From IMG/VR virus record IMGVR_UViG_3300045988_170206, positions 73,845 to 137,844 of that record: a stretch of DNA of 64,000 bases. One strand, 5' to 3'. Both the position numbers and the translations under genes were made by a program. The stretch's first letter is position 1. Each line of letters starts with the position of its first letter. This document shows, piece by piece, positions 1 through 64,000 of this stretch. The stretch is from a virus. The notes beneath the pieces are model-generated. The model saw nothing but the letters and a program-made list of their open reading frames with translations. It was not told the origin of the DNA and did not search any database.

Positions 1-51
1 GGTGATGTAGTGGCCTCCGAGGGCCTTGATGGTGTCGTCGTAGGTAGTCAC
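1..51 (-). CDS. 5' end of an unidentified gene that runs off the left edge
   Basis: GTG at 51-49 with a GGAAAGG RBS-like sequence about 12 nt upstream on the minus strand. Reads VTTYDDTIKALGGHYIT. Too short to name. Confidence 0.3.
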   Translation of the reverse strand, partial: MTTYDDTIKALGGHYIT

Positions 52-245
52 GAGGACTCTACCTTTCCGTTGTGGTCGCAGGTGTTCAGTGTGTGAGTGT
101 TAGTGCTGGCGGGATGGTGCCCGTAATGCAGGGCACCCCCACCCATCGAGCGCTTGTCTCGCTGGTTGCGTCACCTGGTGGCAATAGGTGGCGTTCTCGG
201 CGAGGGGCGTATCGGGGTGAGGGTGCGGCCTGTGGGGGACTGGGG

Positions 246-404
246 TCACCAGTCGGAGCCACCTCCAGCGGAAGCGGTAGCGATGTCGCTGCGACCTTCG
301 GCGCGGATTTTGCTGCGCTCGACTGCGCGACCGACCTTGTAGCCGATGAAGGCGGGAACGCCAATGACGGCGATGATGGCGAGGATTGTGAGGGCCAAGT
401 GCAT
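246..404 (-). CDS. small (52 aa) predicted membrane protein
   Basis: Hand translation gives MHLALTILAIIAVIGVPAFIGYKVGRAVERSKIRAEGRSDIATASAGGGSDW. AAAGGA RBS lies 6 nt upstream. One hydrophobic helix. Not in the ORF track because it is under 60 aa. Confidence 0.45.
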   Translation of the reverse strand: MHLALTILAIIAVIGVPAFIGYKVGRAVERSKIRAEGRSDIATASAGGGSDW

Positions 405-428
405 GATGGGTCCTTTGCTTGGTTGGGG

Positions 429-682
429 TTAGGCTACGACGAGTGCCGCGGCCTTTTCGATGCGGTCGGGGCGGAACCCGCCCCAGGTCTCCAGGATAGC
501 GCCGTCCCCACTGCGGACTGCGACGACAGGCGCTTGGCTGTATCCGAGGCCCTTGATGAGGTTGAGGGAGTCCTCATCCTTGGTGACATCAACGGACTCG
601 TGGCCACGCCCAGCTTCTTGAGCTTCCTGTAGGTCGCGTCGCACTGGGGGCAGCGGGGCTTGGAGTAGACGGTGATCGACAT
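429..682 (-). pseudogene. nrdH: NrdH-like glutaredoxin-like redoxin, apparently split by a 1-nt frameshift
   Basis: The N-terminal part MSITVYSKPRCPQCDATYRKLKKLG (CxxC) is in one frame. The C-terminal part HESVDVTKDEDSLNLIKGLGYSQAPVVAV...WGGFRPDRI is in the adjacent frame. The junction is near 597-607. Confidence 0.7.
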
Positions 683-917
683 GAGTGGTTCCTTCCTATC
701 CCCACGGTGGGGGCTTGGGTTTGGTCTTCTGGGTTACGAGTATCCATCGTGGGGAGCGTCATGAGTGTAGCGGCGCACCCAAGGGTGGACATGTGCCCAT
801 CATGCCACACAAACTCAGACGTGCACGAACTGGACAGGCCATTCGCAGCGTAAATGTGCGAGATGCCTAGACGTTCTGTGCTGTTAGGCGCAGATATGTT
901 GCCTCAGAGGTGAGGGG

Positions 918-1019
918 GTAGTCCAAGTTTTGGATGACGTTCACCACCCAAGCAGGTCACTTTTTCGGGGGGGGGTAGTCCAAGTTTGAGACGACCCCGT
1001 AGTCCAAGTTCTGGACGTA
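918..1019 (+). repeat. three direct copies of a ~20-nt GTAGTCCAAGTTyTGGAyG iteron/operator-like repeat
   Basis: Copies at 918-938, 975-995 and 999-1019. The core TCCAAgttTTGGA is partly palindromic. An AT-rich stretch follows at 1021-1050. The repeats lie in a divergent intergenic region. Confidence 0.65.
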
Positions 1020-1214
1020 AACGTATATAGAAACCATTGAAGATAAAGAACTACCCCCTCTAGTCCCCCAAGCCGTTCACGCGAGGCTGTCCAAAGCGCA
1101 TGGCTGGTTGAGCAGGCGCGCGCTTCGCGCACGCGAGCGAGAGACACACGTAGTTGAATTGCACACAAAGGGAGGTGTGTGTAGACTGACGATCACCAGA
1201 AAGGAAGGAGCAAC

Positions 1215-1655
1215 ATGCTTACCACCGACCCCGTTATCCAGGCAGGCGTACTCGCCACACGCGAGTGCATGATCCCCGGAAGAGCCCGAATCAAGCACTC
1301 TGTCCAGTGCTTCCTCCGAGAGCTCATGAGGGAATGGCCTACTGACGAAAGCGAAGATCTCCTCTTCAGCATCACCGCCGCCTCTAAGCGCGTTGGCCTC
1401 GACCGCTCCGTCCTGTATGTCGGACGGCGCAACCTCGTCGCTGACGACGCGATACGTTTCCGCCAGCGCGAAGACGGCGGCATCGTCTACTACGTGGACT
1501 GGGCCAAGATCGTCAACGCTTACGGTATGAAGCGTCTTGGCGTTCAGGCTCACGGCGAGTCTCACTCGTTCGAGTCTGCGGGGTGTCCCAAGGAGCCTTG
1601 CACCCCGGAGCCGGACCCGAAACAGCACAAGCGCTCATCCAAGAAGGGAGAATGA
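1215..1655 (+). CDS. hypothetical protein, possible DNA-binding (HTH-like segment FSITAASKRVGLDRSVLY)
   Basis: ORF with a GAAAGGAAGGAG RBS. First gene of the + strand operon. Confidence 0.7.
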   Translation: MLTTDPVIQAGVLATRECMIPGRARIKHSVQCFLRELMREWPTDESEDLLFSITAASKRVGLDRSVLYVGRRNLVADDAIRFRQREDGGIVYYVDWAKIVNAYGMKRLGVQAHGESHSFESAGCPKEPCTPEPDPKQHKRSSKKGE

Positions 1656-1658
1656 GCG

Positions 1659-2294
1659 ATGTCTAGCTTCGAAGAGTGCAACGCGCAGCTCGCAGCACCC
1701 AAGCGCACGGGGGAAGATAGCCCCCTGTACGGTCTGGGAGCTGTGTCCCACCCGGCCATCGCAGTCATCCATTTCGACCCGCTGCTGGAGCACAAGCTCA
1801 CGCGCAAAGAGAGGGCCTTCATGGTCTGGTTCTTCACGCGCTGGAACGATCCCTACGTTGAGTACGACGTTGAGGGGATCATGAAGCTGACAAACATGAA
1901 GCGCGATGAAGTGCACATGACTCTCTACAACCTGTGCGCGCGCGACATCATCCGCATGAAGGCCATGCAGCGGAAGGATGACGAGACAAAGGTTGCGGTC
2001 TTCCTGTACTTCGAGCCCTCCCACCTTTTCGTGCCCGAAGCTGTGAACCTGGCTGGCTGCTTCAATGGGTGTGTCCACTCGTTCTCCGAGTGGGTTGACC
2101 CCGCACGACCAGTCACCCTCGAAGAGATCGAAGCGTCACTGCCTACCTACGAGTGGATCGATCCGCGCAACATGAAGTGGCTTCAAGCCCAGCGCGAGAA
2201 GGGGAGCAACCAGACCCGAACGCAGAAACGTCTTGCTTTCGAGGCTCAGGCCAAGAAGGACGAAGCCGGGGCGGAAACCCGGACGCAGAAGTAA
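1659..2294 (+). CDS. hypothetical protein with a winged-helix-like region
   Basis: ORF tightly coupled to the upstream gene. The segment KLTRKERAFMVWFF...MKRDEVHMTLYNLCARDIIRMK resembles the N-terminus of the next gene. Confidence 0.7.
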   Translation: MSSFEECNAQLAAPKRTGEDSPLYGLGAVSHPAIAVIHFDPLLEHKLTRKERAFMVWFFTRWNDPYVEYDVEGIMKLTNMKRDEVHMTLYNLCARDIIRMKAMQRKDDETKVAVFLYFEPSHLFVPEAVNLAGCFNGCVHSFSEWVDPARPVTLEEIEASLPTYEWIDPRNMKWLQAQREKGSNQTRTQKRLAFEAQAKKDEAGAETRTQK

Positions 2295-2370
2295 AAGCAA
2301 GAGGGGGAACCCCTTGAGGCTCCCCCTCTCTCATAGAAAGATAGCTATATTGTATCAGCTTTTTGACGGA

Positions 2371-3798
2371 ATGCACGTGTCTGCACTCCACGCTGCCGTC
2401 AACTTCCGCAAGCACCTCAAGGTGGACCTGAGTCGCAGGGAAGTTCTGACACTCATGGCGCTGTTCACCTTCTGGCAGTGCAAGATCATCAGCCCCTCCT
2501 ACAACCTCCTCCTCGAGCGGTGTGTTGGCGCAAAGCGCTCCACGATGTTCACCGCCATGAAGTCCCTCGAGGACCGAGGCCTCCTCATTCGACGCTCGTT
2601 CCTGGATCGCAAGGACGGGTCGCGCCACGTCGTGTTCTTCCTGGACCTCCCTGGGATCTTCACCGACGAATGCTGCGCGCAGCTCGACTCCGATCCCAAG
2701 TCGCCGATCACGACCCGTCACACCATCGAAGTGGGGCGAACTGCCAGCACTGAGGAAATCCTCGCCATGGTCACGTTCGCTGACGTGTCCCAGTGGCAGG
2801 AAATCGACTGCAAGCTGACACGTAGGAAGCTGCCACTAGGTAACTTCGACGACCTAAGCGGCTTCCTCCTGCCCTGCCCGGACAACTTTCCTGTGCACGA
2901 AGAGGAAGAGCCAAAGCCGGAGCTGTGCGTCGCAGTCAGCGACAACCAAGGCGATCTCTTCGACATGCTGCACGAAGCGAAGACACAGGAAACCAGCAAC
3001 AAGGCCGCGGCAACGCATGGCACGGAAGACCAAGGCGCATATGGCACGTTGTGGCCTACTGCCGCCACCATCCCTGGCGGCTCAGTGTGGACCCCTGCCG
3101 ACGTGGAGGACACGTCCACGGTGCCCGCTACTCCAGCAGCGGGAGAGAGCGTCCAGGAGCGCGCTGAGCGCATCATCCGCGACCATCCTGGCGACGACAT
3201 GATCGATGCTGAGATCATCGACGTGGAGATCGTCGAAGACGAAACCCCCTCGGACGCGCTGATCGACGTTCCCGCGTCCCAGGAGCTCGCCATCGCCACC
3301 CCTGCGGTGCCCGTGAAGGCCAAGAAGCAGACCGGCTACACCGATGACTTTGAGAACTTCTGGCGCACCTACCCGCGCCGCATCGAGAAGAAGTCCGCCT
3401 TCAAGGCATGGAAGACTGCGCTCAAGAGCGGAGCAACCGCCGACGAGATCACCGCAGGCGCAGCCCGCTACGCCAAGTACCGCGCAGGCGAACCCGAGCG
3501 CTTCACAAAGCACCCCTCGACCTGGCTCAACCAGGGATGCTGGGAGGACGAGTACTCGACCGCCGGCATCGGCTACGGATACAACGGCGGCAACGGCACT
3601 GGCCTCGTTGCTCGCACACCAGAGGAGGCCGAATACCTCCGCCAGCTCGACAACTCCTGCTCGGAGATGTTCTACCGCAGCCTCGGCTTCAACAGCGCTG
3701 AGGAATACGTTGAGTACCAGCGAGGAATCGCCGAACTCAACGCCCGAGAAGCCGAAGCTGCATACGCCGAAGCCGCAGCCCGACGCATCGCTTTCTGA
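2371..3798 (+). CDS. putative replication/replisome-organiser-like protein (N-terminal MarR-like winged helix, C-terminal phage replication-protein-type domain)
   Basis: Start moved to the ATG at 2371, after the stop at 2294 and an intergenic hairpin. The C-terminus YTDDFENFWRTYPRRIEKKSAFKAWKTALKSG...HPSTWLNQGCWEDEY matches the F..FW..YP.k..k..A...w motif of phage DnaD-like/replication-protein C-terminal domains. Confidence 0.65.
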   Translation: MHVSALHAAVNFRKHLKVDLSRREVLTLMALFTFWQCKIISPSYNLLLERCVGAKRSTMFTAMKSLEDRGLLIRRSFLDRKDGSRHVVFFLDLPGIFTDECCAQLDSDPKSPITTRHTIEVGRTASTEEILAMVTFADVSQWQEIDCKLTRRKLPLGNFDDLSGFLLPCPDNFPVHEEEEPKPELCVAVSDNQGDLFDMLHEAKTQETSNKAAATHGTEDQGAYGTLWPTAATIPGGSVWTPADVEDTSTVPATPAAGESVQERAERIIRDHPGDDMIDAEIIDVEIVEDETPSDALIDVPASQELAIATPAVPVKAKKQTGYTDDFENFWRTYPRRIEKKSAFKAWKTALKSGATADEITAGAARYAKYRAGEPERFTKHPSTWLNQGCWEDEYSTAGIGYGYNGGNGTGLVARTPEEAEYLRQLDNSCSEMFYRSLGFNSAEEYVEYQRGIAELNAREAEAAYAEAAARRIAF

Positions 3799-3816
3799 CC
3801 CCGAAAAGAGCCTCCA

Positions 3817-4620
3817 ATGCCGAACTTCTCATACGACACGCTCGCGAAACTCATGAAGCGAGCCATCGACACCAACCAGCTGGCCTCGAAACCGAACAGC
3901 CCCCAGGAGTTCCCCCAATTCGTCGCATCCTGGGCGGAACTCATCCTCCCCTGCGCCACAGACAAGAACCTCCAGGAAGCCTTCGCAGCAGTGGTCGGAG
4001 GCCAGTACGGCCCCTACAAGATCAGCGTGGCAGCACTCAACCAAGCTATCCGCGAAGCCCGCTCGAAGCGCGTGAGAGACTGGCTAGAGCGCTCGCGCAT
4101 CGCCATTGACTTCCAGCCGCCCTACGAGCGGGAACTCCTCTACGAGAAGGTCTTCTACGACTGCATCGCCGGCGGTGGCAGCGACACAGCAGCCGACCAA
4201 TATGGCAGGCAGGCACTCGAGCGCGCCAACGAGTACTTCGCAACAAACAGCAAGATCACCTGGCGCGACATCCTTGACCAGACAGAAGCGAGCCTGAAAG
4301 CAGGCTCATTCCGCCGCCCCGAACTCGCCCTCCCATCAAGCCGCACAAAGGACAACTACCTCGTCTCCGCGCGCGACATCGTGACCATGATCCCCGAAGC
4401 GGGACAGAAGCGACAGCTGACAGCAGGCACCCAGACCGCCAGCAATGAGCCTGTGGAACGTCCTCGTGCCGTCCAGGCAGCTATCGAAGCAGCCCGACGC
4501 AAGATGAGCCTCCATGCAGCAGAAGAACGCCGCAAGCAGGAACGCCTGCGCCAGAACCTTGACGGACGCTTCCAGCGCCTTACAGGCATCGACCCCACCA
4601 CCATCGAACCACAACGATAA
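3817..4620 (+). CDS. hypothetical protein
   Basis: 267-aa ORF, same strand, with composition typical of the window. Confidence 0.7.
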   Translation: MPNFSYDTLAKLMKRAIDTNQLASKPNSPQEFPQFVASWAELILPCATDKNLQEAFAAVVGGQYGPYKISVAALNQAIREARSKRVRDWLERSRIAIDFQPPYERELLYEKVFYDCIAGGGSDTAADQYGRQALERANEYFATNSKITWRDILDQTEASLKAGSFRRPELALPSSRTKDNYLVSARDIVTMIPEAGQKRQLTAGTQTASNEPVERPRAVQAAIEAARRKMSLHAAEERRKQERLRQNLDGRFQRLTGIDPTTIEPQR

Positions 4621-4633
4621 GAAATCGCACACC

Positions 4634-5029
4634 ATGAACTCCCAGATCGCCCTCCTCAACATCACCTTTGGAATGCTTGTATGCCTAGTGTGGCATCCCC
4701 TGCTCGCATCTCCCTCCTTGTGGAGGAAACGCAAGAATCTGAGCGAAGAACAACGCGCTAGACTGTATTTCACGCGAGCGCTGGCCATTATCGCCGTACT
4801 CGGTCTAGCCCACATGTTGAGTGTAGTAACCCTAGGGTGGTCATCTGCGCATGAGCTGCTGTCGGCTAAAAGCTACACGCTTCTCATTACTGCGGCGGGC
4901 ATTTCCTCGTGCATTGTTGGATCATGGATGCTCCTAATTCAACGGAAGCGCGAAACCCCCGAATATGACGGGCGATCCTTTATCGCCATTGGGCTGTTCA
5001 TCCTCGTCACAAACTTCCTCATCTCCTGA
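4634..5029 (+). CDS. predicted multi-pass membrane protein
   Basis: Internal ATG at 4634 just after the upstream stop. Several hydrophobic helices. Locally AT-richer. Confidence 0.6.
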   Translation: MNSQIALLNITFGMLVCLVWHPLLASPSLWRKRKNLSEEQRARLYFTRALAIIAVLGLAHMLSVVTLGWSSAHELLSAKSYTLLITAAGISSCIVGSWMLLIQRKRETPEYDGRSFIAIGLFILVTNFLIS

Positions 5030-5050
5030 CACGCCCCCGGAAGGACCAAC

Positions 5051-6115
5051 ATGAACACCCAGGAAATCACGCTGGACCACAACAGCGACGACGGCCTCTA
5101 CACGAAACTCCTACGAGGCCGCTACGTTACCAGCGTCGAAGGCAGCATCATCACTCTCGACGACGGGACAGAACTCCACATCTACGGCAACGAAGGATGC
5201 GGCGGCTGCTCGAGCGGCTGGTACTGGCTCGAAGAAACCTTCAAGCGCGGCAACCGCAAGGCCCGTATCATGAGCGCCTACGTAGCCTACAGTGAGGACA
5301 GGACAGAAGACGAACCTGCCAGATCCGTCTACACGATCTTCGTGCTGGTGGACGGCAACCCCACCCAGCTTCCCCTCGCGACCGTGCGGGGCACCGACGG
5401 CAACGGCTACTACGGCACCGGCTTCACGCTCACCGCCACCATCCAAAAGCCCCCGACAGTGACCGCCACGGTCACGTCACGGGACATCATCAACGCGCTC
5501 GTGGACGGGCAAACACCCTCTGATGTCCCTGACATCCGCAACCGTGAAGACCTCCTCAACGCCGTCGTCTACACGCTCCAGCAGACGCGGGGCTTCGACT
5601 CTCCTCTGCGCATCACCGGGCCAGAGGCCCAGCTTTTCCGCAAGCTGGCCTCTATTCAGTACGGAGACCGCGGCCCCTACTATGTGGGCGCATGGTATGG
5701 CTTCCACCAAACACTCCTCCTCTGGTTTGCCGACATGGAGGGAGGCCTATCCCTCGTCCTGCGCGACTTATCCAACGGAGCGGAAGGCTACGTGGCGAAA
5801 CTACGCGACTTTACAGAACGAGTGCGCGCCTCCAAGGAGCCTATCAAGACCTTCGTCACCGGCTACGACTTGAAAGGCGACACAGCCACCGTCAACGGAG
5901 TCCGAGTGCCGGCCACCGACTTCCTCCTCTCCGAAGTCTGCGGCTTCCACGGCAATCGCATCGGCTACGAGAGCACTTACATCCATGATTGGATCTTCTT
6001 CCGCTACGGCGCGCGCATCATCAAGCACCGTGCAGGCGGACGCGGAGACGTTACAATCACCTCAGACACCCAGAGCGTTTGGGCAGTAAACCCCCAGAAA
6101 GGCATCGCATCATGA
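5051..6115 (+). CDS. hypothetical protein, paralog family A (GNEGCGGCSSGWY motif)
   Basis: 354-aa ORF. Clear similarity to 12707..13807 (LLRGRYV..., ITLDDGT..., GNEGCG.C.SGWY, ARIMSA.VA, YT.FV.VDGNP..LPLAT.RG.DG.G.YGTGF). Confidence 0.8.
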   Translation: MNTQEITLDHNSDDGLYTKLLRGRYVTSVEGSIITLDDGTELHIYGNEGCGGCSSGWYWLEETFKRGNRKARIMSAYVAYSEDRTEDEPARSVYTIFVLVDGNPTQLPLATVRGTDGNGYYGTGFTLTATIQKPPTVTATVTSRDIINALVDGQTPSDVPDIRNREDLLNAVVYTLQQTRGFDSPLRITGPEAQLFRKLASIQYGDRGPYYVGAWYGFHQTLLLWFADMEGGLSLVLRDLSNGAEGYVAKLRDFTERVRASKEPIKTFVTGYDLKGDTATVNGVRVPATDFLLSEVCGFHGNRIGYESTYIHDWIFFRYGARIIKHRAGGRGDVTITSDTQSVWAVNPQKGIAS

Positions 6116-6645
6116 CCAAGAAGACCCGCAGCAAGCACCGCGGCGCGCCACGTCGAGGAACCCCCCTCCGTGGCCTTGCCCGACTCGTCCGCCCACTCAC
6201 CGCCATCATTGGTGTCGCCAGCGGCATCATGGCATCGTTCGCACTCGCGGACATGAACCGAGCCATCAGCATCAACGACGCTGTACTCGCCTCACACCCC
6301 CCGCAGGACGCGACAACCACGATCCCTAACCCGCTCCCCGAGGGCACCATCACCGCTCTCGTCTCCTCCCACGCCGGTAGTGCGGGCTACAGCTCCACCG
6401 CCGGAGTCCTCATCGAACCTATCTGGCTCTTCCACCCACGCATGAGCTTCATCCTGGCACTCATCGCAGTCCTCGCGCTCGCATCCTGGATCACCAAACA
6501 CAGCAGATGGAACACCCTCCCCTTCGTCCGCAAGTTCCACATCGAGGCCCCCAAACCTCGCTGGTGGTGGGAGTTCACCGGCTACGCCGAAGTCTTCCTC
6601 CTCGTCAGCCTCACCGCCACCGTGATCTACACGCTCGGCAGATAG
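6112..6645 (+). CDS. predicted membrane protein
   Basis: ATG at 6112 overlaps the upstream stop (ATGA). Basic N-terminus followed by TM helices. Confidence 0.7.
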   Translation: MTKKTRSKHRGAPRRGTPLRGLARLVRPLTAIIGVASGIMASFALADMNRAISINDAVLASHPPQDATTTIPNPLPEGTITALVSSHAGSAGYSSTAGVLIEPIWLFHPRMSFILALIAVLALASWITKHSRWNTLPFVRKFHIEAPKPRWWWEFTGYAEVFLLVSLTATVIYTLGR

Positions 6646-6657
6646 CACTCAGCACGA

Positions 6658-6700
6658 CAAAGCGGCCCGGCACCCCACCATGGGGAACGCCGGGCCGCTT
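6658..6700. terminator. bidirectional stem-loop between convergent genes
   Basis: AAAGCGGCCCGGC (6658-6670) pairs with GCCGGGCCGCTTT (6688-6700). It sits between the + gene ending at 6645 and the - gene ending at 6711. Confidence 0.6.
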
Positions 6701-6710
6701 TCGTATGCGA

Positions 6711-7676
6711 TCAGTCGCCGATCAGGGAACCATCAGCACCGATACGCGCCGTGAGTTTGTAGGTGTAGCCCCACTTGTACTCCTTTTCCTTGTAGCCGAG
6801 GTCGTGAAGCAGCTGCATCCACGACTCGTAGCCGCCCTTGGTGAGAGCGTCACGGAAACGCTCCAGATCATCCTCTGCGAGCTCAGGCGAAACCTCAACA
6901 CGCTCAACGCTTGGGAGGATGGGCTCTCGCTCACCAAACGCGCCCAGAACATACGGCTCCGCACTGTAGATGACTGTCACTTCATGCTCGCCGGAGTCGA
7001 GTCCAAACTCAGACAGACGCTCCTTCAACGTGAACCGCTCGCGAGGCTTCCAGCCCTCGCAACGGTCCAGGCGCTCGCTCAGGTCGCGCACGGCAGCAAG
7101 CATCGGACGCGACGCTGCGATGGTCAATGCAGCAAGCTCGAGCGGCACGATGAACCGATCATCTTCCTCTTCGGCGGGCTTGACGTACTCGAACTCTGCG
7201 CCACAGCAGTCAAAGCCGATAGGCGCACTGAATCGCCGCTCCTGCGTAGCATCAGGGGTCACGGGAACCCGCAGAACAGCAACAACCTCCTCGCCCTTGT
7301 TGTACTTGTCGTCAAAAGTCCACGTGAGGACCAGAACACCACCACGCAAGGCAGCTGAAACGCTGCGAAGAGGTCCAGCGGCAAACGTCACGTCAGACTC
7401 CTCGTTGAGATCTACCTCAAAGCACTGAGCGAAGGTCCGCGCAGCGCCCCTGTGAGAATCTGTTGCGATCAAGCAGTCCACAGCGATATGCGCATAGAGC
7501 CTAGGGTTCCCTGACTCAATAGCTCGTTCGACATCGTGCTTGAGGAAGTTCTCGAACCAAGTCCGAGCCTTCGCGAAGTCAGGGTGCGCCTTCTCGTAGG
7601 CGATGTAGTACTCCTGCTGAGCGGTCTCGAACCTGTCGTGAGCTTCCTTGAGGCTGGCGGGGGTGTAGGTGGACAT
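6711..7676 (-). CDS. hypothetical protein (minus-strand island)
   Basis: 321-aa ORF with an AGGAG RBS. No family recognised. Confidence 0.8.
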   Translation of the reverse strand: MSTYTPASLKEAHDRFETAQQEYYIAYEKAHPDFAKARTWFENFLKHDVERAIESGNPRLYAHIAVDCLIATDSHRGAARTFAQCFEVDLNEESDVTFAAGPLRSVSAALRGGVLVLTWTFDDKYNKGEEVVAVLRVPVTPDATQERRFSAPIGFDCCGAEFEYVKPAEEEDDRFIVPLELAALTIAASRPMLAAVRDLSERLDRCEGWKPRERFTLKERLSEFGLDSGEHEVTVIYSAEPYVLGAFGEREPILPSVERVEVSPELAEDDLERFRDALTKGGYESWMQLLHDLGYKEKEYKWGYTYKLTARIGADGSLIGD

Positions 7677-7711
7677 TGCGGGGCTCCTGACGTTCTGGGT
7701 AGTAGGGGGTG

Positions 7712-7879
7712 TTAGCGGTGGTTGAGTCTCGAGCTTCGAGCTGTCACCCGTCGCCTGTCGGCTTTTGACGCGCGCCGCTTGGAGGAGGGTGCGTAGGTGA
7801 ACATGAAGACGATGGCGGGGAGTGAACCCAGCACAGGGGCGAGCACTGCAATGAGGGCAATCGAGCTGGCAAGTGACAT
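7712..7879 (-). CDS. small predicted membrane protein (55 aa)
   Basis: ATG at 7879 preceded by GGGAGG. Reads MSLASSIALIAVLAPVLGSLPAIVFMF... followed by a basic tail. Confidence 0.5.
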   Translation of the reverse strand: MSLASSIALIAVLAPVLGSLPAIVFMFTYAPSSKRRASKADRRRVTARSSRLNHR

Positions 7880-7964
7880 GTGGGGCCTCCCTTTCTCACA
7901 TATCCACAGGAGTTGTGAACAAGACTGAGTGTAGCATCCCAAAATGGAGTACGCAAGTAGGGTA

Positions 7965-7981
7965 GTAGTCCAACATGGGGA
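7965..7981 (+). promoter_or_regulatory. GTAGTCCAA-N-TGGGGA motif copy
   Basis: GTAGTCCAACATGGGGA in an intergenic region. It shares the GTAGTCCAA core with the repeats at 918-1019 and the copy at 10576. Confidence 0.4.
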
Positions 7982-8013
7982 CGAGAGAAAGCCTCCCGCC
8001 CCTACGCGCGCAT

Positions 8014-8241
8014 CTATCGGCCAATCGCTGCCCGATCACCACCAACACGCTGCCGACCAGGAGTTCCCACACCGCTCTGATAGCCGTCCACTTCGCCCCG
8101 GCTCACGCCGTTACGGTAGAGCGTCATCCGACTCTTGCTGACACGTTGGTTCGGGAACGCCTCATTGATGCGACGCTCAGCACGCGAAGCCCTCCCCATG
8201 GCCACCAGCTCCTTCGACGTTCCCAATGCTCCATCTCTCAC
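8014..8241 (-). CDS. possible small HTH protein or remnant (resolvase C-terminal-like helix-turn-helix)
   Basis: The frame contains GTSKELVAMGRASRAERRINEAFPNQRVSKSRMTLYRNGV. The start is uncertain (GTG 8241 or ATG 8199). Coding signal is weak. Confidence 0.3.
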   Translation of the reverse strand: MRDGALGTSKELVAMGRASRAERRINEAFPNQRVSKSRMTLYRNGVSRGEVDGYQSGVGTPGRQRVGGDRAAIGR

Positions 8242-8433
8242 AGCTGCGCGAACTCGAGCGCAGACAGATACAGAGTAACAACGCACACAACAAGCAACCT
8301 GTAGCAGCAGGCCAATACACAGCCCCCTCCACGCCTTACGCCGCAGGAGTCTAAGTTGGATTACATGGCTTGCGCGACCGTCCAACCTAGACTACAGTCT
8401 AACCCAAGGAACTCAGAAAGAAAGAAGGCCGTC

Positions 8434-8904
8434 ATGCTCACCCGGAAAATAATCGCCATCGGTGCACGCTCCAACCTCGCCGAGGTAACTATCTTCGACA
8501 GCAATGAAGTTGTCGAATACCTCAAACAGCGCGACTGGTATCTCCCCAGTGAGTCCTTCATTAAGATCGCGCCAGACGAATACTGCCTGATCGATAATTT
8601 AGCAATCATGCCCGGCATGGATGTCGTTGATGAACAGCGTACCCGTGAGCGGATCGCAGCCAAAACCGCAGGGCTAAAAGAGTTGCAAAAACGTAAGCGC
8701 CATGCAGCTATCATGAGTATGATCCTCGCAGTAGGGATCGCAATGGTGCTCGCATATCTGATGCTAAGTACAACTGAAAGTTGGGACCATATGACCACAA
8801 AAGAAAGCGTACTTACTTTCGTAATGGCATTTTTTACCTTCTTCCCTTTCGTTGGGATCGGCGTCCTGGCAGTAATTGACTTGAAAGGAGGGTGTCATGA
8901 CTGA
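8434..8904 (+). CDS. predicted membrane protein (AT-richer island)
   Basis: ATG at 8434 after a GAAAGAAAGAAGG sequence. C-terminal TM helices. Composition clearly AT-richer than the flanks. Confidence 0.65.
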   Translation: MLTRKIIAIGARSNLAEVTIFDSNEVVEYLKQRDWYLPSESFIKIAPDEYCLIDNLAIMPGMDVVDEQRTRERIAAKTAGLKELQKRKRHAAIMSMILAVGIAMVLAYLMLSTTESWDHMTTKESVLTFVMAFFTFFPFVGIGVLAVIDLKGGCHD

Positions 8905-9208
8905 GGAAGAAACACCCATGGAATGCTTGATTAAGTCTCTGGTGACGGTGGTTCAAGTCATCGTTATTGCTACCTTGCTCGGTGTGTTTTTCGGAGCGTC
9001 AGCTGTTTTCGCGTACAAGGGCACGCTCGTCGCGATTGACGAGTTTGGGTTCACGCCTGTATGTGTTGCAGCCTTCGTCACCTTCGGATTCCTGGCGGCT
9101 GCGGTTCAAGAATGGAAGGAGTCGAGGTGCAAGCAGAGCGACGCTCAACACTCGAGAGGCGAAGGCCCGGCAGAAAACGACAACCGCCCCACCAAGGATG
9201 AGAACTGA
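8897..9208 (+). CDS. predicted small membrane protein
   Basis: 103-aa ORF that overlaps the upstream stop. Two hydrophobic helices. Confidence 0.6.
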   Translation: MTEEETPMECLIKSLVTVVQVIVIATLLGVFFGASAVFAYKGTLVAIDEFGFTPVCVAAFVTFGFLAAAVQEWKESRCKQSDAQHSRGEGPAENDNRPTKDEN

Positions 9209-9209
9209 C

Positions 9210-9929
9210 ATGTACCTACAGACCGACCATACGTGCAGCATCGCCGACCTGTACGCCAGGCGAGACAGTATCGGCTTGTCCCGCAGTGAATGCAAACAGC
9301 CTCATCATCACCGCTCCCTGTTTGAGTGGGGGAGGGGTCAGCAAGCCTACTATCTGAACAATCTCACGCTGAACCTCTCTAGCCCTCCAGTTGTCTACAT
9401 CTGGGAACCCTCAGACGGGTTTGGTAGGGGCGCTGTCCTGGATGGTCGCCAGCGCCTCAAAGCATTCTTCTCCTACCTCGATGGCAACTATCGGCGGAGA
9501 GAAATTGCCCCTAGTGAATGGGGTGGAAAAGACTTCATCCACCTAGTTGCAAAAGACCCATCCCTCGCACAAATACTCCAACAAACCCCAATCCAGGTGG
9601 TCACCATCCAAGCTCCCTCCTACTGGGAAGCTGCCATCGCCACCTATCCCCAGATCTGCGGACACACTCGCGAAACCGTGTCGAATGAGCAGCAGATGCT
9701 CATGCACCATCTTGACGCGGGCGACAATATCTTCGGCAGCAGGGACTTCTGCGACCGAAAAGTAGCGAGCCTGAAAAAGAGCATCAATGGGATCGAGTTC
9801 CGCTACGCGGGGCTGCGAGTTCCAGTCCCCCAGCTTTCACCTCGCAACTGCTCAAAGATCGTAGAGTGGCAGATCAGGGCCACCGAGTTCGTCGCCAGAC
9901 ACCACCACAGAGGAGTCATCCCATGCTGA
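9210..9929 (+). CDS. DUF262/ParB-Srx-like nuclease-superfamily domain protein
   Basis: ATG at 9210, directly after the upstream stop. The motif AVLDGRQRLKAFFSYL matches the DGQQR signature of DUF262 (GmrSD N-terminal-type) domains. Confidence 0.65.
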   Translation: MYLQTDHTCSIADLYARRDSIGLSRSECKQPHHHRSLFEWGRGQQAYYLNNLTLNLSSPPVVYIWEPSDGFGRGAVLDGRQRLKAFFSYLDGNYRRREIAPSEWGGKDFIHLVAKDPSLAQILQQTPIQVVTIQAPSYWEAAIATYPQICGHTRETVSNEQQMLMHHLDAGDNIFGSRDFCDRKVASLKKSINGIEFRYAGLRVPVPQLSPRNCSKIVEWQIRATEFVARHHHRGVIPC

Positions 9930-10465
9930 GCACATTCATTATCCCTGACCCGGCAACTGTCCCCGATGACTACGACCTTCCGACAGAGCTCACCGTCCGC
10001 GGCCTCCCTACCCGCTGGATCGGTGAGTTCTGCGAGCACACCGGAAACGATGTCCGCATCGCCTTCTACGACCAGGCCTACGGGTACGACACCGAGGAAG
10101 ACGGCGGCGACGCGCTCGTATGGAACCCCAACACTCACGAGGTCTGGTACCTGTCCAGAGGCGACGTAGAAGCCATACAGCGCACCACCCCCGGCACGCC
10201 GTTCGCGCACTTAGGCTACTCGTACTACGTCCTCACCGAGGACATGAACCATGACTTCGACGTGCTCCAGCGTGAAGGGCTCAACTGCCAGATCTGCGCC
10301 AGCCACCTCGACGGAACCGACATGGAACCAGCCATCGACATCCTGGACCTTTACGGCGACTTCGGCAATCTCGCCTACCCCGGCGACATGATCGTCTACA
10401 CCAGCGGAGTACTCTACGAAACGATCCCCGAGGAGGTGGTCAAAGCCGTCAGGTCCACGTCCTGA
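9923..10465 (+). CDS. hypothetical protein
   Basis: ATG at 9923 with an AGAGGAG RBS. Overlaps the upstream stop. Confidence 0.7.
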   Translation: MLSTFIIPDPATVPDDYDLPTELTVRGLPTRWIGEFCEHTGNDVRIAFYDQAYGYDTEEDGGDALVWNPNTHEVWYLSRGDVEAIQRTTPGTPFAHLGYSYYVLTEDMNHDFDVLQREGLNCQICASHLDGTDMEPAIDILDLYGDFGNLAYPGDMIVYTSGVLYETIPEEVVKAVRSTS

Positions 10466-10484
10466 CCTCCTCATGTATGAAGCG

Positions 10485-10513
10485 CTCCTCCCCACTGACC
10501 ACCAGGGGAGGGG
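10485..10513 (+). terminator. GC-rich hairpin after the gene end (weak terminator candidate)
   Basis: CCTCCCC (10487-10493) pairs with GGGGAGG (10505-10511). There is no clear T tract. Confidence 0.35.
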
Positions 10514-10575
10514 TGCTTCCATATGTGGAGGGTTATCGAAAGTGGGCACCCATTATGGACTTGCGCCAACTTGCA

Positions 10576-10591
10576 GTAGTCCAATATGGGA
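10576..10591 (+). promoter_or_regulatory. GTAGTCCAA-N-TGGGA motif copy
   Basis: GTAGTCCAATATGGGA about 30 nt upstream of the RBS of the gene starting at 10624. Confidence 0.4.
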
Positions 10592-10623
10592 TATAGGCTG
10601 AGGGGCAGAAAGGAGTCCCCTCT

Positions 10624-11151
10624 ATGGCCGCACGTAAGGCGATTCTTGCCCTCGACTTCGACGAGGTGTTCATCCTCGCTCCCGGCACCCCAACCGCGAA
10701 AGGGGCATACTCAGATCGTGCCCGCACTCTGGTCACGGTCAAGCTCGACAGCGGACTCGTGGGCACGGGGGATGTCTGGTACTCGCCCCGCATGATCGAA
10801 GCCCTCAACGTCATCGTCAGCGACTCAGACAAGATTCTCCTCGCCTCATCGTGGGGCAAAGCGAGCATGAAAGCAGTGAAGGCCGTGGGCCTGCACCTCC
10901 CGCGTCGAAAGACCGTCAACCTGTTCCCATACCTCACGCCGGGCACCATCAGCCAGGAGCGCAAGCTCCGCCGTGCCCACGACCTCATCCTCGACCACCT
11001 CACCGACACAGACACCCGCATCGCATGGGTGGACGACCAGCACCCCCGAGGCTACGGGCAGGTAGACGGTATCAACACTATCGGCACCGACCCCATCACC
11101 GGCTTAACCCGAGCTGACCTCGCGCACATCCGCGACGTGCTCTTCTACTGA
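10624..11151 (+). CDS. HAD-superfamily hydrolase-like protein
   Basis: Strong GAAAGGAG RBS. N-terminal LALDFDEV fits the DxDx(T/V) motif I. SSWG and WVDDQ fit the later HAD motifs. Confidence 0.65.
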   Translation: MAARKAILALDFDEVFILAPGTPTAKGAYSDRARTLVTVKLDSGLVGTGDVWYSPRMIEALNVIVSDSDKILLASSWGKASMKAVKAVGLHLPRRKTVNLFPYLTPGTISQERKLRRAHDLILDHLTDTDTRIAWVDDQHPRGYGQVDGINTIGTDPITGLTRADLAHIRDVLFY

Positions 11152-11163
11152 AAGGAACCACCC

Positions 11164-11883
11164 ATGCCATTGACGCTCAAGTGGGCGAACGGCACCTGCA
11201 CGGGCGACCTCACGCAGGTCGCGAGCCTCGTTACGGCCATCACCCAGAAGAAGCCCTGGACACAGACGACACGCAAGCCTGGTGGGCTCATCGTGTGGCA
11301 GAAGTGGGACGAGTCGGAGCAACTAATGTCAGTGGGTGACCCCACCATCGCTGACGACCTCGCCGACCTCCTCGCCGACCACCTGGGAGTCCCCCAGGAC
11401 GAGGTGACCATCAAGCCTGACCCGCGTGACTCGTCGCAGCTGACCGCCAGCGAACTACGCGCTCGACGACTCCGCGCCCACCTCAGCAAGGCCGATCTCG
11501 CTGAGATGTGTGGTGTCAATGCGTACACGGTGCGCAACTGGGAGCAAGGCGTGCGCACCGTCATCCCCACCCGACTCCTGCGCGTTTTCCAGCGCCTCGA
11601 CTCCTACAGGGAGGAAGCCCATACAACAGTCCACGCCGAAGCAGTGCGCCTCGCCGGAAACGAGGACGCGCTCACGCAGACTGACTTCACCGGCTACGCC
11701 GTCTACGCGCCCAACGACCACGCATACGCAACCCTCTGGCCGGACGCTGTAATCAACGCCGACATGTGGCGTGATGTCATCATCGAGTGCGGGCGCTTCC
11801 GCACCGTTGCAAGCGACTACGAGGCAAGACTCATGGGCCTTAAGCTCATGACCATCGAACCACCACGAAAGGGCAAGCCATGA
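11164..11883 (+). CDS. XRE-family helix-turn-helix domain protein
   Basis: Central segment LRARRLRAHLSKADLAEMCGVNAYTVRNWEQGVRTV is a typical Cro/C1 HTH. Confidence 0.8.
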   Translation: MPLTLKWANGTCTGDLTQVASLVTAITQKKPWTQTTRKPGGLIVWQKWDESEQLMSVGDPTIADDLADLLADHLGVPQDEVTIKPDPRDSSQLTASELRARRLRAHLSKADLAEMCGVNAYTVRNWEQGVRTVIPTRLLRVFQRLDSYREEAHTTVHAEAVRLAGNEDALTQTDFTGYAVYAPNDHAYATLWPDAVINADMWRDVIIECGRFRTVASDYEARLMGLKLMTIEPPRKGKP

Positions 11884-12695
11884 GAATCGCGCCAGCGCCA
11901 CAACAACCAGAGCGGCCCACCCTCGAGACCGCCTGGGTCGAAGACGAGAGCGCCCCTGCGCCATCGCGTAAGCGCGCCATCATCGTCATCCTCATCGCCG
12001 TTGTCGCTCTCATCGCGTCAGGTGTCGCAGCATGGGTGTGGAGCACCCCCCAGCCGCAAACACCCGCACCCCAGCCTGCGGCTACACAGACGGCACGCGC
12101 GTACACGGCCAGCGACTACGAGGAAAACCGCGCAATCTGCCGAGAGATGTACGAGACCCGCGACCTCCAGCTCTACTGGTCATGCGTCGTCGGCGACATC
12201 CGCCTCGGACAGGAAACAGACCCAGCGGTCCCGCTCACGGATCTGCCACCCGTCCGCCTAGCACCAAAGGCCAGCCTCGGAGGCCAAACCGACATCGCCT
12301 TCGCGCCCGACGCAACCGCGCGATGCTACGCCACCGGCTACTGCCTCACCGACGCAACCTTCAACGCGGGCCACACCAACGTCAAGGTCATGTTCACGCG
12401 AGGCGACGGCGACATCATGGGCATCTTCGTCCCCACAACAGACGCGTCCACCGTCATGACGCAAGAAGTCCTTGCACCCTACATGCCCACCGGAGCCGCC
12501 CCGGACCCCACCGTCCACCAGGCGACCCTCAGCCGCATCCACATGGGAGCCGACACCCTCGTCGGCTACGTGTTCTCACAGCCCCGCTACTGCGGCGACA
12601 CGCCCGACGAGTGCTCCGCAAAGTACACGGCCCGCACACCCATCCCCTTCACGGGCACCACACACATCACCACCCAAGCCGAAGCCCAGAACTGA
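11880..12695 (+). CDS. membrane-anchored extracytoplasmic protein, unknown function
   Basis: ATGA overlap with the upstream gene. A single TM helix (IIVILIAVVALIASGVAAWVW) is followed by a Pro-rich linker. Confidence 0.7.
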   Translation: MRIAPAPQQPERPTLETAWVEDESAPAPSRKRAIIVILIAVVALIASGVAAWVWSTPQPQTPAPQPAATQTARAYTASDYEENRAICREMYETRDLQLYWSCVVGDIRLGQETDPAVPLTDLPPVRLAPKASLGGQTDIAFAPDATARCYATGYCLTDATFNAGHTNVKVMFTRGDGDIMGIFVPTTDASTVMTQEVLAPYMPTGAAPDPTVHQATLSRIHMGADTLVGYVFSQPRYCGDTPDECSAKYTARTPIPFTGTTHITTQAEAQN

Positions 12696-12706
12696 GAGAG
12701 TCCGTC

Positions 12707-13807
12707 ATGTCAGTCGAGAGAACCACCATCGAGCACTACGCGCCCAGTAGCGACTTCGCGCGCGTCCTCCAAGGCCGCTACGTCGTGGAGATCGACGAAG
12801 AGTTCGACACCATCACTCTCGACGACGGCACGATCCTCGAGGTCGAAGGCAACGAAGGATGCGGATGGTGCAGGTCAGGCTGGTACGACTTCATCAACGT
12901 CTTCAAGCAGGGCGACAGCCACGCGCGCATCATGAGCGCCCACGTCGCCTGCGACATCGACGAGGAGAACGACGATGAGGGAGCAGTTGACCCACACGTC
13001 TACACCCTGTTCGTCATGGTGGACGGCAACCCAGGGTTCCTGCCTCTCGCGACGATCCGCGGCGACGACGGTGCTGGCGGTTACGGCACCGGGTTTAGGA
13101 TCTTCGCGAACGTCGTTGTCCCTCCGACTTCGGCGACGCGCCAAGACCTAGCCAACGCCATAGCAGGAGGCCTCTACCCGCTCAACGACACAACGGAAGA
13201 TGTGCTCACCTTCGTCGCAGGCATCCTCTACGACGCGCGTGGAGCTAACGTCCCCGTCCGCATCTGCGGCGATGAGGCAACCCGCTTTCACGTGGACCTT
13301 CTGGATATGCGCGACCAGACCGACAAGGAGATCGGCCTGCCCTACAAGCCGTCATTCCATCACCTCGAGAATGGCCTCACTCTCCTATGGCACAAAGACA
13401 CGGACGGTAGCTTCACGTTCGTCCTTCGAGACCTGAGAGCCCACACGGGAGGACTCAGCGTGTATGCGCGAAACCTCAGCGCCTTCCTCAACGCCATCCA
13501 CGAGCGCGCACAGCACGCCGAAGTCGTCAGGTTTGTAGCCGCATCAGCATCACGCAACAACTACCTCACAGTAGACGGCGAACGCATCCCCTCATGCGGT
13601 TTCCTCCTGTCGGAACTCGACGGCACCTACATGTACGCCGAACAGGAACGATCTGACCAACTCGACAAGCCAAGCCAATACGTCATGAACCAGAAAACCG
13701 GCAGAGAAATGCGCTATACCTCAAACCTGCGCACCATCAAGCCACTCGCCGATAACGGAGTGATCCTCGTGGCCACAAGCGATACGAAGGACGTGTGGGC
13801 GCTCTAA
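12707..13807 (+). CDS. hypothetical protein, paralog family A
   Basis: Start taken at the ATG at 12707. The 225-codon R/P/H-rich extension in the ORF track overlaps the previous gene and was rejected. Paralog of 5051..6115. Confidence 0.8.
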   Translation: MSVERTTIEHYAPSSDFARVLQGRYVVEIDEEFDTITLDDGTILEVEGNEGCGWCRSGWYDFINVFKQGDSHARIMSAHVACDIDEENDDEGAVDPHVYTLFVMVDGNPGFLPLATIRGDDGAGGYGTGFRIFANVVVPPTSATRQDLANAIAGGLYPLNDTTEDVLTFVAGILYDARGANVPVRICGDEATRFHVDLLDMRDQTDKEIGLPYKPSFHHLENGLTLLWHKDTDGSFTFVLRDLRAHTGGLSVYARNLSAFLNAIHERAQHAEVVRFVAASASRNNYLTVDGERIPSCGFLLSELDGTYMYAEQERSDQLDKPSQYVMNQKTGREMRYTSNLRTIKPLADNGVILVATSDTKDVWAL

Positions 13808-13881
13808 GCGGCGTTACGTTGCATCCTGCTCATCAGCGGATGCTCACACCGTGAACCGTCCGCGCACGAAAGGAAACCGTC

Positions 13882-15045
13882 ATGGCGCTCATCAACAAGG
13901 ACACGCGCATCGCGCGATACTCAGCCGAAGAAGGCGTGGGCTGGGTGCCCCTCGTCCCCGGCCTGGAAACATCCCCGTCGTTCGACAAGTACCTGGAAGA
14001 AACCGGCTACTACATCAACGACTACAGCGACCGTGATGAAGACAATCTGCTTCGAGACTCACTCTTGGACCCTCTGGGCCCCGTGTGGGACGACATGAAC
14101 GAAGAGTTCCTGCTCGACCTCTACGAGGGCTGGGGCCACATCCCCATGGTCGGCCCGGACACTCCCGTCTTCGCGTTCGTCGAAGGCAAAGCCCCCACCT
14201 CGGCACCACTGTCGAAGGCCATCAGCTCACCCCTGATCGGCGGAGGCGAAACACTCGCCCTGAAAGTCCTGCACGAAGTCGCTGACAGGCGGAACATCTA
14301 CGTCCCCAGCGACGCGACCGTGTACGACGTTCTGAACCTCATCAGCATGGCAACAAACAGCCCCCTCTGGGCCCTCAACTGCCTCCTACGCGCCCAAAGC
14401 AGCCAGAGCGGCAACCAGCTCACACTCGGCTACCACGAGAACCAACGCGAAAGCAGCTGGATCGCAGCCACCCACAACAGCGGCTACGCCTGCGCCTTCG
14501 ACCTACTCGACCAAGACCTACGACGCGACTACGGCGTGAACTACGTGATCGTCCCCGACGACGACCACAACGACTACTTCTACACCAACGCCCAGTACCG
14601 CGACAAGAACATGAAAGTCATGCGATACAAGGAAAACGGCGTAGTCGGAGACGCTATCGAACTACTCGACCTCGACGGCGGCAACGCATACCCCAACCTC
14701 CATGGATGCCAGCCCAAGACACGAATGCCTGAACTCCTGCGTCTCGACAAGTACCTCGCGACGATGAAAAACCTGCCCCAAGGTACTCAGGTACCCATCG
14801 CGATCTACTCCACCAACAAGGGGGACACAATCACGATCAACGGTACACGCATCCCCGCATTCAAGATCGTCGCCGAAGACCTCTACGAGCGCTGTGAACT
14901 CTACGACCGCACCGACTTCCGAGTCATGCGGCAACCCATCCGCTCATACGGTCGCTTCCAACTGCGCCCACAGTTCGGCAAGCACATCCTCACTCCAACA
15001 CCCAGCGGGAACGCCGTCCTCGCCCACATCCAGAAGCAACGGTGA
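13882..15045 (+). CDS. hypothetical protein (shares the C-terminal T-I-T-I-N-G-x-R-I-P-A module)
   Basis: 387-aa ORF with a GAAAGGAAACC RBS. C-terminal DTITINGTRIPAFKIV...PSGNAVLAHI resembles the C-terminus of 17209..17892 and of family A. Confidence 0.8.
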   Translation: MALINKDTRIARYSAEEGVGWVPLVPGLETSPSFDKYLEETGYYINDYSDRDEDNLLRDSLLDPLGPVWDDMNEEFLLDLYEGWGHIPMVGPDTPVFAFVEGKAPTSAPLSKAISSPLIGGGETLALKVLHEVADRRNIYVPSDATVYDVLNLISMATNSPLWALNCLLRAQSSQSGNQLTLGYHENQRESSWIAATHNSGYACAFDLLDQDLRRDYGVNYVIVPDDDHNDYFYTNAQYRDKNMKVMRYKENGVVGDAIELLDLDGGNAYPNLHGCQPKTRMPELLRLDKYLATMKNLPQGTQVPIAIYSTNKGDTITINGTRIPAFKIVAEDLYERCELYDRTDFRVMRQPIRSYGRFQLRPQFGKHILTPTPSGNAVLAHIQKQR

Positions 15046-15051
15046 CACCAC

Positions 15052-15981
15052 ATGCGCATCAACGACAAGTCCCTCTTCCCCTACCGGGGGAAGTACGGTT
15101 CGCGCCCACCCCTCAACTTTGGGCGCACCAAAACCCACATGCAAAGCTCCATCGGAACCAGCATCCTCCTCACCGACGCATACGACGGCCTCATCGGCCC
15201 CGTCTGGATCGCCATTCCCGACCCGGCGTTCAGCGACCCCGAGACGATGCCGGTTCCCCCCTACAAAATCGCCGTAAACCTACGCGCCCGCGAAGTCATC
15301 AACCAGACAGTCACGCCCCAGGTTGAGATCGTGGCCTACGCACGTACACACATGTCCCCCGCGTCTGCGATGCAGGCCAGCATCGACGCGATTGTTCACT
15401 TTCCAGGTGGCGGAGCTGGGCTTGCTGAGGTCACCAAAACACGAGACAATCCCAACGGCCCAGGCAAGGTGACACGAACATCGACCCTAAAGCCAGACAG
15501 TCACCTCGTCATTGGAGCCAACGAGGTCTGGCCCGTAGACCCGATCCCCGTGCGCACATGGTCAGGCCGCAACCCCGTGTACGTCCTCCACGCCGACGAC
15601 GTGAAGAATATGTCCGACAAGACCCTCGACCTCATCCTCCGACGCACCCCATCCGTGCTCGCACACAACCGAGGTCGCGAGTACGGTGAAATCTGGGACG
15701 AAGAACTCGAACAAGACCCAACCGACTGGGACACCCCGTTCCTCCTACGTATTCTCGCGCGCAGCATCCCCGGAAACACCAAGGTCGGACGATCAGACAC
15801 CCAAACCAAAGGCCTGTGGACGTACTGGGTGAGCCGCGACGGGCGCAAGCCCCGTAAGCTCGCCGACTTCACCAACCCGCTGGTCTACACTGGAGCGACC
15901 CTCAGCTTCCTCGCCTGGAGCGTGTACGGAAACCTCGAGGAAGACCTCGCAAGAAAGACAGAAGACCTGCTCCACCGTTAA
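15052..15981 (+). CDS. hypothetical protein
   Basis: 309-aa ORF, closely spaced with its neighbours. Confidence 0.8.
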   Translation: MRINDKSLFPYRGKYGSRPPLNFGRTKTHMQSSIGTSILLTDAYDGLIGPVWIAIPDPAFSDPETMPVPPYKIAVNLRAREVINQTVTPQVEIVAYARTHMSPASAMQASIDAIVHFPGGGAGLAEVTKTRDNPNGPGKVTRTSTLKPDSHLVIGANEVWPVDPIPVRTWSGRNPVYVLHADDVKNMSDKTLDLILRRTPSVLAHNRGREYGEIWDEELEQDPTDWDTPFLLRILARSIPGNTKVGRSDTQTKGLWTYWVSRDGRKPRKLADFTNPLVYTGATLSFLAWSVYGNLEEDLARKTEDLLHR

Positions 15982-16001
15982 CCCCCGAAAGGGAACCCCA
16001 C

Positions 16002-17195
16002 ATGCTCACACGCGCCCGACGAGTACTCCTCGCTCTCATCGCCGCGGCCACCGTCATGCTGCCGCTCACCCCAGCTCCCGCATACGCTCTCCCAGCCAAC
16101 CCCAATGTCTCCGATGAGGTCATCGAGGCGAACTGGGCGACCCTATCCGCTGAGCAGCAGGAAGCAGCCAAGCAGGTTGTTGCAGAAGCCAAGGCCGAAG
16201 GCTACTCGGCGGAGGCCGCAGCGGCCATCGCCGGTAACTTCTGGCGCGAGTCCCACTTCAACGTGGACGCAGTGAACGCCTCATCGGGCGCGTGTGGCAT
16301 GTACCAGGCCCTCGGAGATCGACAGACCCTCCTGTTCACCTACAACGGAGTCTCAGGCTGTTCAGGCCTCAAAGCCAAAGAAACCACCCAAGCGGCGCTC
16401 GCGGACGGACGCAGCGAATGGCTCGGCTGGCCCACCACCAGCAGCATCTACGGCGGCATGGCATCCTACGCGCTCAACGAAGCCGACACCTGGGGCATCA
16501 CCGGCGGCACCGTCCCCTCCGCCGACGACTCATTCGGGAGCCTCGAAGGCTTCAAGAGCACCGACAACTGGTACTTCGCGACCTGGATCTGGATGACGAA
16601 CTGGGAAGCCCCCGGCGCAGCTGAAGCAGGCTTCATGGAGCGCGCCTCCTACGCTGCAACCGTCCTCAAGAAAGTCGGCAACACCGACCCCACCGCAAAG
16701 TCCACCACAAGCGGCGCACAGTCCGGCTCAGGCGGGGGAGTCCTCGACGAGTGGTCCCTCCCTGGTATGCCCAAGAAACCCGAAATCACTAAAGGCCAGT
16801 CCCTCACGTTCGCGGACGGTTCACAGCTCACGGCGAAGCAGCGCGCAAACGCCTCCGACCTGAAAACGCAGCTCGAAGAAGAACGGGACCGAGAAGCAGC
16901 TGAGTCAGCTCGAACATGGGTCGCCGTCGTCGGTGTCGTCCTGTTTGTCTACGCTCTCGTCATCCTCCTAGCCCTCCTGATCGACCTGTCGTTCCCGCTG
17001 TTCTCTGTCCTCAAGGGTGTGACCTTCGGGCGGATCAAGTACTCACCGCTACCAGCCGACGAGCGCCCGAAAGGCACCTACGGAGTCGCCGGAGTCCTAG
17101 CCACCTGTTTCGCCTTCGCAGCCCTCGGTGCCCTCATCTTCACGGGCGTGATCCAAACCTGGCTCGCGCACCTCGTCATCGCTCTCACCTCTTGA
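16002..17195 (+). CDS. secreted lysozyme-like (phage tail lysozyme-type) protein with a C-terminal membrane module
   Basis: Signal peptide ...APAYA|LP. AAAIAGNFWRESHFNVDAVNASSGACGMYQ resembles the (A/I)GN...ES.fnp motif of phage-tail-lysozyme domains. The C-terminal TM segment is shared with 22551..23885. Confidence 0.7.
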   Translation: MLTRARRVLLALIAAATVMLPLTPAPAYALPANPNVSDEVIEANWATLSAEQQEAAKQVVAEAKAEGYSAEAAAAIAGNFWRESHFNVDAVNASSGACGMYQALGDRQTLLFTYNGVSGCSGLKAKETTQAALADGRSEWLGWPTTSSIYGGMASYALNEADTWGITGGTVPSADDSFGSLEGFKSTDNWYFATWIWMTNWEAPGAAEAGFMERASYAATVLKKVGNTDPTAKSTTSGAQSGSGGGVLDEWSLPGMPKKPEITKGQSLTFADGSQLTAKQRANASDLKTQLEEERDREAAESARTWVAVVGVVLFVYALVILLALLIDLSFPLFSVLKGVTFGRIKYSPLPADERPKGTYGVAGVLATCFAFAALGALIFTGVIQTWLAHLVIALTS

Positions 17196-17208
17196 AAGGA
17201 ACCCTCCC

Positions 17209-17892
17209 ATGACCCGCCAGTCCGAAACCGACTTCGCAACGAACCTCGTCACCAAGTACGGGCAGCAATGCGCCGAGCTCTTCGCCCTGTTCCTCCACAC
17301 CATCCCCCTCGGATGCTCATGGGCGTTCCTGCACCCCCAGCAGGTCGAAGACCTTGGCCTGCCCTGCAACCCAGAAGGCCCCGTCCCCCTCATCTGGGAT
17401 CCCCAACACAAAGCGGTCACCACTCGCACCGCCGCCAACGCGAACGCCTCCACCCTGACGTTCGTCCTCATCCCCGTCGTCGGTGGCTTCATCCTCGAAA
17501 CCGCCTACAGCGTCGCCGTCAACGTCATCGAACAGTGCGGGGGACTCTACGACGAAGACATCCTCACGACAGCGGGGGAGAGCCGCACCAAAGCCAAGGA
17601 GCTGTTCGCTAAGCGCCTCGAAAAAGCAATCAACGACGGTGGCGAGCTCCGCTTCGGCTACTACTGCGTCAACGGCTCCCAGACGATCACCATGAACGGT
17701 GTCGCCTACCCCGCCTACTCGCTCCCACTACGCGCCATCGCCGAAATCGCAGCACAACAGGGCCTCTCCTTCCGCGTCCCCCAACATGCCCCCATCCTGG
17801 CCTCCACTGTCGCCGCAAGCCCCTGGGACACCCTCTCCCGATCAGTTGCAGCCCCCTCTGGCAACGCAATCCTCGGATCCCTCGCCCGCTGA
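17209..17892 (+). CDS. hypothetical protein (C-terminal TITMNG...PSGNAILGSL module)
   Basis: 227-aa ORF with a GAAAGGAACC RBS. Confidence 0.7.
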   Translation: MTRQSETDFATNLVTKYGQQCAELFALFLHTIPLGCSWAFLHPQQVEDLGLPCNPEGPVPLIWDPQHKAVTTRTAANANASTLTFVLIPVVGGFILETAYSVAVNVIEQCGGLYDEDILTTAGESRTKAKELFAKRLEKAINDGGELRFGYYCVNGSQTITMNGVAYPAYSLPLRAIAEIAAQQGLSFRVPQHAPILASTVAASPWDTLSRSVAAPSGNAILGSLAR

Positions 17893-17903
17893 AAGACACT
17901 GCC

Positions 17904-18530
17904 ATGTTCATCCACATTCCAGAGCGCCCCACCCATGAAGGCATCGCCCCCACCCTCGAACTCCAGATCCGCGCCCGACTGGACAACGCCCCGACAGAAC
18001 CCGCCAGTGAAGCTGTCACCATCAGCTCACCCCAATACGAGACCTTCATCGCGCAATGCACAGAAGCTCTCCAGCGCGACAAGTCCATCGACCTCGAAGT
18101 CTCACCCGCGAGCGCAAACGACACTGAGACCATCACCATCGTCAATGACTCCGGCATCACCGTAGAAGACATGCGCGAAACCCTGAACGACCTCATTGGA
18201 GACGCGCCCGACATCGGAGTCACGATTAGCGTCAACGACGGCCAGTACACCATCACTCTGACCGCCGTCCCCGACCTGCCCGTCCTCGAAGCCCACGTCG
18301 AAACACTCACCTGGTCCGCAGATGGACACACCCTCACGCCCACCATCCACACAACAACGGGAACCGAGATCCCCACATGGACCCCGGCGATCCTCGCTCA
18401 AACCGAAGCGTACCCAGGTGGGACCGTCCGCTACGTCGATACCACCTACGGGCCGATCCCCTGCACCCCACAGGGGACAGTCATCATCGACGCAGCCATA
18501 GCCACCTCAATACACCACGCCAGCGTGTAA
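17904..18530 (+). CDS. hypothetical protein
   Basis: 208-aa ORF, same operon spacing. Confidence 0.7.
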   Translation: MFIHIPERPTHEGIAPTLELQIRARLDNAPTEPASEAVTISSPQYETFIAQCTEALQRDKSIDLEVSPASANDTETITIVNDSGITVEDMRETLNDLIGDAPDIGVTISVNDGQYTITLTAVPDLPVLEAHVETLTWSADGHTLTPTIHTTTGTEIPTWTPAILAQTEAYPGGTVRYVDTTYGPIPCTPQGTVIIDAAIATSIHHASV

Positions 18531-18617
18531 CACTCCTTCCGCATCCCTTCCAGTTGGTACCCTTAAAGAAACTAGGGCAAAAGCCCCGGTTATGGCACCC
18601 GCAGGAAGGGAGGCGCT

Positions 18618-18884
18618 GTGCGCCGCTACATCGAACAAACCACACAGCCCGACGGGACCGTCACTGAGACCCCCGTTGACGGCATCGTGCTCACCGAGCG
18701 CGAGTACCAGGAACAGCGCGACCAGCTGGAAACCCTCATCGTCACCGCCGACACCTTCCTCCAGCAAGCACAAAGCGCCCTCGACTCCCTCATGGACACC
18801 TACAGGGCACAGCGCCCCACCGACAAGGCGTACCTCGCAGCCTTCGGTCTCGAAGACGACCCCCAGCCCGAAACCATCCTCTAA
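18618..18884 (+). CDS. hypothetical small protein
   Basis: GTG start with a GGAAGGGAGG RBS. Confidence 0.55.
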   Translation: MRRYIEQTTQPDGTVTETPVDGIVLTEREYQEQRDQLETLIVTADTFLQQAQSALDSLMDTYRAQRPTDKAYLAAFGLEDDPQPETIL

Positions 18885-18905
18885 GCTCCCATCGAACGGA
18901 TCACC

Positions 18906-20720
18906 ATGAACGACTACAACGACATTGAAGACCTCGACGAGACGACGGAAGACACCATCGTCCTGAACCTTGATGACGACATTGACGACCTTGACGAAGC
19001 CGACCTCGAGACCCCAGACGAGGATGAGGACGACTACGACGAATACGAGGACGACGAAGATGACGATGATGAAGACGAGGACGACGTAACCTCAGCTCCC
19101 GTCACCACCTTCGCGCTCACCCCACTACGAGACGAGGCCGACAAGGCCGACGAGGATGCTGCGGACGACAGCGACGAAGCGCCCGAGGATGATACGGACC
19201 TCAACGAGGGCGCTGACGACGAAACCAGCACCGACACCGAGGGCACTCCCTTCCGCATCGACATCGACACGGACAACCTCGACAGTGCGGCAGTCGAAGC
19301 GATCAGTAGCGTCAACGACGTTGTGACCGTCAAGAGCGACGCATACTCTGTCCGCTACACGCACATCAGCCCTCACCAGGTCGTCGGCACCAAGCCCGTC
19401 AAGGACTACCGCGCCGACACCTACAGCGGACTCTTCAACGTGATCCGCGAAATGGGGGTTATCGTCCCCGTCGTCGTCACGCCGCTCGCTGAGTACGCCG
19501 ACTTCCTCGCCGCCAACAACATCACCACAGGCGCAGAAGCCGACGAGCTCGGCTACGCGGGCCCACGCTACCGAGTCCTCGACGGGTGGCGACGAATCTT
19601 CGCGTCCCTCAAGAACCATCATGACGAGATCCCCGCCGCCGTCGTCACCTTCCACGACCCCGAGGTTGGGCGCGACCTATCCAACCTCATGCACCTCGTC
19701 CTCAACCGCACCCAGGAGCACACGTGGCCCGAGAAGTGGGCGATGCAGCAAGTGTTGGAAGAGTCTTACTCTCTCACCCCATCCATGCTCGACTGGCTCC
19801 TCCTCATCGAGCCGGGCGACTCCATGCGCCTCAAGGAAGTCATGCTCGCCGAGTACCCCGAAGTGACTGAGGGCTTCCTGTCGGGCAAGAAAGACCTCAC
19901 ACGGTCCTACAAGGCCCTCGAAAAGCTCCGCAAGGCAGAAGCGAACCCAACGGCAGGCGACGACGACCGGAAGATCTCCAGCGTTGACGAAGCCGGCGAC
20001 CTCGCAGCCGCCGACACGGAAGATGCCCCCCTTACCGACGAGGAAGTCAAGAACCTCCTCGAAATGGGCGACGAACTCCGCGAAGTCCGCGACCTCCTCA
20101 ACAAGGAAGCCGACACCGACGACGCAGACATCGACGATGAGAACTACGGCGGCGACCCCATCCCCGAAAACGCAGCCGAACAGGTCGGCTTCGAGGGCGG
20201 CGACGACGACGAGGACATGTTCGGCGAAGTCGATGAGAACACCGTCCAGGACACGAAGGACCGAAAGCCCCTCTCCAAGGAGCTACGCACGGCGATCCTC
20301 GCGCGCGACGAGTTCACCTGCCAGGCCTGCGGCTACGGCAAGGGCATCACGTCCATGGTTCACCTCGGACAGCTCGAAGCCCACCACAAGACCAGCGTCT
20401 ACGTGGGCGGCTCTGACGCGATGAGCAACTTCGTGACGCTCTGCCAGCGCTGCCACGGCCTCGTGCACATCCTCGCTGGCTTCAACGCCAAGATCGGCAT
20501 GACCAAGGAAGAGTTCGAGAACGTCCCCGACAACGATCAGACGATGTTCCGCGTCTGCATCAAGCTCGCAAAGGTCATCCTTAAGGCTGAGGAGGAGACC
20601 GGCAAGGCGCTCAGGAAGTACAAGCCTGTGCGCAACCCGTTCTGGGAGCAGCAGAAGCAGGCGCAAGAAGTCGTCAAAACCCTAAAGGGTGAGGAAGCAT
20701 TGGAGGATACAGCGCAATGA
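18906..20720 (+). CDS. ParB/Srx-like N-terminal domain plus HNH endonuclease fusion with poly-acidic N-terminal and internal tracts
   Basis: YRVLDGWRRIFASLK is a ParB-type DGxRR motif. C-terminal CQACGYG...LEAHHKTSVYVGGSDAMSNFVTLCQRCHGLVH is an HNH motif. The first ~100 aa are D/E-rich. Confidence 0.85.
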   Translation: MNDYNDIEDLDETTEDTIVLNLDDDIDDLDEADLETPDEDEDDYDEYEDDEDDDDEDEDDVTSAPVTTFALTPLRDEADKADEDAADDSDEAPEDDTDLNEGADDETSTDTEGTPFRIDIDTDNLDSAAVEAISSVNDVVTVKSDAYSVRYTHISPHQVVGTKPVKDYRADTYSGLFNVIREMGVIVPVVVTPLAEYADFLAANNITTGAEADELGYAGPRYRVLDGWRRIFASLKNHHDEIPAAVVTFHDPEVGRDLSNLMHLVLNRTQEHTWPEKWAMQQVLEESYSLTPSMLDWLLLIEPGDSMRLKEVMLAEYPEVTEGFLSGKKDLTRSYKALEKLRKAEANPTAGDDDRKISSVDEAGDLAAADTEDAPLTDEEVKNLLEMGDELREVRDLLNKEADTDDADIDDENYGGDPIPENAAEQVGFEGGDDDEDMFGEVDENTVQDTKDRKPLSKELRTAILARDEFTCQACGYGKGITSMVHLGQLEAHHKTSVYVGGSDAMSNFVTLCQRCHGLVHILAGFNAKIGMTKEEFENVPDNDQTMFRVCIKLAKVILKAEEETGKALRKYKPVRNPFWEQQKQAQEVVKTLKGEEALEDTAQ

Positions 20721-21880
20721 CAACATGGGTTTACTTCCAGAGGCCAGGTTTTGCTCTCTACCAGGAGGACGGTGGCGTGCTCACGTCCACCGCACAGACC
20801 GTCAAGCGCGCCCAAGCCCTGCGTGACATGGCGACGCGACGCGCGCCCAACCTGCAAGCCGCACCCTACAACCCGGCAGGCTACGAGTACTGCGCCTACG
20901 ATGGGCAACGAGTCGTTAGCCTGTTCTCCCGAGACGGCCTCACCATCACCCCCGGCACCGTCGTCAAGACAGACCAGGGCAACAAGACCCTCGCGCAGGT
21001 TCTCGCCGACTACGAGATCACCGACCAGGGTATCGACCCCAAGGCCGCGGCGTGGGACATCCAAGCCCTCCGTGAGGCCGTTCGATACGCCAATGCCTAC
21101 ATGCTCACCCGCATCGACCCCCAAGACGATGGTCCCTTCAAGCCGGCCGGATTCACACGGCCAATCTACTGGGCTCTCACGCGCCCCGAAACTGACACCG
21201 AGTGCATCCTGCGCACGTGTTGCTATACGCAAGGAACCCCCCAGGCCCACAAGCCCACCCTCGAGGCCCGCATCGGCAACTCCGGCTACTTCCTCGTCTC
21301 CCTCCCCAAGGACTGCATCCCCCTGTTCGACGGAACAGGAGCGACCCCTACGCAGGAAATGCTACGAGCGCTCGCCCGAGCGGTAGACGACGCAGCCGCC
21401 AACCCCTTCTGCCTCGAACGAGACATTAAGGGCGTAGCCTATGCCCTTACCCGCGGCGGCGAACGTCTTGAGTTCTGCCTCGAAAACGTCGGCTCCTTTA
21501 CCTACACGGGCGACGACTTCGTAGCACACGAGAGTCATGGCGACCCTGCATACACCATGGGCCGCTCCATGCTCGTCAAGGGAGCACTCAAGAACTACGG
21601 TGGGGGGTGCTTCGCCGGCGTGTATGAGATCATCGACACTCTCGTTCGACAGAGAGGCGACCGCTCCGACCGTCCCTTACTGTCCGTTGACAGGTATCGA
21701 GCTGCGCGAAACGGCAAGTGGGACGTGTACGCCGATGCGCGCACCCCCTACGTGCCGTCACGCAGCACGCACCCCGAAACTCGACGCAACGAGCCGTACA
21801 GCACCTACGACCGCTACGTCATGCACTACAGGAACCTCATCAAAGCCGACGCAGTAAACGTGACCCCACGAGCAGACTAG
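20717..21880 (+). CDS. hypothetical protein
   Basis: 387-aa ORF with an ATGA overlap to the upstream gene. Confidence 0.8.
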   Translation: MTTWVYFQRPGFALYQEDGGVLTSTAQTVKRAQALRDMATRRAPNLQAAPYNPAGYEYCAYDGQRVVSLFSRDGLTITPGTVVKTDQGNKTLAQVLADYEITDQGIDPKAAAWDIQALREAVRYANAYMLTRIDPQDDGPFKPAGFTRPIYWALTRPETDTECILRTCCYTQGTPQAHKPTLEARIGNSGYFLVSLPKDCIPLFDGTGATPTQEMLRALARAVDDAAANPFCLERDIKGVAYALTRGGERLEFCLENVGSFTYTGDDFVAHESHGDPAYTMGRSMLVKGALKNYGGGCFAGVYEIIDTLVRQRGDRSDRPLLSVDRYRAARNGKWDVYADARTPYVPSRSTHPETRRNEPYSTYDRYVMHYRNLIKADAVNVTPRAD

Positions 21881-21888
21881 GCCAGCAT

Positions 21889-22554
21889 ATGAACATGCCC
21901 CGTAGTGCCATTGCGCGACGTAACGCCCGCCAGGCGCACACCCATGAGGCGCGCAGCCGTCTCGAATGGGCGGCAGAAGTCCGCGCCATCCTCGAAGCCG
22001 CCGCCACTACCTTCGACGAGACCGTGGTCCAGCAACAGATCACGGTCCCAGCGAACCGCACGCGCGGCCCAGTGCAAGCACGAGGCATCCTGGACATGTG
22101 CCAGGCCCTCAGCATCGTAGGCATGGCTACCAGCACTCCAACCGGCGATATCATCCTCACCCTCGCCGGCCACGCCGACCGAATGCAAGCAGCACTCCAC
22201 CTCGCCCACAGCTACCTCGAGGCCGAACACCTACACCTCAGCCGAGCACACACCGACCGCCCCGGCGTAACCCTCAGCCCCGCCAAGGCGCGCCAAAAAA
22301 CCTACGGGATACTCCTGAGTGCAGCAGCCGAAGCCTCCACCATCATCCGCACAACCCGCCCCTTCAACGTGCCACTCGACCGGGAGGATGTTGAAGCGGC
22401 GCACGCAGTCCTCAGTCAGGGGTGGGTCGGATCAGCCTACCGAGAGCAGCCCCTCCTAGCTGCCGAAGAAGGGTGTCGCGAGTATGAGAGAATCTATCTC
22501 TCGGTTAGTCAAAAACCCCTCGTCAAGTCGTACAGAAAGAACAGCCCGCGATGA
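21889..22554 (+). CDS. hypothetical protein
   Basis: Internal ATG at 21889, directly after the upstream stop. Confidence 0.65.
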   Translation: MNMPRSAIARRNARQAHTHEARSRLEWAAEVRAILEAAATTFDETVVQQQITVPANRTRGPVQARGILDMCQALSIVGMATSTPTGDIILTLAGHADRMQAALHLAHSYLEAEHLHLSRAHTDRPGVTLSPAKARQKTYGILLSAAAEASTIIRTTRPFNVPLDREDVEAAHAVLSQGWVGSAYREQPLLAAEEGCREYERIYLSVSQKPLVKSYRKNSPR

Positions 22555-23885
22555 ACCCACTCCGCACGCCCCGTCACCTCCATCGAGCGTGGCGGGGCTC
22601 CGTCGCCCTCACCTTCCTCCTTGCCCTCGTTCTCACGTTCTTCGCACACCCCGCTAAGGCGTTCACCGAAGACCAGGGACACAACCTCAAGGCCAAGCCC
22701 TCCACCTGGTGCCAGTGGTGCGCCGACAGTGACTTCGGGTACGACCCAAACGAAGAGCGCGGCATGATTACCAACGCCGGAGCAACCATGGGCGAGGCGG
22801 CGTGCGGTAACTTCTCCTTCGCATTCATGGAACTTCGCGCGGGAGTTAAAGCCCGCGGCTCCTACACCGTCAACGACATGCGCGCCGAAGCCATCAAACT
22901 GATGCAGGCAGGCAAAGATAGCCCATTCAGCGATGACGGTTGGCTCTACCAGCTCAATCCCGAAGGCTTCGCCCAGGGAGTCTCCAACATGACCGGCGGA
23001 CAGCTCACCGTCGAAGTCCAAGGCGACACCAGCGGAGCGGGACTGGGAGCCAACAAGTTCACCGAAGACGACGTGCGCCAAGCCATGAACGACGGCTACT
23101 TCGTCATCTTCATGGTCCAAACCGACACCGGCGGACGACACTGGATCGCCGGCGACTACGTGGAAGGCAACACCGTCCACACCATAGACTCAGGACGACC
23201 CCTCACCACCCTCGACCGCTCCCAATACCCCGGCGGTATCGGCCCAATCCTCAAGTTCTCCCGCACCGACGGCAAGAAACTCCAAGACCTCCCCACCATC
23301 GACGACGCAGCCACCAGCGTCGGCGGCAACAACAGCGGTGACACCGCCACCGCAACCGACACCGGCATCATCAGCGACCTCGACCTACCCGGTATGCCAC
23401 CTCGCACCGTCGGACAAAACCACCAGCTCTCCGAAGCCGACAAGCTCGCCTTCGCGAAAGACACCCTCAAGTTCGCTAACTACACGAACCTGAACACTAC
23501 ACAGAAAGACAACGTTGACCAGATCGTCGCACAGCGACAGCTCGAACAAGACCGCAAAGTATCGGACTGGTTCAGCACCGGCGCAGCCGTCATCGGCATC
23601 ATCCTGTTCCTGTACGCCCTCGTCATCGTCCTCGCATTCCTGTTCGACCTCGCCTTCCCACTGTTCTCTCTCCTCAAGATCGCGACAGCCGGCTCCCTGA
23701 CTGTGCATCACGAGTCGCAAAGCCGTGCGGGCGTGAAAGAGCTGGGAGCTCCACCTCGAGGCCGTTGGGCGACATGGGGGAATGTGTTTGTGACTGCCGG
23801 GCTGGTCGCAGCGTTGGGTGGTTTGCTCATCAGCGGGACGCTGGTTAGGTGGGTTGCGTTGTTCGTGCAGATGCTCTACATGTGA
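22551..23885 (+). CDS. secreted papain-like cysteine-peptidase-like protein with a C-terminal membrane module
   Basis: Signal peptide ...HPAKA|FT. Candidate Cys (EAACGNFSFAF) and His (GGRHWIAGDY) catalytic residues. The C-terminus WFSTGAAVIGIILFLYALVIVLAFLFDLAFPLFSLLK parallels that of 16002..17195. Confidence 0.65.
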   Translation: MNPLRTPRHLHRAWRGSVALTFLLALVLTFFAHPAKAFTEDQGHNLKAKPSTWCQWCADSDFGYDPNEERGMITNAGATMGEAACGNFSFAFMELRAGVKARGSYTVNDMRAEAIKLMQAGKDSPFSDDGWLYQLNPEGFAQGVSNMTGGQLTVEVQGDTSGAGLGANKFTEDDVRQAMNDGYFVIFMVQTDTGGRHWIAGDYVEGNTVHTIDSGRPLTTLDRSQYPGGIGPILKFSRTDGKKLQDLPTIDDAATSVGGNNSGDTATATDTGIISDLDLPGMPPRTVGQNHQLSEADKLAFAKDTLKFANYTNLNTTQKDNVDQIVAQRQLEQDRKVSDWFSTGAAVIGIILFLYALVIVLAFLFDLAFPLFSLLKIATAGSLTVHHESQSRAGVKELGAPPRGRWATWGNVFVTAGLVAALGGLLISGTLVRWVALFVQMLYM

Positions 23886-23908
23886 CAGGTGAGCATAACC
23901 CCTGCATA

Positions 23909-23927
23909 CCTGTGATCTAGTTAACCA
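23909..23927 (+). promoter_or_regulatory. conserved intergenic motif CCTGTGATCTAsTTAACC (copy A)
   Basis: CCTGTGATCTAGTTAACCA. Followed by the hairpin CCGGGTTG/CAACCCGG at 23932-23958. Lies upstream of the tRNA-Ser/TROVE unit. Confidence 0.55.
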
Positions 23928-24034
23928 GTTTCCGGGTTGCGCACACAAAACAACCCGGCCTACACTAAACCCATCACAAACAACACATAATTTAAGAGCG
24001 TCCCCTGAACCGCCCTGGATCAGGGGAGCACCCC

Positions 24035-24125
24035 GGAAAGGTGCCCGAGTGGCTGAAGGGGCCTCCCTGCTAAGGAGGTAAACAGAGGAATCTGTTTCGC
24101 GGGTTCGAATCCCGCTCTTTCCGCA
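24035..24125 (+). tRNA. tRNA-Ser (anticodon GCT), type II
   Basis: Hand fold: acceptor GGAAAGG/TCTTTCC, anticodon arm CCTCC-CTGCTAA-GGAGG, long variable arm (AACAG/CTGTT), T arm GCGGG-TTCGAAT-CCCGC. Confidence 0.9.
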
Positions 24126-24202
24126 GGACGCGAGAAGCGCCTGAGACGAGTTACTTCATTTGGATCGAAACTACACTCGACTCAACTTTTTCTCTCGCGT
24201 CC
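24126..24202 (+). ncRNA. candidate structured RNA element A (long imperfect hairpin between tRNA-Ser and the TROVE gene)
   Basis: GGACGCGAGA (24126-24135) pairs with TCTCGCGTCC (24193-24202). An inner stem GAGACGAGT/ACTCGACTC is present. The apical sequence GAGTTACTTCATTTGGATCGAAACTACAC resembles that of element B at 26341-26443. Confidence 0.35.
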
Positions 24203-24248
24203 CCCACTTTTGCCCAAAACACAACCAGAACCCAGAAAGGAGAGCGTC

Positions 24249-25820
24249 ATGGCGCGCATGAATACCCGAGGCGCGAAGCCTCGCAACATGGCTACCACTC
24301 CCGTCAGTACGACGACGGGACAGGCCTTCACCGCAGAAGGTGGAATGGGGTGGCAGCGCACCCCCAAGGGCGAGCTGTTCCTCGCCGCCGTGACCTCCCT
24401 CAACGAGGACACCTTCTACGAGACCGCCGATGAGCGCGTCAACCGTATCCAGACCCTCACCACGGACCCCGAGATCATCAACAGCCCCGAGTGGGCGCTC
24501 GGCATGGTCCGCTGGCTCCGCCAGGAAGTCGGACTCCGCTCGATCCCCGGTGTTGTCGCCATGACCGTCGTTAAGGCACGCCTGGACGCTGGCCTGACCG
24601 GCACGAACCGTCAGATTATCGAAGCGGCCATCGGTCGCCTCGACGAGGCCTCCGACATGATCGCCGGGTGGATGAGCCTGTACGGGCGTAACATCCCATC
24701 CTGCGTGCGCCGTGGCGTTGCCGACGCTCTGCGCGCCCGACTGTCCGAGCGTTCCTACCTCAAGTGGGTTGGCCGCATGAACTCGGGTAGCGTCACGCTC
24801 CGCGATGTCATCAACCTGACGCACCCCAAGCCGAAGGGTAAGACGCAGGAAGCGCTCATCAAACTCGTGCTCGACGAGGGCTACGGCAAGAAGGGCGACG
24901 ACAAGCAACTACCCACCATCCGAGCACGCCGTCAGTTCCTCGCCATGGACCGTGACGCGCAGATTAGCGCCCTCACCGGCCCGGACGCGAAGGATGTCAT
25001 CCGTAAGGCTGCTCTCACCCACGAGGTGATCGCAGGCGCAATCGGGACGATCCCCGCCGACGTGTGGGAAACCCTCGTCCCCGAGATGGGTTACATGGCC
25101 CTGCGAATGAACCTCCGACGCATCGAAGCATCCGGCGCGTCTCGCGCGCTGATCGCCACGATCAACGAGCGCCTGAGCGACGTGGAAGAGGCTGCGAAGT
25201 CTCGCACCATGCCGGTCGCGTTCTACGCAGCGTACAAGAACGCGCCGCTGGCCTTCGCCGCCGCCCTACAGGACGCAGCGAACGCTTCGCTCGAGAACGT
25301 TCCCGCGCTCAAGGGGCGCACGCTGGTCCTCCTGGACCGCTCCGGCTCGATGAGCTACCCCATGTCGGCGAAGTCGTCGCTGAGCTGCCAGGACACGGCC
25401 AACGTGTTCGCGTCGGCGCTCGCTATTCGAGGCGAGAGCGTCCGAGTGGTTGCGTTCGACGATCACATGGAGGACGTGAAGGTCGCCAGCACGGACCTGC
25501 TCCGTGTCGTGGACCAGATGCCCACCGCTCGAGGCTGCACCTACACGCCGGATGCTGTCGCTTACGCCCACAAGAAGGGCGAGAAGTACGACCGCATCAT
25601 CATCCTCACGGATGAGCAGTACAGGGGCGGCAGCGTCGATAACGCGCTCGACACGTATGCTCCCAGGGTTCCGGTGTTCACCTGGAACTTGGCGGGCTAT
25701 GCGACAGCGCAGATGGAGGCCCGAGAGGGCCGCTGGACCTTCGGCGGACTCTCCGACAAGGGCTTCCAGATGATCCCGCTCCTCGAGCGCGGGATCGGCC
25801 AGTCCTGGCCCTGGGAGTAA
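24249..25820 (+). CDS. Ro60-like TROVE domain plus vWA domain protein (Rsr-like)
   Basis: Start at the ATG at 24249 with an AAAGGAG RBS. TROVE-like N-terminal part (NEDTFYE..., MGYMALRMNLRRI, MPVAFYAAYK). vWA MIDAS-like segment LVLLDRSGSM...IIILTDEQ. Confidence 0.85.
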   Translation: MARMNTRGAKPRNMATTPVSTTTGQAFTAEGGMGWQRTPKGELFLAAVTSLNEDTFYETADERVNRIQTLTTDPEIINSPEWALGMVRWLRQEVGLRSIPGVVAMTVVKARLDAGLTGTNRQIIEAAIGRLDEASDMIAGWMSLYGRNIPSCVRRGVADALRARLSERSYLKWVGRMNSGSVTLRDVINLTHPKPKGKTQEALIKLVLDEGYGKKGDDKQLPTIRARRQFLAMDRDAQISALTGPDAKDVIRKAALTHEVIAGAIGTIPADVWETLVPEMGYMALRMNLRRIEASGASRALIATINERLSDVEEAAKSRTMPVAFYAAYKNAPLAFAAALQDAANASLENVPALKGRTLVLLDRSGSMSYPMSAKSSLSCQDTANVFASALAIRGESVRVVAFDDHMEDVKVASTDLLRVVDQMPTARGCTYTPDAVAYAHKKGEKYDRIIILTDEQYRGGSVDNALDTYAPRVPVFTWNLAGYATAQMEAREGRWTFGGLSDKGFQMIPLLERGIGQSWPWE

Positions 25821-25875
25821 CCACCCACTAGGGGCCTCGCCCAACACTCCCACCACAGGGCGAGGCCCCACCAAC

Positions 25876-25949
25876 GCCCCTATAGCTCAGTTGGTTAGAG
25901 CTGCGGACTTTTAATCCGAGGGTCGCAGGTTCGAGTCCTGCTGGGGGCA
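25876..25949 (+). tRNA. tRNA-Lys (TTT)
   Basis: Acceptor GCCCCTA/TGGGGGC, anticodon arm GCGGA-CTTTTAA-TCCGA, T arm GCAGG-TTCGAGT-CCTGC. Confidence 0.9.
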
Positions 25950-25969
25950 CTCAGTGAAAAACTGAACAT

Positions 25970-26057
25970 GGCGGGGTGCCGGAGTGGACTAACGGAGCTG
26001 TCTTGAAAACAGTCGCACCGACAGGTGCCCAGGGTTCGAATCCCTGTCCCGCCGCCA
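25970..26057 (+). tRNA. tRNA-Ser (TGA), type II, CCA encoded
   Basis: Acceptor GGCGGGG/TCCCGCC, anticodon arm GCTGT-CTTGAAA-ACAGT, long variable arm, T arm CAGGG-TTCGAAT-CCCTG, 3' GCCA. Confidence 0.9.
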
Positions 26058-26068
26058 ACTGAATACAT

Positions 26069-26140
26069 GGTCCTATGGGGTAGCGGTCAGCCCGCCAGAT
26101 TTTCACTCTGGAGACCCGAGTTCGACTCTCGGTAGGACTA
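26069..26140 (+). tRNA. tRNA-Glu (TTC)
   Basis: Acceptor GGTCCTA/TAGGACT, anticodon arm CCAGA-TTTTCAC-TCTGG, T arm CCGAG-TTCGACT-CTCGG. Confidence 0.85.
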
Positions 26141-26146
26141 CTCCGA

Positions 26147-26219
26147 TCCGGTGTAGCTCAACGGACAGAGCGGGGGACTTCTAATCCCAAGGTTGCAGGT
26201 TCGAGCCCTGTCACCGGAA
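26147..26219 (+). tRNA. tRNA-Arg (TCT)
   Basis: Acceptor TCCGGTG/CACCGGA, anticodon loop CTTCTAA, T arm GCAGG-TTCGAGC-CCTGT. Confidence 0.85.
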
Positions 26220-26244
26220 CTCCAACAACTAAATAACCCACTGA

Positions 26245-26335
26245 GGGTCGTTGGCTGAGCGGCGAAAGCATCCGGCTGTAAACCGGACACAGGGTAGCCA
26301 GTCCCACACCGCAGGTTCGAGTCCTGCACGGCCCA
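26245..26335 (+). tRNA. tRNA-Tyr (GTA), type II
   Basis: Acceptor GGGTCGT/ACGGCCC, anticodon arm TCCGG-CTGTAAA-CCGGA, long variable arm, T arm GCAGG-TTCGAGT-CCTGC. Confidence 0.85.
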
Positions 26336-26340
26336 CTGGT

Positions 26341-26443
26341 GGAGTGAAGACGCGAATGTGTGAGTTACTTCTTTGCATAGAAAACACATCCTGGGCGTAG
26401 ACCCAGGGCCCCATTTGCTCGCGCAGCCTTTCAGCTTCACTCC
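26341..26443 (+). ncRNA. candidate structured RNA element B (non-tRNA spacer inside the tRNA array)
   Basis: The closing stem GGAGTGAAG (26341-26349) pairs with CTTCACTCC (26435-26443). Internal hairpins ATGTG...CACAT and CCTGGG-CGTAGA-CCCAGG. Shares GACGCGA, GAGTTACTTC, TTTG.AT.GAAA..ACAC and CTCGCG with element A, in the same order. Confidence 0.35.
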
Positions 26444-26452
26444 GCCCCTCCA

Positions 26453-26523
26453 TCTCGGATGGTGTAACGGCAGCACACCGGATTTTGGTTCCGGGCATCT
26501 AGGTTCGAATCCTAGTCCGAGAG
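26453..26523 (+). tRNA. tRNA-Gln (TTG)
   Basis: Acceptor TCTCGGA/TCCGAGA (U1-A72, as in many bacterial tRNA-Gln), anticodon arm CCGGA-TTTTGGT-TCCGG, T loop TTCGAAT. Confidence 0.8.
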
Positions 26524-26598
26524 CGAACTGCGGGCGTGTCCCTGTCGAGAAGATAGTGACGCGCCCGCAGGTTTACCCAGATCGAAAGGAAAACCACC

Positions 26599-27279
26599 GT
26601 GACTATTGGTGAGCGTAAGGCCGCAGCCAACAAGCGCCGACGCGCATTCCACATCTACACGATGAGCGCCTTGACCGCCCTCTGCGTGGGCGTATTCGCA
26701 GCTCTCGCGTTCGTGGGCCTGATCGGCCCCTCCCAGTGGGCTATCAGCCGACAGGAAACCACCCTCGGGAAGGTCTTCACCGGCTGGCTGACGACCGTCA
26801 ACATGCCCGCCGCAGGGTGGGGGAGTGAGACCGTGTTCGTCTCCTCCTACACGGGCGATACCGCCCACCTGACCACAGGGGAGATGGCCCCCGTCTCGGA
26901 CCTGACCCTCACGGCACCGCTCTCGGCGACAGCTGAGCACGCCGTCTTCATGAATACCCTCACCGCAGCGCTCCTCGCTGCACTCCTGCTCCTTGTGGCC
27001 GTTGCTATGTGGCCGTCCTACGTCACCGACCCTGCGCAGCTCGAAACAAACCTGACGGGAGCGTTCGAGTGGCCCACTCCCGCGACGAGCGAGAAGCAGC
27101 GCCAGAAGGCCCGCGAGCGTCGCCAGCAGCGACTAGAAGAGTTCGCCGCAGCCCGCGAAGAAGCCGATGACCTCGACGCTGAACACCAGACCGACACAAC
27201 CCAGAACGACGCGCAGGAACACTCCGCAGGCACCGAGTTTCTAGCCGCCCGCCTCATGGAAGGAACCCGCCATGAGTGA
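26599..27279 (+). CDS. predicted membrane protein with a charged C-terminal tail
   Basis: GTG start with a GAAAGGAAAACC RBS. Two TM helices. Confidence 0.7.
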   Translation: MTIGERKAAANKRRRAFHIYTMSALTALCVGVFAALAFVGLIGPSQWAISRQETTLGKVFTGWLTTVNMPAAGWGSETVFVSSYTGDTAHLTTGEMAPVSDLTLTAPLSATAEHAVFMNTLTAALLAALLLLVAVAMWPSYVTDPAQLETNLTGAFEWPTPATSEKQRQKARERRQQRLEEFAAAREEADDLDAEHQTDTTQNDAQEHSAGTEFLAARLMEGTRHE

Positions 27280-27676
27280 ACCTCTCATCGTCGCGTTCGC
27301 CGCGGCCCTCGTCGCGTCCGCAGCCTTCATGGTTGCCACTGTCGTCCTCATGGGCGACACGGCCTTCAAGCGCAGCGCAGACACCCTCAGCGCCACGCTC
27401 ACAGTCGCACTCATCAGCGCAGTGTTCGCCTCCCCGATCTTCACCCCGGTCACCTACCAGGTGCCCGACGTGATCCACGCCTGGGTGAACTTCGGCCTCG
27501 CAGCCCTCGCACTGCTCCTGATGATGGTCACGGTGTGGAACATGTTCCGCCGATACCCCGACGTGCCCCTCACGATCCACTGGAGCGCATGGGCCATCAA
27601 CGGCATCATCGGCTACGCCCTATGCGGCTTCATCCCCACTATCCACTTCATCCATGCGATCAGCCCGTGGGCCTGA
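27272..27676 (+). CDS. predicted multi-pass membrane protein
   Basis: 134-aa ORF that overlaps the upstream stop. About four hydrophobic helices. Confidence 0.7.
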   Translation: MSEPLIVAFAAALVASAAFMVATVVLMGDTAFKRSADTLSATLTVALISAVFASPIFTPVTYQVPDVIHAWVNFGLAALALLLMMVTVWNMFRRYPDVPLTIHWSAWAINGIIGYALCGFIPTIHFIHAISPWA

Positions 27677-27689
27677 AAGGAACAACAAC

Positions 27690-28394
27690 ATGAACAAGCG
27701 CAAGTGGCTAACAGTTGAACGTGTGTGTGCGATTGTAGGAATCGTCTTCCTCTTGGCCCTCCACATCTGGCTGTACGGTGTCGTGCATTCGTCAGACGGA
27801 GGTAAGTCTGTCAGCAATATGGACACCAGTGCCGTCGCTGACGGAACCCTTAGCGACCTCAACGAGCTCGCCGTCAATGACAACCCCACACCGCCCAAGA
27901 AGTACAACCGGGTGGAGCAGTTCGGCCCCGCTTGGAAGGACGTGGACCATAACGGCTGCGACACGAGGAACGACATCCTCGCCCGCGACCTCAAAACCAT
28001 CAGCGACCGACGTAACGCCTGCGTCATTACCGCCGGCCAACTCGCAGACCCCTACTCGGGTAAGTGGATCGACTTCCGCAAGAAGGAAGCCTCAAAGGTC
28101 CAGATCGACCATGTTGTCGCCCTCGAGAACGCCTGGCAGTCCGGCGCGTACAACCTCACCCAGGAAGATCGTGAAGCCCTCGCCAACGACCCCGACAACC
28201 TCCTAGCCGTCAACGGCCACGACAACATGGCCAAGGGCTCCAAGAGCGCAGACCAATGGATGCCACCCAACACCGCATACGCCTGCACCTACGCCTCTAA
28301 ACAGGTCCAGATCAAGAACCGCTACGCTCTCACAGTGACCACACCGGAAAAGCAGGCCCTCGCCGACGCACTGGCAACCTGCACCACCAACTAG
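27690..28394 (+). CDS. membrane-anchored/secreted DUF1524-type HNH (His-Me finger) nuclease
   Basis: ATG at 27690 with an AAAGGAAC RBS. N-terminal TM anchor. The motif DHNGCDTRNDIL...QIDHVVALENAWQSGA...ANDPDNLLAVNGHDNMAKGSKSADQWMP is characteristic of DUF1524/GmrSD-C-like extracellular nucleases. Confidence 0.8.
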   Translation: MNKRKWLTVERVCAIVGIVFLLALHIWLYGVVHSSDGGKSVSNMDTSAVADGTLSDLNELAVNDNPTPPKKYNRVEQFGPAWKDVDHNGCDTRNDILARDLKTISDRRNACVITAGQLADPYSGKWIDFRKKEASKVQIDHVVALENAWQSGAYNLTQEDREALANDPDNLLAVNGHDNMAKGSKSADQWMPPNTAYACTYASKQVQIKNRYALTVTTPEKQALADALATCTTN

Positions 28395-28407
28395 AAAGGC
28401 CATCCCA

Positions 28408-28929
28408 ATGGCATCATTCACGACAGCACAGAAGCGCAAAGTGATCCAGAGACATTACCCCACTGCCAACAACATCGCCGTGAAGGGCAACGTCTTCTTC
28501 GCCGCCTTCCCCGACGCGGAGCCCATCATCGGCTGGCTCCATTCCCCGCGTGAAACCCTGTGGATCCAGGCAGTCGTCCCCGTGAGTACCTGCACCGCCC
28601 TACGCACAGTGCCTCCGCTCTGGTTCATCGAAGCGGCCCAACCCTACATGCGGGGCGACGAGCGAAAGGAGTGGTACCTCTACACACTCCGAGCGGCTCA
28701 GCAAACATTCCCATCGGGGGATTACATGCGCTGGATCACTCTCAATGAGGGACATCCGCTCAGAAAGGCGTTTGGCGACTATTGCGCCTTCGACATCGAA
28801 GGCAAGGAGACAGAGTTCCGCATCAAGAACGCCGAGTTGGAGACGGTCAGGACCATTAAGAAGGCCGACCTCCTCTACGTGCTCACGGATGAGCCAGGTA
28901 GCCTCTTCTACGAAGTAACACCTTTCTGA
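28408..28929 (+). CDS. hypothetical protein, tandem paralog family C, copy 1
   Basis: Shares VPP.WF...A and (N/K/D)xHP(L/F) blocks and overall length with the next two genes. Confidence 0.75.
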   Translation: MASFTTAQKRKVIQRHYPTANNIAVKGNVFFAAFPDAEPIIGWLHSPRETLWIQAVVPVSTCTALRTVPPLWFIEAAQPYMRGDERKEWYLYTLRAAQQTFPSGDYMRWITLNEGHPLRKAFGDYCAFDIEGKETEFRIKNAELETVRTIKKADLLYVLTDEPGSLFYEVTPF

Positions 28930-28934
28930 CGATC

Positions 28935-29438
28935 ATGGCTTTCACAACAAAGGAAGTGCGCCCCGTCTTCGAGGCTAAAATGGGGCCAACTCGCAGGTTC
29001 GTCGTTAAAGGCGACCTAGCGTTCGCTGTCCTCGACTCGGGTAAGCCCGTGCTCGGGTTCGTCAATTTCTACGGTGGCAGGATTCGCGTAGAGTCATGCG
29101 TGACTCTCAACAGCGGTCCTGTTCCTCTGAGCGTCGTGCCACCCCAGTGGTTTGCGAACGCAGCAAACAAGTTCATCCCTCACCTGGAAATGCGCACACA
29201 GCGGGACTACTGGACTACGCTCGTCGCAGCCAGCAAAGCCCTTGGCGGCAACTATGGACACATTCACCTCGCCAAGCAGCACCCATTTGCGCAGCACACA
29301 GGAGCCGTAGTCCTCATTGTGGGGGAAAAGAGAGTGGAGGGTACAAACCAACAGGGGGAGCCGGTAGGATCCTGGACAAAGCTAGGCATCATGCAGGCCC
29401 TCACCGCCAAGCCCGGACCAATCAACTCCTGGTCCTAA
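28935..29438 (+). CDS. hypothetical protein, tandem paralog family C, copy 2
   Basis: VVPPQWFANAANKF... and LAKQHPF blocks. Confidence 0.75.
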   Translation: MAFTTKEVRPVFEAKMGPTRRFVVKGDLAFAVLDSGKPVLGFVNFYGGRIRVESCVTLNSGPVPLSVVPPQWFANAANKFIPHLEMRTQRDYWTTLVAASKALGGNYGHIHLAKQHPFAQHTGAVVLIVGEKRVEGTNQQGEPVGSWTKLGIMQALTAKPGPINSWS

Positions 29439-29465
29439 TTGCAGCCACATCGGAAGGACTGAAAC

Positions 29466-29996
29466 ATGCCTTTTACGCCAAGGGACGAAGGCTACGCGCC
29501 TCCACATCTCCCGACTATCAAACGCGAAGTTAATAAGTTGATGGATGGCGTGAAGCGAGTCGGAGCGAAACAGACAAACGTATTCGTTAGCGCCACATCA
29601 GGCTACCTAATCGGCCACATCACTAGGGGAGCGTGGGTGGGGATGCTTACCCCTGTGGAACGATGCCCCGCAATGGATGTAGTTCCCCCTAAGTGGTTTG
29701 CTCGCAGCGTCGAAAAGGCCCTACGGGCAGGCACGCCGCAACAGGTCGCCTATGGGCATACCCTTCTCGTACTGGCTGAAGCTACATACCAGGGGAGCGG
29801 GTGCATTACCCTCTCCGACAATCATCCACTAGCTGTTGGAGCTGACGGTCAGCCAGCAATCGCACAGTTCTGCCTAGATTACGGAACAGCGCGGGCATAT
29901 GATCGCTACGGCAACATCGTCGGACGACCAATCGGGAAGAACCGACTAGCACAGATCCTCACTGCAAACCTGGGTGAGATCGCATTCATGGAATGA
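29466..29996 (+). CDS. hypothetical protein, tandem paralog family C, copy 3
   Basis: VVPPKWFARSVEKA... and LSDNHPL blocks. Confidence 0.75.
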   Translation: MPFTPRDEGYAPPHLPTIKREVNKLMDGVKRVGAKQTNVFVSATSGYLIGHITRGAWVGMLTPVERCPAMDVVPPKWFARSVEKALRAGTPQQVAYGHTLLVLAEATYQGSGCITLSDNHPLAVGADGQPAIAQFCLDYGTARAYDRYGNIVGRPIGKNRLAQILTANLGEIAFME

Positions 29997-30027
29997 AGCC
30001 TGAATACCCCCTCATTCTCATCATGAG

Positions 30028-30062
30028 CGGCACCTCCCCTCTGAACACATCAAGGGAGGTGC
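30028..30062 (+). terminator. 10-bp GC-rich hairpin after the paralog triplet
   Basis: GGCACCTCCC (30028-30037) pairs with GGGAGGTGCC (30053-30062). No T tract. Confidence 0.4.
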
Positions 30063-30110
30063 CGTCCCATGTCGCCACATACAAGGAATCAACTGAAAGG
30101 AACAGTAATC

Positions 30111-30374
30111 ATGACACCAAAACGAAAGCGCCCCACCGACCTCACCCGCGACACGGTCCACGCGCAGAGAGACCTCGCTCGCGTCCTGCGCGCCTGGGCT
30201 GACGACCTCGAGAAGGGAGGTGCAGACATGGATGCGCTCGCCCGACGTGGGGAGCTTGCTGCGTGGGCTCAGAGGCGCGCTGAGCGTCAGATGCGACATG
30301 TGGGTGCGTCGTTTGAGCGCGTGATCGCGTGCGCGTCTTCGGCTGATCGTCGAGGCGTTACTGGTGGCCGGTGA
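30111..30374 (+). CDS. hypothetical small basic protein
   Basis: ATG at 30111 with a GAAAGGAAC RBS. Confidence 0.55.
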   Translation: MTPKRKRPTDLTRDTVHAQRDLARVLRAWADDLEKGGADMDALARRGELAAWAQRRAERQMRHVGASFERVIACASSADRRGVTGGR

Positions 30375-30440
30375 GGCTACGACGCGGAGGCCCTGGGGCT
30401 GCTGGTTGGTGGTTCCGGGGTTTTTCTCAACCCTAAACCG

Positions 30441-30460
30441 CCTGTGATCTACTTAACCAA
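30441..30460 (+). promoter_or_regulatory. conserved intergenic motif CCTGTGATCTACTTAACC (copy B)
   Basis: Part of a ~44-nt block (30417-30460) nearly identical to 61771-61812. Follows a terminator-like hairpin with a T5 tract. Confidence 0.6.
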
Positions 30461-30547
30461 TTAGGTGGATGTTAGCGCTTGCGGGCAAACTAACCCACAA
30501 GCTACGATCAAACCCATAACCCAGTCACACGAGAAGGAGACACCCTC

Positions 30548-31363
30548 ATGACCACCAACACCGCCATCGACTACACTAAGCTCGCCGACACTGCGGCCAA
30601 GACCTACACGACCTCCCGAGATGCGCGCTCCCGCGCCGTCGCCAACCTCGCCGTCGTAGACAGTGACCGACGCGGCTACCAGGACATCATCACCGCCGAC
30701 GGACACATCGACGTGCCCCTATTCGCCGCCTGGTTCACCCAGGACGAAAAAGACGAAATCGCTCAGCGAGCGTCCGCCTACTACCTGGCCGCCAACAAGT
30801 TCGAGGAGTACACGCGGGGCACCATGCGCTACTTCGAGGACGCGATGGTCGCCAGCACCACCCTCGCGCTCACCACCGAGGTCCACCGCCTCGTCCACCA
30901 GGACAGCGACATGGGTGCCCTCCTGCGCGAACTACGCGACAGCGAAGAGGGGCAGGAACTCGCTGTCTATCCCGACTTCTCTAAGATGTTCGCGTTTGTC
31001 GCCAATTTCGAGTGCCGCGCCAACAGCGCCAAGGACGCTCTTCTCGATAGCGCATCTGACACCCTCCGCAAGGCAATGGCACCCTACAACGGGGACGCTG
31101 TGACGCTCATGCTCATCCGCTTCTTCAGGAGAGACACAGACGAGCACGGAAACCTCGTCTACGACAACCACTACTTTAACCTCCGCAACCTCCCCACACT
31201 GCACGATGTTGAAGTCAACAACAACATGCGCGCGACCGAATCCAAGCTCTGCACATACGACATCGAACTCACCAGAGGCAACTACGTGGAAGCGCGCGAC
31301 CGTCTCAGCAAGGCTATCTCGCGCGCCGCCAAGAACATGCAGGAACGCATCAAGAATGCGTGA
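30548..31363 (+). CDS. hypothetical protein
   Basis: 271-aa ORF with a GAAGGAGA RBS. Confidence 0.8.
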   Translation: MTTNTAIDYTKLADTAAKTYTTSRDARSRAVANLAVVDSDRRGYQDIITADGHIDVPLFAAWFTQDEKDEIAQRASAYYLAANKFEEYTRGTMRYFEDAMVASTTLALTTEVHRLVHQDSDMGALLRELRDSEEGQELAVYPDFSKMFAFVANFECRANSAKDALLDSASDTLRKAMAPYNGDAVTLMLIRFFRRDTDEHGNLVYDNHYFNLRNLPTLHDVEVNNNMRATESKLCTYDIELTRGNYVEARDRLSKAISRAAKNMQERIKNA

Positions 31364-31418
31364 AACAGCCTGTGCGACTAAAAGCAGACGGACACGCAGA
31401 AAGAAAGGACAAGACACC

Positions 31419-31778
31419 ATGACCGCCATCACCGCCACCCCCGCCCGCACCCGCCTCACCGACCCCCAGACAAGCTGGGACGCGGCCCTCGCAGTGAACG
31501 CTACGAAGTCGCAGCTCCTCTTCGCAGAACTCAAGACCATTGAAAAGGAAGAATGGATCAGTGAAGAGCTGACCGACGAAGCGTTCTTCACTCGCCTCAC
31601 CCCATCCCGCGCTCGGACCATCGTGTCCGACTGGAAGAAGCGGGGATACGTCGAAGCCCTGCCCAAGCGCGCCCCGACCTCTACCGGGCGCACCGCCCAG
31701 CTCCACCAGCTCACCCCCAAGGGACGCGAGCTCGTCGCAGTCCTCCGTGAGATCAACCGAAAGGCCAACCAGCAGTGA
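31419..31778 (+). CDS. winged-helix (MarR-like) DNA-binding protein
   Basis: ATG at 31419. SDWKKRGYVEALPKRAPTSTGRTAQLHQLTPKGRELV looks like a wing plus recognition-helix pattern. Confidence 0.6.
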   Translation: MTAITATPARTRLTDPQTSWDAALAVNATKSQLLFAELKTIEKEEWISEELTDEAFFTRLTPSRARTIVSDWKKRGYVEALPKRAPTSTGRTAQLHQLTPKGRELVAVLREINRKANQQ

Positions 31779-31993
31779 CAGAAGACCCATCCCCACCCAC
31801 AAGCCCATCAGTGGCGGAAACACTAGCCCGCCTACAGCTCACACTTAAAGCGCGCCAGACCAGCGTTGCTCATGCTCTCGTCACGAGGGCACGTATCAAC
31901 GCCCGAAACTATCCGTCGGAGGCGACACTGCCTCCACGAATCTCTCGCAAGAAAGGCAAAGACAAACACAATGGCAGCGAAGAAGGAAGTTAA
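31775..31993 (+). CDS. possible small protein (weak)
   Basis: GTG start overlapping the upstream stop. Low-complexity sequence. Confidence 0.35.
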   Translation: MTEDPSPPTSPSVAETLARLQLTLKARQTSVAHALVTRARINARNYPSEATLPPRISRKKGKDKHNGSEEGS

Positions 31994-32525
31994 AGTCCTC
32001 CGCAAGTCAAAGAAGTGGGATGACCTCGCCCCGCGCATCATGGCTTACGCCAAGCTCCTCAAGGACAGGGTGAAGAACGCCGAGGGCCCCGTCAAGACGT
32101 ACATTCTCGAAAACCTGGACGAGCGGTTCCCGGCAGTCGCACAGAAGGGCGGCTACAAGATTGATGCCGATGTCCACGGTGACTCCGGCACGCTCTCCTA
32201 CCGCAAGCCCTCTCGCAAGCCGGGAACCGGCCTCAAGATCGTGGATGCCCTCGCATTCATGGCTTGGTGCGAGGAGAACGGTATCGAGCACAACGCTCAG
32301 CCGACCGTCACGTTCCCCGAGGAGTTCGTGACTCAGGAGAACCTAGCCAAGCTCATCGAACAGGCCGGTGGCGTGATGCCTGACGGCATGGATGACGACA
32401 CCACGCTCAACGCAGCGACCCTCACGGTTCGCATGAGTGAAGAACAGGCCAAGCACCTCGTGGACGATAAGCTCACCGTCCGCAAGCTCCTCGAGATGCT
32501 GGAACTCAAGGAAGACCTCGCCTGA
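31971..32525 (+). CDS. hypothetical protein immediately upstream of recT (possible recombination accessory)
   Basis: ATG at 31971. 184 aa. No family recognised by eye. Confidence 0.7.
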   Translation: MAAKKEVKVLRKSKKWDDLAPRIMAYAKLLKDRVKNAEGPVKTYILENLDERFPAVAQKGGYKIDADVHGDSGTLSYRKPSRKPGTGLKIVDALAFMAWCEENGIEHNAQPTVTFPEEFVTQENLAKLIEQAGGVMPDGMDDDTTLNAATLTVRMSEEQAKHLVDDKLTVRKLLEMLELKEDLA

Positions 32526-32557
32526 CACCCCTCAACATGTAGAGAAAGGTTACCTAC

Positions 32558-34228
32558 ATGACCCCCAAGGCAAACGACGCGCAGCCTGTCGCCAAGAAGG
32601 CTGCATCCAAGACCCGCACGACCAAGGCCACTGAGAAGGCTGAGGAAACCACCGTCGTCTCGTATGAGATGCCCGGCTACAAGGCGCTCAGTGAGGAGGA
32701 AATGCGCCGCGACTTGGCCGAAGCTGGCATCTACGCCCAGGCGCACGCGCTCGTGCCTTATCAGATGCGAGGAAATACGGGTGACATGTATCTGCTCATG
32801 CAGATCGCCAAGCACCTGAACATCCCCCTCATCACCGCCCTGCGTGGCCTGTCGTTCATCGGCGACAAGGACGTGAAGCCTGCAATGACGGCGCAGCTCA
32901 TGTCCGCGCTCGTCCGCAACGCAGGCCACACGCTCCGCGAACAGTGGGACGCAGAAACCAACACGGCCACCGCCACCCTCATCCGCAAGGACGACCCCTC
33001 GTTCGAGCACGTCGCCGTTTGGGACGAGGAGAAGGCCCGCGTCGCTGGCCTATGGGAATCGACCCCCACGTGGGTCCAGTACCCGAAGGCCATGCTCACC
33101 GCCCGCGCCATGAGCGAGGTGTGCCGCCATGCGGCCTCCGAAGTGCTCCTGGGGTTCAGCTACGTGCCCGAAGAGTTCCAGACCGCTGAGTCGGCCTCGC
33201 GTGTCCTGGATATGCGTGAGCAGGTGAAGCACGACATGACCCGACTGAACCTGTCGAACGAGAAGGTCGCCGAAGTCCTCGACGGCGTGACCCTCCCCGG
33301 TATTCCCATCGCCCTCATGACTCCGCGAGAGCTGGAGGAAATCAACGCCCGTATCGGCGTGATCGAGTACGAGCGCGACAAGGACAAGATCGACGAGGTG
33401 CGTGAGCGCATCCAGAAGGGCCGTGACAAGCTGAACCTGAGCGAAGGCGCGTTCGCTGAGATCGTGCGCCGCAACGTGCGCCCCGGCAGGGGATACGACA
33501 CTATGAACTTGCGTGAGGCTGAGCAGGTGCTTGACGTGCTCCTGCGCCAGGCGAAGAAGTCGGGTATCCGTTCCGGCCAGCGTCAGGCTCAGCCTGCCCC
33601 GCAGGCCCATGCTCCGCAGCCGCCCGCGCCTCAGCAGCAGGCTCCCGCGCAGCCTTACCAGAGCCCGCAGCAGCCTCACCCGCAGGCACAGCAGGGATAC
33701 ACCCAGCACATGCCCACACAGCCCCAGCAGGCCCCCCAGCAGCGCCCAGAACCGGCCAGCCAGCCCCAACCAGCCCCGGCCCCCACGCAGGAGTCCTACG
33801 GCCTCTACGACGAGTCTCAGCGCCCCGAACAGTACCCGCCGCTCGGCTCCCAGAATCCGCAGGGCACCTCTGGCCCCATGGCGATGATCCAGCGCACCAT
33901 GAAGGAGCAGGGTGTCCCCATGGATGAACTGCCCATCGTCCTCTCCTACATCTTCGGCGAAGATAAGCGTGCAGATGTGGATAACGTGGATGCGCTGACC
34001 ATGAATGACATGACCACCGTCCTCGACGGTATCCAGCGTTACGCAGCGGAATCCGGGCCCCTCTCGGAACCCACCGCTGAACTCCCCTTTGACGGCGATG
34101 CGCCCGCCGACAACATGGAGGATCTGGAAGAGTCCTACAGCGAGAACGGGGGCGAGGTGAACGATGACCCTGAAACGTGGAACGAAGGCTGGCCGGAAAC
34201 GGCAAAGCCCGGCGGCGGCGCGAACTAG
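32558..34228 (+). CDS. recT: RecT-family single-strand annealing protein with a long Q/P-rich C-terminal extension
   Basis: Core sequence ...LMQIAKHLNIPLITALRGLSFI...WDEEKARVAGLW...WVQYPKAMLTARAMSEVCRHAASEVLLGFSYVPEE is typical RecT. About 200 aa of Q/P/A-rich and acidic tail follow. Confidence 0.9.
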   Translation: MTPKANDAQPVAKKAASKTRTTKATEKAEETTVVSYEMPGYKALSEEEMRRDLAEAGIYAQAHALVPYQMRGNTGDMYLLMQIAKHLNIPLITALRGLSFIGDKDVKPAMTAQLMSALVRNAGHTLREQWDAETNTATATLIRKDDPSFEHVAVWDEEKARVAGLWESTPTWVQYPKAMLTARAMSEVCRHAASEVLLGFSYVPEEFQTAESASRVLDMREQVKHDMTRLNLSNEKVAEVLDGVTLPGIPIALMTPRELEEINARIGVIEYERDKDKIDEVRERIQKGRDKLNLSEGAFAEIVRRNVRPGRGYDTMNLREAEQVLDVLLRQAKKSGIRSGQRQAQPAPQAHAPQPPAPQQQAPAQPYQSPQQPHPQAQQGYTQHMPTQPQQAPQQRPEPASQPQPAPAPTQESYGLYDESQRPEQYPPLGSQNPQGTSGPMAMIQRTMKEQGVPMDELPIVLSYIFGEDKRADVDNVDALTMNDMTTVLDGIQRYAAESGPLSEPTAELPFDGDAPADNMEDLEESYSENGGEVNDDPETWNEGWPETAKPGGGAN

Positions 34229-34574
34229 CACCGGCCCCACCCAGCAAACCCGCGAACTCATCTACGGGCGCGACATGTGGCGGTGCGCCCGATGCGGAAA
34301 GGATGTCACCTACATCCAATCCAGCATCCAGCACCGCAAAGCCCGCGGCATGGGCGGCACAAACGACCCGTCGATCAACAGCCCCGCTAACCTCATCGTC
34401 CTATGCGGTTCCGGCACCACGGGATGCCACGGCCACGTCGAGGTGAACAGGCGCGAAGCCCGTAACTACGGGTGGGCGGTCTCCCAATACGCAGACCCCC
34501 ACGACGTGCCCGTCCACTACAAGGACGGCCTGTTCATCCTCGACGACACCGGCCACCGAATCCCCACCACATAA
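34164..34574 (+). CDS. HNH endonuclease
   Basis: RELIYGRDMWRCARCG...IQHRKARGMGG...NLIVLCGSGTTGCHGHV. The start at 34164 overlaps the recT end by 65 nt. The alternative ATG at 34276 would remove conserved N-terminal residues. Confidence 0.8.
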   Translation: MTLKRGTKAGRKRQSPAAARTSTGPTQQTRELIYGRDMWRCARCGKDVTYIQSSIQHRKARGMGGTNDPSINSPANLIVLCGSGTTGCHGHVEVNRREARNYGWAVSQYADPHDVPVHYKDGLFILDDTGHRIPTT

Positions 34575-34610
34575 CCACACACGCGACCACCACCTGAAAG
34601 GGGTGAACTC

Positions 34611-34919
34611 ATGTCCAAGCGACTCTACGTCGCCCTACCTCGCGACTACACGCACGAGAACTCCTGTGCAGACGGGGATACGCGCATCGCTTTTCTTTAC
34701 CTTGAACTCCTCGGCTATGAACTGGTCAAACCAGCGGATAGCGACACGAATGGAGCGGATCCCCTGCGCATGTTGTTGCAGTGCGATGGCGTTCTCATCA
34801 TGCCCGGCTGGGACACCGATCCCATGAGCGCTCACGCCGCCACTATCGCCCAATACCACGGTATCCCCGTGGGCTCATACGACCACTGGTCCGCTCACCC
34901 CGTAGAAGAGGGTCAGTGA
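34611..34919 (+). CDS. DUF4406-like (nucleoside deoxyribosyltransferase-fold) small protein
   Basis: LLQCDGVLIMPGWDTDPMSAHAATIAQYHGIPV resembles the DUF4406 C-terminal motif. GAAAGGGG RBS. Confidence 0.5.
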   Translation: MSKRLYVALPRDYTHENSCADGDTRIAFLYLELLGYELVKPADSDTNGADPLRMLLQCDGVLIMPGWDTDPMSAHAATIAQYHGIPVGSYDHWSAHPVEEGQ

Positions 34920-35404
34920 TGAGCTTCAACGACCAGGACAACGGAGCGCTCAGCTCTCTCGTCATGCCCGAAGCGTGGACCGAGAGGGGCGCGTGCGCGC
35001 GAGCCCTCAACCCTGACGCTTGGTTCCCCGAGCGCGGAATCAGCGATAACCGCGAAACCGCCCTCGCCCTGAGAGTGTGCGCCGACTGCCCCGTCAAGGA
35101 TCTGTGCCTCAAGGAAGCGCTCGCTCAGGGCCCCTCCTGCGAGGGAATCTGGGGCGGCACCACGCACGCCGAGCGTCGCAAGATGCTCCGCATGGGCTGC
35201 ACAACCCTCGAGGAGTACAAGGCCCTCACTGAGCCGAAGACCGAGGAACCCGCCCAGGCCCCCGCCCAGCCCGAGCAGGACACGCCCACCGTTGAACCTG
35301 CCGCCCCCGTGAAGGACAAGACCACAACCTTCCCCGACATCCTCTCGGAGGTGATGCAACTGCCTGGGAACTACACAATCGGAAGCCTGTTCTCGGGCTA
35401 TTAA
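34919..35404 (+). CDS. whiB: WhiB-family Fe-S transcription factor; the ORF continues in frame into the start of the methyltransferase
   Basis: Four Cys residues (C..C..C.....C) and the GIWGG turn: GACARA...VCADCPVKDLCLKEAL...EGIWGGTTHAERRKM. There is no stop until TAA at 35402-35404, inside MTase motif I. Confidence 0.85.
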   Translation: MSFNDQDNGALSSLVMPEAWTERGACARALNPDAWFPERGISDNRETALALRVCADCPVKDLCLKEALAQGPSCEGIWGGTTHAERRKMLRMGCTTLEEYKALTEPKTEEPAQAPAQPEQDTPTVEPAAPVKDKTTTFPDILSEVMQLPGNYTIGSLFSGY

Positions 35405-36657
35405 CGGTGGCCTCGACCTCGGCGTACAACTCGCCCTCGGCCCTGCACGCCTCGCATGGGTGAGCGACATCGAACCCGGTCCCCAAGCCATCCTCGCCCA
35501 CCATCACCCCGACGTGCCCAACCTCGGTGACATCACGCGAATCGACTAGCCAGGTCGAACCTGTAGACGTGATCTGCGGCGGCTCACCCTGCACCGACCT
35601 CTCACTCGCCGGCGCTCGAGCTGGCATGACCAAGGACACCCGCTCAGGCCTATGGGAGTCCATGTTCCACGCAATCACCGCTATCCGCCCCAGGCTAGTC
35701 GTCTGGGAAAACGTGCAAGGAGCTCTAAGTGCATCAGCTTTTAGCCTCATGGAACCCGGAACGGGACATCTGGGAGGACGGACAACCGGACCTGTTCTCC
35801 GAGCACTCGGGCGTGTACTCGGAGACCTTGCCTCCATCGGGTATGACGCGACGTGGACAGTTGTTCAGGCTTCCGACGTTGGAGCGCCCCACAAGCGGGC
35901 CCGAGTCTTCGTTGTTGCTCACCCCCACGGCGAACCTTGGCTCGAACGGTGGGAGCCAGCCACCCGAGAAGCGCCGGGAGGGCGGTCATGGTCCGACGTT
36001 AGCGGACGTGATCGAACACCTCGAACCCTGATCCCCACGCCAACCGCATCAGACTGGAAGGGCGGCTACCACCAGGAGGGGAAGGGGATGAGCCTGTCTC
36101 AGGCAACCAAGCTCCTCCCCACTCCCGTCGCCCAGGCCCCAGGGAACACCGCCGAAGCCCACCTACGGAAGAAGCCGGGCCGCACGCAAGTCACCGACTT
36201 GGGCATCATTGCCCGTGAAGGCCTCTTCACGACCGGAGGGAACCTTCTGCCCACCCCACAGGCCACCAACGCCACCTACTCATCCAACGGCTACGGCCCC
36301 AACCTGCACGAAACAGCAGGAACCCTACGCGACAGTTTCGGCCCCTACGCGCCAGTCGTCGCCCACTGGGAAACCATCACCGGGCGCGCAGCTCCAGCTC
36401 CGACAGAACCCCCTCTACGCGAGGGCGGCAAGCCCCGCCTGTCTGTCCGCTTCGTCGAATGGCTCATGGGACTCCCCGACGGCCATGTCACGGGCGTAGG
36501 CCTCTCCCGCGAGAAAACCCTGCGCGCCCTCGGTAACGGGGTCGTCCCCCTGCAAGCAGCCGAAGGCATCCTGCGAGCCCTTCAACAAGAACGCCAAGTC
36601 GCCCTCGAGGAAGGCTGGCCCGAATATGCGCAACCAACCAGCAAGGAACAGGCATGA
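35354..36657 (+). pseudogene. dcm: DNA (cytosine-5)-methyltransferase, split across three reading frames
   Basis: Motif I (IGSLFSGY | GGLDLG) is broken at 35400-35406. PNLGDITRID|SQVEPVDVICGGSPC is broken at about 35547. The remainder (ENV, QASDVGAPHKRARVFVVA, LPTP repeats, GNGVVPLQA) is intact in ORF 35527..36657. Confidence 0.75.
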
Positions 36658-36953
36658 ATGCCACTGCGTACATCACTACACGAAACCACGAAACCGACGC
36701 AGCTTACCTCAATGCCCAAGGCCTCCGCGTCACCATCGAAACAAACCCAGACGGAACGCCATTCCTTGCGCTCGCAGTGCCGCGTGGACACCTGCGCGAA
36801 CACCTGCACTACTTGAATCCGGGCGACGCGCTCATCTGGAACCCCGACCACAAGCCGATCTCCGCCGCCGTCGTACCAGAACCCCTCGTGACAGCACTCA
36901 CGGAGCACATCTCCTCACTCATCTCAGCAGCAACCAAGAAGCACTGCCGATGA
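36654..36953 (+). CDS. hypothetical protein
   Basis: 99-aa ORF with an ATGA overlap. Confidence 0.65.
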   Translation: MNATAYITTRNHETDAAYLNAQGLRVTIETNPDGTPFLALAVPRGHLREHLHYLNPGDALIWNPDHKPISAAVVPEPLVTALTEHISSLISAATKKHCR

Positions 36954-37420
36954 ACGCCGAAGACATCCTCAACGCCCTACGCCGCCACTACCCGACAGCG
37001 GCGTTTGTTCCCGAGCTCACCATCAATGACGAGCAGTCTCTCGCGGACTACTACGAACAGGGTGAGCATGAGGCATTCACTCGCCGCATCGACGCGCTCA
37101 TGTTCGACAAGCGCATCCGCACGGCCATCGAGATCAAGGTGGACCGAGCCGACGCGAAGAGAGAAAGCCTCGCCAAGGTCCGTGCCTGGCGGCAATGCAC
37201 GCACAGGTTCCTCTACGCCACGCCGGCAGGCCTCATCGACAGCCCTCCCATCATGAGCGGATCAATCGGCCTCCTCTGGGTCTACCCAGACGGGCGCATT
37301 GAGTGGCGCAAAAAGTGCCGCCTCAACCCCTCCCCAGAACCGCTACCCCTGATCGTTCAAGAACGCATCGCGCACCGAGCCAGTCGCTACGCCCTCGTCC
37401 CCAAGGATCTACGTCCATGA
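36950..37420 (+). CDS. MmcB-like PD-(D/E)xK nuclease-fold protein
   Basis: ATG at 36950 overlaps the upstream stop. RRIDALMFDKRIRTAIEIKVDRADAKRE is the MmcB-family D...EIK motif. Confidence 0.65.
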   Translation: MNAEDILNALRRHYPTAAFVPELTINDEQSLADYYEQGEHEAFTRRIDALMFDKRIRTAIEIKVDRADAKRESLAKVRAWRQCTHRFLYATPAGLIDSPPIMSGSIGLLWVYPDGRIEWRKKCRLNPSPEPLPLIVQERIAHRASRYALVPKDLRP

Positions 37421-37665
37421 CCTTCAACCCGCGAATCACACAAGCCCTACGCCCAGCCGAAGATGGGACCATGAAGCGCAAGAAGAAGCTCCGCTGGGGC
37501 AAGACCAGCTGGTGCGTGAAGCCTCCCCGCAAGATCCGGTACCGCACCAAGCTCGACGCGAAGCTCGCCCTCGCCTCCACGCAGCGCTCACGCAACCCGC
37601 GACGCGAAGAACGCCGCTACTACAAGTGCCCAGCGTGCAAGGGTTGGCACCTCACCTCACACTGA
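37417..37665 (+). CDS. small basic zinc-ribbon-like protein
   Basis: ATG at 37417 overlapping the upstream stop. C-terminal YYKCPACKGWHLTSH. Confidence 0.55.
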   Translation: MTFNPRITQALRPAEDGTMKRKKKLRWGKTSWCVKPPRKIRYRTKLDAKLALASTQRSRNPRREERRYYKCPACKGWHLTSH

Positions 37666-37698
37666 CTACCGCACGGTAATAAACAGTGACACTTTGAG

Positions 37699-37737
37699 CG
37701 CTTGGGTCTCGTTCTCCACGGGGGCTAGACCCAAGCG
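37699..37737 (+). terminator. 11-bp hairpin after the operon end
   Basis: CGCTTGGGTCT (37699-37709) pairs with AGACCCAAGCG (37727-37737). It begins a ~300-nt AT-richer non-coding gap. Confidence 0.45.
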
Positions 37738-37879
37738 AAGCGAGTCGCATAGTGTATAACGCTTGCCCAAAAGGGTTGATATATAGCCGAAAGGTGCACT
37801 TTGGAGAACATGTTCCTATGTCCTGGTTTAGGTTCGCGCACTATGGTATCCCATTTGGCGTGAGGTAAGCATAAATGCA

Positions 37880-37907
37880 CTGTGACCCACTTAACCAAAC
37901 ATGGGGA
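37880..37907 (+). promoter_or_regulatory. conserved intergenic motif, variant CTGTGACCCACTTAACCAAACATGGGGA (copy D)
   Basis: Same TGTGAyCyAyyTAACC core as copies A-C, plus the CCAA-N-TGGGGA tail seen at 7965. Confidence 0.5.
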
Positions 37908-37981
37908 TAATGTGCCCCCAAAACAGTGGTACCGTTGCCACAACAAACCATCCATGCAGACACGCAGAAAGGAACGTCGCC

Positions 37982-38611
37982 ATGGAACAGAACCAGATCC
38001 TCGGATACCTCGGGGGCCTTTTTCAAAAGAACGCGCCGATCACCGACGAGGTGTTCGGCGCACTCAAGGGGTGCCTGACCCCCTACAACGTCGGCGAAAA
38101 CACGAAGGTGTCCGGCGACACCGTGCGTATCCGCGCCGCCATCGACTCCCTCGGCTTCCGCCACGGCATCAACCTCGACGCATACGTCGAATACCAGGAG
38201 AATGAGGGAGAAGCACCCACTGTCTTCCTCACCATCGAGTCCGAAGACGGTCACTTCTCATCTCGACATTCCAAGCTGACCTTCAAGATCAACGAGACCG
38301 GCTACGCGAACACTATCCTTGAGTGTTCCAGCCGCAACGGGGAAGGCTGGCACGCATACCAGATCCCCACCATGCTCGGCGTGGGTGCAGCGTACTACGC
38401 GCTCCTCTCGTGGGAGGCGTACCAGGGCATTAAGACAGGTCGTCTCGAAGCAGTCGTACCCGAGGACGACTGGAGTAGCTACCTCGAAGACTTTCCCGAG
38501 GTTGAAAACGATGAGCGCACAGAGGAAGAATGCCTCACCTCGGCGCTCATGCTCCTGGCCCAGAACGCCGAAGAAGTCAGCGACGAGGATGACGAAGAGG
38601 GGGACGAGTGA
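37982..38611 (+). CDS. hypothetical protein with an acidic C-terminus
   Basis: ATG at 37982 with a GAAAGGAAC RBS. Confidence 0.75.
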   Translation: MEQNQILGYLGGLFQKNAPITDEVFGALKGCLTPYNVGENTKVSGDTVRIRAAIDSLGFRHGINLDAYVEYQENEGEAPTVFLTIESEDGHFSSRHSKLTFKINETGYANTILECSSRNGEGWHAYQIPTMLGVGAAYYALLSWEAYQGIKTGRLEAVVPEDDWSSYLEDFPEVENDERTEEECLTSALMLLAQNAEEVSDEDDEEGDE

Positions 38612-38877
38612 ACGCCACCTACTTGCCCCCGACCGACAAGGCCGCATCTTTCGCGTCGCAGCTCCAGGTCCACTTGGATCAGGTCGCGCGCGTCACTGAT
38701 CCTCTCGCGCATTTGGAGAACATCTGCATGGGAGAGCTCCGCGCCCTCGACCGACGCAACGGTCGCGCTTACCTGCACGACGGCTCCGCCATCACTGCTC
38801 GCAAGAAGAGCAGGAGCGCTGAGTGGGTCGTCGAAGCACGCGGCCCAATCAAAAAGAAAGGACAGTTTATCCGATGA
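38608..38877 (+). CDS. hypothetical small protein
   Basis: GTG start overlapping the upstream stop (GTGA). Confidence 0.55.
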   Translation: MNATYLPPTDKAASFASQLQVHLDQVARVTDPLAHLENICMGELRALDRRNGRAYLHDGSAITARKKSRSAEWVVEARGPIKKKGQFIR

Positions 38878-39311
38878 GCTACAACCAGTACATCTCGGAC
38901 GTAACGTTCGAGGCGGGTGACCTCTCCAAGGCGACCTTCACGCGAGACGACGAGGAGATGTTCGAGCAGTGGCTCATCAACTACATCGCTACCCGCGACG
39001 AGCTCAGTAAACAGGGATATAGGGGCGACATTTACCTGATGTTCGCCTGGAACTTCACCTACGGCCCTGACGGGCAACTCGTAGGCTTGTCAGCCCATTT
39101 CCCCTGGGATGACAATTACGTCCCTAGCTTCTTCCCTATCGAGCTGGAGGGAACCAGCCTGTTCTTCCGTGAGCGCGGCGTGCGCTTCAAGCTGGTCTTC
39201 AACAAGGCCGGCGAAGAGGGAGATGACCTCTGGCAGATCACCACCACCCACGGCGGCGTGTGGGCGGCTCGCGGGAAGATCGTCTACGGCAAGCGTGAGC
39301 GCATTGCCTAA
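38874..39311 (+). CDS. hypothetical protein
   Basis: ATG at 38874 overlapping the upstream stop. Confidence 0.7.
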   Translation: MSYNQYISDVTFEAGDLSKATFTRDDEEMFEQWLINYIATRDELSKQGYRGDIYLMFAWNFTYGPDGQLVGLSAHFPWDDNYVPSFFPIELEGTSLFFRERGVRFKLVFNKAGEEGDDLWQITTTHGGVWAARGKIVYGKRERIA

Positions 39312-39315
39312 GTCG

Positions 39316-39768
39316 ATGTCGATAACGGTGTGGGTGCCGGGTAAGCCTGAGACTCAGGGCTCTACCCGGTGCTTTACTCCCCAAGGGTCACGCAAGCCGG
39401 TCATCGTTCACGACAACCCCCGGCTCGGAGCGTGGCGCACTGCCGTCACCTTCCTTGTCAAGCACGCCGCCCACAAGGCCCGCTGGGACACGCCCCTGGA
39501 CGAGCCAGTCGAGGTGGTCGCTGAGTTCTACCTCCAACCTCCTAAACGACCACGGTTCGAACTCCCCGCAGTTAAACCCGACCTCGACAAGCTCCAGCGA
39601 GCAATTGGCGACGCTCTCGGCAACGGGATACTCAAAGACGACAGCCGTATCGTCCACTGGAACGTGTGGAAGTACTACGGCACAGAACAGGGCGTGAAAC
39701 TCACGCTCACACGACTCACCCAGAAAGAAGTCACCAGACTCGCTCAGGAAGGAGAAGATGACCAATGA
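39316..39768 (+). CDS. rusA: RusA-family Holliday junction resolvase
   Basis: ATG at 39316. MSITVWVPGKPETQGS...KPDLDKLQRAIGDALGNGILKDDSRIV is the RusA signature. Confidence 0.85.
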   Translation: MSITVWVPGKPETQGSTRCFTPQGSRKPVIVHDNPRLGAWRTAVTFLVKHAAHKARWDTPLDEPVEVVAEFYLQPPKRPRFELPAVKPDLDKLQRAIGDALGNGILKDDSRIVHWNVWKYYGTEQGVKLTLTRLTQKEVTRLAQEGEDDQ

Positions 39769-40130
39769 TGAAGACAGCGAAAATGACGCTGCGTAGCATC
39801 CTGTGCGCCGCCCTGTTCGCCCTCGGAACAGTCTCCACGCTCGCGTGGCTCATCGGCTTCGGCAGCGGCCTCGTAGCCTTGTGCGCAGCACTGCTATACC
39901 CCTCCCTCGTCGTCGATGCGGCACTCCCGCTCCTTGGAGCTGGGGCCGTCAGCTTCGCCGCTAGGGGCATCTCCATCTTCGGCTTGCGCCTCATGACCCC
40001 GAACGACAAGCGCCAATCCCTCCGAACCGACCTCATCGGATGGATCGGCTTCGTCGATGACGAAACCTTGCGTATGACGCTAGATGCAGGAAAGGAAGTG
40101 CCAAATGGGTACGCGAAGACCACCAACTGA
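39765..40130 (+). CDS. predicted membrane protein
   Basis: 121-aa ORF with an ATGA overlap and three hydrophobic helices. Confidence 0.65.
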   Translation: MMKTAKMTLRSILCAALFALGTVSTLAWLIGFGSGLVALCAALLYPSLVVDAALPLLGAGAVSFAARGISIFGLRLMTPNDKRQSLRTDLIGWIGFVDDETLRMTLDAGKEVPNGYAKTTN

Positions 40131-40416
40131 CCAGCCGCGCCCCTGCCAGCTCAGACGAACCCCCGAAGCCATGCAGGTCACCAGCGACAACCTGCGCCAG
40201 GTAGCCCGATGGTGCCACGGCGCTCTACAAACCGAGGGCGGCAAGATCGCCCTCATCGAGGTCACAAACACCATCACCTCACACACGACCATCGCCCACG
40301 TCGGCGACTACATCGTGCGCCGATACCGCGGCAACCGATCCATTTTCACCGCCATTCCGTGCGACGAGTTCGAGCAGGAATGGACCCTACGACCCATCAA
40401 GAAGGAACCCCGATGA
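40105..40416 (+). CDS. small protein, paralog family D (..VA.WC.G...VGDYIVR...F...)
   Basis: Start uncertain: ATG at 40105 with a GGAAAGGAAG RBS, or ATG at 40171. NLRQVARWCHGAL...IAHVGDYIVRRY...CDEFEQEW. Confidence 0.6.
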   Translation: MGTRRPPTDQPRPCQLRRTPEAMQVTSDNLRQVARWCHGALQTEGGKIALIEVTNTITSHTTIAHVGDYIVRRYRGNRSIFTAIPCDEFEQEWTLRPIKKEPR

Positions 40417-40865
40417 GTAACAACGACAACGAGCTCCGCATCAGCGGAAACCTGACCCGCGACCCCGAGCTGCGCTATACGCAGTCAGGGAAGCCCGTCG
40501 CATCATTCACCGTCGCCGTCAACCGCCGAGTCCGCGACCAGTCCGGCAACTGGGTGGATGGCACCACTCTCTTCGTGCAGTGCGTAGCCTGGGAACAACT
40601 CGGCGAGAACGTCGCAGAGTCCCTGCGAAAGGGCGCGAGTGTTGCCGTCGTGGGCAGGATCGAGCCCAAGGAGTACGACTCGAACGGCATGAAGGTTCGT
40701 GGCTTCGAACTGATCGCCGACGATGTCAGTGTCTCCCTGCGCCGCCAGCAGGCCACCGTCAAGAAGGCCACCCCCGCACCCAGCGGTCAGGGTAACGGCT
40801 ACAACTCCTACAGTCCCAACGCTCAGTACACGACGGACCCCTACGCAACAGGGGAATACTACTAA
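40413..40865 (+). CDS. ssb: single-stranded DNA-binding protein
   Basis: ATG at 40413. ELRISGNLTRDPELRYTQSGKPVASFTVAVNRR...LFVQCVAWEQLGENVAESLRKGASVAVVGRI is a typical OB-fold SSB with a G/Q/N/Y-rich tail. Confidence 0.9.
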   Translation: MSNNDNELRISGNLTRDPELRYTQSGKPVASFTVAVNRRVRDQSGNWVDGTTLFVQCVAWEQLGENVAESLRKGASVAVVGRIEPKEYDSNGMKVRGFELIADDVSVSLRRQQATVKKATPAPSGQGNGYNSYSPNAQYTTDPYATGEYY

Positions 40866-40884
40866 GCCCAGACAGGACACAACA

Positions 40885-41172
40885 ATGGCCAGCGCCTCCC
40901 ACATGTTTCCATTCATGCTCACTCTCCCTGACGGAACCCTCCACGATACAGTCCGCATCTACGCGGAAACCCTCGAGGCCGTCGCAGAATGGTGCGGCGG
41001 GGAAGTGGGAGGTGCGGCCATCCCCGGCAAAGGCACCGTCGCCGGCATCCTCTACCCCACAGGTAAAGGCCACGATGCGTTCGCGCCCGTCGGCTCCTAC
41101 CTCCTGCGAGGAGCCGTCTCTGCTCAGCATATGAGCGCCGAAGAGTTCAACAAGGTCTACACGAACCTCTGA
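40885..41172 (+). CDS. small protein, paralog family D
   Basis: ETLEAVAEWCGGEV...FAPVGSYLLRGA...AEEFNKVY has the same pattern as 40105..40416. Confidence 0.65.
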   Translation: MASASHMFPFMLTLPDGTLHDTVRIYAETLEAVAEWCGGEVGGAAIPGKGTVAGILYPTGKGHDAFAPVGSYLLRGAVSAQHMSAEEFNKVYTNL

Positions 41173-41178
41173 CAGTCC

Positions 41179-41661
41179 ATGCCCGCCCAGACAGCGCAGC
41201 AGATCATCGCCGCAGCACGCCGCAACGCAGCCGCACTCCCATCCGAGCAAGCCGCCGCCCGCGAGCGCCGCAACACTGCGCGCAAAGCCGCTCGCAAAGC
41301 CCGCGAAGCAGCCAAACCAGTACGCGCTGCACGAGAACTCCCACCCATCGACGGCGCGCACTGGGCGAAGCGGCGATACGGCTCCAACTGGCTCTACCCC
41401 ACGATTCAACTCACCAGCTCCCACGTCGCACGCCTCATCACCCAATGGGCACCACGCACCACCCGCTACGTCGAAACCCCCTCCACGTGGGGCCTGTACG
41501 TGTGGAACAGCAGGCGCGGACCTGAACCCGTTCTCGCACAAGAAGGCTGGTACATTGTGCGCACAAAGTATGGGCTACGAGTAATGCAACCAGCCGTTTT
41601 CCAGCAGCTTTACGAACCCTTCGCGCCACAAAACAAGCAATACCCACCTAGCGGCAGGTAA
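41179..41661 (+). CDS. hypothetical protein with a basic N-terminus and a family-D-like C-terminus
   Basis: C-terminal QEGWYIVRTKYGLRVMQPAVFQQLYE. Confidence 0.65.
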   Translation: MPAQTAQQIIAAARRNAAALPSEQAAARERRNTARKAARKAREAAKPVRAARELPPIDGAHWAKRRYGSNWLYPTIQLTSSHVARLITQWAPRTTRYVETPSTWGLYVWNSRRGPEPVLAQEGWYIVRTKYGLRVMQPAVFQQLYEPFAPQNKQYPPSGR

Positions 41662-41882
41662 TGCCTGAAACCGCAACAAAACAAAGGTGACAACAACCAC
41701 ACTATGCGCATTAAAGAGACATTTTTAGTTGCAAAACAACCACTTTCACAACCGCCACAAACTAATACGCCAACAAAAACTAGAAAATACGCTTGAAAAA
41801 CATTCAGCGTACATATAGGCTTTCCGCGAAAGCACGGAGCGAGGGAGTACACACTTCCTCCATCAACACAGAAGGAGACACT

Positions 41883-43604
41883 TTGTCTACTAAGACCATC
41901 AAGCGCTCGGCCCTCACGAAGGCCGTCACGCTCTTCGCCCTCGTGGGCATGGGTATTATCGCCCACCCCGCAACGGCGACGTTCGCCGCTCCCGAGAATA
42001 CGACTGACGACACGCCCGCCGCTGCGCCCGCCCGCTCTGGCAACGACATCACCGGAAATGATGGTGGCGCATCGACCGCCACCGGCGGCATTCAGATCGA
42101 CGGCGTGCGCGCCACCCGCGAGTATGACAAGCCGAGCGTTGGCTCGTCCGTAAAGGTCCACGTGGACTACTCCGGCAAGAAGGTGTCTCAGGGCGCAACC
42201 TTCACGATTGGCCTGGGCGAGGGCCTGAAGGTTCCCGCAGGCATGAATAAGGTGACTCTCAAGGCCACCACCCTCGACGGTTCCCACGAGGAGAACATCG
42301 GTGAGTGCACCGTCACCAACAATGCACTCAACTGTGAGATCACCGCAGACATCGCCGCCACCCTCGGCGGTAACGGCGACCTCAAGGCCGCATATGTAGA
42401 CTTCCAGGCGGCTATCGACTCCTCTGCCACCGGCAAGAAGTCCATCGAAATCACCGTCGCTGGCACCACCTACACGGTGTCCATGGGCGACGGGGTTATC
42501 GGTGAGGGTTACGAGAAGGATCCCGGTAAGGGTATGTGGTCCGACGGCATGGAGAATGGCCTGCACCGCCACCGCGGCTTCATCTGGACAGGCGAACTCC
42601 CCGGCGGTACCGCTGTCACCATCACCGACACGAGCGCCGACGTGCTTGCCAGCAAGGCGTACTGCACAGCGAATCATTCGTGGGCCAAGAAGGACGAAAT
42701 CATCGCGGACAACAACAAGCTGTCCGCAGACAAGCACACCATCACCTTCACCATTCCGGCAGGTGATAACGTCAACTGCCGTGTCGCCTTCAAGATGCTG
42801 ACCGAGGGCCTGGTCGCACACAACGAGGCCGAAGTTAATGGCAAGACCCTTGTTGCCGATAACAAGTGGCGCGCGAAGGGCGGCTCCGGCGGCTCCACGG
42901 ACGAGGATGCAAAGCCCGTCGAGCCTGCTCCTACGCCGGATCCGACCCCGGAACCTCCCAAGCCGGACCCGAAGCCTACCCCAGAGCCCACGCCTGAGCC
43001 GTCTGAGCCTCCGGCTCCCACGCCCGAGCCTTCGGAGCCTCCGGCCCCCACCCCGGAACCTTCAACGCCTCCGGCCACCCCGGACCCCGAGCCCCCCGCT
43101 CCTACGCCGGACCCAACCCCCGAGGCCCCGAAGCCGGACCCCAAGCCTGAGCCGACCCCCGAGGCTCCCAAGCCGGACCCGAAGCCCACGCCCGAGCAGC
43201 CCACCCCGGATCCCAAGCCGACCCCGGACACGCCTCCGGTCACTCCCGACCCGAAGCCCAGCGTTCCTCCGGTCACCCCGGATCCCGAGCCCAGCACCCC
43301 GTCCGTGACCCCGGACCCGAAGCCCTCGGAGCCCCCGGTTACGCCTGAGCCCTCCACGCCTCCGGCTCCCACGCCTGAGCCGAAGCCGTCCGAGCCGACC
43401 ACACCTGTCACCCCCAACACGCCCAGCACCCCGGACACTCCTCCGGTGACCCCGAAGGCCCCCACGCCTTCCGCTCCCGCCAGCAATGGCGGTGGCACGC
43501 TGGCTAAGACGGGTGCCGACGCTGGCCTGATCGCTGGCGCTGGCGTGCTCGCCGTCGCCGGTGGCGCGCTCCTGGTGGCCCGCCGCCGCCAGAACAAGAA
43601 CTGA
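41883..43604 (+). CDS. LAxTG-anchored cell-wall surface protein (adhesin-like N-terminal domain, Pro-rich stalk)
   Basis: TTG start at 41883 with a GAAGGAG RBS. Signal peptide. C-terminal LAKTG followed by a hydrophobic helix and RRRQNKN. Confidence 0.85.
   Translation: MSTKTIKRSALTKAVTLFALVGMGIIAHPATATFAAPENTTDDTPAAAPARSGNDITGNDGGASTATGGIQIDGVRATREYDKPSVGSSVKVHVDYSGKKVSQGATFTIGLGEGLKVPAGMNKVTLKATTLDGSHEENIGECTVTNNALNCEITADIAATLGGNGDLKAAYVDFQAAIDSSATGKKSIEITVAGTTYTVSMGDGVIGEGYEKDPGKGMWSDGMENGLHRHRGFIWTGELPGGTAVTITDTSADVLASKAYCTANHSWAKKDEIIADNNKLSADKHTITFTIPAGDNVNCRVAFKMLTEGLVAHNEAEVNGKTLVADNKWRAKGGSGGSTDEDAKPVEPAPTPDPTPEPPKPDPKPTPEPTPEPSEPPAPTPEPSEPPAPTPEPSTPPATPDPEPPAPTPDPTPEAPKPDPKPEPTPEAPKPDPKPTPEQPTPDPKPTPDTPPVTPDPKPSVPPVTPDPEPSTPSVTPDPKPSEPPVTPEPSTPPAPTPEPKPSEPTTPVTPNTPSTPDTPPVTPKAPTPSAPASNGGGTLAKTGADAGLIAGAGVLAVAGGALLVARRRQNKN
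42916..43470 (+). repeat. in-frame Pro-rich tandem repeats (PTPEPSEPPA, PKPDPKPxPTPE units); boundaries approximate
   Basis: Repeated CCGGACCCGAAGCC / ACGCCCGAGCC units are visible in the DNA. This is coding low complexity, not a CRISPR array. Confidence 0.7.
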
Positions 43605-43620
43605 CACCAGTCAGCAAATT

Positions 43621-43667
43621 GGGAGGCCCCAGAGATGCAATACTCTCCGGGGCCTCCCACCTTTTTA
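43621..43667 (+). terminator. rho-independent terminator
   Basis: GGGAGGCCCC (43621-43630) pairs with GGGGCCTCCC (43649-43658). Followed by ACCTTTTTA. Confidence 0.8.
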
Positions 43668-43716
43668 GTAAACCGAGGTTTTGCCCGGCCATGCAAGGCT
43701 TTTAATGTTGCCACAG

Positions 43717-43746
43717 TAATGCGCGTAATGCTACAGTAGGGCATTA
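43717..43746 (+). promoter_or_regulatory. TAATGC direct/inverted repeat set upstream of lsr2
   Basis: TAATGC (43717), TAATGC (43726) and GCATTA (43741) lie within an AT-richer leader. Confidence 0.4.
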
Positions 43747-43775
43747 AGAGACAATTTCGCAGAAAGGAGCAATAA

Positions 43776-44123
43776 ATGCTCAAGAAATACCAGGTCACCA
43801 AGATGGTTGACGACACTGACGGGTCCGAAGCCACCCGCACCATCAAGTTCAGCATCGACGGCGCACACTACGAAATCGACCTGTCTGACAAGAACGCGGA
43901 CAAGTTCCGCGAGGCCTTCGCGCCCTACATCGCCAACGGTCGGCGCGTGACCTCACGAAAGTCATCACGCAAGACCGGCAGCGCCAGCACAGGGCGCGCT
44001 CAGCGTCAGAAGACAGCAGAGATCCGCGCCTGGGCCATCAAGAAGGGCTACACGTCATCCACGCGAGGCCGACTTGGCCCGACCATCATTGAAGCCTACG
44101 AGGCCGCACACAAGGACCACTGA
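43776..44123 (+). CDS. lsr2: Lsr2-family nucleoid-associated (H-NS-like) protein
   Basis: VDDTDGSEATRTIKFSIDGAHYEIDLSDKNADKFREAFAPYI...IRAWAIKKGYTSSTRGRLGPTIIEAYEAAH matches both Lsr2 domains. AAAGGAG RBS. Confidence 0.9.
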   Translation: MLKKYQVTKMVDDTDGSEATRTIKFSIDGAHYEIDLSDKNADKFREAFAPYIANGRRVTSRKSSRKTGSASTGRAQRQKTAEIRAWAIKKGYTSSTRGRLGPTIIEAYEAAHKDH

Positions 44124-44153
44124 TACTTAGCAGCTAAGGCAAAGGAAATCATC

Positions 44154-44507
44154 ATGAAGATTGTGTTTGAGGACAACATCATCGTTGACCCGTCTACCAA
44201 CTCCGCCACCCCTCTACCCAACATGACCATTACAGTCGGCTACAAGGACATGCCTGCCGTCGCATCCATCGACATGCGCGGCGAGGTGGACCTGCGCACC
44301 CTCCCGGTGGGGACGTTTATCGTCACTGTGGGGCCGACAAAGGACGTTACCCATGAGGACCGCCAGTACATGAAGTGCAAGCGCTTGTGGCGCGGCTCCG
44401 ACGAAAGCACCTGGGACGACCATTCCCTCGCGGAAGAGCTCACCGAGCAGACGCTCGCAGGCCGTCGAGCCATCGTCCGCGACATCCCCAACTACCCCAT
44501 CTACTAA
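44154..44507 (+). CDS. hypothetical protein
   Basis: 117-aa ORF with an AAAGGAAATC RBS. Confidence 0.7.
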   Translation: MKIVFEDNIIVDPSTNSATPLPNMTITVGYKDMPAVASIDMRGEVDLRTLPVGTFIVTVGPTKDVTHEDRQYMKCKRLWRGSDESTWDDHSLAEELTEQTLAGRRAIVRDIPNYPIY

Positions 44508-44526
44508 GGGAAGCAGGAGAATCGTC

Positions 44527-47340
44527 ATGTATGATCCCGGTGCTCTCACAGAGCTCGCCCTCAAGAACGGCGCGAAGATCAAGCGCAGCGCAGATGAGAT
44601 CGGTAATGCCGTTTTGGCGTCCCCCCAGGCGAAGGTCGCAGAGTTCGACGAACCTGACTACATCCACTTCGAGGTGGAAGAGGGGAGCGACACCATCAGC
44701 GTGACTTTCGGTGCGCGCGTTTCTGCCCCTGTTAGCGTGTACCTTAGTGACACGCCACTTCCCGATGAGGAATCCTGGGTCAGGCTCATGTGCGAAGCAG
44801 CATGGGATACCACTTCAATGCGCATCAAAGAGGGATCCCTTCACATCGATGACAACAAGTTCAACTCCAACGAGGCTGTGGCCGCAAACAGCGAGAGGCT
44901 GACGAAAGAAATCGAGCGGCAGGCTCAGGAGGAGATCGTATTTGATCGCTACCAGGTAGCAGAGCGCCTGAGTGGCAGTCTCCCCCGCGGCGAGATCGTG
45001 TCCCTTTCCTACCCGCATGATGACAGCGGGGAACACGTCGGCGGCTACTTCATGAACTACCTCCATGGCGTTCGTCTAGGCCTTGTGGAAAGGCCTGAGC
45101 CGTGGGTGCAGGCCCTTGTTGACGATCTGCGCACTCAGTGCCGCGCACTGTTCGACGGCGAGGAAACGTACTGCGACCCGACCAACTCGGAAGCCGGGGA
45201 CGGCTCTTTCCCCAACGACCTGTACCCCATCCGCATCAGGATCCGCAACATCCTGCGCGCCGGCATCCGTGGTGACGGCGAATGGGCGGCGTATGCTCCG
45301 CTGATCCGCGCAGTCACCCCCGAGACCGTGCGCAAGCTGTACAGGCTCCCAGAAGAACTCCCGCTGCTGAAGGTGGACGAACTGCCGGTCTCCGCCGAAG
45401 ACACGAAGACCCTAGGAGAACTACTCTCCACCATGGAGCTGATCGAAGTGTCTACGCCCGATCAGGGAAAGCTGGCTGAGCACTACCAGCGTTTGCGGAA
45501 GCTACACGAAGGCTTCACGCACTACGCCGAGCTCGGGGAGCGTCTTGCAGAAGGGGACGCAGGGGAGGATGTGGTTACGCGCATCGCCAACTACAACGAG
45601 CAAGTCAGCTCCGTCGAAGACTGCTCCAACACCATCGCAGACGCACTCAGAGCTGTGGAGCGGACTCTCAAGGTGAACGGCGTTCTCCGTTACCTGTACC
45701 AGGCCCAGGAGAAGCGCGGTAAGGTCAAGCCCCTGCAAGACCTGGACTGCCTCGCGTTAGGCGCATACGTTCAGGACTCGCCCGACGCAGACTCCTTGGG
45801 AAGGGTCCATGGTGGGAAACCTCTAAGTGAACTGAACACGTTCTTCACGTATGAACAGGATTTCGCTGAAGCTGAGAGTGAGCGTGTGTACAGCGACAAC
45901 GCTGACTTCCTTGCGCGCTATTTCCCGTTTCCGGTTATCGCAAACATTCCAGGTATTCGAGCATGGAATAGCCTGAACAGTATTAGCAACGAAAGGCTGG
46001 CTGCCCTAACCATCAGCGCGCTAACGCATAATCGAAAGCCGTGGTCGAAGGACGCGCATCGTGCTCTAATGACGGCTTTTGTAACTGCGGGAACCTATGA
46101 CATGTCATACGTAGAGTCTCGTGGTGCAGAGGAATTGTCAGCGGTTGCACCCCATCATGAGGTACTGGCTCCGCTGGTCGATGCAGCCAAAACGCTGTAT
46201 AAGGATCTGCACAAGACGTACATGCTCCCGCATAGCGATGAAAACACTGTCTATGAAGTTGCTCAAACATTCATTGACGACATTAACGCCATCTTGCCGC
46301 TTCTTGACAGCTTGTATGAGCTAAATAAGCAGTGGCTTGCCGTCAAAAACCACCTGCTGCGCGACGGCAGCACAATGGATAAGGAATACGAGCAGGAGAG
46401 GCAGGACCGCGCTCAAGTCGTAGACCTCCTTATGAAGAAGCTGGGCCTTGCAGATGCGGACCTGGAACGTGTTGGCCTAAGCCAGCAGCTTCTTCTTGGG
46501 GAGAGCGAAGCACTCTCTGAGTTCCTGGTGAAGAAAGCACTTATCCAGGTTTCATGGGTGAACTACCAGTTCATGCGGCCAGAGTATTGGGACGGTAGTC
46601 TCCATAGTGCCCGCAATGCGTCACATAAGGGGCTATTCAGAATTGCGGCCCCCGTGTCGATGATTGGGGCGCGTCATGGTGGAGTGCAGGGCATCGTAGT
46701 GGCAGAACTTATCCGAGCGTTTGGCTACTCAAATCACTCTCGACGCGATGTCGTTTTTACGAAAGAAGAATCAGAGATGGTTCTTGACTACGTTCGTAAC
46801 GGCGACATTCAATCAGAGGTCCCCGTCGCTTGGGGAACTCAAGCATCCTACGCTAACGCTTTTAGCCCTCTCTCACGCAAAGTATGGAAGCCCAGCCTAC
46901 TAGCTAAGGTAGAGGATCAGGCCGCACTCATTAGAGGCTTGTTTACGAAGCTAGACAGTGACGGCCATATCATCATCAGCCAGATGATTGCACCTGATAT
47001 GGATGATGCGAGTGCAGCAGATGAGCGTGCACGCTTGGCACACGAACTCGAATCACACTGGGTATATAACGCCGGCTACTACGGTTGCATTGGCATAGAG
47101 AGCGCGCTCATCGCAGTTGGCGGAACGAGCAAGGGTGACACAAGCGTGTGGAACGGAGAAGTAATTCCACACTTCCGAGGAACAATCGGCGACCTGTTTG
47201 ACCTTGACGAAAACGGATACGTGAAGCTCTCCTCGTACAAAAAGGCACAGCTCGTTGGAGGCGACCCACGGACACAATGCACGTATTGGCGGTTGGAGCG
47301 CGGGTTCCAATACGACTTCGTGAGTAGCTACAGGAGATAG
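44527..47340 (+). CDS. large (937 aa) hypothetical protein
   Basis: Single uninterrupted ORF with an AGGAGAATC RBS. No catalytic motif recognised. The 3' half is AT-richer. Confidence 0.8.
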   Translation: MYDPGALTELALKNGAKIKRSADEIGNAVLASPQAKVAEFDEPDYIHFEVEEGSDTISVTFGARVSAPVSVYLSDTPLPDEESWVRLMCEAAWDTTSMRIKEGSLHIDDNKFNSNEAVAANSERLTKEIERQAQEEIVFDRYQVAERLSGSLPRGEIVSLSYPHDDSGEHVGGYFMNYLHGVRLGLVERPEPWVQALVDDLRTQCRALFDGEETYCDPTNSEAGDGSFPNDLYPIRIRIRNILRAGIRGDGEWAAYAPLIRAVTPETVRKLYRLPEELPLLKVDELPVSAEDTKTLGELLSTMELIEVSTPDQGKLAEHYQRLRKLHEGFTHYAELGERLAEGDAGEDVVTRIANYNEQVSSVEDCSNTIADALRAVERTLKVNGVLRYLYQAQEKRGKVKPLQDLDCLALGAYVQDSPDADSLGRVHGGKPLSELNTFFTYEQDFAEAESERVYSDNADFLARYFPFPVIANIPGIRAWNSLNSISNERLAALTISALTHNRKPWSKDAHRALMTAFVTAGTYDMSYVESRGAEELSAVAPHHEVLAPLVDAAKTLYKDLHKTYMLPHSDENTVYEVAQTFIDDINAILPLLDSLYELNKQWLAVKNHLLRDGSTMDKEYEQERQDRAQVVDLLMKKLGLADADLERVGLSQQLLLGESEALSEFLVKKALIQVSWVNYQFMRPEYWDGSLHSARNASHKGLFRIAAPVSMIGARHGGVQGIVVAELIRAFGYSNHSRRDVVFTKEESEMVLDYVRNGDIQSEVPVAWGTQASYANAFSPLSRKVWKPSLLAKVEDQAALIRGLFTKLDSDGHIIISQMIAPDMDDASAADERARLAHELESHWVYNAGYYGCIGIESALIAVGGTSKGDTSVWNGEVIPHFRGTIGDLFDLDENGYVKLSSYKKAQLVGGDPRTQCTYWRLERGFQYDFVSSYRR

Positions 47341-47374
47341 GCGGAAGATCGCCAGTTGATCGTGCCCTCGCGAA

Positions 47375-47408
47375 GGGGAGGGGTCTACTTTCGGGTAGAT
47401 CCCTCCCC
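47375..47408. terminator. bidirectional hairpin between convergent genes
   Basis: GGGGAGGGGTCTAC (47375-47388) pairs with GTAGATCCCTCCCC (47395-47408). Confidence 0.65.
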
Positions 47409-47449
47409 TCTGCTGTGTGCGGGGCTTAGTTCAGCTCACCGTAGTGCCG

Positions 47450-48673
47450 TCAGTCGGCGAGAAGGTGGTAGATGAGTGAGGGGCACGTGTAGGGCGTTGC
47501 TCCGAATCGCCCCTCGAGGTAGTTCTTGGTGATGTTGCTCCCTGACTGTAGGCCGGTGAAGTCGGAGAGCTGGTAGAGCGTGGTGGCCTGGGCGCTGTTC
47601 TTCTCTGTGAACCAGATGCGCTCACGGTTATGGATGGGGCCGCGGCCAATGTCCATGAGTGCGATGTCGTTGGTCGTGAAGATGAGCTGGGCTCCCGTCT
47701 GGTTGGCGGTGAAGGCGGTGAACCAGTTGATGATGATGCGACCAAGCTCCGTGTGGAGGGAAGCCGTCAGATCATCCACAACGAGCACCTGTCCGCTAGT
47801 GAGCGCGTCAACGGCTGCGGCGGCGAGCGCCAGCCACATGATGCTCCCCGAAGATGCTGAGAGTGCCGTGTGGGGGACTGTGTGCTCCCCGTAATGGAAC
47901 TCGAGGAGGTGGGGGAGAGCCTTCGCGAGCGTGACCTCCGCAGCCTCTCTGTCTGCGGGCGTATGGTGTGTGGAGCGCGCTGGCCGCTGGGGGGTGCGCA
48001 GCTCAATGCTCGTAGTGCCAAGGTCTGCAACCTGAGCGAGCGCGCTCAGGGCCGTCGTGTCGAGGCGGCGCGACAGAAGGTGCCTGGCGATATGCAGGTA
48101 TGCGTCCTCCATCGAGGGAACGCCGACACGGAAGACCTTGACCCCAGTCGTGAGCGCGTCGCGGACGGGCTTCACCTGCGGGTCGCCCATGAGGGACGCT
48201 CGAGTGAGAACCAGTTCGTTCACGTTGACATGGGGGAGGCCTTTCAGGCCGGTCACAGCCCCGTGTATGTCGCGCGAGTAGATGGTGTTCCACCGCTTGC
48301 GGGCAACGCGCAGGTGCTCCCCTGCAACGCCGTCTGCGTTCCGAGACAGGCTGTACTCGTAGCGCATGTTATCGAGGATGAACTCGATGCTGTAGCAGGT
48401 GGGCTTCGATGCGTCGTAGGGCCTGTAGGGGAGCGCGTTCGCCCCCAGGGGCAGGAGGGTAGTGATCGCACTCTTCATGTGGTGGAAGGCTTCTAGGATG
48501 TTCGTTTTCCCAGAGCCGTTGGGACCGTAGATGCCTGCGAGGCGGTGCAGGTAGTCGCCCCACTGAGTGCCTCCTGGCGGATTGAGGGTGCGTATTGCCG
48601 ATAGGGCGAGGTTGAGGGTGGCCTCATCCCTGATCGACTTGTGATTGCTAATTGTGATGTTGAGCAGTTGCAT
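47450..48673 (-). CDS. AAA_21/ABC-type P-loop ATPase (stand-alone, minus strand)
   Basis: Start at the ATG at 48673 (MQLLNITISNHKSIRD). Walker A GPNGSGKTN, Walker B/D-loop-like VLVVDDLTASLH, QLIFTTN. Confidence 0.8.
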   Translation of the reverse strand: MQLLNITISNHKSIRDEATLNLALSAIRTLNPPGGTQWGDYLHRLAGIYGPNGSGKTNILEAFHHMKSAITTLLPLGANALPYRPYDASKPTCYSIEFILDNMRYEYSLSRNADGVAGEHLRVARKRWNTIYSRDIHGAVTGLKGLPHVNVNELVLTRASLMGDPQVKPVRDALTTGVKVFRVGVPSMEDAYLHIARHLLSRRLDTTALSALAQVADLGTTSIELRTPQRPARSTHHTPADREAAEVTLAKALPHLLEFHYGEHTVPHTALSASSGSIMWLALAAAAVDALTSGQVLVVDDLTASLHTELGRIIINWFTAFTANQTGAQLIFTTNDIALMDIGRGPIHNRERIWFTEKNSAQATTLYQLSDFTGLQSGSNITKNYLEGRFGATPYTCPSLIYHLLAD

Positions 48674-48694
48674 ACCCACAAAGTAACACACATA

Positions 48695-48729
48695 GGCGCA
48701 TTTATGATATTTTTTATCACGAACGCGCC
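48695..48729. promoter_or_regulatory. palindromic operator-like sequence in a divergent promoter region
   Basis: GGCGCATTTATGATATTTTTTATCACGAACGCGCC, with TGATA/TATCA and GGCGC/GCGCC arms. Confidence 0.4.
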
Positions 48730-48763
48730 GAACAGTGCTCCAAACCGAGAAAGCGAGACCGCC

Positions 48764-49363
48764 ATGAAGGAAGTCCAATACATCCCACTTGGGGATATTT
48801 GGCCACAAAACCTATCCAAAGAAACACAGCAGGCGATTCGACACACCGGGTATCTTGCAGACCTAAAGCCGGACCACCCAGCCTTCACACAGGATACGAA
48901 TAGCTACACCATCTTCGCGCAGACGCGCCGCCGCACATGTCCAACCCCCGAGCTCCAGTACCACTGGGACAAAACCCGGCGCTTCCTGGAAGGAGTCCTC
49001 CGCATGAAGAGCGTGGACATCTTCCCCGTGGCCTACTGGGCATGGCAGACCTCCCTGTGGATAAAGGACGCGCAAGATGACTTCACGCGCCAAATGCACG
49101 AGCGCAGCGGCGTGCTCGTCGCCCCCGACGACGGGACCGTCGTCGGCTACACGATGTGTATGCCAGTCAACTCCACCTCCGGCACACAGTGGAGTGAATC
49201 CGTGCTCAGGCCCGACACATGCGAAGCCTACGGTCTCGACGCTGACAAGCCCATCCCGGTGGGGAACGGCTACTGGTTCGTACACCCCGCCATCATGTAC
49301 GGCCAGCAGATCGCGCACGTCCGCTACGTCAACGTCGGTATGGGGGATGCCATCAACTCGTAA
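48764..49363 (+). CDS. hypothetical protein
   Basis: ATG at 48764. 199 aa. Precedes the ImmA-like gene by 5 nt. Confidence 0.65.
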   Translation: MKEVQYIPLGDIWPQNLSKETQQAIRHTGYLADLKPDHPAFTQDTNSYTIFAQTRRRTCPTPELQYHWDKTRRFLEGVLRMKSVDIFPVAYWAWQTSLWIKDAQDDFTRQMHERSGVLVAPDDGTVVGYTMCMPVNSTSGTQWSESVLRPDTCEAYGLDADKPIPVGNGYWFVHPAIMYGQQIAHVRYVNVGMGDAINS

Positions 49364-49368
49364 CGAAG

Positions 49369-50181
49369 ATGCGCCCAGACGAAGCAAACGAGATCCCTGT
49401 CGAAGCGACGAGCTTGCCCCTGTCGCTTCCTGCTCATGTGCGCGCCGTCGCCCTCGAGTATGCCTACGTGGGCGTGAGGCTCAGCAAGCATCTCAACCAA
49501 TATGCAGGGTTTCCGCAACCTCAATCCCTGGATGTGGCAGACGTTGCGCTTGATCCGTCACATGCAGCGGAGCTCCTGCGCGCTGAATGGGGGCTTTCTG
49601 ACAGGCCAGTCCACAGCATGATGCGCCTCCTCGAAACGGTGGGAGTGCGTGTCTTCTCTCTCGGACAGGGGCAAGCAGAGGTCAGCACGTTCTCCTTCAT
49701 GTGGGAGGGGGTGCCTTACGTGTTCCTGCAAACAGGGTGGGATGCTGTAGCGCAGCGTTTTTCCCTCGCGAGCGAGCTAGGGCACCTCGCCATGCACGCC
49801 ATCGACACTGAACCAGTTGGCACGCTGCGCAGGATTGAAGAGGCTAAGGACTTCGGGAGAGCGTTCCTCATGCCACCGTGCGCACTCTATGCCCACGGGA
49901 GCACCTGGACATCGCACGATGTCATCAACGCTTCCGTCATGTACGGAGCGCCTACAGGGGAACTGCTCTGCCACCTGTACGCTCTCGGTGTCATCAGCCT
50001 TCACCAAAAGACTGAGGTCGCCGCCGACATCAAAGGTGATCGCCCTAGCTGTCCTGTTGAAAGGTCGGAGCATCTACAGCGCATCAGACTCCACGCGCTA
50101 CGCGAAGCTGCCAGCAAGACCGGCATCAACGTCGCAACAGCATCCGAGTACCTGCGCGACCTGACCATCCGATCCGTATAA
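49369..50181 (+). CDS. ImmA/IrrE-like (DUF955) metallopeptidase-fold protein, HExxH degenerate (SELGH)
   Basis: FSLASELGHLAMHAI...AKDFGRAFLMP resembles the ImmA/IrrE core, but the first His of HExxH is Ser. Confidence 0.6.
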   Translation: MRPDEANEIPVEATSLPLSLPAHVRAVALEYAYVGVRLSKHLNQYAGFPQPQSLDVADVALDPSHAAELLRAEWGLSDRPVHSMMRLLETVGVRVFSLGQGQAEVSTFSFMWEGVPYVFLQTGWDAVAQRFSLASELGHLAMHAIDTEPVGTLRRIEEAKDFGRAFLMPPCALYAHGSTWTSHDVINASVMYGAPTGELLCHLYALGVISLHQKTEVAADIKGDRPSCPVERSEHLQRIRLHALREAASKTGINVATASEYLRDLTIRSV

Positions 50182-50246
50182 CCAACTGGCATGAGCCCCT
50201 AGCGGCACTCTGCCCCTATAGGCACAATCATCCAGAGAGGAACACC

Positions 50247-51500
50247 ATGAGGACATTCTTCATCGTCCGAGGAGCGCCCGGTATCGGCAAGAGCACCTTC
50301 CTCAGCCTCTACCAGGCCCGCGGCCAAGTCGTCTCCCTCGACGGGATCCGCGACGTGTTCGCCATGCCCATCCCCGACTGGGACGGCGTTCCCGGAAGGT
50401 CCATCTGTGGGGACACTGAGGGGACGATCTCCCGCGTCCTCGAGTCCGCCCTGCGGTCACGCTTCGAGCAGGGTGGCGACGTGTTCTTCGACGCGACCAA
50501 CCCGGAGCTGCAACAGTTCAAGCACCTCGCCGACATGTCCCGAGCCTACGGCTACCAGGTCGCTGTCATCGACATGCAAGGGAACGCCACCGACGACATG
50601 ATCCTCGCGCAGAACGCGAAGCGCGCGGGCAGCGTCACCTACGTCCCCGAAGAAGACGTTCTCAGGATCTCAACGCGAGTCCGTGAGGGCACCCGCGAGT
50701 GCCGCCGGTACGCGGGACGTGGCATGTGGGTGTCCGCCCAGTGGGAAGAACGTGACTGTGGGCTGCACCTGGTCAACCTCGATGCCATGCGCGACTTCGT
50801 GCGCTCCACCATCGACGGGCGCTACGTCAAGACGATCACCCCGAAAGCGGGGGAGCGTGTCGTCATTGTCGGGAGCGCCTACGGTGGTGCTCAGCCACTC
50901 AGCGCAACGCTCATGGAAGCCTGGGACGCGACCAAGGATGCGCGCGCCGTGACGTGGGTGTTCCTCGGAGATGCGCTCGCATCCAGCCCGCACGTCACCC
51001 AGGCGTGGAAGATCCTCAAGTACTTCGAGACCCAAGCCAAGCAACACGGCCACACCGTCATCTTCCTTGAAGGGATCGACGAGACTATCCTGCGTGAAAT
51101 CCTCACCCGCGCCGCCAGCTCCCACGCATTCCCTGACGCTCGAGAAGTCATCGACGCAATCACCCGAACGGGAACCCAGAAACGCGACCTCCTGCGTCAC
51201 CTGAACAACCTCACCTGCGCGCTCACCATCCACACGGAAAGCGGAACCTGCTACGTCACCACCGGCGGCACCGCAAACCAGGACCGCACTCTCACCGCCC
51301 TCGAGTGCACCAACGGCGCAAACGACCGCACCAGCACCTACCGTAGGAAGACCAACTACGAGGACTACCCTGAACCCCTCAGTGAGGCAGCGGCCCGCGC
51401 CGACATTACGATCATCCACGGCCACAGGAACACACCTCACGACATGCCCCGAGTCGTCGCCGTCGAAACCGGGAAGGCCCCCGGTTACGTGATCCTCTGA
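50247..51500 (+). CDS. P-loop kinase (polynucleotide-kinase/AAA_33-like) fused to a degenerate calcineurin-like phosphoesterase domain
   Basis: FFIVRGAPGIGKSTF, VSLDGIR and FFDATN fit a kinase. The C-terminal half has VIVGSAYGG / FLGDALASSP / FLEGIDE / IIHGHRN in the positions of the GDxHG / GDxxDRG / GNHE / H motifs. Confidence 0.65.
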   Translation: MRTFFIVRGAPGIGKSTFLSLYQARGQVVSLDGIRDVFAMPIPDWDGVPGRSICGDTEGTISRVLESALRSRFEQGGDVFFDATNPELQQFKHLADMSRAYGYQVAVIDMQGNATDDMILAQNAKRAGSVTYVPEEDVLRISTRVREGTRECRRYAGRGMWVSAQWEERDCGLHLVNLDAMRDFVRSTIDGRYVKTITPKAGERVVIVGSAYGGAQPLSATLMEAWDATKDARAVTWVFLGDALASSPHVTQAWKILKYFETQAKQHGHTVIFLEGIDETILREILTRAASSHAFPDAREVIDAITRTGTQKRDLLRHLNNLTCALTIHTESGTCYVTTGGTANQDRTLTALECTNGANDRTSTYRRKTNYEDYPEPLSEAAARADITIIHGHRNTPHDMPRVVAVETGKAPGYVIL

Positions 51501-51556
51501 CCGCCCATCAACACTCGCAGACCACAACCGCTTTCACGACGAAAGGAACACCCCTC

Positions 51557-53278
51557 ATGGGACAACGAGGCGTACACGCCACCATCACTCAAGACAAGAG
51601 CACCGGCCTCATCACCGTCAACCACGTGACGGTCCAATGGAGCTTGAACATTGCTGGCATCATCCAGTTCGCCCTACAGCACGCGGGCAAGGACGGCTAC
51701 ACCCAGGACGAGTTCCTGAAACTCCTCAAAAAGACCGTCGCTGACATGGAGCACATCGGCGCTTTCAACATGGTCGACGAGGACTACGAGTACTACGCCG
51801 ACCGTGGACCCATGGAGGGGTACTGCTTCGTCGCCCACAACCATGAGGACGGGAAAGAGTATCTTCTTGGCATCGACAAGAGGGGCGGCGGTCTCCTAGC
51901 GAGCTACACGGAGCCTGAACGCTCCTCAATTCCTCGCGCGTTCGCCAAACGTAAGGCCGCTGAAAAGTTCATCAAGGAACACGGCCACGCTCAGGATGCG
52001 GTGTCATACCTGTGGGATCTGGACACTAACCAGTTCACGTTCTTCACCAACTGGGGGGCTCTCGAGGCCTACGACTTCGCAACCGGCGAGACCGTCGCCT
52101 GCAAGGAGATCACCTACAGTCTCGACCAACTGCGCCACCCAAACGCATCAGTCGAATACGACGGCAACGCATCATCCAAGCGTGTCATCCGCCTCTACAA
52201 AGGCGCACTCCCCGAAGTAGTCCCCGCTGAGGAGGAGAGCGAGTCCGACATTGCTCTACGCGCAAGCAAGCGCCTCCCCCTCCGGTGGCCAGGCGGCGAC
52301 ACTCCCACCCACGCTCGTGTCGCACTGCTGAATCGCAGCTCAGCCCAATACGTTGCCGTTGTGTGTGCCGAAGGCAAGGAGTTCCCCGTGAATCTCCTGA
52401 CCGTCGATCAGACGCTCGAGGGTAGGGTCATTGACCGCAACCCCTTCGTGTACGACCCTCACGTCGAAAACGAAGCGCAGCCCGCCTACGTCGTCACCGA
52501 CTTCTCCGGCAACCCCCAGATCGGAAGCGGCGAATGGGAGTTCTCCAAGATCAGCGCCAAGACCGGGCGCGCGGACCTGTCCCGCACCTACAAGGTCACC
52601 GGCAACCTGGAAGAGAACACCCTCGATGAGCTGTTCAACAAGGCCGTCCAGGGTGGGGCTCACAAGCCAGACGCATACTACGGGCGTAAGCCTGCGTGGC
52701 TGGCAGACCTCATCCGTGACGTGAGCACTGGCTCGTGGACTCTTGGCGACGTTGAGTACTGGTCGAAGCGCTGCGACGTGCCCTTCGACTACGAGATGCA
52801 GATGCCCGACATCCCAGCGGGCCTACAAGAATCGTTCGAGCAGAGCGCCCTGAAGTATGCCGACGCGATGGACACCAACCTCGTTGCGTTCCCGAAGGGC
52901 ACGCCCGTCAAGAAGCGCCTCAACGAGATTCAGCGACGCTGGCTCCTCGGCCTCGCTGGCCGTCCAGTCGTGCCCGACGAGATCGAACTGTCTCCCATCG
53001 CGGACGGAAAGCTCATTGAGGCCTACCTGAAGCCCTGGGACCGCTCCCTCGTCATCCCCATGGGGGATGCGCTCGACAAGCTCGTCTACCGTGCCCTAGC
53101 GGCAGCAGTCTACGACTACGCGGACAACCGCAACGCCCCACTGACGAACCTGCGCCTCACCGCAAAGGACAGCGAGGTCATCATGTGTGCCGCGTTCTCC
53201 CCCGCATGGTCAACAAGTAAGCGCCTCAACAACCGACAGGCCGTCATCAAGTTGAGCGACTGGATCGCGAAGCACTGA
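51557..53278 (+). CDS. hypothetical protein, tandem paralog family B, copy 1
   Basis: 573 aa. Extensive similarity to 53353..55101 (TGLI.V...TV, ALQHA.KDGY...FLK.LKKT, SFLWDLD..QFTFF, LEAYDF, NPFVY, ALDK.VYRA). Confidence 0.85.
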   Translation: MGQRGVHATITQDKSTGLITVNHVTVQWSLNIAGIIQFALQHAGKDGYTQDEFLKLLKKTVADMEHIGAFNMVDEDYEYYADRGPMEGYCFVAHNHEDGKEYLLGIDKRGGGLLASYTEPERSSIPRAFAKRKAAEKFIKEHGHAQDAVSYLWDLDTNQFTFFTNWGALEAYDFATGETVACKEITYSLDQLRHPNASVEYDGNASSKRVIRLYKGALPEVVPAEEESESDIALRASKRLPLRWPGGDTPTHARVALLNRSSAQYVAVVCAEGKEFPVNLLTVDQTLEGRVIDRNPFVYDPHVENEAQPAYVVTDFSGNPQIGSGEWEFSKISAKTGRADLSRTYKVTGNLEENTLDELFNKAVQGGAHKPDAYYGRKPAWLADLIRDVSTGSWTLGDVEYWSKRCDVPFDYEMQMPDIPAGLQESFEQSALKYADAMDTNLVAFPKGTPVKKRLNEIQRRWLLGLAGRPVVPDEIELSPIADGKLIEAYLKPWDRSLVIPMGDALDKLVYRALAAAVYDYADNRNAPLTNLRLTAKDSEVIMCAAFSPAWSTSKRLNNRQAVIKLSDWIAKH

Positions 53279-53287
53279 CCCAAACGA

Positions 53288-53321
53288 GCCTCGGCCACGA
53301 CACAAAAACCGTGGCCGAGGC
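53288..53321 (+). terminator. 12-bp GC-rich hairpin after family B copy 1
   Basis: GCCTCGGCCACG pairs with CGTGGCCGAGGC. No T tract. Confidence 0.4.
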
Positions 53322-53352
53322 TCACCACATCCCCAGCCAGGAAGGCCCCATA

Positions 53353-55101
53353 ATGAACGAACAATCAGCTCTCTACGCGACGATCAGCCGCGACGCTCGC
53401 ACCGGACTCATCAGCGTTGACTACATGACCGTCAACGACGGCGAGTTCACATTCCTCGCACTTCAACACGCCCTCCAACGCGCAGACAAAGACGGCTACA
53501 GCCGCAGCGACTTCCTGAAAGTCCTCAAGAAAACCATTCACGACATGGGTACAGTCGAATCGTTCGCCCTGATCGACTCGAACGGCGACTACGGCTTCGA
53601 CGGCAGCGCACCCCTCAAGGGCTACTCCGTCATCCCCTACTACACGGAAGAAGTAGGAGGCTCCGAGCCTAGCTACGTCGGCCTGAGCAACAGGAGTGTC
53701 GTTGAGCGCAGCTGCGAGGCGCGCGCGTTTGCTCGCCGTGAAGCAGCCGAGGCGTTCGTCAAGACCCACCCCAGCGTCCAGGAGGGCGTGTCCTTCCTGT
53801 GGGATCTGGACAGCGATCAGTTCACGTTCTTCGCTCATGAGGGATCCAGTCTCGAGGCCTACGACTTCGCAGACGACGAGATCAAGACGTGCCGGGAGGT
53901 CGCCTACAGCATCGACCAGGTGCGCCGAGCCGCAGGTGAAGTCATGTACGAGAGCGACGGAGAAGAGGACACCATCATTCCCCTGTACGACGGGCCCCTT
54001 GCTGAGGAAGACGACGAGCTCACGGACCATGAGCGCTGCGTCAAAGCGCACTCGCGACTCCCCATCCTCTTCCCCGACAACGCCAACCACGAGATCAAGC
54101 AAGTCACCATCGAACTCCACAACCGAGTGCCCTCCCAGTACTTCGCGCTCGCAACGTTCGACAACGAGTACGAAGGTAGGCGCTCATGCCCGACGAACCT
54201 CCTGCGTATCGACCCCAGGCTCCTCAACGCTGACATCTCCCATAACCCGTTCGTCTACACGCCACCGACATCAGAACAGGCCAGCTACCCCGCCTATGTC
54301 ATCACAGGCTTCAAGGGCACCCTGTCCACATGGAGCGGTGACTGGCAGTTCTCCAAAGTCAGCACCACTACCGGGCGCGTAGACCTGAACCGCACCTACA
54401 AGACGACCGGCTCTCTCGACGAGAACACACTCGACGACCTGTTCAACCAGGCCCTCCAAAACGGCGCACAGGAACCCACCCCACTGGAACACCCCACCCC
54501 CGAATGGGCCGAAGAGTTCATCACGGCGATCAGCACGGACCCCTGGACCGTCGCAGACGTAGAACAGTGGTCCCACATCTGTAGAGTCGCAGGCGGTTAC
54601 CCCTTCCCCGACCTTGAACTCGACAAGCAGCAGGCACAGAAGGCCTTCGAGGAGAGCGCATCCAAGTACGGGGCCGTCCTAGACACGAACATCGTCCCCT
54701 TCCCCAAGGAGAAGGAACTCGAGTCTCGCCTGCGATACATCCAGAAGCACTGGCCAACAACCGATGCCAGCGAAGAACAGAAGCAGATCCACCCGTCAGA
54801 GATCGAGATTGCCCGCATCTGCGACGGCACCCTCGTCGCCGCCTACGTCAAGCCCTGGAAGCGCACCATCGTCGTCCCCATGTGCGACGCTCTCGATAAG
54901 ATCGTCTACCGAGCGATGAGCACCGTCGAAGCAGCTGGCCTCAACGCACCGACAAGCTCGACGGTACTGCGCGTGACTTCCCCGAAGAACACAGAAAGCG
55001 TCATCTGCTCCGTATTCTCACCCGCATGGGCCCGCGCCCTCACCCCCGAAGGGGCTACAGCAAAGGCCCCCACCCTCAAGCAGTGGATGCAGTACTGCTG
55101 A
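53353..55101 (+). CDS. hypothetical protein, tandem paralog family B, copy 2
   Basis: ATG at 53353 with an AGGAAGG RBS. Confidence 0.85.
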   Translation: MNEQSALYATISRDARTGLISVDYMTVNDGEFTFLALQHALQRADKDGYSRSDFLKVLKKTIHDMGTVESFALIDSNGDYGFDGSAPLKGYSVIPYYTEEVGGSEPSYVGLSNRSVVERSCEARAFARREAAEAFVKTHPSVQEGVSFLWDLDSDQFTFFAHEGSSLEAYDFADDEIKTCREVAYSIDQVRRAAGEVMYESDGEEDTIIPLYDGPLAEEDDELTDHERCVKAHSRLPILFPDNANHEIKQVTIELHNRVPSQYFALATFDNEYEGRRSCPTNLLRIDPRLLNADISHNPFVYTPPTSEQASYPAYVITGFKGTLSTWSGDWQFSKVSTTTGRVDLNRTYKTTGSLDENTLDDLFNQALQNGAQEPTPLEHPTPEWAEEFITAISTDPWTVADVEQWSHICRVAGGYPFPDLELDKQQAQKAFEESASKYGAVLDTNIVPFPKEKELESRLRYIQKHWPTTDASEEQKQIHPSEIEIARICDGTLVAAYVKPWKRTIVVPMCDALDKIVYRAMSTVEAAGLNAPTSSTVLRVTSPKNTESVICSVFSPAWARALTPEGATAKAPTLKQWMQYC

Positions 55102-55108
55102 CCACTCG

Positions 55109-55151
55109 CGCCCCGGTTGCCTCACACTCATCGTATGGTGGCCGGGGCGCT
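55109..55151 (+). terminator. GC-rich hairpin after family B copy 2
   Basis: GCGCCCCGG (55109-55117) pairs with CCGGGGCGC (55143-55151). Confidence 0.4.
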
Positions 55152-55242
55152 CGCGTAAGCGTCACCGCATCAACGAGAGCAATGCTCTCCCCATAAAGCC
55201 AACGCCCCACAACCACTGGGGAACCACGGAAGGAACAAGCAA

Positions 55243-56382
55243 ATGGCATCCCTGCCCCCAATCAAGTGGCCCACAGGCCGCACCCCCTCCAAGGTTGAGA
55301 TCTTCGCTCACCAACACAAGGGCGGTCGCGTCGCCCTCCACGTCGTTGAACTCGACACTCACCTCATCTACCCGGCGTTCCTCCTGGAGGACATAACCGG
55401 CCACTGGAGCAGCACTGAGGGCTGGCGGTCCAACCCATTCCTGTGGGTCAAAGGCAACGAGGGCGACACGCGCATCCTCCACTTCAAGGGCAACCCCTCC
55501 ACGTGGGAGGGCGTATGGCAGACGCAGAACAAGGTCCGCGACGTGAAAGCACTCCCCGCCTTCGCCAACACGTACAACGACGGTGTTGACCGCAAGAGCG
55601 ACGAGCTCATCAACAGCTTCACCTACGAGCAAGCCAGCGAAGACCACGGGCCCCTCGAGGACACTAAGACCGCCGACACTCTCCGCATCCCCCAATCGTT
55701 CTACACGACGTGGAGCAAGACGCGCGCCGACTACCTCGCCGAGTACGACAAGTACGTCGGCATGACCCCCGAGCCCGGCGGCAACGTCACGGTCGCCCAC
55801 AAGGAGTTCTGGACGAAACTCTGCCAGAAACAGAAGGGCGGCGAGGCTATCCTCCCGTACACGCCAGTCGCCTCTCTGTCTGACGAGCGATACCTCCTGC
55901 TCCGCGACACGCCACTCGCAGACAAGAACGATCTGGAAGGCCTTGTCCCCTTCAAGAAAGGCACCCCCGAGGAAAAGCGGGCAACGTACATTGCGAAGAA
56001 ATGGGGAGTCGCGGACCCCCGCACAGGCAACCTCATTGGCTTCGACCAGATCCGCGTCGAAACCAGCTTCACCGGCAAGACCGCAACCGTCTACGTCGCC
56101 CCCTTCAACATGACGTTCCTCATGCCGAACATGCCGGCCCTCGACAAGGAGATCTACCGGAACCTCGGCAAGATCATCGAGCTCGTCAAGGCCTACGACC
56201 CGGCCCTCGACGTGACCTACCCGCAAGGCGCATACACGTCCCCGACGAGCTTCCCCCTCCAGCGCGTCACCAGCCCCCACTGGATCGTGCTCTCACGGAA
56301 CTTCAACGCCCTGACTGCACCAGACCCCACCGCCCGCAGGTCACGGACAATGACCCTCAGCGAATGGGCGCACACCAACTAA
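55243..56382 (+). CDS. hypothetical protein, family B, copy 3 (C-terminal-half homolog only)
   Basis: 379 aa. Aligns to the C-terminal ~380 aa of copies 1 and 2 (WP.G.TP, NPF.., PALDKEIYRNL). Confidence 0.8.
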   Translation: MASLPPIKWPTGRTPSKVEIFAHQHKGGRVALHVVELDTHLIYPAFLLEDITGHWSSTEGWRSNPFLWVKGNEGDTRILHFKGNPSTWEGVWQTQNKVRDVKALPAFANTYNDGVDRKSDELINSFTYEQASEDHGPLEDTKTADTLRIPQSFYTTWSKTRADYLAEYDKYVGMTPEPGGNVTVAHKEFWTKLCQKQKGGEAILPYTPVASLSDERYLLLRDTPLADKNDLEGLVPFKKGTPEEKRATYIAKKWGVADPRTGNLIGFDQIRVETSFTGKTATVYVAPFNMTFLMPNMPALDKEIYRNLGKIIELVKAYDPALDVTYPQGAYTSPTSFPLQRVTSPHWIVLSRNFNALTAPDPTARRSRTMTLSEWAHTN

Positions 56383-56391
56383 CCCCATAAC

Positions 56392-56428
56392 GCGGAGGGG
56401 CAGGAACACTCACACCCTGCCCCTCCGC
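56392..56428 (+). terminator. 13-bp GC-rich hairpin after family B copy 3
   Basis: GCGGAGGGGCAGG pairs with CCTGCCCCTCCGC. Confidence 0.45.
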
Positions 56429-56466
56429 TTCACCATCTCGAAAGGACCACGACAGGAACACCCGCC

Positions 56467-57324
56467 ATGCTGACCAGCCCCTACCAGCAAACCAGCAACC
56501 AGCCCATCTCCGTGTACGGGCAACCGCTCGGAATGCCAGATTTCAACGGTGAGGACTACGACAAGAAACAGAAGCGCGCCTACACGGCGTTCCTGCGGTC
56601 CCGCCCCGCCAACTACCTCCCCACCCTCGAAGCACTCCGACCATCAAACTGGAGCATCCCCCAACTGTTCGCGACCGACCGATTCATCGTCACTGAACCC
56701 TGGGACGCATCCCTCCCCGACGTTGCAGCCCCCCTAAAAGGCCAGATCGCTGTCCGGTACGACCAGCCCCTCGAGGTCACGACCTACAACGAGTACTACG
56801 AGAAGACCGGCACCCAGCCCGTCACCTGCCCCTCGGGCAGTATCCCCATCACCTCAGAAGTCAACCTCCGACTCTCCCCAGAGCAGGCGAACAACATGCC
56901 CGACGGCTTCAAGTACGCCCAGCGCGTCCCGCGGTCAGACGAGTACCCCAAGGGCGCGTTCATATACTGCGTCCCCAAGATATTCCTCGACAAGATCGTC
57001 CCCTACACGCTGATGTTGTCCCGCAAGCCCCTCGCGCGAACCGTCGAACGGTACATGTTCCCCCTGTGCGCCTACAACACGTCCCTGTACCTGTCCGTCG
57101 TCCGCGAGTCTCCATTCACCACACGCTACCGTGACACTGGACCCATCGTCCTGTGGGCCCAGTACAACAGCAACTTCGACAGGGCCATCGCCGAGTTCTT
57201 CAACAAGCAGGCAGAACAAGGCTGGGTGCCCATGCGAGGCCAATACGCGCTCTCCACTGGCGAAGACCTCGCCTACGAGCACAAACTCTACGAAGACAAG
57301 CTCCCAGCCCCGCCCACCAACTAA
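56467..57324 (+). CDS. hypothetical protein
   Basis: 285-aa ORF. Confidence 0.75.
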   Translation: MLTSPYQQTSNQPISVYGQPLGMPDFNGEDYDKKQKRAYTAFLRSRPANYLPTLEALRPSNWSIPQLFATDRFIVTEPWDASLPDVAAPLKGQIAVRYDQPLEVTTYNEYYEKTGTQPVTCPSGSIPITSEVNLRLSPEQANNMPDGFKYAQRVPRSDEYPKGAFIYCVPKIFLDKIVPYTLMLSRKPLARTVERYMFPLCAYNTSLYLSVVRESPFTTRYRDTGPIVLWAQYNSNFDRAIAEFFNKQAEQGWVPMRGQYALSTGEDLAYEHKLYEDKLPAPPTN

Positions 57325-57343
57325 CAGCAAAGGACCAAAAGCT

Positions 57344-58747
57344 GTGGCCACACAACGTAGACATCACTACGCAGTCTCCGGCATAGACCTCTACCGCCGC
57401 GTCATCGAAGCGGCGCAGACCGGCAAGCGTCTCCCCGCTGGTGCTCTCCTCACCGCCGACAACTACGACGACTTCAGGACCATGATGGTCAACACCGACC
57501 TGGACGACACCACGGCGGCAGTAGTGCGCCGTTACCTGGGGCTGGCGCACTCCCAGCAGCTCATGCCCGTTCATGACGACGACCGCTTCCATCGACTCTT
57601 CAACACGCCCACGCGCCCGCAGCCATTCGACAACCCCATCGAGACTGACGCGAAGATCCTCAGCGGCCCACACGGCCCCTTCCTCTACCGGCAGCTCATC
57701 CGCCACTCGAGCGAGAAAAAAGCCGCCAAGTTCCTACGTGACTTGTGTGCCAAATACCCGAAGCTGATGGAAGGGTCGCTCCTCTACGCTCAGGCTTTCA
57801 ACATGCCGCAAGACGTGATCGACCTGTCCGACAGGATCGACGGGGCCAAAGTGCGTGAATGGACACAGGCTCTCATCCATGACACCACCGCAACACACGA
57901 CAGCATCGTTCGAGCTATGCAGAAGATCAAGGGCGGCTTGTCTGACCCCAGCATCACCGACGAAGACAAGATTGCGCTCGCGGGCGCAATCGCTGGCGCA
58001 GTCGTGAGATTTGACGGCCCCACCCACGTCTACAAGTGCCTACACCACTGCGGCCTGCTCGACCTGTGCCTCCACCACTTCGGCCACCTACTACCCCGCG
58101 ACTGGCTCAATACCCCCATCAGCGTCTCAATGCGCAACACCTACCCTTGCGAGTGGAGAGTCTGGGCAGGGTTCGCTCCCGTCGCCAGCCTCTACCTCGC
58201 AGAAGACGAAACCGCCGAGCCCAGCATCAACAGAGGCGAATACGCGCACACGTTCTTCAACGCATACGACGCTGCCCTCGCCGCCGCAAGCTCAACCCCC
58301 CTCATCAAAAAGCGATGGAACTACCTAGCGCTAAACAAAGCGCCAGAACAGCTCATCAACATGTGGATCAAATGCGTCACCGGACGCATCGATGAGTGCT
58401 ACGACTACTTCGACGAGCACTACTGCATCGGCGAGCCGGACGGCCTCTGGGATGAAAGCATCGAGCCCGCATGGGATGTGCACTACGCCCTCATGTACCT
58501 CGTATGCAGCCATGTCGTCCCACCCGGCCTCTACAAACGCCTCAAGCATGACGACGCAGTAATGGCACTCCTGTTCCGCTATGAGGCCGTCTCCGTCGCG
58601 GGGCTGAACACAAAAGATCGTTCCCGTCGAACAACCGTGGACGAGATGGTGAAAGCCGAAGGCCTCATCAGCGCAACTAAGCGCCTCTACGTCGAAGAGC
58701 TTGAGTGCATCAACAGCGAAGCGCGACGCACGCGCCCCAAGAAGTAA
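57344..58747 (+). CDS. hypothetical protein
   Basis: GTG at 57344 with an AAAGGACC RBS. The track ORF's earlier start overlaps the previous gene. Confidence 0.7.
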   Translation: MATQRRHHYAVSGIDLYRRVIEAAQTGKRLPAGALLTADNYDDFRTMMVNTDLDDTTAAVVRRYLGLAHSQQLMPVHDDDRFHRLFNTPTRPQPFDNPIETDAKILSGPHGPFLYRQLIRHSSEKKAAKFLRDLCAKYPKLMEGSLLYAQAFNMPQDVIDLSDRIDGAKVREWTQALIHDTTATHDSIVRAMQKIKGGLSDPSITDEDKIALAGAIAGAVVRFDGPTHVYKCLHHCGLLDLCLHHFGHLLPRDWLNTPISVSMRNTYPCEWRVWAGFAPVASLYLAEDETAEPSINRGEYAHTFFNAYDAALAAASSTPLIKKRWNYLALNKAPEQLINMWIKCVTGRIDECYDYFDEHYCIGEPDGLWDESIEPAWDVHYALMYLVCSHVVPPGLYKRLKHDDAVMALLFRYEAVSVAGLNTKDRSRRTTVDEMVKAEGLISATKRLYVEELECINSEARRTRPKK

Positions 58748-58817
58748 CCCCACGGGTGAGGCCCTGCCAGTTCGCGACGGCGGGGCCTTGCCCATCTCGA
58801 AAGGACGATCCCCTCTC

Positions 58818-59171
58818 ATGACTGGCCAACACTGGACCCTCGATCCCAGCGGCTACTGCTACCCCGATGATGCTCCTACAGAAGGGTTCCAGCTCCCCCT
58901 TAAGAGCGTGCCCACCACGCCCGTGCCTGTTCGTGTCGTGAGCTTCCTGAGCGCCCTCACGCAGCAGCAGGTGAGTGTCTGGGACTCCCAAACCCCCGAC
59001 ACTGCGCAGCTTGTGTCGAAGCTCGACGAAACGCGCATCTCCCAAGCGTTCCTGACTGCCGTCACCAGCACAGGACAGTGGGGGTGGCTGCACGTCCCCG
59101 TCGATCACGAGTCAGGGCGGGTTGGCTTCAACACGATCTGGGTTCTTCCCGTGGGTGGGGGACAGGCTTGA
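58818..59171 (+). CDS. hypothetical protein
   Basis: ATG at 58818 with a GAAAGGACG RBS. Confidence 0.65.
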   Translation: MTGQHWTLDPSGYCYPDDAPTEGFQLPLKSVPTTPVPVRVVSFLSALTQQQVSVWDSQTPDTAQLVSKLDETRISQAFLTAVTSTGQWGWLHVPVDHESGRVGFNTIWVLPVGGGQA

Positions 59172-59206
59172 GGGGTGTTGCAGGTGTCCTACAGGGAACA
59201 GCAGAT

Positions 59207-59407
59207 GTGCGTGGCCGCGGCTTCTACCTGGTTGATGAGGTGAGCGGGCGAACCGTGCAGGTGTGGGTGCGCGAGCAGGCGGTGCCGTTGATGCGTCGGA
59301 TGCTCGGCGTGAGGGTGCTGGTTGCTGGGCGTATGGATGACACGGGCAGGGTGGTGTTTGCTGAGGATGTGCGTCCGTGTCCGATCTTCACCCCATCCAA
59401 CATGTGA
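59207..59407 (+). CDS. possible small OB-fold-like protein (weak)
   Basis: GFYLVDEVSGRTVQVWVREQAVPLMRRMLGVRVLVAGRMDDTGRVVFAEDV resembles an OB-fold pattern. The start is uncertain and the codon usage is atypically G-rich. Confidence 0.3.
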   Translation: MRGRGFYLVDEVSGRTVQVWVREQAVPLMRRMLGVRVLVAGRMDDTGRVVFAEDVRPCPIFTPSNM

Positions 59408-59437
59408 CCCATCTAACCAACATTGTGAATATTGGGA
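59403..59437 (+). promoter_or_regulatory. conserved intergenic motif, variant TGTGACCCATCTAACCAACATTGTGAATATTGGGA (copy E)
   Basis: Same TGTGACCCAyyTAACCAA core as copy D. Lies upstream of the lipoprotein gene. Confidence 0.45.
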
Positions 59438-59535
59438 CTTGCACATCCAAAGTGGACGACATATGCTATGAACCATCCCAAACAGGGATACTACTTCACT
59501 CGACAATCCAACCAATCAATCCAGAAGGAACAATC

Positions 59536-61659
59536 ATGAACACCAAGAAGATCATCGCAGCGCTCGTCGCATTCACTGCCGCCGCCACCCTCGGCGCATG
59601 CACCAACCCCGGCAAGGAGATCGCCCCCTCCAAGGACAAGACTCCCGCCCCCAATGCGCAGCCGAATAACCCGGCCCCCGCGCCGACCACTCCCGCGCCT
59701 GCGCCCACAACTCCGGCCCCCAGCACTCCGGCCCCCAGCAACCCCACTTCTCCGCGAGTGCCCGTCTCTCCCGCGCCGACCACCCCGCAGCTCGGTCAGG
59801 GCAGCGGCTTCTATGGCTACACCAGCACCGCCTCACAGCCCACTTTCTCGGACAGCGACTACGGCTACAGCACCCCGGCGGACAACACCGTGTCCGCTGA
59901 CACGAGCCATGCCGCCGCCCAGGCGCGCTTCGCCGCCGCCCAGGCCGCACTCCTGGACGCGAACAACGCCCTGACCGACGCGCAGAACAAGCTCTCCGCA
60001 GCTCAGGACGCGGAAACCGCCGCTCAGGGTGCGCTCGCGGACGCGAAGGTCAAGGAGTCCGACGCGAAGGCTGCGCTCGACGCTGCTATGCAGGCTAACC
60101 CCGCCGGGTCCGTGGCCTACATGAAGGCCAAGAACGACCTCAACGATGCGAAGGCTGCGACCGTCGCCGCCCAGAAGAACCTCGACCAGGCGAACGCCGA
60201 GCTGGCTAACGCTCGCACCCAGTCCGATAAGGCCAAGAGCGAAGCCGACACAGCTCACTCCGAGCTCGACAAGGCGAACACTGCCCTCAAGGATGCGCAG
60301 GACCGCCTTGCCGCCGTCATGGCCGACCAGGCCACTCGAGCGCACGCCGCCGTCGATGCGGAAGCTGCACTGGACTCCGCGAAGGACGCGAACGCTGACG
60401 CTCAGGCCAAGAAGGCTGAGGCGAAGGCCGCTCTCGAAGCGTCTACCGCCTCCCTGAACGAGGCTCAGGCGAACCTCGACGCAGCCAAGCGCGCCGCCGA
60501 AGCCGGTGGCATCAACTGGGATGCGCTAACCGTCGCTCAGAAGCAGGATCTCGTTCGCGCGTTCCTGCTCCAGATGATGAACGACTACCGTTCTCAGTAC
60601 CGTCTGCCCGCGGCCCCCATCGGAGTTGACGTGCAGGCATTCGCTCAGGCGCACGCCGACACCAACCCCGGCTACATGGTTGGTCCCAACATGGCTGACT
60701 GGGATAAGGCGAGCGCTGACGGTCTCACGAACCGCCCCTACGGCTCCCTGTCCACTGGCACCAGCTGGGAGGGTCGTAACCCCCTCGAGGCCGCTCAGGC
60801 CGCATTCGAGAAGTTCCGCGCCAACCGCTACGGCGATGCGACGATGCTGAATGAGCGCATCAACGCCTTCGGTATCGGCGTGAGCGAGGACGGCCACATC
60901 GCCGTCGTTGGCTTTGTCGCCGATGAGAACACCAAGGGAGCCTACACCTACGCGCCGACCGGCGTGGACGTGTGGGGTGGCAAGGAGATCCCGCAGGCCA
61001 CGAACCCGACCTACTCTCCTTCCCACTCCTACCCCGGCTTCGAGGGTGAGGTTGAGACGAAGGAGGCCCCCAAGGTCACCAAGGCTGACGGAGTTGACCT
61101 CGCGCAGCTCGAGCGCACCCTGAACGACGCTCAGGCCACCGTCGCCCGCGACAAGGAGACTGCGGAGAAGGCCGCCGCAGCCGCCGACAAGACCCAGGCC
61201 GACCTCGAGGCCGCTCAGACTGTGCGCGACCAGGCCGTCGCAGACCGAGACAACGCCGATCCTGCCGACGCCCGCCAGGCCGTGACCGAAGCGTCCGACG
61301 CTCAGGTCAAGGCGCAGGACAAGGCCACCCAGGCCGATGAGTTCGCCCGCGAACAGGCTGAGCAGGTCGCCCCCGCGCAGCGGAACGTCGAACAGGCCAC
61401 CCAGGCCGCAGCCGAAGCCGTCAAGGCCCAGGAAGTCGCCCAGGACGCCTACGACACCGCCGCCAAGGACGCTGCGGACATCGTAGCCGCCGACAAGGCC
61501 CTCACCGATGCCCACAAGGGTACTGAGGACGCGCTCGCGGGCGTGGCCGACGCGGTTGCTAACCGTGTCGAGGCTGAGGATGCCGTTGCCTCCGCTCAGG
61601 AGAACGTGGCCTCCGCTCAGGCCGACGTGGACGCAGCCGTGTCCGAGCTCGGTAACTGA
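59536..61659 (+). CDS. lipoprotein with a Pro-rich linker, long Ala-rich coiled coils and a central CAP/SCP-like domain (tentative)
   Basis: ATG at 59536 with a GAAGGAAC RBS. Lipobox TLGAC. Heptad-like A/D/K/Q repeats flank the segment QMMNDYRSQYRLP...FEKFRANRYGDATMLNERINAFGIGVSEDGHIAVVGFV. Confidence 0.8.
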   Translation: MNTKKIIAALVAFTAAATLGACTNPGKEIAPSKDKTPAPNAQPNNPAPAPTTPAPAPTTPAPSTPAPSNPTSPRVPVSPAPTTPQLGQGSGFYGYTSTASQPTFSDSDYGYSTPADNTVSADTSHAAAQARFAAAQAALLDANNALTDAQNKLSAAQDAETAAQGALADAKVKESDAKAALDAAMQANPAGSVAYMKAKNDLNDAKAATVAAQKNLDQANAELANARTQSDKAKSEADTAHSELDKANTALKDAQDRLAAVMADQATRAHAAVDAEAALDSAKDANADAQAKKAEAKAALEASTASLNEAQANLDAAKRAAEAGGINWDALTVAQKQDLVRAFLLQMMNDYRSQYRLPAAPIGVDVQAFAQAHADTNPGYMVGPNMADWDKASADGLTNRPYGSLSTGTSWEGRNPLEAAQAAFEKFRANRYGDATMLNERINAFGIGVSEDGHIAVVGFVADENTKGAYTYAPTGVDVWGGKEIPQATNPTYSPSHSYPGFEGEVETKEAPKVTKADGVDLAQLERTLNDAQATVARDKETAEKAAAAADKTQADLEAAQTVRDQAVADRDNADPADARQAVTEASDAQVKAQDKATQADEFAREQAEQVAPAQRNVEQATQAAAEAVKAQEVAQDAYDTAAKDAADIVAADKALTDAHKGTEDALAGVADAVANRVEAEDAVASAQENVASAQADVDAAVSELGN

Positions 61660-61746
61660 CGGGAGGTTCAAGAAATGTCCCCTGCTTGGCGTGCTGCTTC
61701 TGGGTTCGAGTGAAGTAGTGCCTGAGTGCGCCGGGTAGGGGAGTTG

Positions 61747-61780
61747 CCCCCAGGTTTCGTATGGAGCCTGGGGGTTTTCT
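61747..61780 (+). terminator. rho-independent terminator
   Basis: CCCCCAGG (61747-61754) pairs with CCTGGGGG (61767-61774). Followed by TTTTCT. Confidence 0.75.
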
Positions 61781-61793
61781 CCACCCCAAACCC

Positions 61794-61812
61794 CCTGTGA
61801 TCTACTTAACCG
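61794..61812 (+). promoter_or_regulatory. conserved intergenic motif CCTGTGATCTACTTAACC (copy C)
   Basis: Identical 18-mer to copy B. Lies upstream of the second tRNA array. Confidence 0.6.
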
Positions 61813-61957
61813 AAACGTGGGTTCTCAACGGTTGCGCACCATGTTCCGCGCTGCTAGATTATTCATGTCAGGAGAAAAACTTCTCCGACTCCTAACAAGT
61901 GTGAATAGGGACAGCCGCCCGAGGCCCACAACCTCGACAAAGCCTCGGGCGGCACAC

Positions 61958-62032
61958 GCTGCTCTAGCTCAACGGCAGAGCATCCGCCTTGTAAGCGGAC
62001 GGTTGAGGGTTCGAATCCCTCGGGCAGCTCCA
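61958..62032 (+). tRNA. tRNA-Thr (TGT), CCA encoded
   Basis: Acceptor GCTGCTC/GGGCAGC, anticodon arm TCCGC-CTTGTAA-GCGGA, T arm GAGGG-TTCGAAT-CCCTC, 3' TCCA. Preceded by a 12-bp hairpin at 61914-61953. Confidence 0.9.
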
Positions 62033-62064
62033 CCGCTACAAACCAGTGGCGATGAAACTGAATA

Positions 62065-62139
<75 letters not shown>

Positions 62140-62158
62140 AGTGCACACAGTGCACAAC

Positions 62159-62276
62159 GGATCTCTAGCTTAATTGGGGCCGTTACGCGGTGTTCTAGGC
62201 CCGCTGCGCGACTCCCTGGGTAAAGCGCCTGCCCGAAGGACGGCAGGAGATGACAGTTCGATCCTGTCGAGACCCA
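62159..62276 (+). ncRNA. non-canonical tRNA-like gene (118 nt) with a ~50-nt D-loop insertion and an 8-nt anticodon-position loop
   Basis: Acceptor GGATCTC/GAGACCC (one A.C mismatch). T arm GACAG-TTCGATC-CTGTC. D stem GCTT/AAGC enclosing the hairpin GGGCC...GGCCC. Arm CCTGCC-CGAAGGAC-GGCAGG. Confidence 0.45.
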
Positions 62277-62278
62277 CA

Positions 62279-62334
62279 GCGTTGGTTCTGGTGGACCGGA
62301 GTAGTAGGTGCGGGTTCAAGTCCCGCCACGCGCC
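62279..62334 (+). ncRNA. short T-arm-containing tRNA-like fragment (no anticodon arm foldable)
   Basis: T arm GCGGG-TTCAAGT-CCCGC. Weak acceptor pairing GCGTTGG/CACGCGC (5 of 7). Confidence 0.3.
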
Positions 62335-62341
62335 CCGCAAG

Positions 62342-62398
62342 GGCGGTGTAGCTTAAGCAAGAGCGGCGAAACGAGAGGGGTTCGATTCCCCGGCGTGA
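62342..62398 (+). ncRNA. short T-arm-containing tRNA-like fragment
   Basis: A D-arm-like TAGCTTAAGCAAGAGC and a T arm GGGG-TTCGATT-CCCC. I found no convincing acceptor or anticodon stem. Confidence 0.25.
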
Positions 62399-62448
62399 GA
62401 GAACAGAATACTAGTCAGTTCTCGGATTGGGGGTAGCTCCCCCTTTCT

Positions 62449-62548
62449 GGACCGTTAGCTCAACGGTAGAGCGGCTGCTGGATCGTTTGATTGTTCCTAC
62501 GATCAAATGATCGAGTGGCCGATGCGGGTTCGATTCCTGCACGGTCCA
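62449..62548 (+). ncRNA. tRNA-like RNA with a canonical acceptor, D arm and T arm but a ~19-bp rod in place of the anticodon arm
   Basis: Acceptor GGACCGT/ACGGTCC (perfect). D arm TAGCTCAACGGTAGAGC. T arm GCGGG-TTCGATT-CCTGC. The GCTGC-TGGATCGTTTGATT segment, loop GTTCCTAC, and GATCAAATGATCGA-GTGGC form one long helix. Confidence 0.55.
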
Positions 62549-62623
62549 CAATGCGTAGCTCTAATTGGAAGAGCGCCAGGCCGTAAAACCTGGAGGTTGC
62601 GGGTTCGAGTCCCGTCGCAGAGC
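62549..62623 (+). ncRNA. tRNA-like gene with an 8-nt anticodon loop and a weakened acceptor stem
   Basis: D arm TAGCTCTAATTGGAAGAGC. Arm CCAGG-CCGTAAAA-CCTGG. T arm GCGGG-TTCGAGT-CCCGT. Acceptor CAATGCG/CGCAGAG pairs at 5 of 7 positions. Confidence 0.4.
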
Positions 62624-62705
62624 GCGACTTGTTCGCGTGCGAAGGTAGCGAAAGCTAACCGTTGGGGGTTGATCTCCCCAGGGGATAGCTGGACCTGTTT
62701 TCGTC

Positions 62706-62778
62706 AGGGGTATAGTTCAGCCGCGATCTGTTCGATGCGCACGAATGGAACGTGTGGGTGCGACTCCCACTGCCCCGC
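62706..62778 (+). ncRNA. degenerate tRNA-like gene (possible GCG anticodon, atypical T loop TGCGACT)
   Basis: Acceptor AGGGGTA/TGCCCCG. Arm GTTCG-ATGCGCA-CGAAT. T arm GTGGG-TGCGACT-CCCAC, with G in the position of the invariant U55. Confidence 0.35.
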
Positions 62779-62780
62779 CT

Positions 62781-62854
62781 GGGCTGTTAGCTACAACTGG
62801 TAGAGCACCTGTTTTGCAAGCAGGGGGTTACGGGTTCGAGTCCCGTACAGTCCA
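62781..62854 (+). tRNA. tRNA-Ala (TGC) with the G3:U70 identity pair
   Basis: Acceptor GGGCTGT/ACAGTCC, anticodon arm CCTGT-TTTGCAA-GCAGG, T arm ACGGG-TTCGAGT-CCCGT. Confidence 0.9.
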
Positions 62855-62920
62855 CGGCTGTTCTCGTAAGAGATGCAGCTACCTAGCTGCTAGGTGTCCT
62901 CCGGGACTACCTGGCCTTAC

Positions 62921-62994
62921 AGATCGTTAGCTCAGTTGGCTAGAGCGTCTGGTTTACACCCAGAAGGTCATCGGTTCGAGCCCGGTACGATCTA
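62921..62994 (+). tRNA. tRNA-Val (TAC)
   Basis: Acceptor AGATCGT/ACGATCT, anticodon arm TCTGG-TTTACAC-CCAGA, T arm ATCGG-TTCGAGC-CCGGT. Confidence 0.9.
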
Positions 62995-63103
62995 CTGGTG
63001 GAGTTGCTTCGGAGCTCTGCCAGTTGCCCCCACGTTTCGTAGGGGCAAGCGAGAATCAATCACATACTGTCAGCCCGCTCTTGCGGGGGCGGGTTGGCGT
63101 GAA

Positions 63104-63185
<82 letters not shown>

Positions 63186-63445
63186 CGCTCCTCAGTGAGG
63201 AGTCTCCTATCCCAGGCGGCGTGAGGTCGCCTGGACAGTAAGGGGCTCTGCTCCTCCAACGGCTTTGCTGCATAGGCTTTGGGGGAGTTAACAGATGTCA
63301 AGCACCCATCTTAAGGGCACCACCTCACAACGGCGAAGGCCTCCGACTCTCTTTTCTTCTTTCTCAGGTCGGGGGCCTTCCGTCATGCCTGGAGGTGTTT
63401 TCCCGTAATCAAACGCCAGTGGTGCAGCGTTGCGCTCTCTAAGAT

Positions 63446-63468
63446 GGGAGAGCACTCTCCCCCGTTTT
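63446..63468 (+). terminator. short hairpin plus T tract
   Basis: GGGAGA-GCAC-TCTCCC followed by CCGTTTTCG. Confidence 0.4.
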
Positions 63469-63498
63469 CGCGTTGACGCAGAAAGGAAAACCTCACCA

Positions 63499-64000
63499 AT
63501 GAATCGTTCTCGAACCGTCGGAGTGGGGCTGGTTGCAGCCTTGTCTCTGGCGTTCATCCCTGCCGCTTCGTTCGCGGCCCCATCGCAGTCGGACTCCTCT
63601 TCGGGGGATACGTCGATCATGGCTCCCACCAATCCGTCCGTGTCTGAGGAGGATCGAGAAGCGGCTGACGCTCAACAGGCTGAGCTGGACGCTCGAGCGG
63701 CCCGCCCAGCCCCGCAACTGCCCCCAGCGCCCACACCGTCAGCTCCTTCGACGCAGACCCCGCCCCTCGTCACCGCACAACCGGACGGGAGCGTCGGCAA
63801 CGATAAGGTGCACATCCTGTCCCTCGCGGGCGCTGACTGCATCGTCGTCGAGTCGAACGGTCACTTCGGGATCGTGGACGCAGGCGACGACAACGACTAC
63901 CCAGACGGGTCAGATCCCCGCTACCCATGGCGAGCGAACATCGCAACATGGGGACAGGAAGACCAGGTGCGCCCCTACCTCGACAGTCTGGGCGTGAACT
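63499..64000 (+). CDS. secreted metallo-beta-lactamase-fold (ComEC/Rec2-related hydrolase-like) protein, 5' partial
   Basis: Hand translation from the ATG at 63499 (GAAAGGAAAACC RBS). Signal peptide MNRSRTVGVGLVAALSLAFIPAASFA, then a Pro-rich linker, then VHILSLAGADCIVVESNGHFGIVDAGDD. Open to the window end. Confidence 0.6.
   Translation, partial: MNRSRTVGVGLVAALSLAFIPAASFAAPSQSDSSSGDTSIMAPTNPSVSEEDREAADAQQAELDARAARPAPQLPPAPTPSAPSTQTPPLVTAQPDGSVGNDKVHILSLAGADCIVVESNGHFGIVDAGDDNDYPDGSDPRYPWRANIATWGQEDQVRPYLDSLGVN

What the first reader, a model, noticed from the sequence alone, without database searches (positions are those of the whole stretch)
24035..26523. Ro60/TROVE-vWA gene embedded in a tRNA array on a mobile element
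Seen in sequence: a 523-aa TROVE+vWA ORF (24249..25820) lies between tRNA-Ser(GCT) and a run of Lys, Ser, Glu, Arg, Tyr and Gln tRNAs. The whole unit sits downstream of one copy of the conserved intergenic motif (23909). Established knowledge: Ro60 orthologs (bacterial Rsr) work with Y RNAs. In Deinococcus and Salmonella these Y RNAs are encoded next to rsr and carry tRNA-like modules (YrlA class). Inference: the element may carry its own Ro ribonucleoprotein for RNA quality control or decay, or for handling its tRNAs. The partner RNA should lie within a few hundred nt, and two candidates are described in the next finding. The kinase/phosphoesterase-like gene at 50247 adds a second RNA-end-processing flavour.
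Basis: partly seen in the sequence, partly recalled or inferred. Interest (0 to 1): 0.7.

Follow-up and report, generated by a model that had tools for sequence, protein, structure and literature searches.

The report
Mobile-element Ro60 gene with Y RNAs
A large actinobacterial mobile element carries a real Ro60 RNA-binding protein gene inside a tRNA gene cluster together with two previously unannotated small Y-type partner RNAs slotted in next to the tRNAs; the general arrangement is already known from phages, but this short Y-RNA family is not in the curated RNA catalogue (Rfam).

Summary
ORF 24249-25820 (+) is a 523-aa Ro60/TROVE+vWA protein, shown by Pfam, PHROG, a profile match to Xenopus and human Ro60 and Deinococcus Rsr, and a confident model whose 13 best PDB matches are all Ro60. 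It lies between tRNA-Ser(GCU) and six more tRNAs.

The predicted partner RNAs exist. One is at 24125-24204, abutting the 3' end of tRNA-Ser. The other is at about 26338-26446, between tRNA-Tyr and tRNA-Gln. Both share a stem / internal loop / stem module with the signature GA(A/U)G(C/U)G...GUUACUUC...UUCUC. Across 22 copies from about 10 lineages, 95.8% of positions pair and 16 of 19 pairs show compensatory changes. In Brevibacterium the same module encloses a canonical tRNA-like YrlA (Rfam 48 bits), so this is the Ro-binding stem of a Y RNA. The window copies have lost the tRNA-like domain, and Rfam YrlA does not detect them.

An RNA-only scan of viral contigs recovers the family only inside tRNA arrays. 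Cultured phages (Atuin, BRock, Rabbitrun) also carry it.

Ro genes in phage tRNA arrays and phage Y-like RNAs are already known. Verdict: a new variant of a known kind, of moderate interest. Function (most likely an RNP acting with PNPase) is inferred, not shown.

The parts
23909..23926 (+). Element-specific intergenic motif CCTGTGATCTAGTTAACC; candidate promoter or operator of the tRNA-Y-Ro unit
   Evidence: 4 copies on the + strand (23909, 30441, 37879, 61794) against 0.04 expected. Two of them lie 126 and 164 nt upstream of the two tRNA arrays. Conserved in close relatives. A promoter role is inferred; no sigma-70 consensus was found.
24035..24124 (+). tRNA-Ser(GCU), type II, no encoded CCA
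   Evidence: ARAGORN; Rfam tRNA 53.6 bits. Conserved at the same position in the 63%-identity family.
24125..24204 (+). Short Y-like RNA ('type B', YrlB-like). Terminal stem 24126-24135/24193-24202, internal loop AGCGCC / ACUUUUUC, second stem, and an apical loop that opens with UUACUUC
   Evidence: Folds with z -3.6. Alignment A2: 98.1% paired, 11 of 21 pairs compensatory. Model R1 scores 93.6 bits. The stem starts 2 nt after the tRNA-Ser discriminator. Retained in Ro-deleted variants.
24236..24244 (+). Ribosome-binding site AAAGGAGAG of the Ro gene
   Evidence: Read from the sequence; conserved in relatives.
24249..25820 (+). Ro60/TROVE + vWA(MIDAS) protein, 523 aa
   Evidence: D363, S365, S367, T431 and D455 are invariant in the family alignment.
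25831..25868 (+). 12-bp GC-rich hairpin after the Ro stop codon, with no U tract; probably stabilises or helps process the mRNA 3' end
   Evidence: -29.6 kcal/mol, z -7.6. G-C to A-U compensatory change among relatives, loop conserved. Deleted together with the ORF in L097. The role is inferred.
25876..26336 (+). tRNA run: Lys(UUU), Ser(UGA), Glu(UUC), Arg(UCU), Tyr(GUA)
26338..26446 (+). Longer Y-like RNA ('type D'). 12-bp terminal stem, ACGCGAAUG (CGAA motif), GAGUUACUUC, and an internal hairpin in the position of a T arm but without a T-loop; no D arm
   Evidence: Folds with z -4.3. Best non-self R1 hit in the whole window, 21.6 bits, E about 1e-3. 98.4% paired against 36-54% for slid controls, 3 compensatory pairs. 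It fills the gap between tRNA-Tyr and tRNA-Gln.
26453..26524 (+). tRNA-Gln(UUG)

Best explanation
The element encodes its own Ro60 ribonucleoprotein module, built into a tRNA array. Shown: the ORF is a Ro60-family ring protein with an intact vWA/MIDAS motif. Two conserved structured RNAs flank it on the same strand. They share a stem / internal loop / stem module that, in a Brevibacterium relative, is the closing stem of a canonical tRNA-like YrlA Y RNA. Inferred: the unit tRNA-Ser / Y(B) / Ro mRNA / hairpin / five tRNAs / Y(D) / tRNA-Gln is transcribed as one precursor, probably from the motif at 23909. Host RNase Z and RNase P would then cut at the tRNA borders and so define the Y RNA ends. 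Y(B) may stay on as the 5' leader of the Ro mRNA. Ro would bind the conserved GA(A/U)G(C/U)G / UUCUC internal-loop helix, and the conserved apical loop (UUACUUCAUUUGG..GAAAC..ACAC) would recruit a host effector. By analogy with Deinococcus RYPER and Thermus phage phiRo60-Yrl, that effector is most likely PNPase. The complex would then degrade, or shield from degradation, structured RNAs such as tRNAs while the element is established in the cell. The confidence of 0.75 is for the identity claim (a Ro60 gene with cognate Y-type RNAs in the array); the PNPase-tethering step alone would rate about 0.4.
For: Protein: (Ro60 profile and fold; the invariant D363, S365, S367, T431 and D455 fit a DxSxS..T..D MIDAS motif, though which T and D belong to the site is inferred). 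RNA structure: (98.1% paired, 11 of 21 compensatory pairs, at most 3 in slid controls). (22 copies, 95.8% paired, 16 of 19 compensatory pairs, covariation score 0.826 against at most 0.125). Shared module between the two window RNAs. Bridge to YrlA: L009 6852-6990 scores 35.5 bits with R1 and encloses Rfam YrlA at 48 bits, E 9e-9, with T, acceptor-like and D arms. Position equivalence: chromosomal homologs have sub-threshold YrlA hits just upstream of the Ro gene. Array embedding: 10 of the 17 representative copies measured start 0-5 nt after a tRNA. The RNA-only scan gave 40 real hits, 39 of them within 25 nt of a same-strand tRNA; all tRNA-adjacent hits were confirmed by R1, and none of the 17 tRNA-less hits was. 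Cultured phages carry it. No + strand terminator was predicted inside the unit. Precedents: two Y-like RNAs upstream of phage phiRo60 bind it and host PNPase (PMC12135203). YrlA and YrlB lie upstream of Rsr and are processed from one precursor, with the GNCGAAN0-1G and YUAY motifs (PMC4201824).
Against: There are no expression or binding data for this element. Rfam YrlA and Y_RNA do not hit the window even at E<=10. The GNCGAAN0-1G motif is only approximated: CGCGAAUG in type D and AGCGCC in type B. Neither window RNA has the tRNA-like domain that defines YrlA. Natural variants keep the type B RNA after precise loss of the Ro ORF (L097, L130). Several RNA-only hits have no Ro gene within 8-12 kb, so the RNA may not strictly need a cis-encoded Ro. 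Covariation of type D on its own does not stand out from shuffles. No PNPase or other effector gene was identified in the window.
Confidence: 0.75

Rival explanations
1. The Y-like RNAs are general components of mobile-element tRNA arrays that work without the element's own Ro. They might act with a host Ro, as decoys or sponges for host PNPase or tRNA-targeting nucleases, or as processing platforms. On this reading the Ro gene is an optional cassette that happens to insert there.
For: Ro-deleted variants of the same element keep tRNA-Ser, an intact type B RNA and even the ribosome-binding site. L056 keeps Ro but lacks type D. Many RNA-only hits in low-GC arrays have no Ro within 8-12 kb. Copies occur 1-3.5 kb from the Ro gene, between unrelated tRNAs.
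Against: Every mobile-element locus fetched through Ro and searched with R1 carries at least one copy. Three of the four cultured phages do too, and the fourth has a YrlA-type RNA. The module is the stem of a genuine YrlA next to Ro in L009. Ro is found on the same contig for L102, L115 and L122 once the search is widened. The deletions may simply be recent.
Confidence: 0.2
2. The type B RNA is mainly a cis-acting 5' leader of the Ro mRNA. It would stabilise the mRNA after RNase Z cleavage or serve as an autoregulatory Ro-binding site, rather than being a free trans-acting Y RNA.
For: It ends 44 nt before the ATG with no tRNA downstream to define its 3' end. The same arrangement holds in the 63% family and in L009 3873-3943.
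Against: Homologous copies lie far from any Ro start codon and are flanked by tRNAs on both sides: L009 2864-2940, L069 8258-8332, Atuin 3253-3367. The RNA is retained where the ORF is deleted. The two roles do not exclude each other.
Confidence: 0.15
3. The gap sequences are decayed tRNA genes, or plain spacer, terminator or processing hairpins with no specific partner.
For: They occupy tRNA-sized slots in the array. Type D has a hairpin where a T arm would be. The 55% family's long form scores weakly as tRNA (18.3 bits).
Against: No tRNA model hits the two window RNAs at E<=10. The fold is a long two-part stem, not a cloverleaf. There is no U tract after them. Helices co-vary while the single-stranded motifs are invariant across about 10 lineages spanning 29-62% GC. 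That is purifying selection on a specific RNA, not decay.
Confidence: 0.04

Closest known systems
Thermus phage phiLo phiRo60 with Yrl1/Yrl2 (PDB 9KOP, 9L5Y; PMC12135203)
   Same: It is the closest solved relative of this protein (phmmer 6e-26, profile 7e-45, Foldseek TM about 0.66). It is phage-encoded, has two stem-bulge-stem Y-like RNAs next to the gene, and encodes no PNPase of its own, so it must rely on the host enzyme.
   Different: Only about 22% identity. The phiLo Yrl RNAs were defined by a CGAA motif upstream of the gene and are not described as part of a tRNA array. Here the RNAs abut tRNAs, one lies downstream of the gene, and only type D has CGAA in register.
YrlA/YrlB Y RNAs with Rsr in Mycobacterium smegmatis, Salmonella and mycobacteriophages (Rfam RF02553; PMC4201824)
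   Same: Encoded on the same strand close to Ro. Two RNAs per locus, one longer and one shorter. Stem / internal loop / stem with a 5' CGAA-type motif and a YUAY (here UUAC) opening the loop. Probably processed from one precursor. A relative (L009) has this module on a canonical YrlA.
   Different: The window RNAs lack the T, acceptor-like and D arms that define YrlA, and the Rfam model does not detect them. Instead they are physically joined to genuine tRNAs. The consensus is GA(A/U)G(C/U)G rather than GNCGAAN0-1G.
Actinophage 'Ro-like RNA binding protein' genes inside tRNA arrays (Arthrobacter phage Atuin gp111, Streptomyces phage BRock gp191)
   Same: 35-37% identical protein. Same placement of the gene inside a long same-strand tRNA array. 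The same Y-like RNA family is present.
   Different: Those are confirmed tailed phages with known hosts. The RNAs are not annotated there, and in Rabbitrun small hypothetical ORFs are called over them.
tRNA array unit of Bifidobacterium conjugative megaplasmid pMP7017 and relatives (PMC10832533)
   Same: A relative (B. longum p1, L001) has a 40%-identical Ro gene inside an array of 24 tRNAs plus a tmRNA, with an R1-type RNA 10 nt after the stop codon. The array is highly transcribed in three transcription units in pMP7017.
   Different: A plasmid, not a virus. The published analysis does not mention the TROVE gene or Y RNAs. There is no nucleotide similarity to the window.
Deinococcus radiodurans Rsr-Y RNA-PNPase (RYPER)
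   Same: The Ro ring with vWA has the same fold (2nvo, TM 0.66). It supplies the proposed mechanism, in which a Y RNA tethers Ro to an exoribonuclease.
   Different: Chromosomal and stress-induced. Tethering to PNPase is untested here.

Membership tests
Ro60 / TROVE (Rsr) protein family | HEAT-repeat ring (TROVE domain) recognisable by sequence profile | tested here: met
   Pfam TROVE scores 29.4 bits (cut-off 23) but only over aa 270-329. The family profile hits 1yvp at 8e-11, 9nen at 1e-10 and 2nvo at 3e-10 over aa 28-471.
Ro60 / TROVE (Rsr) protein family | Overall doughnut fold with a C-terminal vWA domain | tested here: met
   AlphaFold2 model with pLDDT 83.8 and pTM 0.79. The 13 best Foldseek PDB hits are all Ro60/Rsr/phiRo60, TM 0.59-0.71.
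Ro60 / TROVE (Rsr) protein family | vWA MIDAS motif DxSxS...T...D | tested here: met
   Pfam vWA_Ro60 scores 43.1 bits. D363, S365, S367, T431 and D455 are invariant in 14 homologs at 48-100% identity. Assigning this T and D to the metal site is inferred.
Ro60 / TROVE (Rsr) protein family | Binds Y RNA and misfolded RNA | not testable with these tools
   Needs EMSA or pull-down experiments.
NCBIfam Rsr equivalog (NF041674) | Score at or above the curated cut-off of 900 bits | tested here: not met
   31.7 bits. This is a divergent family member, not an Rsr equivalog.
YrlA (Rfam RF02553) | Reaches the family's gathering score of 69 bits | tested here: not met
   No YrlA hit in 23000-27500 even at E<=10.
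YrlA (Rfam RF02553) | tRNA-like domain with T arm, acceptor-like stem and D arm | tested here: not met
   Type B has none. Type D has only one hairpin (CCUGGG-CGUAGA-CCCAGG) whose loop varies in sequence and length and is not a T-loop.
YrlA (Rfam RF02553) | 5' GNCGAAN0-1G motif and conserved YUAY | tested here: inconclusive
   YUAY is met: UUAC is invariant. For GNCGAAN0-1G, type D has CGCGAAUG (5 of 6 specified bases, with CGAA) and type B has AGCGCCUG (3 of 6).
YrlA (Rfam RF02553) | Encoded within 4 kb of Ro on the same strand | tested here: met
   44 nt upstream and 519 nt downstream of the gene, both on the + strand.
Y RNA (functional class; YrlB-like short form) | 5' and 3' ends pair into a stem interrupted by a conserved internal loop or bulge, supported by covariation | tested here: met
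   The same module closes a canonical YrlA in L009.
Y RNA (functional class; YrlB-like short form) | Stable RNA bound by Ro in vivo | not testable with these tools
   Needs RNA-seq or Ro immunoprecipitation.
Mobile-element tRNA array unit | Dense same-strand cluster of tRNA genes on a phage or plasmid | tested here: met
   7 tRNAs in 2.5 kb, 6 of them within 650 nt, plus a second array at 61958-63186. The element is found on viral-classified contigs up to about 147 kb.

The most novel reading that the evidence does not exclude
These short Y RNAs have handed their tRNA-mimic module over to real tRNAs. They have become regular, tRNA-punctuated units of phage and plasmid tRNA arrays across both high-GC and low-GC hosts. 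RNase Z and RNase P define their ends, and they can persist and act without a cis-encoded Ro, for example with a host Ro or as modulators of PNPase or anticodon nucleases. That would make them a widespread, uncatalogued class of array-resident regulatory RNA, not a private partner of one protein.
Probability: 0.2. Interest if true: 0.7.

Novelty: new variant of a known kind. Interest (0 to 1): 0.5.

Why it matters
Only a handful of bacterial and phage Ro60-Y RNA systems have been characterised, and what they do during infection or plasmid carriage is still open. This work shows that a Ro60 gene common in metagenomes (homolog clusters with hundreds of members) comes with a short Y-RNA family that Rfam misses and that is wired into tRNA arrays. 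It gives a covariance model, a sequence signature and cultured phages (Atuin, BRock, Rabbitrun) in which to test processing by tRNA enzymes, Ro binding and effector recruitment. It also flags a Ro gene and Y RNA that went unnoticed in relatives of the well-studied Bifidobacterium megaplasmid pMP7017. From my own knowledge, not tested here: commensal Ro60 orthologs have been proposed as triggers of anti-Ro autoimmunity, so mobile Ro60 genes in what appear to be human-associated Actinobacteria may be relevant to that question.

Tried and rejected
- **Rfam on the window.** The gathering-threshold scan and the E<=10 scan found no Y_RNA or YrlA. The same was true for the 63% and 55% families.
- **Nucleotide similarity.** Searches against phages and plasmids found only a tRNA-Lys match, so the element's identity could not be read from a known record.
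- **Phage or plasmid?** Pfam and PHROG scans of 30 large ORFs found replication, RecT, HNH/ParB, methylase and lysozyme-like genes but no capsid, terminase or conjugation hallmark. The question stays open.
- **Further Y-like copies in the second tRNA array.** None was found. R1 with filters off gave nothing above 14 bits apart from the two reported RNAs and the reverse strand of the first. The TGGTGGAGT after tRNA-Val turned out to be only a short shared junction.
- **ARAGORN's 'tmRNA' at 62177-62549.** Rfam does not support it.
- **Gene 50247 as an RNA repair enzyme.** Only an N-terminal kinase domain was found, with no PDB or NCBIfam hit for the rest.
- **Resemblance to human Y1.** I noticed that GAGUUAUCUCAAUUGAUUG (human Y1, from memory) looks like the phage loops. 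I did not pursue it: it is probably coincidence, and it was not tested.
- **Covariation of type D alone.** The close family varies too little for a significant result.
Full report
**1. Observation**

The window is about 60% GC with a uniformly negative GC skew, and nearly all its genes are on the + strand. ORF 24249-25820 (+) encodes 523 aa and is preceded by AAAGGAGAG six nt upstream. ARAGORN and Rfam agree on tRNA-Ser(GCU) at 24035-24124, and on Lys(UUU), Ser(UGA), Glu(UUC), Arg(UCU), Tyr(GUA) and Gln(UUG) between 25876 and 26524.

**2. The protein**

- Pfam gives vWA_Ro60 (5.7e-11) and a partial TROVE hit (6.3e-7, aa 270-329 only).
- PHROG 850 'RNA-binding protein' matches over the full length at 9e-44.
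- phmmer against PDB finds only the Ro60 of Thermus phage phiLo (9KOP/9L5Y, 6e-26).
- A profile of 14 homologs also reaches Xenopus Ro60 (8e-11), human RO60 (1e-10) and Deinococcus Rsr (3e-10, aa 28-471).
- An AlphaFold2 model (pLDDT 83.8, pTM 0.79) has Ro60-family structures as its 13 best PDB matches (TM 0.59-0.71). Isolated vWA domains come next.
- D363, S365, S367, T431 and D455 are invariant, which fits an intact MIDAS site.
- The NCBIfam Rsr equivalog cut-off is far from reached (31.7 against 900 bits).

It is therefore a divergent Ro60-family member, not an Rsr ortholog in the strict sense.

**3. The element**

No nucleotide match exists in the phage or plasmid collections. The exact protein occurs on at least 24 metagenome contigs of up to about 135 kb. 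Close homologs (90-97% identity) lie on contigs up to about 147 kb, many of them in IMG/VR.

The window holds a replication initiator, a RecT-like protein, HNH/ParB, a C5 methylase, a GmrSD-like nuclease and a lysozyme-like protein, and a WhiB-like gene is called at the corresponding position of the exact-match contigs. No capsid, terminase or conjugation hallmark was seen. Whether it is a phage or a plasmid remains open.

The best plasmid relative of the protein (40% identity) is on a B. longum pMP7017-like megaplasmid. There the gene sits in an array of 24 tRNAs plus a tmRNA, with an RNA ligase gene nearby.

**4. Partner RNAs**

Rfam finds no Y_RNA or YrlA in 23000-27500 even at E<=10. Even so, two tRNA-free gaps fold far better than shuffled sequence: 24125-24205 (z -3.6) and 26337-26452 (z -4.3). 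Both contain GAGUUACUUC.

Loci fetched through the protein fall into three groups:

- a close family at 86-100% protein identity
- a 63% family
- a 55% family on contigs of 90-420 kb

In the 63% family, the gap right after tRNA-Ser(GCU) holds an RNA with the same architecture. Its terminal stem is completely rewritten: GGACGCGAGA/UCUCGCGUCC becomes GGUGGCGUUAGA/UCUAACGCCACC. The 55% family has a short copy about 100 nt upstream of Ro and a long copy directly after tRNA-Leu.

On the 19-sequence alignment A2, the two-helix structure is 98.1% paired. Eleven of 21 pairs carry double-sided changes, against at most 3 in slid controls.

**5. Covariance model R1**

R1 scores 93.6 bits on 24125-24204. 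With filters off, its best non-self hit in the whole 64 kb is 26340-26445 (21.6 bits, E about 1e-3; the next hit is 13.9 bits). The two window RNAs therefore share the module.

R1 also finds copies in lineages it was not trained on:

- four in Brevibacterium oceani (L009)
- two each in the low-GC jumbo contigs L069 and L077
- one 10 nt after the Ro stop codon on the B. longum megaplasmid
- a third copy in the 55% family

With 22 copies from about 10 lineages, 95.8% of cells pair and 16 of 19 pairs have compensatory changes. The covariation score is 0.826 against at most 0.125 for slid partners, and no shuffle reaches it. That alignment is fitted to the model, so the slid controls are the fairer comparison.

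The invariant single-stranded signature is GA(A/U)G(C/U)G ... G(U/C)UACUUC ... UUCUC.

**6. Why these are Y RNAs**

- **Position.** The chromosomal actinobacterial homologs examined (one Arthrobacter and four Dactylosporangium loci) have sub-threshold Rfam YrlA hits (33-51 bits, E 1e-8 to 2e-3) just upstream of the Ro gene. This is the position type B occupies here.
- **Layout.** The Rfam YrlA consensus has the same order of elements: stem, internal loop, stem, then CUAc. Chen et al. 2014 name GNCGAAN0-1G and YUAY as the hallmarks. UUAC is invariant here, and type D has CGCGAAUG in register.
- **The bridge.** L009 6852-6990 is an R1 hit (35.5 bits) that encloses an Rfam YrlA match of 48 bits (E 9e-9), with a canonical T arm, acceptor-like stem and D arm.
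- **Precedent.** The closest solved relative of the protein, phiRo60, binds two stem-bulge-stem RNAs encoded next to its gene, and with them binds host PNPase (PMC12135203).

The window RNAs lack the tRNA-like domain. They are not YrlA members. They are short, YrlB-like Y RNAs.

**7. Embedding in the tRNA array**

Ten of the 17 representative copies I measured start 0-5 nt after a tRNA, and several end 2-10 nt before the next one. In the window, the type B stem begins 2 nt after the tRNA-Ser discriminator. Type D leaves 1 and 6 nt to tRNA-Tyr and tRNA-Gln.

A search of IMG/VR with an RNA-only pattern gave 57 hits. Forty are in loci with tRNAs, and 39 of those lie within 25 nt of a same-strand tRNA. 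R1 confirms every tRNA-adjacent hit that was not already a known member of the close family (21 loci, 22-82 bits). The 17 hits without tRNAs are about what I would expect by chance, and R1 confirms none of them.

The new classes are low-GC (29-35%). They sit between tRNA-Val and tRNA-Asn, or between tRNA-Tyr and tRNA-Gln.

No + strand terminator is predicted within 23700-26800. A motif found four times in the window precedes both tRNA arrays. Co-transcription and end definition by RNase Z and RNase P are inferences.

**8. Limits of the linkage to Ro**

- L097 and L130 are variants of the same element (L097 is about 84% identical in nucleotide sequence and syntenic). The Ro ORF and its 3' hairpin are missing: in L097 window 24230 joins to 25867. 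tRNA-Ser, an intact type B RNA and, in L097, the ribosome-binding site remain.
- L056 keeps Ro but lacks tRNA-Tyr and type D.
- Several low-GC loci have no Ro within 8-12 kb.
- On the other side, L102 and L122 have a distant Ro 3-7 kb away, and L115's contig encodes one elsewhere.

Ro is thus a dispensable cassette. Independent function of the RNA cannot be excluded.

**9. Comparison with what is known**

A Ro-like gene inside a phage tRNA array is already visible in annotated records (Arthrobacter phage Atuin gp111, Streptomyces phage BRock gp191). YrlA-type RNAs were reported in 22 phages in 2014. TROVE proteins are listed among jumbo-phage RNA-repair and tRNA-provisioning adaptations (PMC7824862).

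What appears new:

- the short Y-RNA family itself, which Rfam 15 does not detect
- its placement as a unit of tRNA arrays
- its presence in pMP7017-like plasmids, whose transcriptome paper reports the tRNA array, a tmRNA and a manA motif but no TROVE gene or Y RNA

R1 also hits Atuin (42.6 bits, ending 1 nt before tRNA-Trp, plus two weaker hits that fill tRNA gaps), BRock and Rabbitrun. Quantum has a 43-bit YrlA upstream of Ro. These phages make the hypothesis testable.

**10. Side claim**

Gene 50247-51500 shows only an N-terminal P-loop kinase (AAA_33 / Zeta_toxin; PHROG polynucleotide kinase and the N-terminus of an RNA ligase family). Nothing is recognisable in its C-terminal 270 aa. It follows an spr1629-type repressor/antitoxin homolog. 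An RNA-repair role is possible but no better supported than a toxin-antitoxin pair.

**11. Verdict**

The item is a new variant of a known kind: a mobile-element Ro60 RNP module with reduced Y RNAs embedded in a tRNA array. The biochemical function (a PNPase-linked RNP acting on structured RNAs) is inferred by analogy.

Noticed in passing
window 62177-62623: ARAGORN calls a 'tmRNA' (tag AGSSPATRPARAV*) that Rfam does not support. The stretch instead has three isolated T-arm-like hairpins (about 62253, 62311, 62378). They are followed by a 100-nt tRNA with a long internal insert (62449-62548) and a tRNA with a 4-nt 'anticodon' (62549-62623). It may be tRNA fragments or an unknown structured RNA.
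   Followed up: partly
window 23909, 30441, 37879, 61794 (+): The motif CCTGTGATCTASTTAACC occurs 4 times against 0.04 expected, always intergenic and on the + strand. Two copies lie upstream of the two tRNA arrays. It is a likely element-specific promoter or operator.
   Followed up: partly
L069 6633-7019: A GOLLD RNA (Rfam 214 bits, above the gathering score) sits inside the tRNA array of a 189-kb viral contig whose Ro gene is 55% identical to the window's. Two R1-type Y-like RNAs are in the same array.
   Followed up: no
L097 2936-3230 and L130: Natural variants of the same element in which the Ro ORF and its 3' hairpin are missing but tRNA-Ser and the Y-like RNA remain. In L097 the deletion is precise (window 24230 joins to 25867) and the Ro ribosome-binding site is also kept.
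   Followed up: yes
L144 (Gordonia phage Rabbitrun NC_060133) 2921-3278: Two small annotated 'hypothetical protein' CDSs (gp093, gp094) overlap R1 and YrlA-type RNA hits upstream of the Ro-like gene. They are probably mis-called ORFs over Y RNAs.
   Followed up: partly
L145 (Streptomyces phage BRock) 5579-5742: A near-threshold manA RNA match (49.7 against 55.2 bits) lies between two tRNA-Lys genes, echoing the manA motif reported in the pMP7017 tRNA region. An annotated collagen-repeat CDS (5689-6636) overlaps its 3' part and also runs over the downstream tRNA-Lys.
   Followed up: no
window 24035-26524 and 61958-63186: Almost all element tRNAs have U at position 34 and read A-ending codons: Lys UUU, Ser UGA, Glu UUC, Arg UCU, Gln UUG, Thr UGU, Pro UGG, Ala UGC, Val UAC, Leu UAG. 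Such codons are probably rare in a host of about 60% GC, so this fits codon supplementation. The set also overlaps tRNAs that I recall as classic anticodon-nuclease targets.
   Followed up: no
window 49369-51500: An spr1629-family repressor/antitoxin homolog is followed by a Zeta-toxin/AAA_33 kinase-domain protein. This may be a toxin-antitoxin pair rather than an RNA repair enzyme.
   Followed up: partly
window 51557-53278 and 53311-55101: Two adjacent large ORFs (573 and 596 aa) are paralogs: repeat families D6, D8 and D15, 72-80% nt identity at a spacing of about 1.79 kb. Neither has any family assignment.
   Followed up: no
window 42922-43381: Proline-rich tandem repeats (PEPT/PKPD-like, in units of about 33 nt) lie inside the 603-aa ORF 41793-43604, which has no family hits.
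   Followed up: no
L006 13170-14905: One otherwise syntenic contig has an IS200/IS605-type insertion (Y1 transposase plus a TnpB/Cas12f-like gene) about 1.6 kb downstream of the tRNA array.
   Followed up: no

What the first reader, a model, noticed from the sequence alone, without database searches (positions are those of the whole stretch)
62449..62548. tRNA-like gene with a perfect acceptor, D arm and T arm but a ~19-bp rod instead of an anticodon arm
Hand fold: 7-bp acceptor GGACCGT/ACGGTCC, canonical D arm, T arm GCGGG-TTCGATT-CCTGC. The anticodon-stem pairs GCTGC/GTGGC continue into a 14-position helix (TGGATCGTTTGATT with GATCAAATGATCGA), which has one G.G mismatch and a few G.U pairs. 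The helix is capped by an 8-nt loop, GTTCCTAC. This is not a standard tRNA. I cannot extract a 7-nt YU-NNN-R loop, and I cannot identify an intron at the canonical 37/38 position. Possibilities by inference: a decoy or sponge for anticodon nucleases or tRNA-modifying enzymes, a Ro/other RNP ligand, a processing scaffold, or an unusual intron-containing tRNA.
Basis: seen in the sequence. Interest (0 to 1): 0.75.

Follow-up and report, generated by a model that had tools for sequence, protein, structure and literature searches.

The report
Phage tRNA mimic lacking an anticodon
An uncultivated phage of Actinobacteria makes an RNA with every feature of a transfer RNA except the anticodon loop, which is replaced by a 21-base-pair rod; related phages keep it almost unchanged, so it is probably a working tRNA look-alike rather than a broken gene, but its partner and job are still unknown.

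Summary
Window 62449-62548 (+) has an intact 7-bp acceptor stem, D arm, T arm and all the tertiary-contact bases of a tRNA. The anticodon arm is replaced by a 7-bp plus 14-bp helix with one G.G mismatch and a UCCU loop. Rfam scores it as tRNA at 46 bits, against a 29-bit threshold. ARAGORN does not call it as a tRNA. No contiguous excision restores a canonical anticodon loop, so it cannot decode.

It sits inside a phage tRNA operon and looks like a paralogue of the phage's tRNA-Ala(UGC). In 21 related contigs it is 96-100% identical to the window copy. Fourfold-degenerate sites of the neighbouring gene are only 78-90% identical. Nine of ten stem substitutions keep the base pair. That indicates purifying selection, but true covariation in the rod is not demonstrable. 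The element is accessory: six distinct related contigs lack it, and at least two of those still encode Ro60.

The phage encodes Ro60 36.6 kb away, which makes the "Ro ligand" idea attractive. However, the rod lacks the Ro-binding motif, and a better Y-RNA candidate lies directly upstream of Ro60.

Most likely it is a non-decoding tRNA mimic that acts as a ligand or decoy for tRNA-binding proteins. I rate it a new variant of a known kind, of moderate interest.

The parts
62449..62548 (+). Whole tRNA-like gene ('rod-tRNA'), 100 nt including discriminator A; no encoded CCA
   Evidence: Rfam tRNA 46.1 bits; MFE cloverleaf with z = -7.26; 96-100% identical in 21 related loci
62449..62455 (+). Acceptor stem 5' strand GGACCGU. 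It pairs with 62541-62547 (ACGGUCC). Position 3 is A (A3-U70) in the window and G (G3.U70) in variant L001
62458..62472 (+). D arm GCUC-AACGGUA-GAGC with A14, A15 and G18G19; U8 and A9 precede it
   Evidence: read from sequence; invariant in all 9 variants
62473..62520 (+). Rod replacing the anticodon arm: 7 bp (the 26:44 pair, stem GCUGC/GUGGC, the 32:38 pair), a G.G mismatch (62480/62513), then 14 bp. It contains 4 G.U pairs
   Evidence: Not repeated elsewhere in the window, and no excision gives a canonical loop
62495..62498 (+). Apical UCCU tetraloop of the rod
   Evidence: invariant in all variants
62524..62540 (+). T arm GCGGG-UUCGAUU-CCUGC. The one pair with changes on both sides among relatives (G.U / A-U / G-C) is in this stem
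61795..61811 (+). Promoter-like 17-mer CTGTGATCTACTTAACC upstream of the tRNA operon that contains the element. The same motif precedes the other tRNA cluster
   Evidence: 4 copies on the + strand against 0.08 expected
62781..62855 (+). tRNA-Ala(UGC), the likely parent or paralogue. In relatives lacking the rod-tRNA this gene takes its place, directly after the same 5' flank

Best explanation
It is a functional, non-decoding tRNA mimic derived from a tRNA-Ala(UGC) paralogue.

Shown: it lies inside a tRNA operon on the coding strand. It keeps every element needed for the tRNA L-shape: a 7-bp acceptor stem, U8-A14, A15-U48, G18G19 with the T-loop UUCGA, and G53-C61. Its anticodon loop is replaced by a continuous 21-bp helix. 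It is under purifying selection. It is an accessory gene within its phage lineage.

Inferred: the transcript is cut out by RNase P at the 5' end and by 3' trimming plus CCA addition, like its tRNA neighbours, and folds into a stable L-shape. The rod makes decoding impossible and removes the site cut by anticodon nucleases. The A3-U70 pair, found in all variants but one, removes alanine identity. The RNA would therefore accumulate as an uncharged, translation-inert tRNA body carrying a double-stranded arm. It would act by binding proteins that recognise the acceptor end and elbow of tRNAs, as a decoy, competitor or adaptor in the tRNA-centred conflict between phage and host.

The partner is not identified. 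The leading candidates are host toxins or enzymes that act on tRNA acceptor ends or bodies, and the phage's own Ro60 particle, which is treated separately as a rival.
For: Structure: Rfam tRNA 46.1 bits with the insert confined to the anticodon arm; MFE z = -7.26; the + strand folds at -56.3 kcal/mol against -35 for the - strand.

No decoding: ARAGORN finds no anticodon and no deletion restores a canonical loop.

Selection: there are 9 variants in 21 related loci, 96-100% identical to the window copy. Fourfold sites of the adjacent 760-aa ORF are 78-90% identical to the window in those same loci. Three loci with 81-84% fourfold identity have a 100/100 identical rod-tRNA. Of 10 substitutions in stems, 9 keep pairing, and none falls in the 26 unpaired positions.

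Origin: the same 5' flank, the acceptor strand GGRCCGUUAGC and a similar T arm and 3' acceptor are shared with tRNA-Ala(UGC), which replaces the element in rod-less relatives.

Context: a promoter-like motif lies upstream of the operon. The neighbour E1 is a second tRNA-like RNA with a rod in its D loop, supported by 4 compensatory pairs. The same phage carries Ro60 and a polynucleotide-kinase-like gene.

Recurrence: unrelated phage contigs carry tRNA-like genes with 16-21-bp anticodon rods of different sequence, two of them demonstrably among canonical tRNA genes (L078, L165; also L175, L162).
Against: There are no expression, processing or binding data. Covariation in the rod is not significant: there are only one-sided changes, and 124 of 500 shuffles reach the observed score. 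One recurrent change, U55C, gives an A.C mismatch, and variant L402 has a 1-nt deletion in the rod, so the constraint is not absolute. The element is absent from six distinct related contigs, so it is dispensable. The high sequence identity could partly reflect recent recombinational spread of the tRNA cassette rather than selection. The rod sequence and its loop are invariant, which a pure 'tRNA-body decoy' does not explain and which hints at a sequence-specific role for the rod. No candidate partner protein was identified.
Confidence: 0.45

Rival explanations
1. Y-RNA-like adaptor of the phage Ro60. The rod plays the part of the long stem of YrlA and binds Ro60, while the tRNA-like body recruits an effector. 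The element would then be an unpermuted YrlA, or a tRNA-like module supplied in trans to a Ro60 particle whose own Y RNA lacks one.
For: The phage encodes Ro60 with TROVE and vWA domains, phrog 'RNA-binding protein' at 9e-44, related to phiLo Ro60, PDB 9L5Y, at 6e-26. Seven of ten rod-bearing IMG/VR contigs are seen to carry Ro60. The overall shape, a tRNA body plus a long helix in place of the anticodon arm, is that of YrlA (PMC4201824). Among 67 other Ro60 loci, 55 have a T-arm/hairpin/D-arm element within 1 kb of Ro60, while this lineage has none in 13 loci. The Ro60-adjacent RNA candidate at 24126-24202 has no tRNA-like domain.
Against: The rod has no GNCGAA/CGAA motif, no actinophage-type UACUUC motif and no bulged helix. 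The only Rfam YrlA hit overlapping the element is a 25-bit junction artefact with the next tRNA, against a threshold of 69. The element is 36.6 kb from Ro60, whereas Y RNAs normally abut it. Rod-less relatives (contigs 153843 and 166510) keep Ro60. A conserved stem-loop carrying the motif GACGAGUUACUUCA lies directly upstream of Ro60 and is the better Y-RNA candidate. Independent rod-tRNA contigs did not appear among the best 80 Ro60 loci, although that list was truncated.
Confidence: 0.15
2. Decaying paralogue. A duplicated tRNA-Ala gene was inactivated by a palindromic insertion in the anticodon loop and is carried along without function.
For: It is a paralogue of tRNA-Ala and is dispensable in six distinct related contigs. 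Its neighbour E5 (62549-62623) looks degenerate, with two acceptor mismatches, an 8-nt loop and a variable sequence. Variant L402 carries a deletion in the rod. tRNA gene content in this cluster turns over: tRNA-Val is missing from several relatives.
Against: Divergence is 0-4% against 10-22% at neutral sites of the adjacent gene. Nine of ten stem changes are pair-preserving and none falls in a loop. The neighbouring E5 diverges strongly over the same set of genomes, so the cassette as a whole is not simply young.
Confidence: 0.12
3. tRNA-scaffolded precursor. The tRNA body serves only for RNase P and 3' processing and for stability, and the 21-bp rod is the active part. It would be cut by RNase III, or bound as double-stranded RNA, to give a small RNA or a dsRNA-protein complex.
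For: The rod is a near-perfect duplex about the minimal length of an RNase III substrate (the length requirement is from general knowledge). The rod sequence and loop are invariant, not just the pairing. The architecture equals the engineered 'tRNA scaffold' (own knowledge).
Against: No target was found. The best complementarity of the rod strands to the window is 11 nt, at chance level. Rods of the other phages share no sequence with it. There is no processing evidence.
Confidence: 0.1
4. Intron-containing tRNA that is spliced to a normal decoding tRNA.
For: The extra 29-36 nt sit exactly where tRNA introns sit.
Against: No contiguous deletion yields a 5-bp stem plus a 7-nt loop with Y32, U33 and R37. 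There is no bulge-helix-bulge motif, only a 1x1 G.G mismatch. The insert is far too short for a group I intron. ARAGORN finds no anticodon.
Confidence: 0.03
5. 3' part of a phage tmRNA spanning 62177-62549, as called by ARAGORN.
For: ARAGORN makes the call in the window and in relatives. An upstream GGGCCGU at 62178 could pair with the 3' acceptor strand, giving a G3.U70 pair.
Against: The 'tag' AGSSPATRPARAV is read from a T-arm sequence (62310-62326 onward). Rfam tmRNA models give only 13-17-bit T-loop fragments in relative L004, and no tmRNA hit is listed for the window region. The interval contains three further tRNA-like modules with their own stems, supported by compensatory changes. The rod-tRNA has its own complete 5' acceptor strand and D arm.
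Confidence: 0.02
6. DNA-level palindrome, such as a protein-binding or recombination site, that happens to lie in a tRNA gene.
For: It is a 32-bp imperfect palindrome that begins and ends with GATC.
Against: The two arm differences are exactly those that give G.U pairs in the + strand RNA and mismatches in DNA or in the - strand. Substitutions in relatives run to and from G.U. There are no other copies in the window.
Confidence: 0.03

Closest known systems
YrlA (Rfam RF02553), the bacterial and phage Y RNA with a tRNA-like domain that partners Ro60/Rsr
   Same: Both have a tRNA-type T arm, D arm and 7-8-bp acceptor helix, with a long helix where the anticodon arm would be. Both are non-decoding. 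A Ro60 gene is present in the same genome.
   Different: YrlA is circularly permuted: its ends lie in the long stem and its acceptor is closed by a loop. It carries GNCGAA (in actinophages, UACUUC) on the 5' strand and abuts the Ro60 gene. Here the ends are at the acceptor, the rod is closed by a loop, the motif is absent, the gene is 36.6 kb from Ro60, and Rfam gives no hit of its own.
Canonical tRNA (RF00005), specifically the phage's own tRNA-Ala(UGC)
   Same: The acceptor stem, T arm, tertiary-contact bases, operon position and flanks are shared, and it passes the Rfam tRNA threshold.
   Different: There is no anticodon loop. A3-U70 replaces the G3.U70 alanine identity pair in all variants but one. 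The D arm differs.
tRNA-like domain of tmRNA
   Same: Both have an alanine-type acceptor and T arm with a long helix (P2) leaving from the anticodon-arm position. The L001 variant has G3.U70 and A73.
   Different: tmRNA has no D stem, its helix is open and leads to pseudoknots and a tag reading frame, and it needs SmpB. None of that is present here.
Stable RNAs of unknown function in the phage T4 tRNA cluster (species 1 and 2, rnaC/rnaD). Recalled from memory, not checked here
   Same: They are small stable RNAs encoded among phage tRNA genes, co-transcribed and co-processed with them, with no decoding role.
   Different: No sequence or structural relationship was tested, and the hosts and phage families differ.
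Engineered 'tRNA scaffold' for RNA expression (Ponchon and Dardel; own knowledge, with a related paper, PMC3753655, listed)
   Same: The architecture is identical: a tRNA body with the anticodon stem-loop replaced by a helix or hairpin of interest, exploiting tRNA processing and stability.
   Different: That design is man-made. This is a natural, conserved example with an unknown cargo function.
Murid gammaherpesvirus 68 tRNA-miRNA encoding RNAs (TMERs). Own knowledge
   Same: They are viral, non-aminoacylated tRNA-like RNAs linked to hairpins, using tRNA processing enzymes.
   Different: Their hairpins follow the tRNA rather than replacing its anticodon arm, and they depend on eukaryotic miRNA machinery.

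Membership tests
tRNA (RF00005) | Score above the curated Rfam gathering threshold over the full model | tested here: met
   46.1 bits against 29, model positions 1-71; 49.3 bits in relative L004
tRNA (RF00005) | Acceptor, D and T arms with the conserved tertiary-contact nucleotides | tested here: met
   U8, A14, A15/U48, G18G19, UUCGA T loop and G53-C61 read from the sequence; fold
tRNA (RF00005) | 5-bp anticodon stem closed by a 7-nt loop (Y32 U33 NNN R37) | tested here: not met
   The Rfam alignment replaces 13 central positions with 42 nt; ARAGORN finds no anticodon; the helix is continuous
tRNA (RF00005) | Aminoacylation and use in translation | not testable with these tools
   A3-U70 argues against alanine identity in the window; the L001 variant has G3.U70
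Intron-containing tRNA | Removing one contiguous segment leaves a canonical anticodon arm | tested here: not met
   Exhaustive deletion scan gave 0 solutions
Intron-containing tRNA | Bulge-helix-bulge motif, or a group I intron core (over 200 nt) | tested here: not met
   Only a 1x1 G.G mismatch is present, and the insert is about 29-36 nt
YrlA / Y RNA (RF02553) | Score above the Rfam gathering threshold (69 bits) | tested here: not met
   The only overlapping hit is 25.1 bits and spans the junction with the next tRNA. Genuine actinophage YrlAs scored 31-50 bits
YrlA / Y RNA (RF02553) | Permuted topology: 5' strand, T arm, closed acceptor hairpin, D arm, 3' strand | tested here: not met
   The order here is the native tRNA order, with open acceptor ends and a closed rod
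YrlA / Y RNA (RF02553) | Ro-binding motif GNCGAA(N)G (or CGAA, or the actinophage form UACUUC) in the long stem | tested here: not met
   The motif is defined in PMC4201824 and PMC12135203. It is absent from 62473-62520 and present instead at 24126-24202
YrlA / Y RNA (RF02553) | Encoded next to the Ro60 gene | tested here: not met
   Ro60 is at 24249-25820 and the element at 62449, 36.6 kb apart
YrlA / Y RNA (RF02553) | Physical association with Ro60 | not testable with these tools
   Needs gel shifts or immunoprecipitation
tmRNA | Rfam tmRNA model match, a tag reading frame and pseudoknots | tested here: not met
   No tmRNA hit is listed for the window region, and only T-loop fragments of 13-17 bits appear in relative L004. 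ARAGORN's tag lies on a T arm

The most novel reading that the evidence does not exclude
The rod-tRNA, together with the D-loop-rod tRNA-like RNA E1 next to it and the independent rod-bearing tRNA-likes in other phage contigs, would represent an unrecognised class of phage non-coding RNAs. These would be tRNA bodies used as natural scaffolds to display a double-stranded arm. They would act either as trans-supplied tRNA-like modules of a 'split' Ro60/Y-RNA particle or as non-cleavable decoys against host defences that act on tRNAs.
Probability: 0.15. Interest if true: 0.8.

Novelty: new variant of a known kind. Interest (0 to 1): 0.5.

Why it matters
Phage tRNA clusters are usually read as codon-usage helpers or as replacements for tRNAs destroyed by host defences. 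This element is a conserved member of such a cluster that cannot decode. That would show phages also keep tRNA-shaped RNAs for non-translational purposes, as bacteria do with YrlA.

This lineage offers an unusually clean system for studying that. It has a Ro60 gene and a Ro60-adjacent Y-like RNA without a tRNA-like domain. It also has two different 'tRNA plus rod' RNAs, and natural genomes with and without the rod-tRNA. The system could make the long-open question of what the tRNA-like part of Y RNAs does directly testable. It is also a natural counterpart of the engineered tRNA scaffold.

Tried and rejected
- **Known phage relatives:** DNA search of the tRNA region against GenBank phages gave only generic tRNA hits. 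Protein searches point to actinophages as the nearest, but distant, relatives.
- **Mobile hairpin (MITE-like) idea:** there are no other copies of the rod in the window.
- **Intron idea:** rejected by the deletion scan.
- **tmRNA call by ARAGORN:** rejected as an artefact.
- **Shared loop motif AUACUAGUC:** it occurs in the upstream hairpin (62399-62423) and in a LuckySocke tRNA-like insert, but is at chance level and not conserved in close relatives.
- **E2/E3 block (62310-62364) as a bona fide YrlA:** it scores only 17-22 bits and no closing Ro-binding stem was found, so this is inconclusive.
- **L335 'native-topology' candidate:** it turned out to be an ordinary YrlA at 50 bits.
- **Pairing between the Ro60-adjacent RNA and the tRNA-like block:** duplex predictions were uninformative and not above shuffled controls.
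- **Bacterial genomes:** the element's pattern has no family-A copy in representative genomes, so there is no prophage or host clue.
- **More distant homologues for covariation:** the IMG/VR and metagenome scans returned only the same lineage at 96-100% identity.
- **Sister lineage L317 (Ro60 55% identical):** it has no Rfam YrlA but has a divergent Y-like RNA upstream of Ro60.
- **PDB sequence searches of two neighbouring large ORFs:** nothing found.
- **Not available:** tRNAscan-SE could not be run.

Full report
**Observation**

The minimum-free-energy fold is a cloverleaf at -56.3 kcal/mol with z = -7.26, and none of 200 shuffles folds as well. It has:
- a 7-bp acceptor stem (GGACCGU/ACGGUCC);
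- a D arm (GCUC-AACGGUA-GAGC);
- a T arm (GCGGG-UUCGAUU-CCUGC);
- a discriminator A.

One continuous helix stands in place of the anticodon arm. It comprises the 26:44 pair, the five anticodon-stem pairs and a 32:38 U-A pair, then a G.G mismatch, then 14 further pairs closed by a UCCU tetraloop. All bases that build the tRNA L-shape are present: U8, A14, A15/U48, G18G19, the UUCGA T loop and G53-C61.

Rfam's tRNA model matches from end to end at 46.1 bits against a threshold of 29. It places 42 nt where 13 central anticodon-arm positions belong. ARAGORN does not call it as a tRNA. The reverse strand folds at only -35 kcal/mol, because the four G.U pairs of the rod become mismatches. The RNA therefore belongs to the + strand.

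**It cannot be a decoding or intron-containing tRNA**

I deleted every contiguous segment of the central region and looked for a 5-bp stem with a Y-U-NNN-R-N loop. None exists. There are no bulge-helix-bulge bulges, and the insert is an order of magnitude too short for a group I intron.

ARAGORN's 'tmRNA' at 62177-62549 is an artefact. Its tag peptide is read from a T-arm sequence. The Rfam table for the window region lists no tmRNA hit, and in relative L004 the tmRNA model gives only T-loop fragments.

**Where it sits**

The window is phage-like: 60% G+C, with all but one of the identifiable genes on the + strand, and two tRNA clusters. Its recognisable proteins are:
- a replication initiator;
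- RecT;
- a C5 DNA methylase;
- a tail lysozyme;
- an HNH/ParB protein;
- a polynucleotide-kinase-like protein;
- Ro60.

The nearest relatives are actinophages, and they are distant. The window corresponds to IMG/VR contig 3300045988_165625.

A 17-nt motif, CTGTGATCTAsTTAACC, occurs four times on the + strand against 0.08 expected, and precedes both tRNA clusters. The element therefore lies in a tRNA operon and would be released by the tRNA-processing enzymes; that step is inferred.

The stretch 62159-62780 holds further non-canonical tRNA-like genes:
- **E1 (62159-62276)** has a roughly 40-nt rod inserted in its D loop, supported by four compensatory pairs.
- **62310-62364** is a T arm, 8-bp hairpin and D arm in the permuted order typical of YrlA, but scores only 17-22 bits.
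- **E5 (62549-62623)** has an 8-nt anticodon loop.
- **E6 (62707-62777)** is a tRNA-Arg(GCG)-like gene.

**Relatives**

Pattern and protein-anchored scans of IMG/VR and JGI/ENA metagenomes recovered the element in 21 loci, as 9 distinct variants that are 96-100% identical to the window copy.
- Fourfold-degenerate sites of the neighbouring 760-aa ORF are only 78-90% identical to the window in those same loci. Three loci with 81-84% fourfold identity have a rod-tRNA identical at 100 of 100 positions.
- Ten substitutions fall in stems. Nine keep pairing, by moving to or from G.U. One, U55C, gives A.C.
- None falls in the 26 unpaired positions.

This argues for purifying selection on an RNA. It is not covariation in the strict sense. 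Only one pair, in the T stem, changes on both sides, and the shuffle control is not significant at 124 of 500. The sequences are too close, and I could not find more distant homologues.

**Origin and dispensability**

In six distinct related contigs (loci L384, L385/L405, L392, L397, L400, L403) the conserved upstream block is followed directly by tRNA-Ala(UGC). That gene has the same 5' flank, the same acceptor strand (GGGCCGUUAGC) and a similar T arm and 3' end. The rod-tRNA, E5 and E6 are missing.

The rod-tRNA is thus a paralogue of tRNA-Ala and an accessory gene. Rod-less L400 and rod-bearing L001 share the same E1 variant, so gain or loss happened more than once, or the cassette recombines. 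The alanine identity pair G3.U70 survives only in the most divergent variant, L001. All others have A3-U70.

**The Ro60 lead**

ORF 24249-25820 is a Ro60 orthologue embedded in the first tRNA cluster, as in Streptomyces, Gordonia and Arthrobacter phages. Those phages, and 55 of 67 other Ro60 loci in IMG/VR, carry a YrlA-type element within 1 kb of Ro60. The 13 loci of this lineage have none.

Four things count against it:
- The rod has neither the GNCGAA/CGAA motif nor its actinophage form UACUUC.
- It is 36.6 kb from Ro60.
- At least two rod-less relatives keep Ro60.
- A conserved 77-nt stem-loop lies directly between tRNA-Ser and Ro60, at 24126-24202. It has a 10-bp closing stem and the invariant motif GACGAGUUACUUCA, with z = -3.6. 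It matches the 5' motif of actinophage YrlAs, for example BRock's GACGAGAGAUACUUCA, but has no tRNA-like domain. That RNA is the more likely Y RNA.

A 'split' arrangement, in which tRNA-like modules are supplied in trans, is not excluded, but nothing tested here supports it. Duplex predictions were uninformative.

**Recurrence elsewhere**

A scan of IMG/VR used a common D-arm and T-loop pair separated by 46-70 nt. It returned many phage tRNA-likes with enlarged centres. Several are true rods of 16-21 bp in unrelated contigs: L078 and L165 lie among canonical tRNA genes, and L175 and L162 were also found. They share no rod sequence with this element. A second family, B, in about 24 contigs has the same D arm but a branched 30-nt insert. 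The architecture therefore arises repeatedly, which favours a general use of the tRNA body as a scaffold or mimic.

**Conclusion**

The best-supported reading, at about 0.45, is a functional, non-decoding tRNA mimic. It would be processed and folded like a tRNA, made translation-inert by the rod and by loss of G3.U70, and would act as a ligand, decoy or adaptor for proteins that read the tRNA acceptor end and elbow. The partner is unidentified.

Rivals and their estimated likelihoods:
- Ro60 adaptor, 0.15;
- decaying paralogue, 0.12, disfavoured by the conservation contrast;
- scaffolded double-stranded RNA or small-RNA precursor, 0.10;
- spliced tRNA, 0.03;
- DNA palindrome, 0.03;
- tmRNA fragment, 0.02.

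It passes the Rfam tRNA threshold but fails the defining anticodon-loop feature. It resembles YrlA in shape but fails four defining features of that family that I tested, plus the Rfam score threshold. I therefore class it as a new variant of the known kind 'tRNA-like non-coding RNA', of moderate interest.

Noticed in passing
window 24249-25820 (+): A Ro60/TROVE plus vWA orthologue is embedded in the first tRNA cluster, between tRNA-Ser(GCU) and tRNA-Lys. It is related to phage phiLo Ro60 (PDB 9L5Y, E = 6e-26) and to 'Ro-like RNA binding proteins' of Streptomyces, Gordonia and Arthrobacter phages.
   Followed up: yes
window 24126-24202 (+): A conserved 77-nt stem-loop lies directly upstream of Ro60. 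It has a 10-bp closing stem (GGACGCGAGA/UCUCGCGUCC) and the invariant motif GACGAGUUACUUCA, which resembles the Ro-binding 5' motif of actinophage YrlAs, but it has no T or D arm. It is probably a Y RNA without a tRNA-like domain. Rfam does not detect it.
   Followed up: partly
window 62159-62276 (+): E1 is a tRNA-like gene with intact acceptor and T arms, a roughly 40-nt rod inserted in the D loop (4 compensatory pairs among relatives) and a non-decoding 'anticodon' loop of 8 or 6 nt. It is present in every relative, including those lacking the rod-tRNA. Its apical loop GUGUYCUAGG loosely resembles the rod apex UUGUUCCUACG.
   Followed up: partly
window 62280-62448 (+): This is a highly conserved block. 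It holds a T arm (62310-62326), an 8-bp hairpin and a D arm (62349-62364) in the permuted YrlA order, then GGCGAA, a further T-arm-like hairpin (62378-62392) and two hairpins (62399-62423, 62429-62443). One compensatory pair occurs in the T stem. Rfam YrlA scores only 17-22 bits, and its nature is unresolved.
   Followed up: partly
window 62549-62623 (+): E5 is a tRNA-like gene with an 8-nt anticodon loop (CCGUAAAA; ARAGORN anticodon 'gtaa') and two acceptor-stem mismatches. The loop differs in close relatives, and the gene is a normal tRNA-Thr(UGU) in L001. It is either a degenerating gene or a four-base decoder.
   Followed up: no
window 62707-62777 (+): E6 is a tRNA-Arg(GCG)-like gene with a 7-bp anticodon stem and an atypical T loop, UGCGACU. 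ARAGORN calls it tRNA-Arg in relative L024 but not in the window.
   Followed up: no
window 23910, 30442, 37880, 61795 (+): The 17-nt motif CTGTGATCTAsTTAACC occurs four times on the coding strand against 0.08 expected. Two copies lie just upstream of the two tRNA clusters. It is likely a phage-specific promoter element.
   Followed up: partly
window 62439-62448 (+): The leader immediately 5' of the rod-tRNA ends in CCCCCUUUCU after a GC hairpin. From memory, this resembles the pyrimidine-rich anti-Shine-Dalgarno 3' tail of 16S rRNA (CCUCCUUUCU). It is semi-conserved in relatives and may be coincidence.
   Followed up: no
window 50247-51500 (+); 47450-48808 (-); 27654-28394 (+): These are a polynucleotide-kinase-like P-loop protein (matching the N-terminal part of a phrog 'RNA ligase' family), an AAA_21 ATPase that is the only identifiable minus-strand gene, and a GmrSD_C nuclease-domain protein. 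They are possible RNA-repair and conflict genes in the same phage.
   Followed up: no
L002, L003 and about 22 other IMG/VR loci (e.g. L002:5614-5691): Family B is a different tRNA-like gene with the same D arm. It reads GGGGAG..., with a 30-nt branched insert in place of the anticodon loop, a bulged T stem and the same ACAA 3' flank. It occurs in 30-60-kb viral contigs that have few or no tRNA genes. ARAGORN does not call it.
   Followed up: no
L078:~1720-1835; L175; L162; L165; L252: These are independent tRNA-like genes with 16-21-bp rods or enlarged loops in place of the anticodon loop, in unrelated phage contigs. L078 is from a 373-kb contig and lies between tRNA-Lys and tRNA-Phe. They share no rod sequence with the window element.
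   Followed up: partly
L056:12115-12195 (Streptomyces phage BRock); L057:13022-13102 (LuckySocke): These 81-nt RNAs score 57-64 bits on the Rfam tmRNA model by matching only its two ends. They are tmRNA tRNA-like domains without any mRNA-like part. The same phages also have near-threshold manA-RNA hits between tRNA-Lys genes, and tRNA genes with inserts of roughly 55 and 85 nt (L057:12888-13014, 2820-2974).
   Followed up: no
L317:9557-9715: The nearest outgroup (Ro60 55% identical, 201-kb contig) has, upstream of Ro60, a long-stemmed RNA with a CUUACUUC motif and a T arm. It looks like a divergent Y RNA that Rfam misses.
   Followed up: partly
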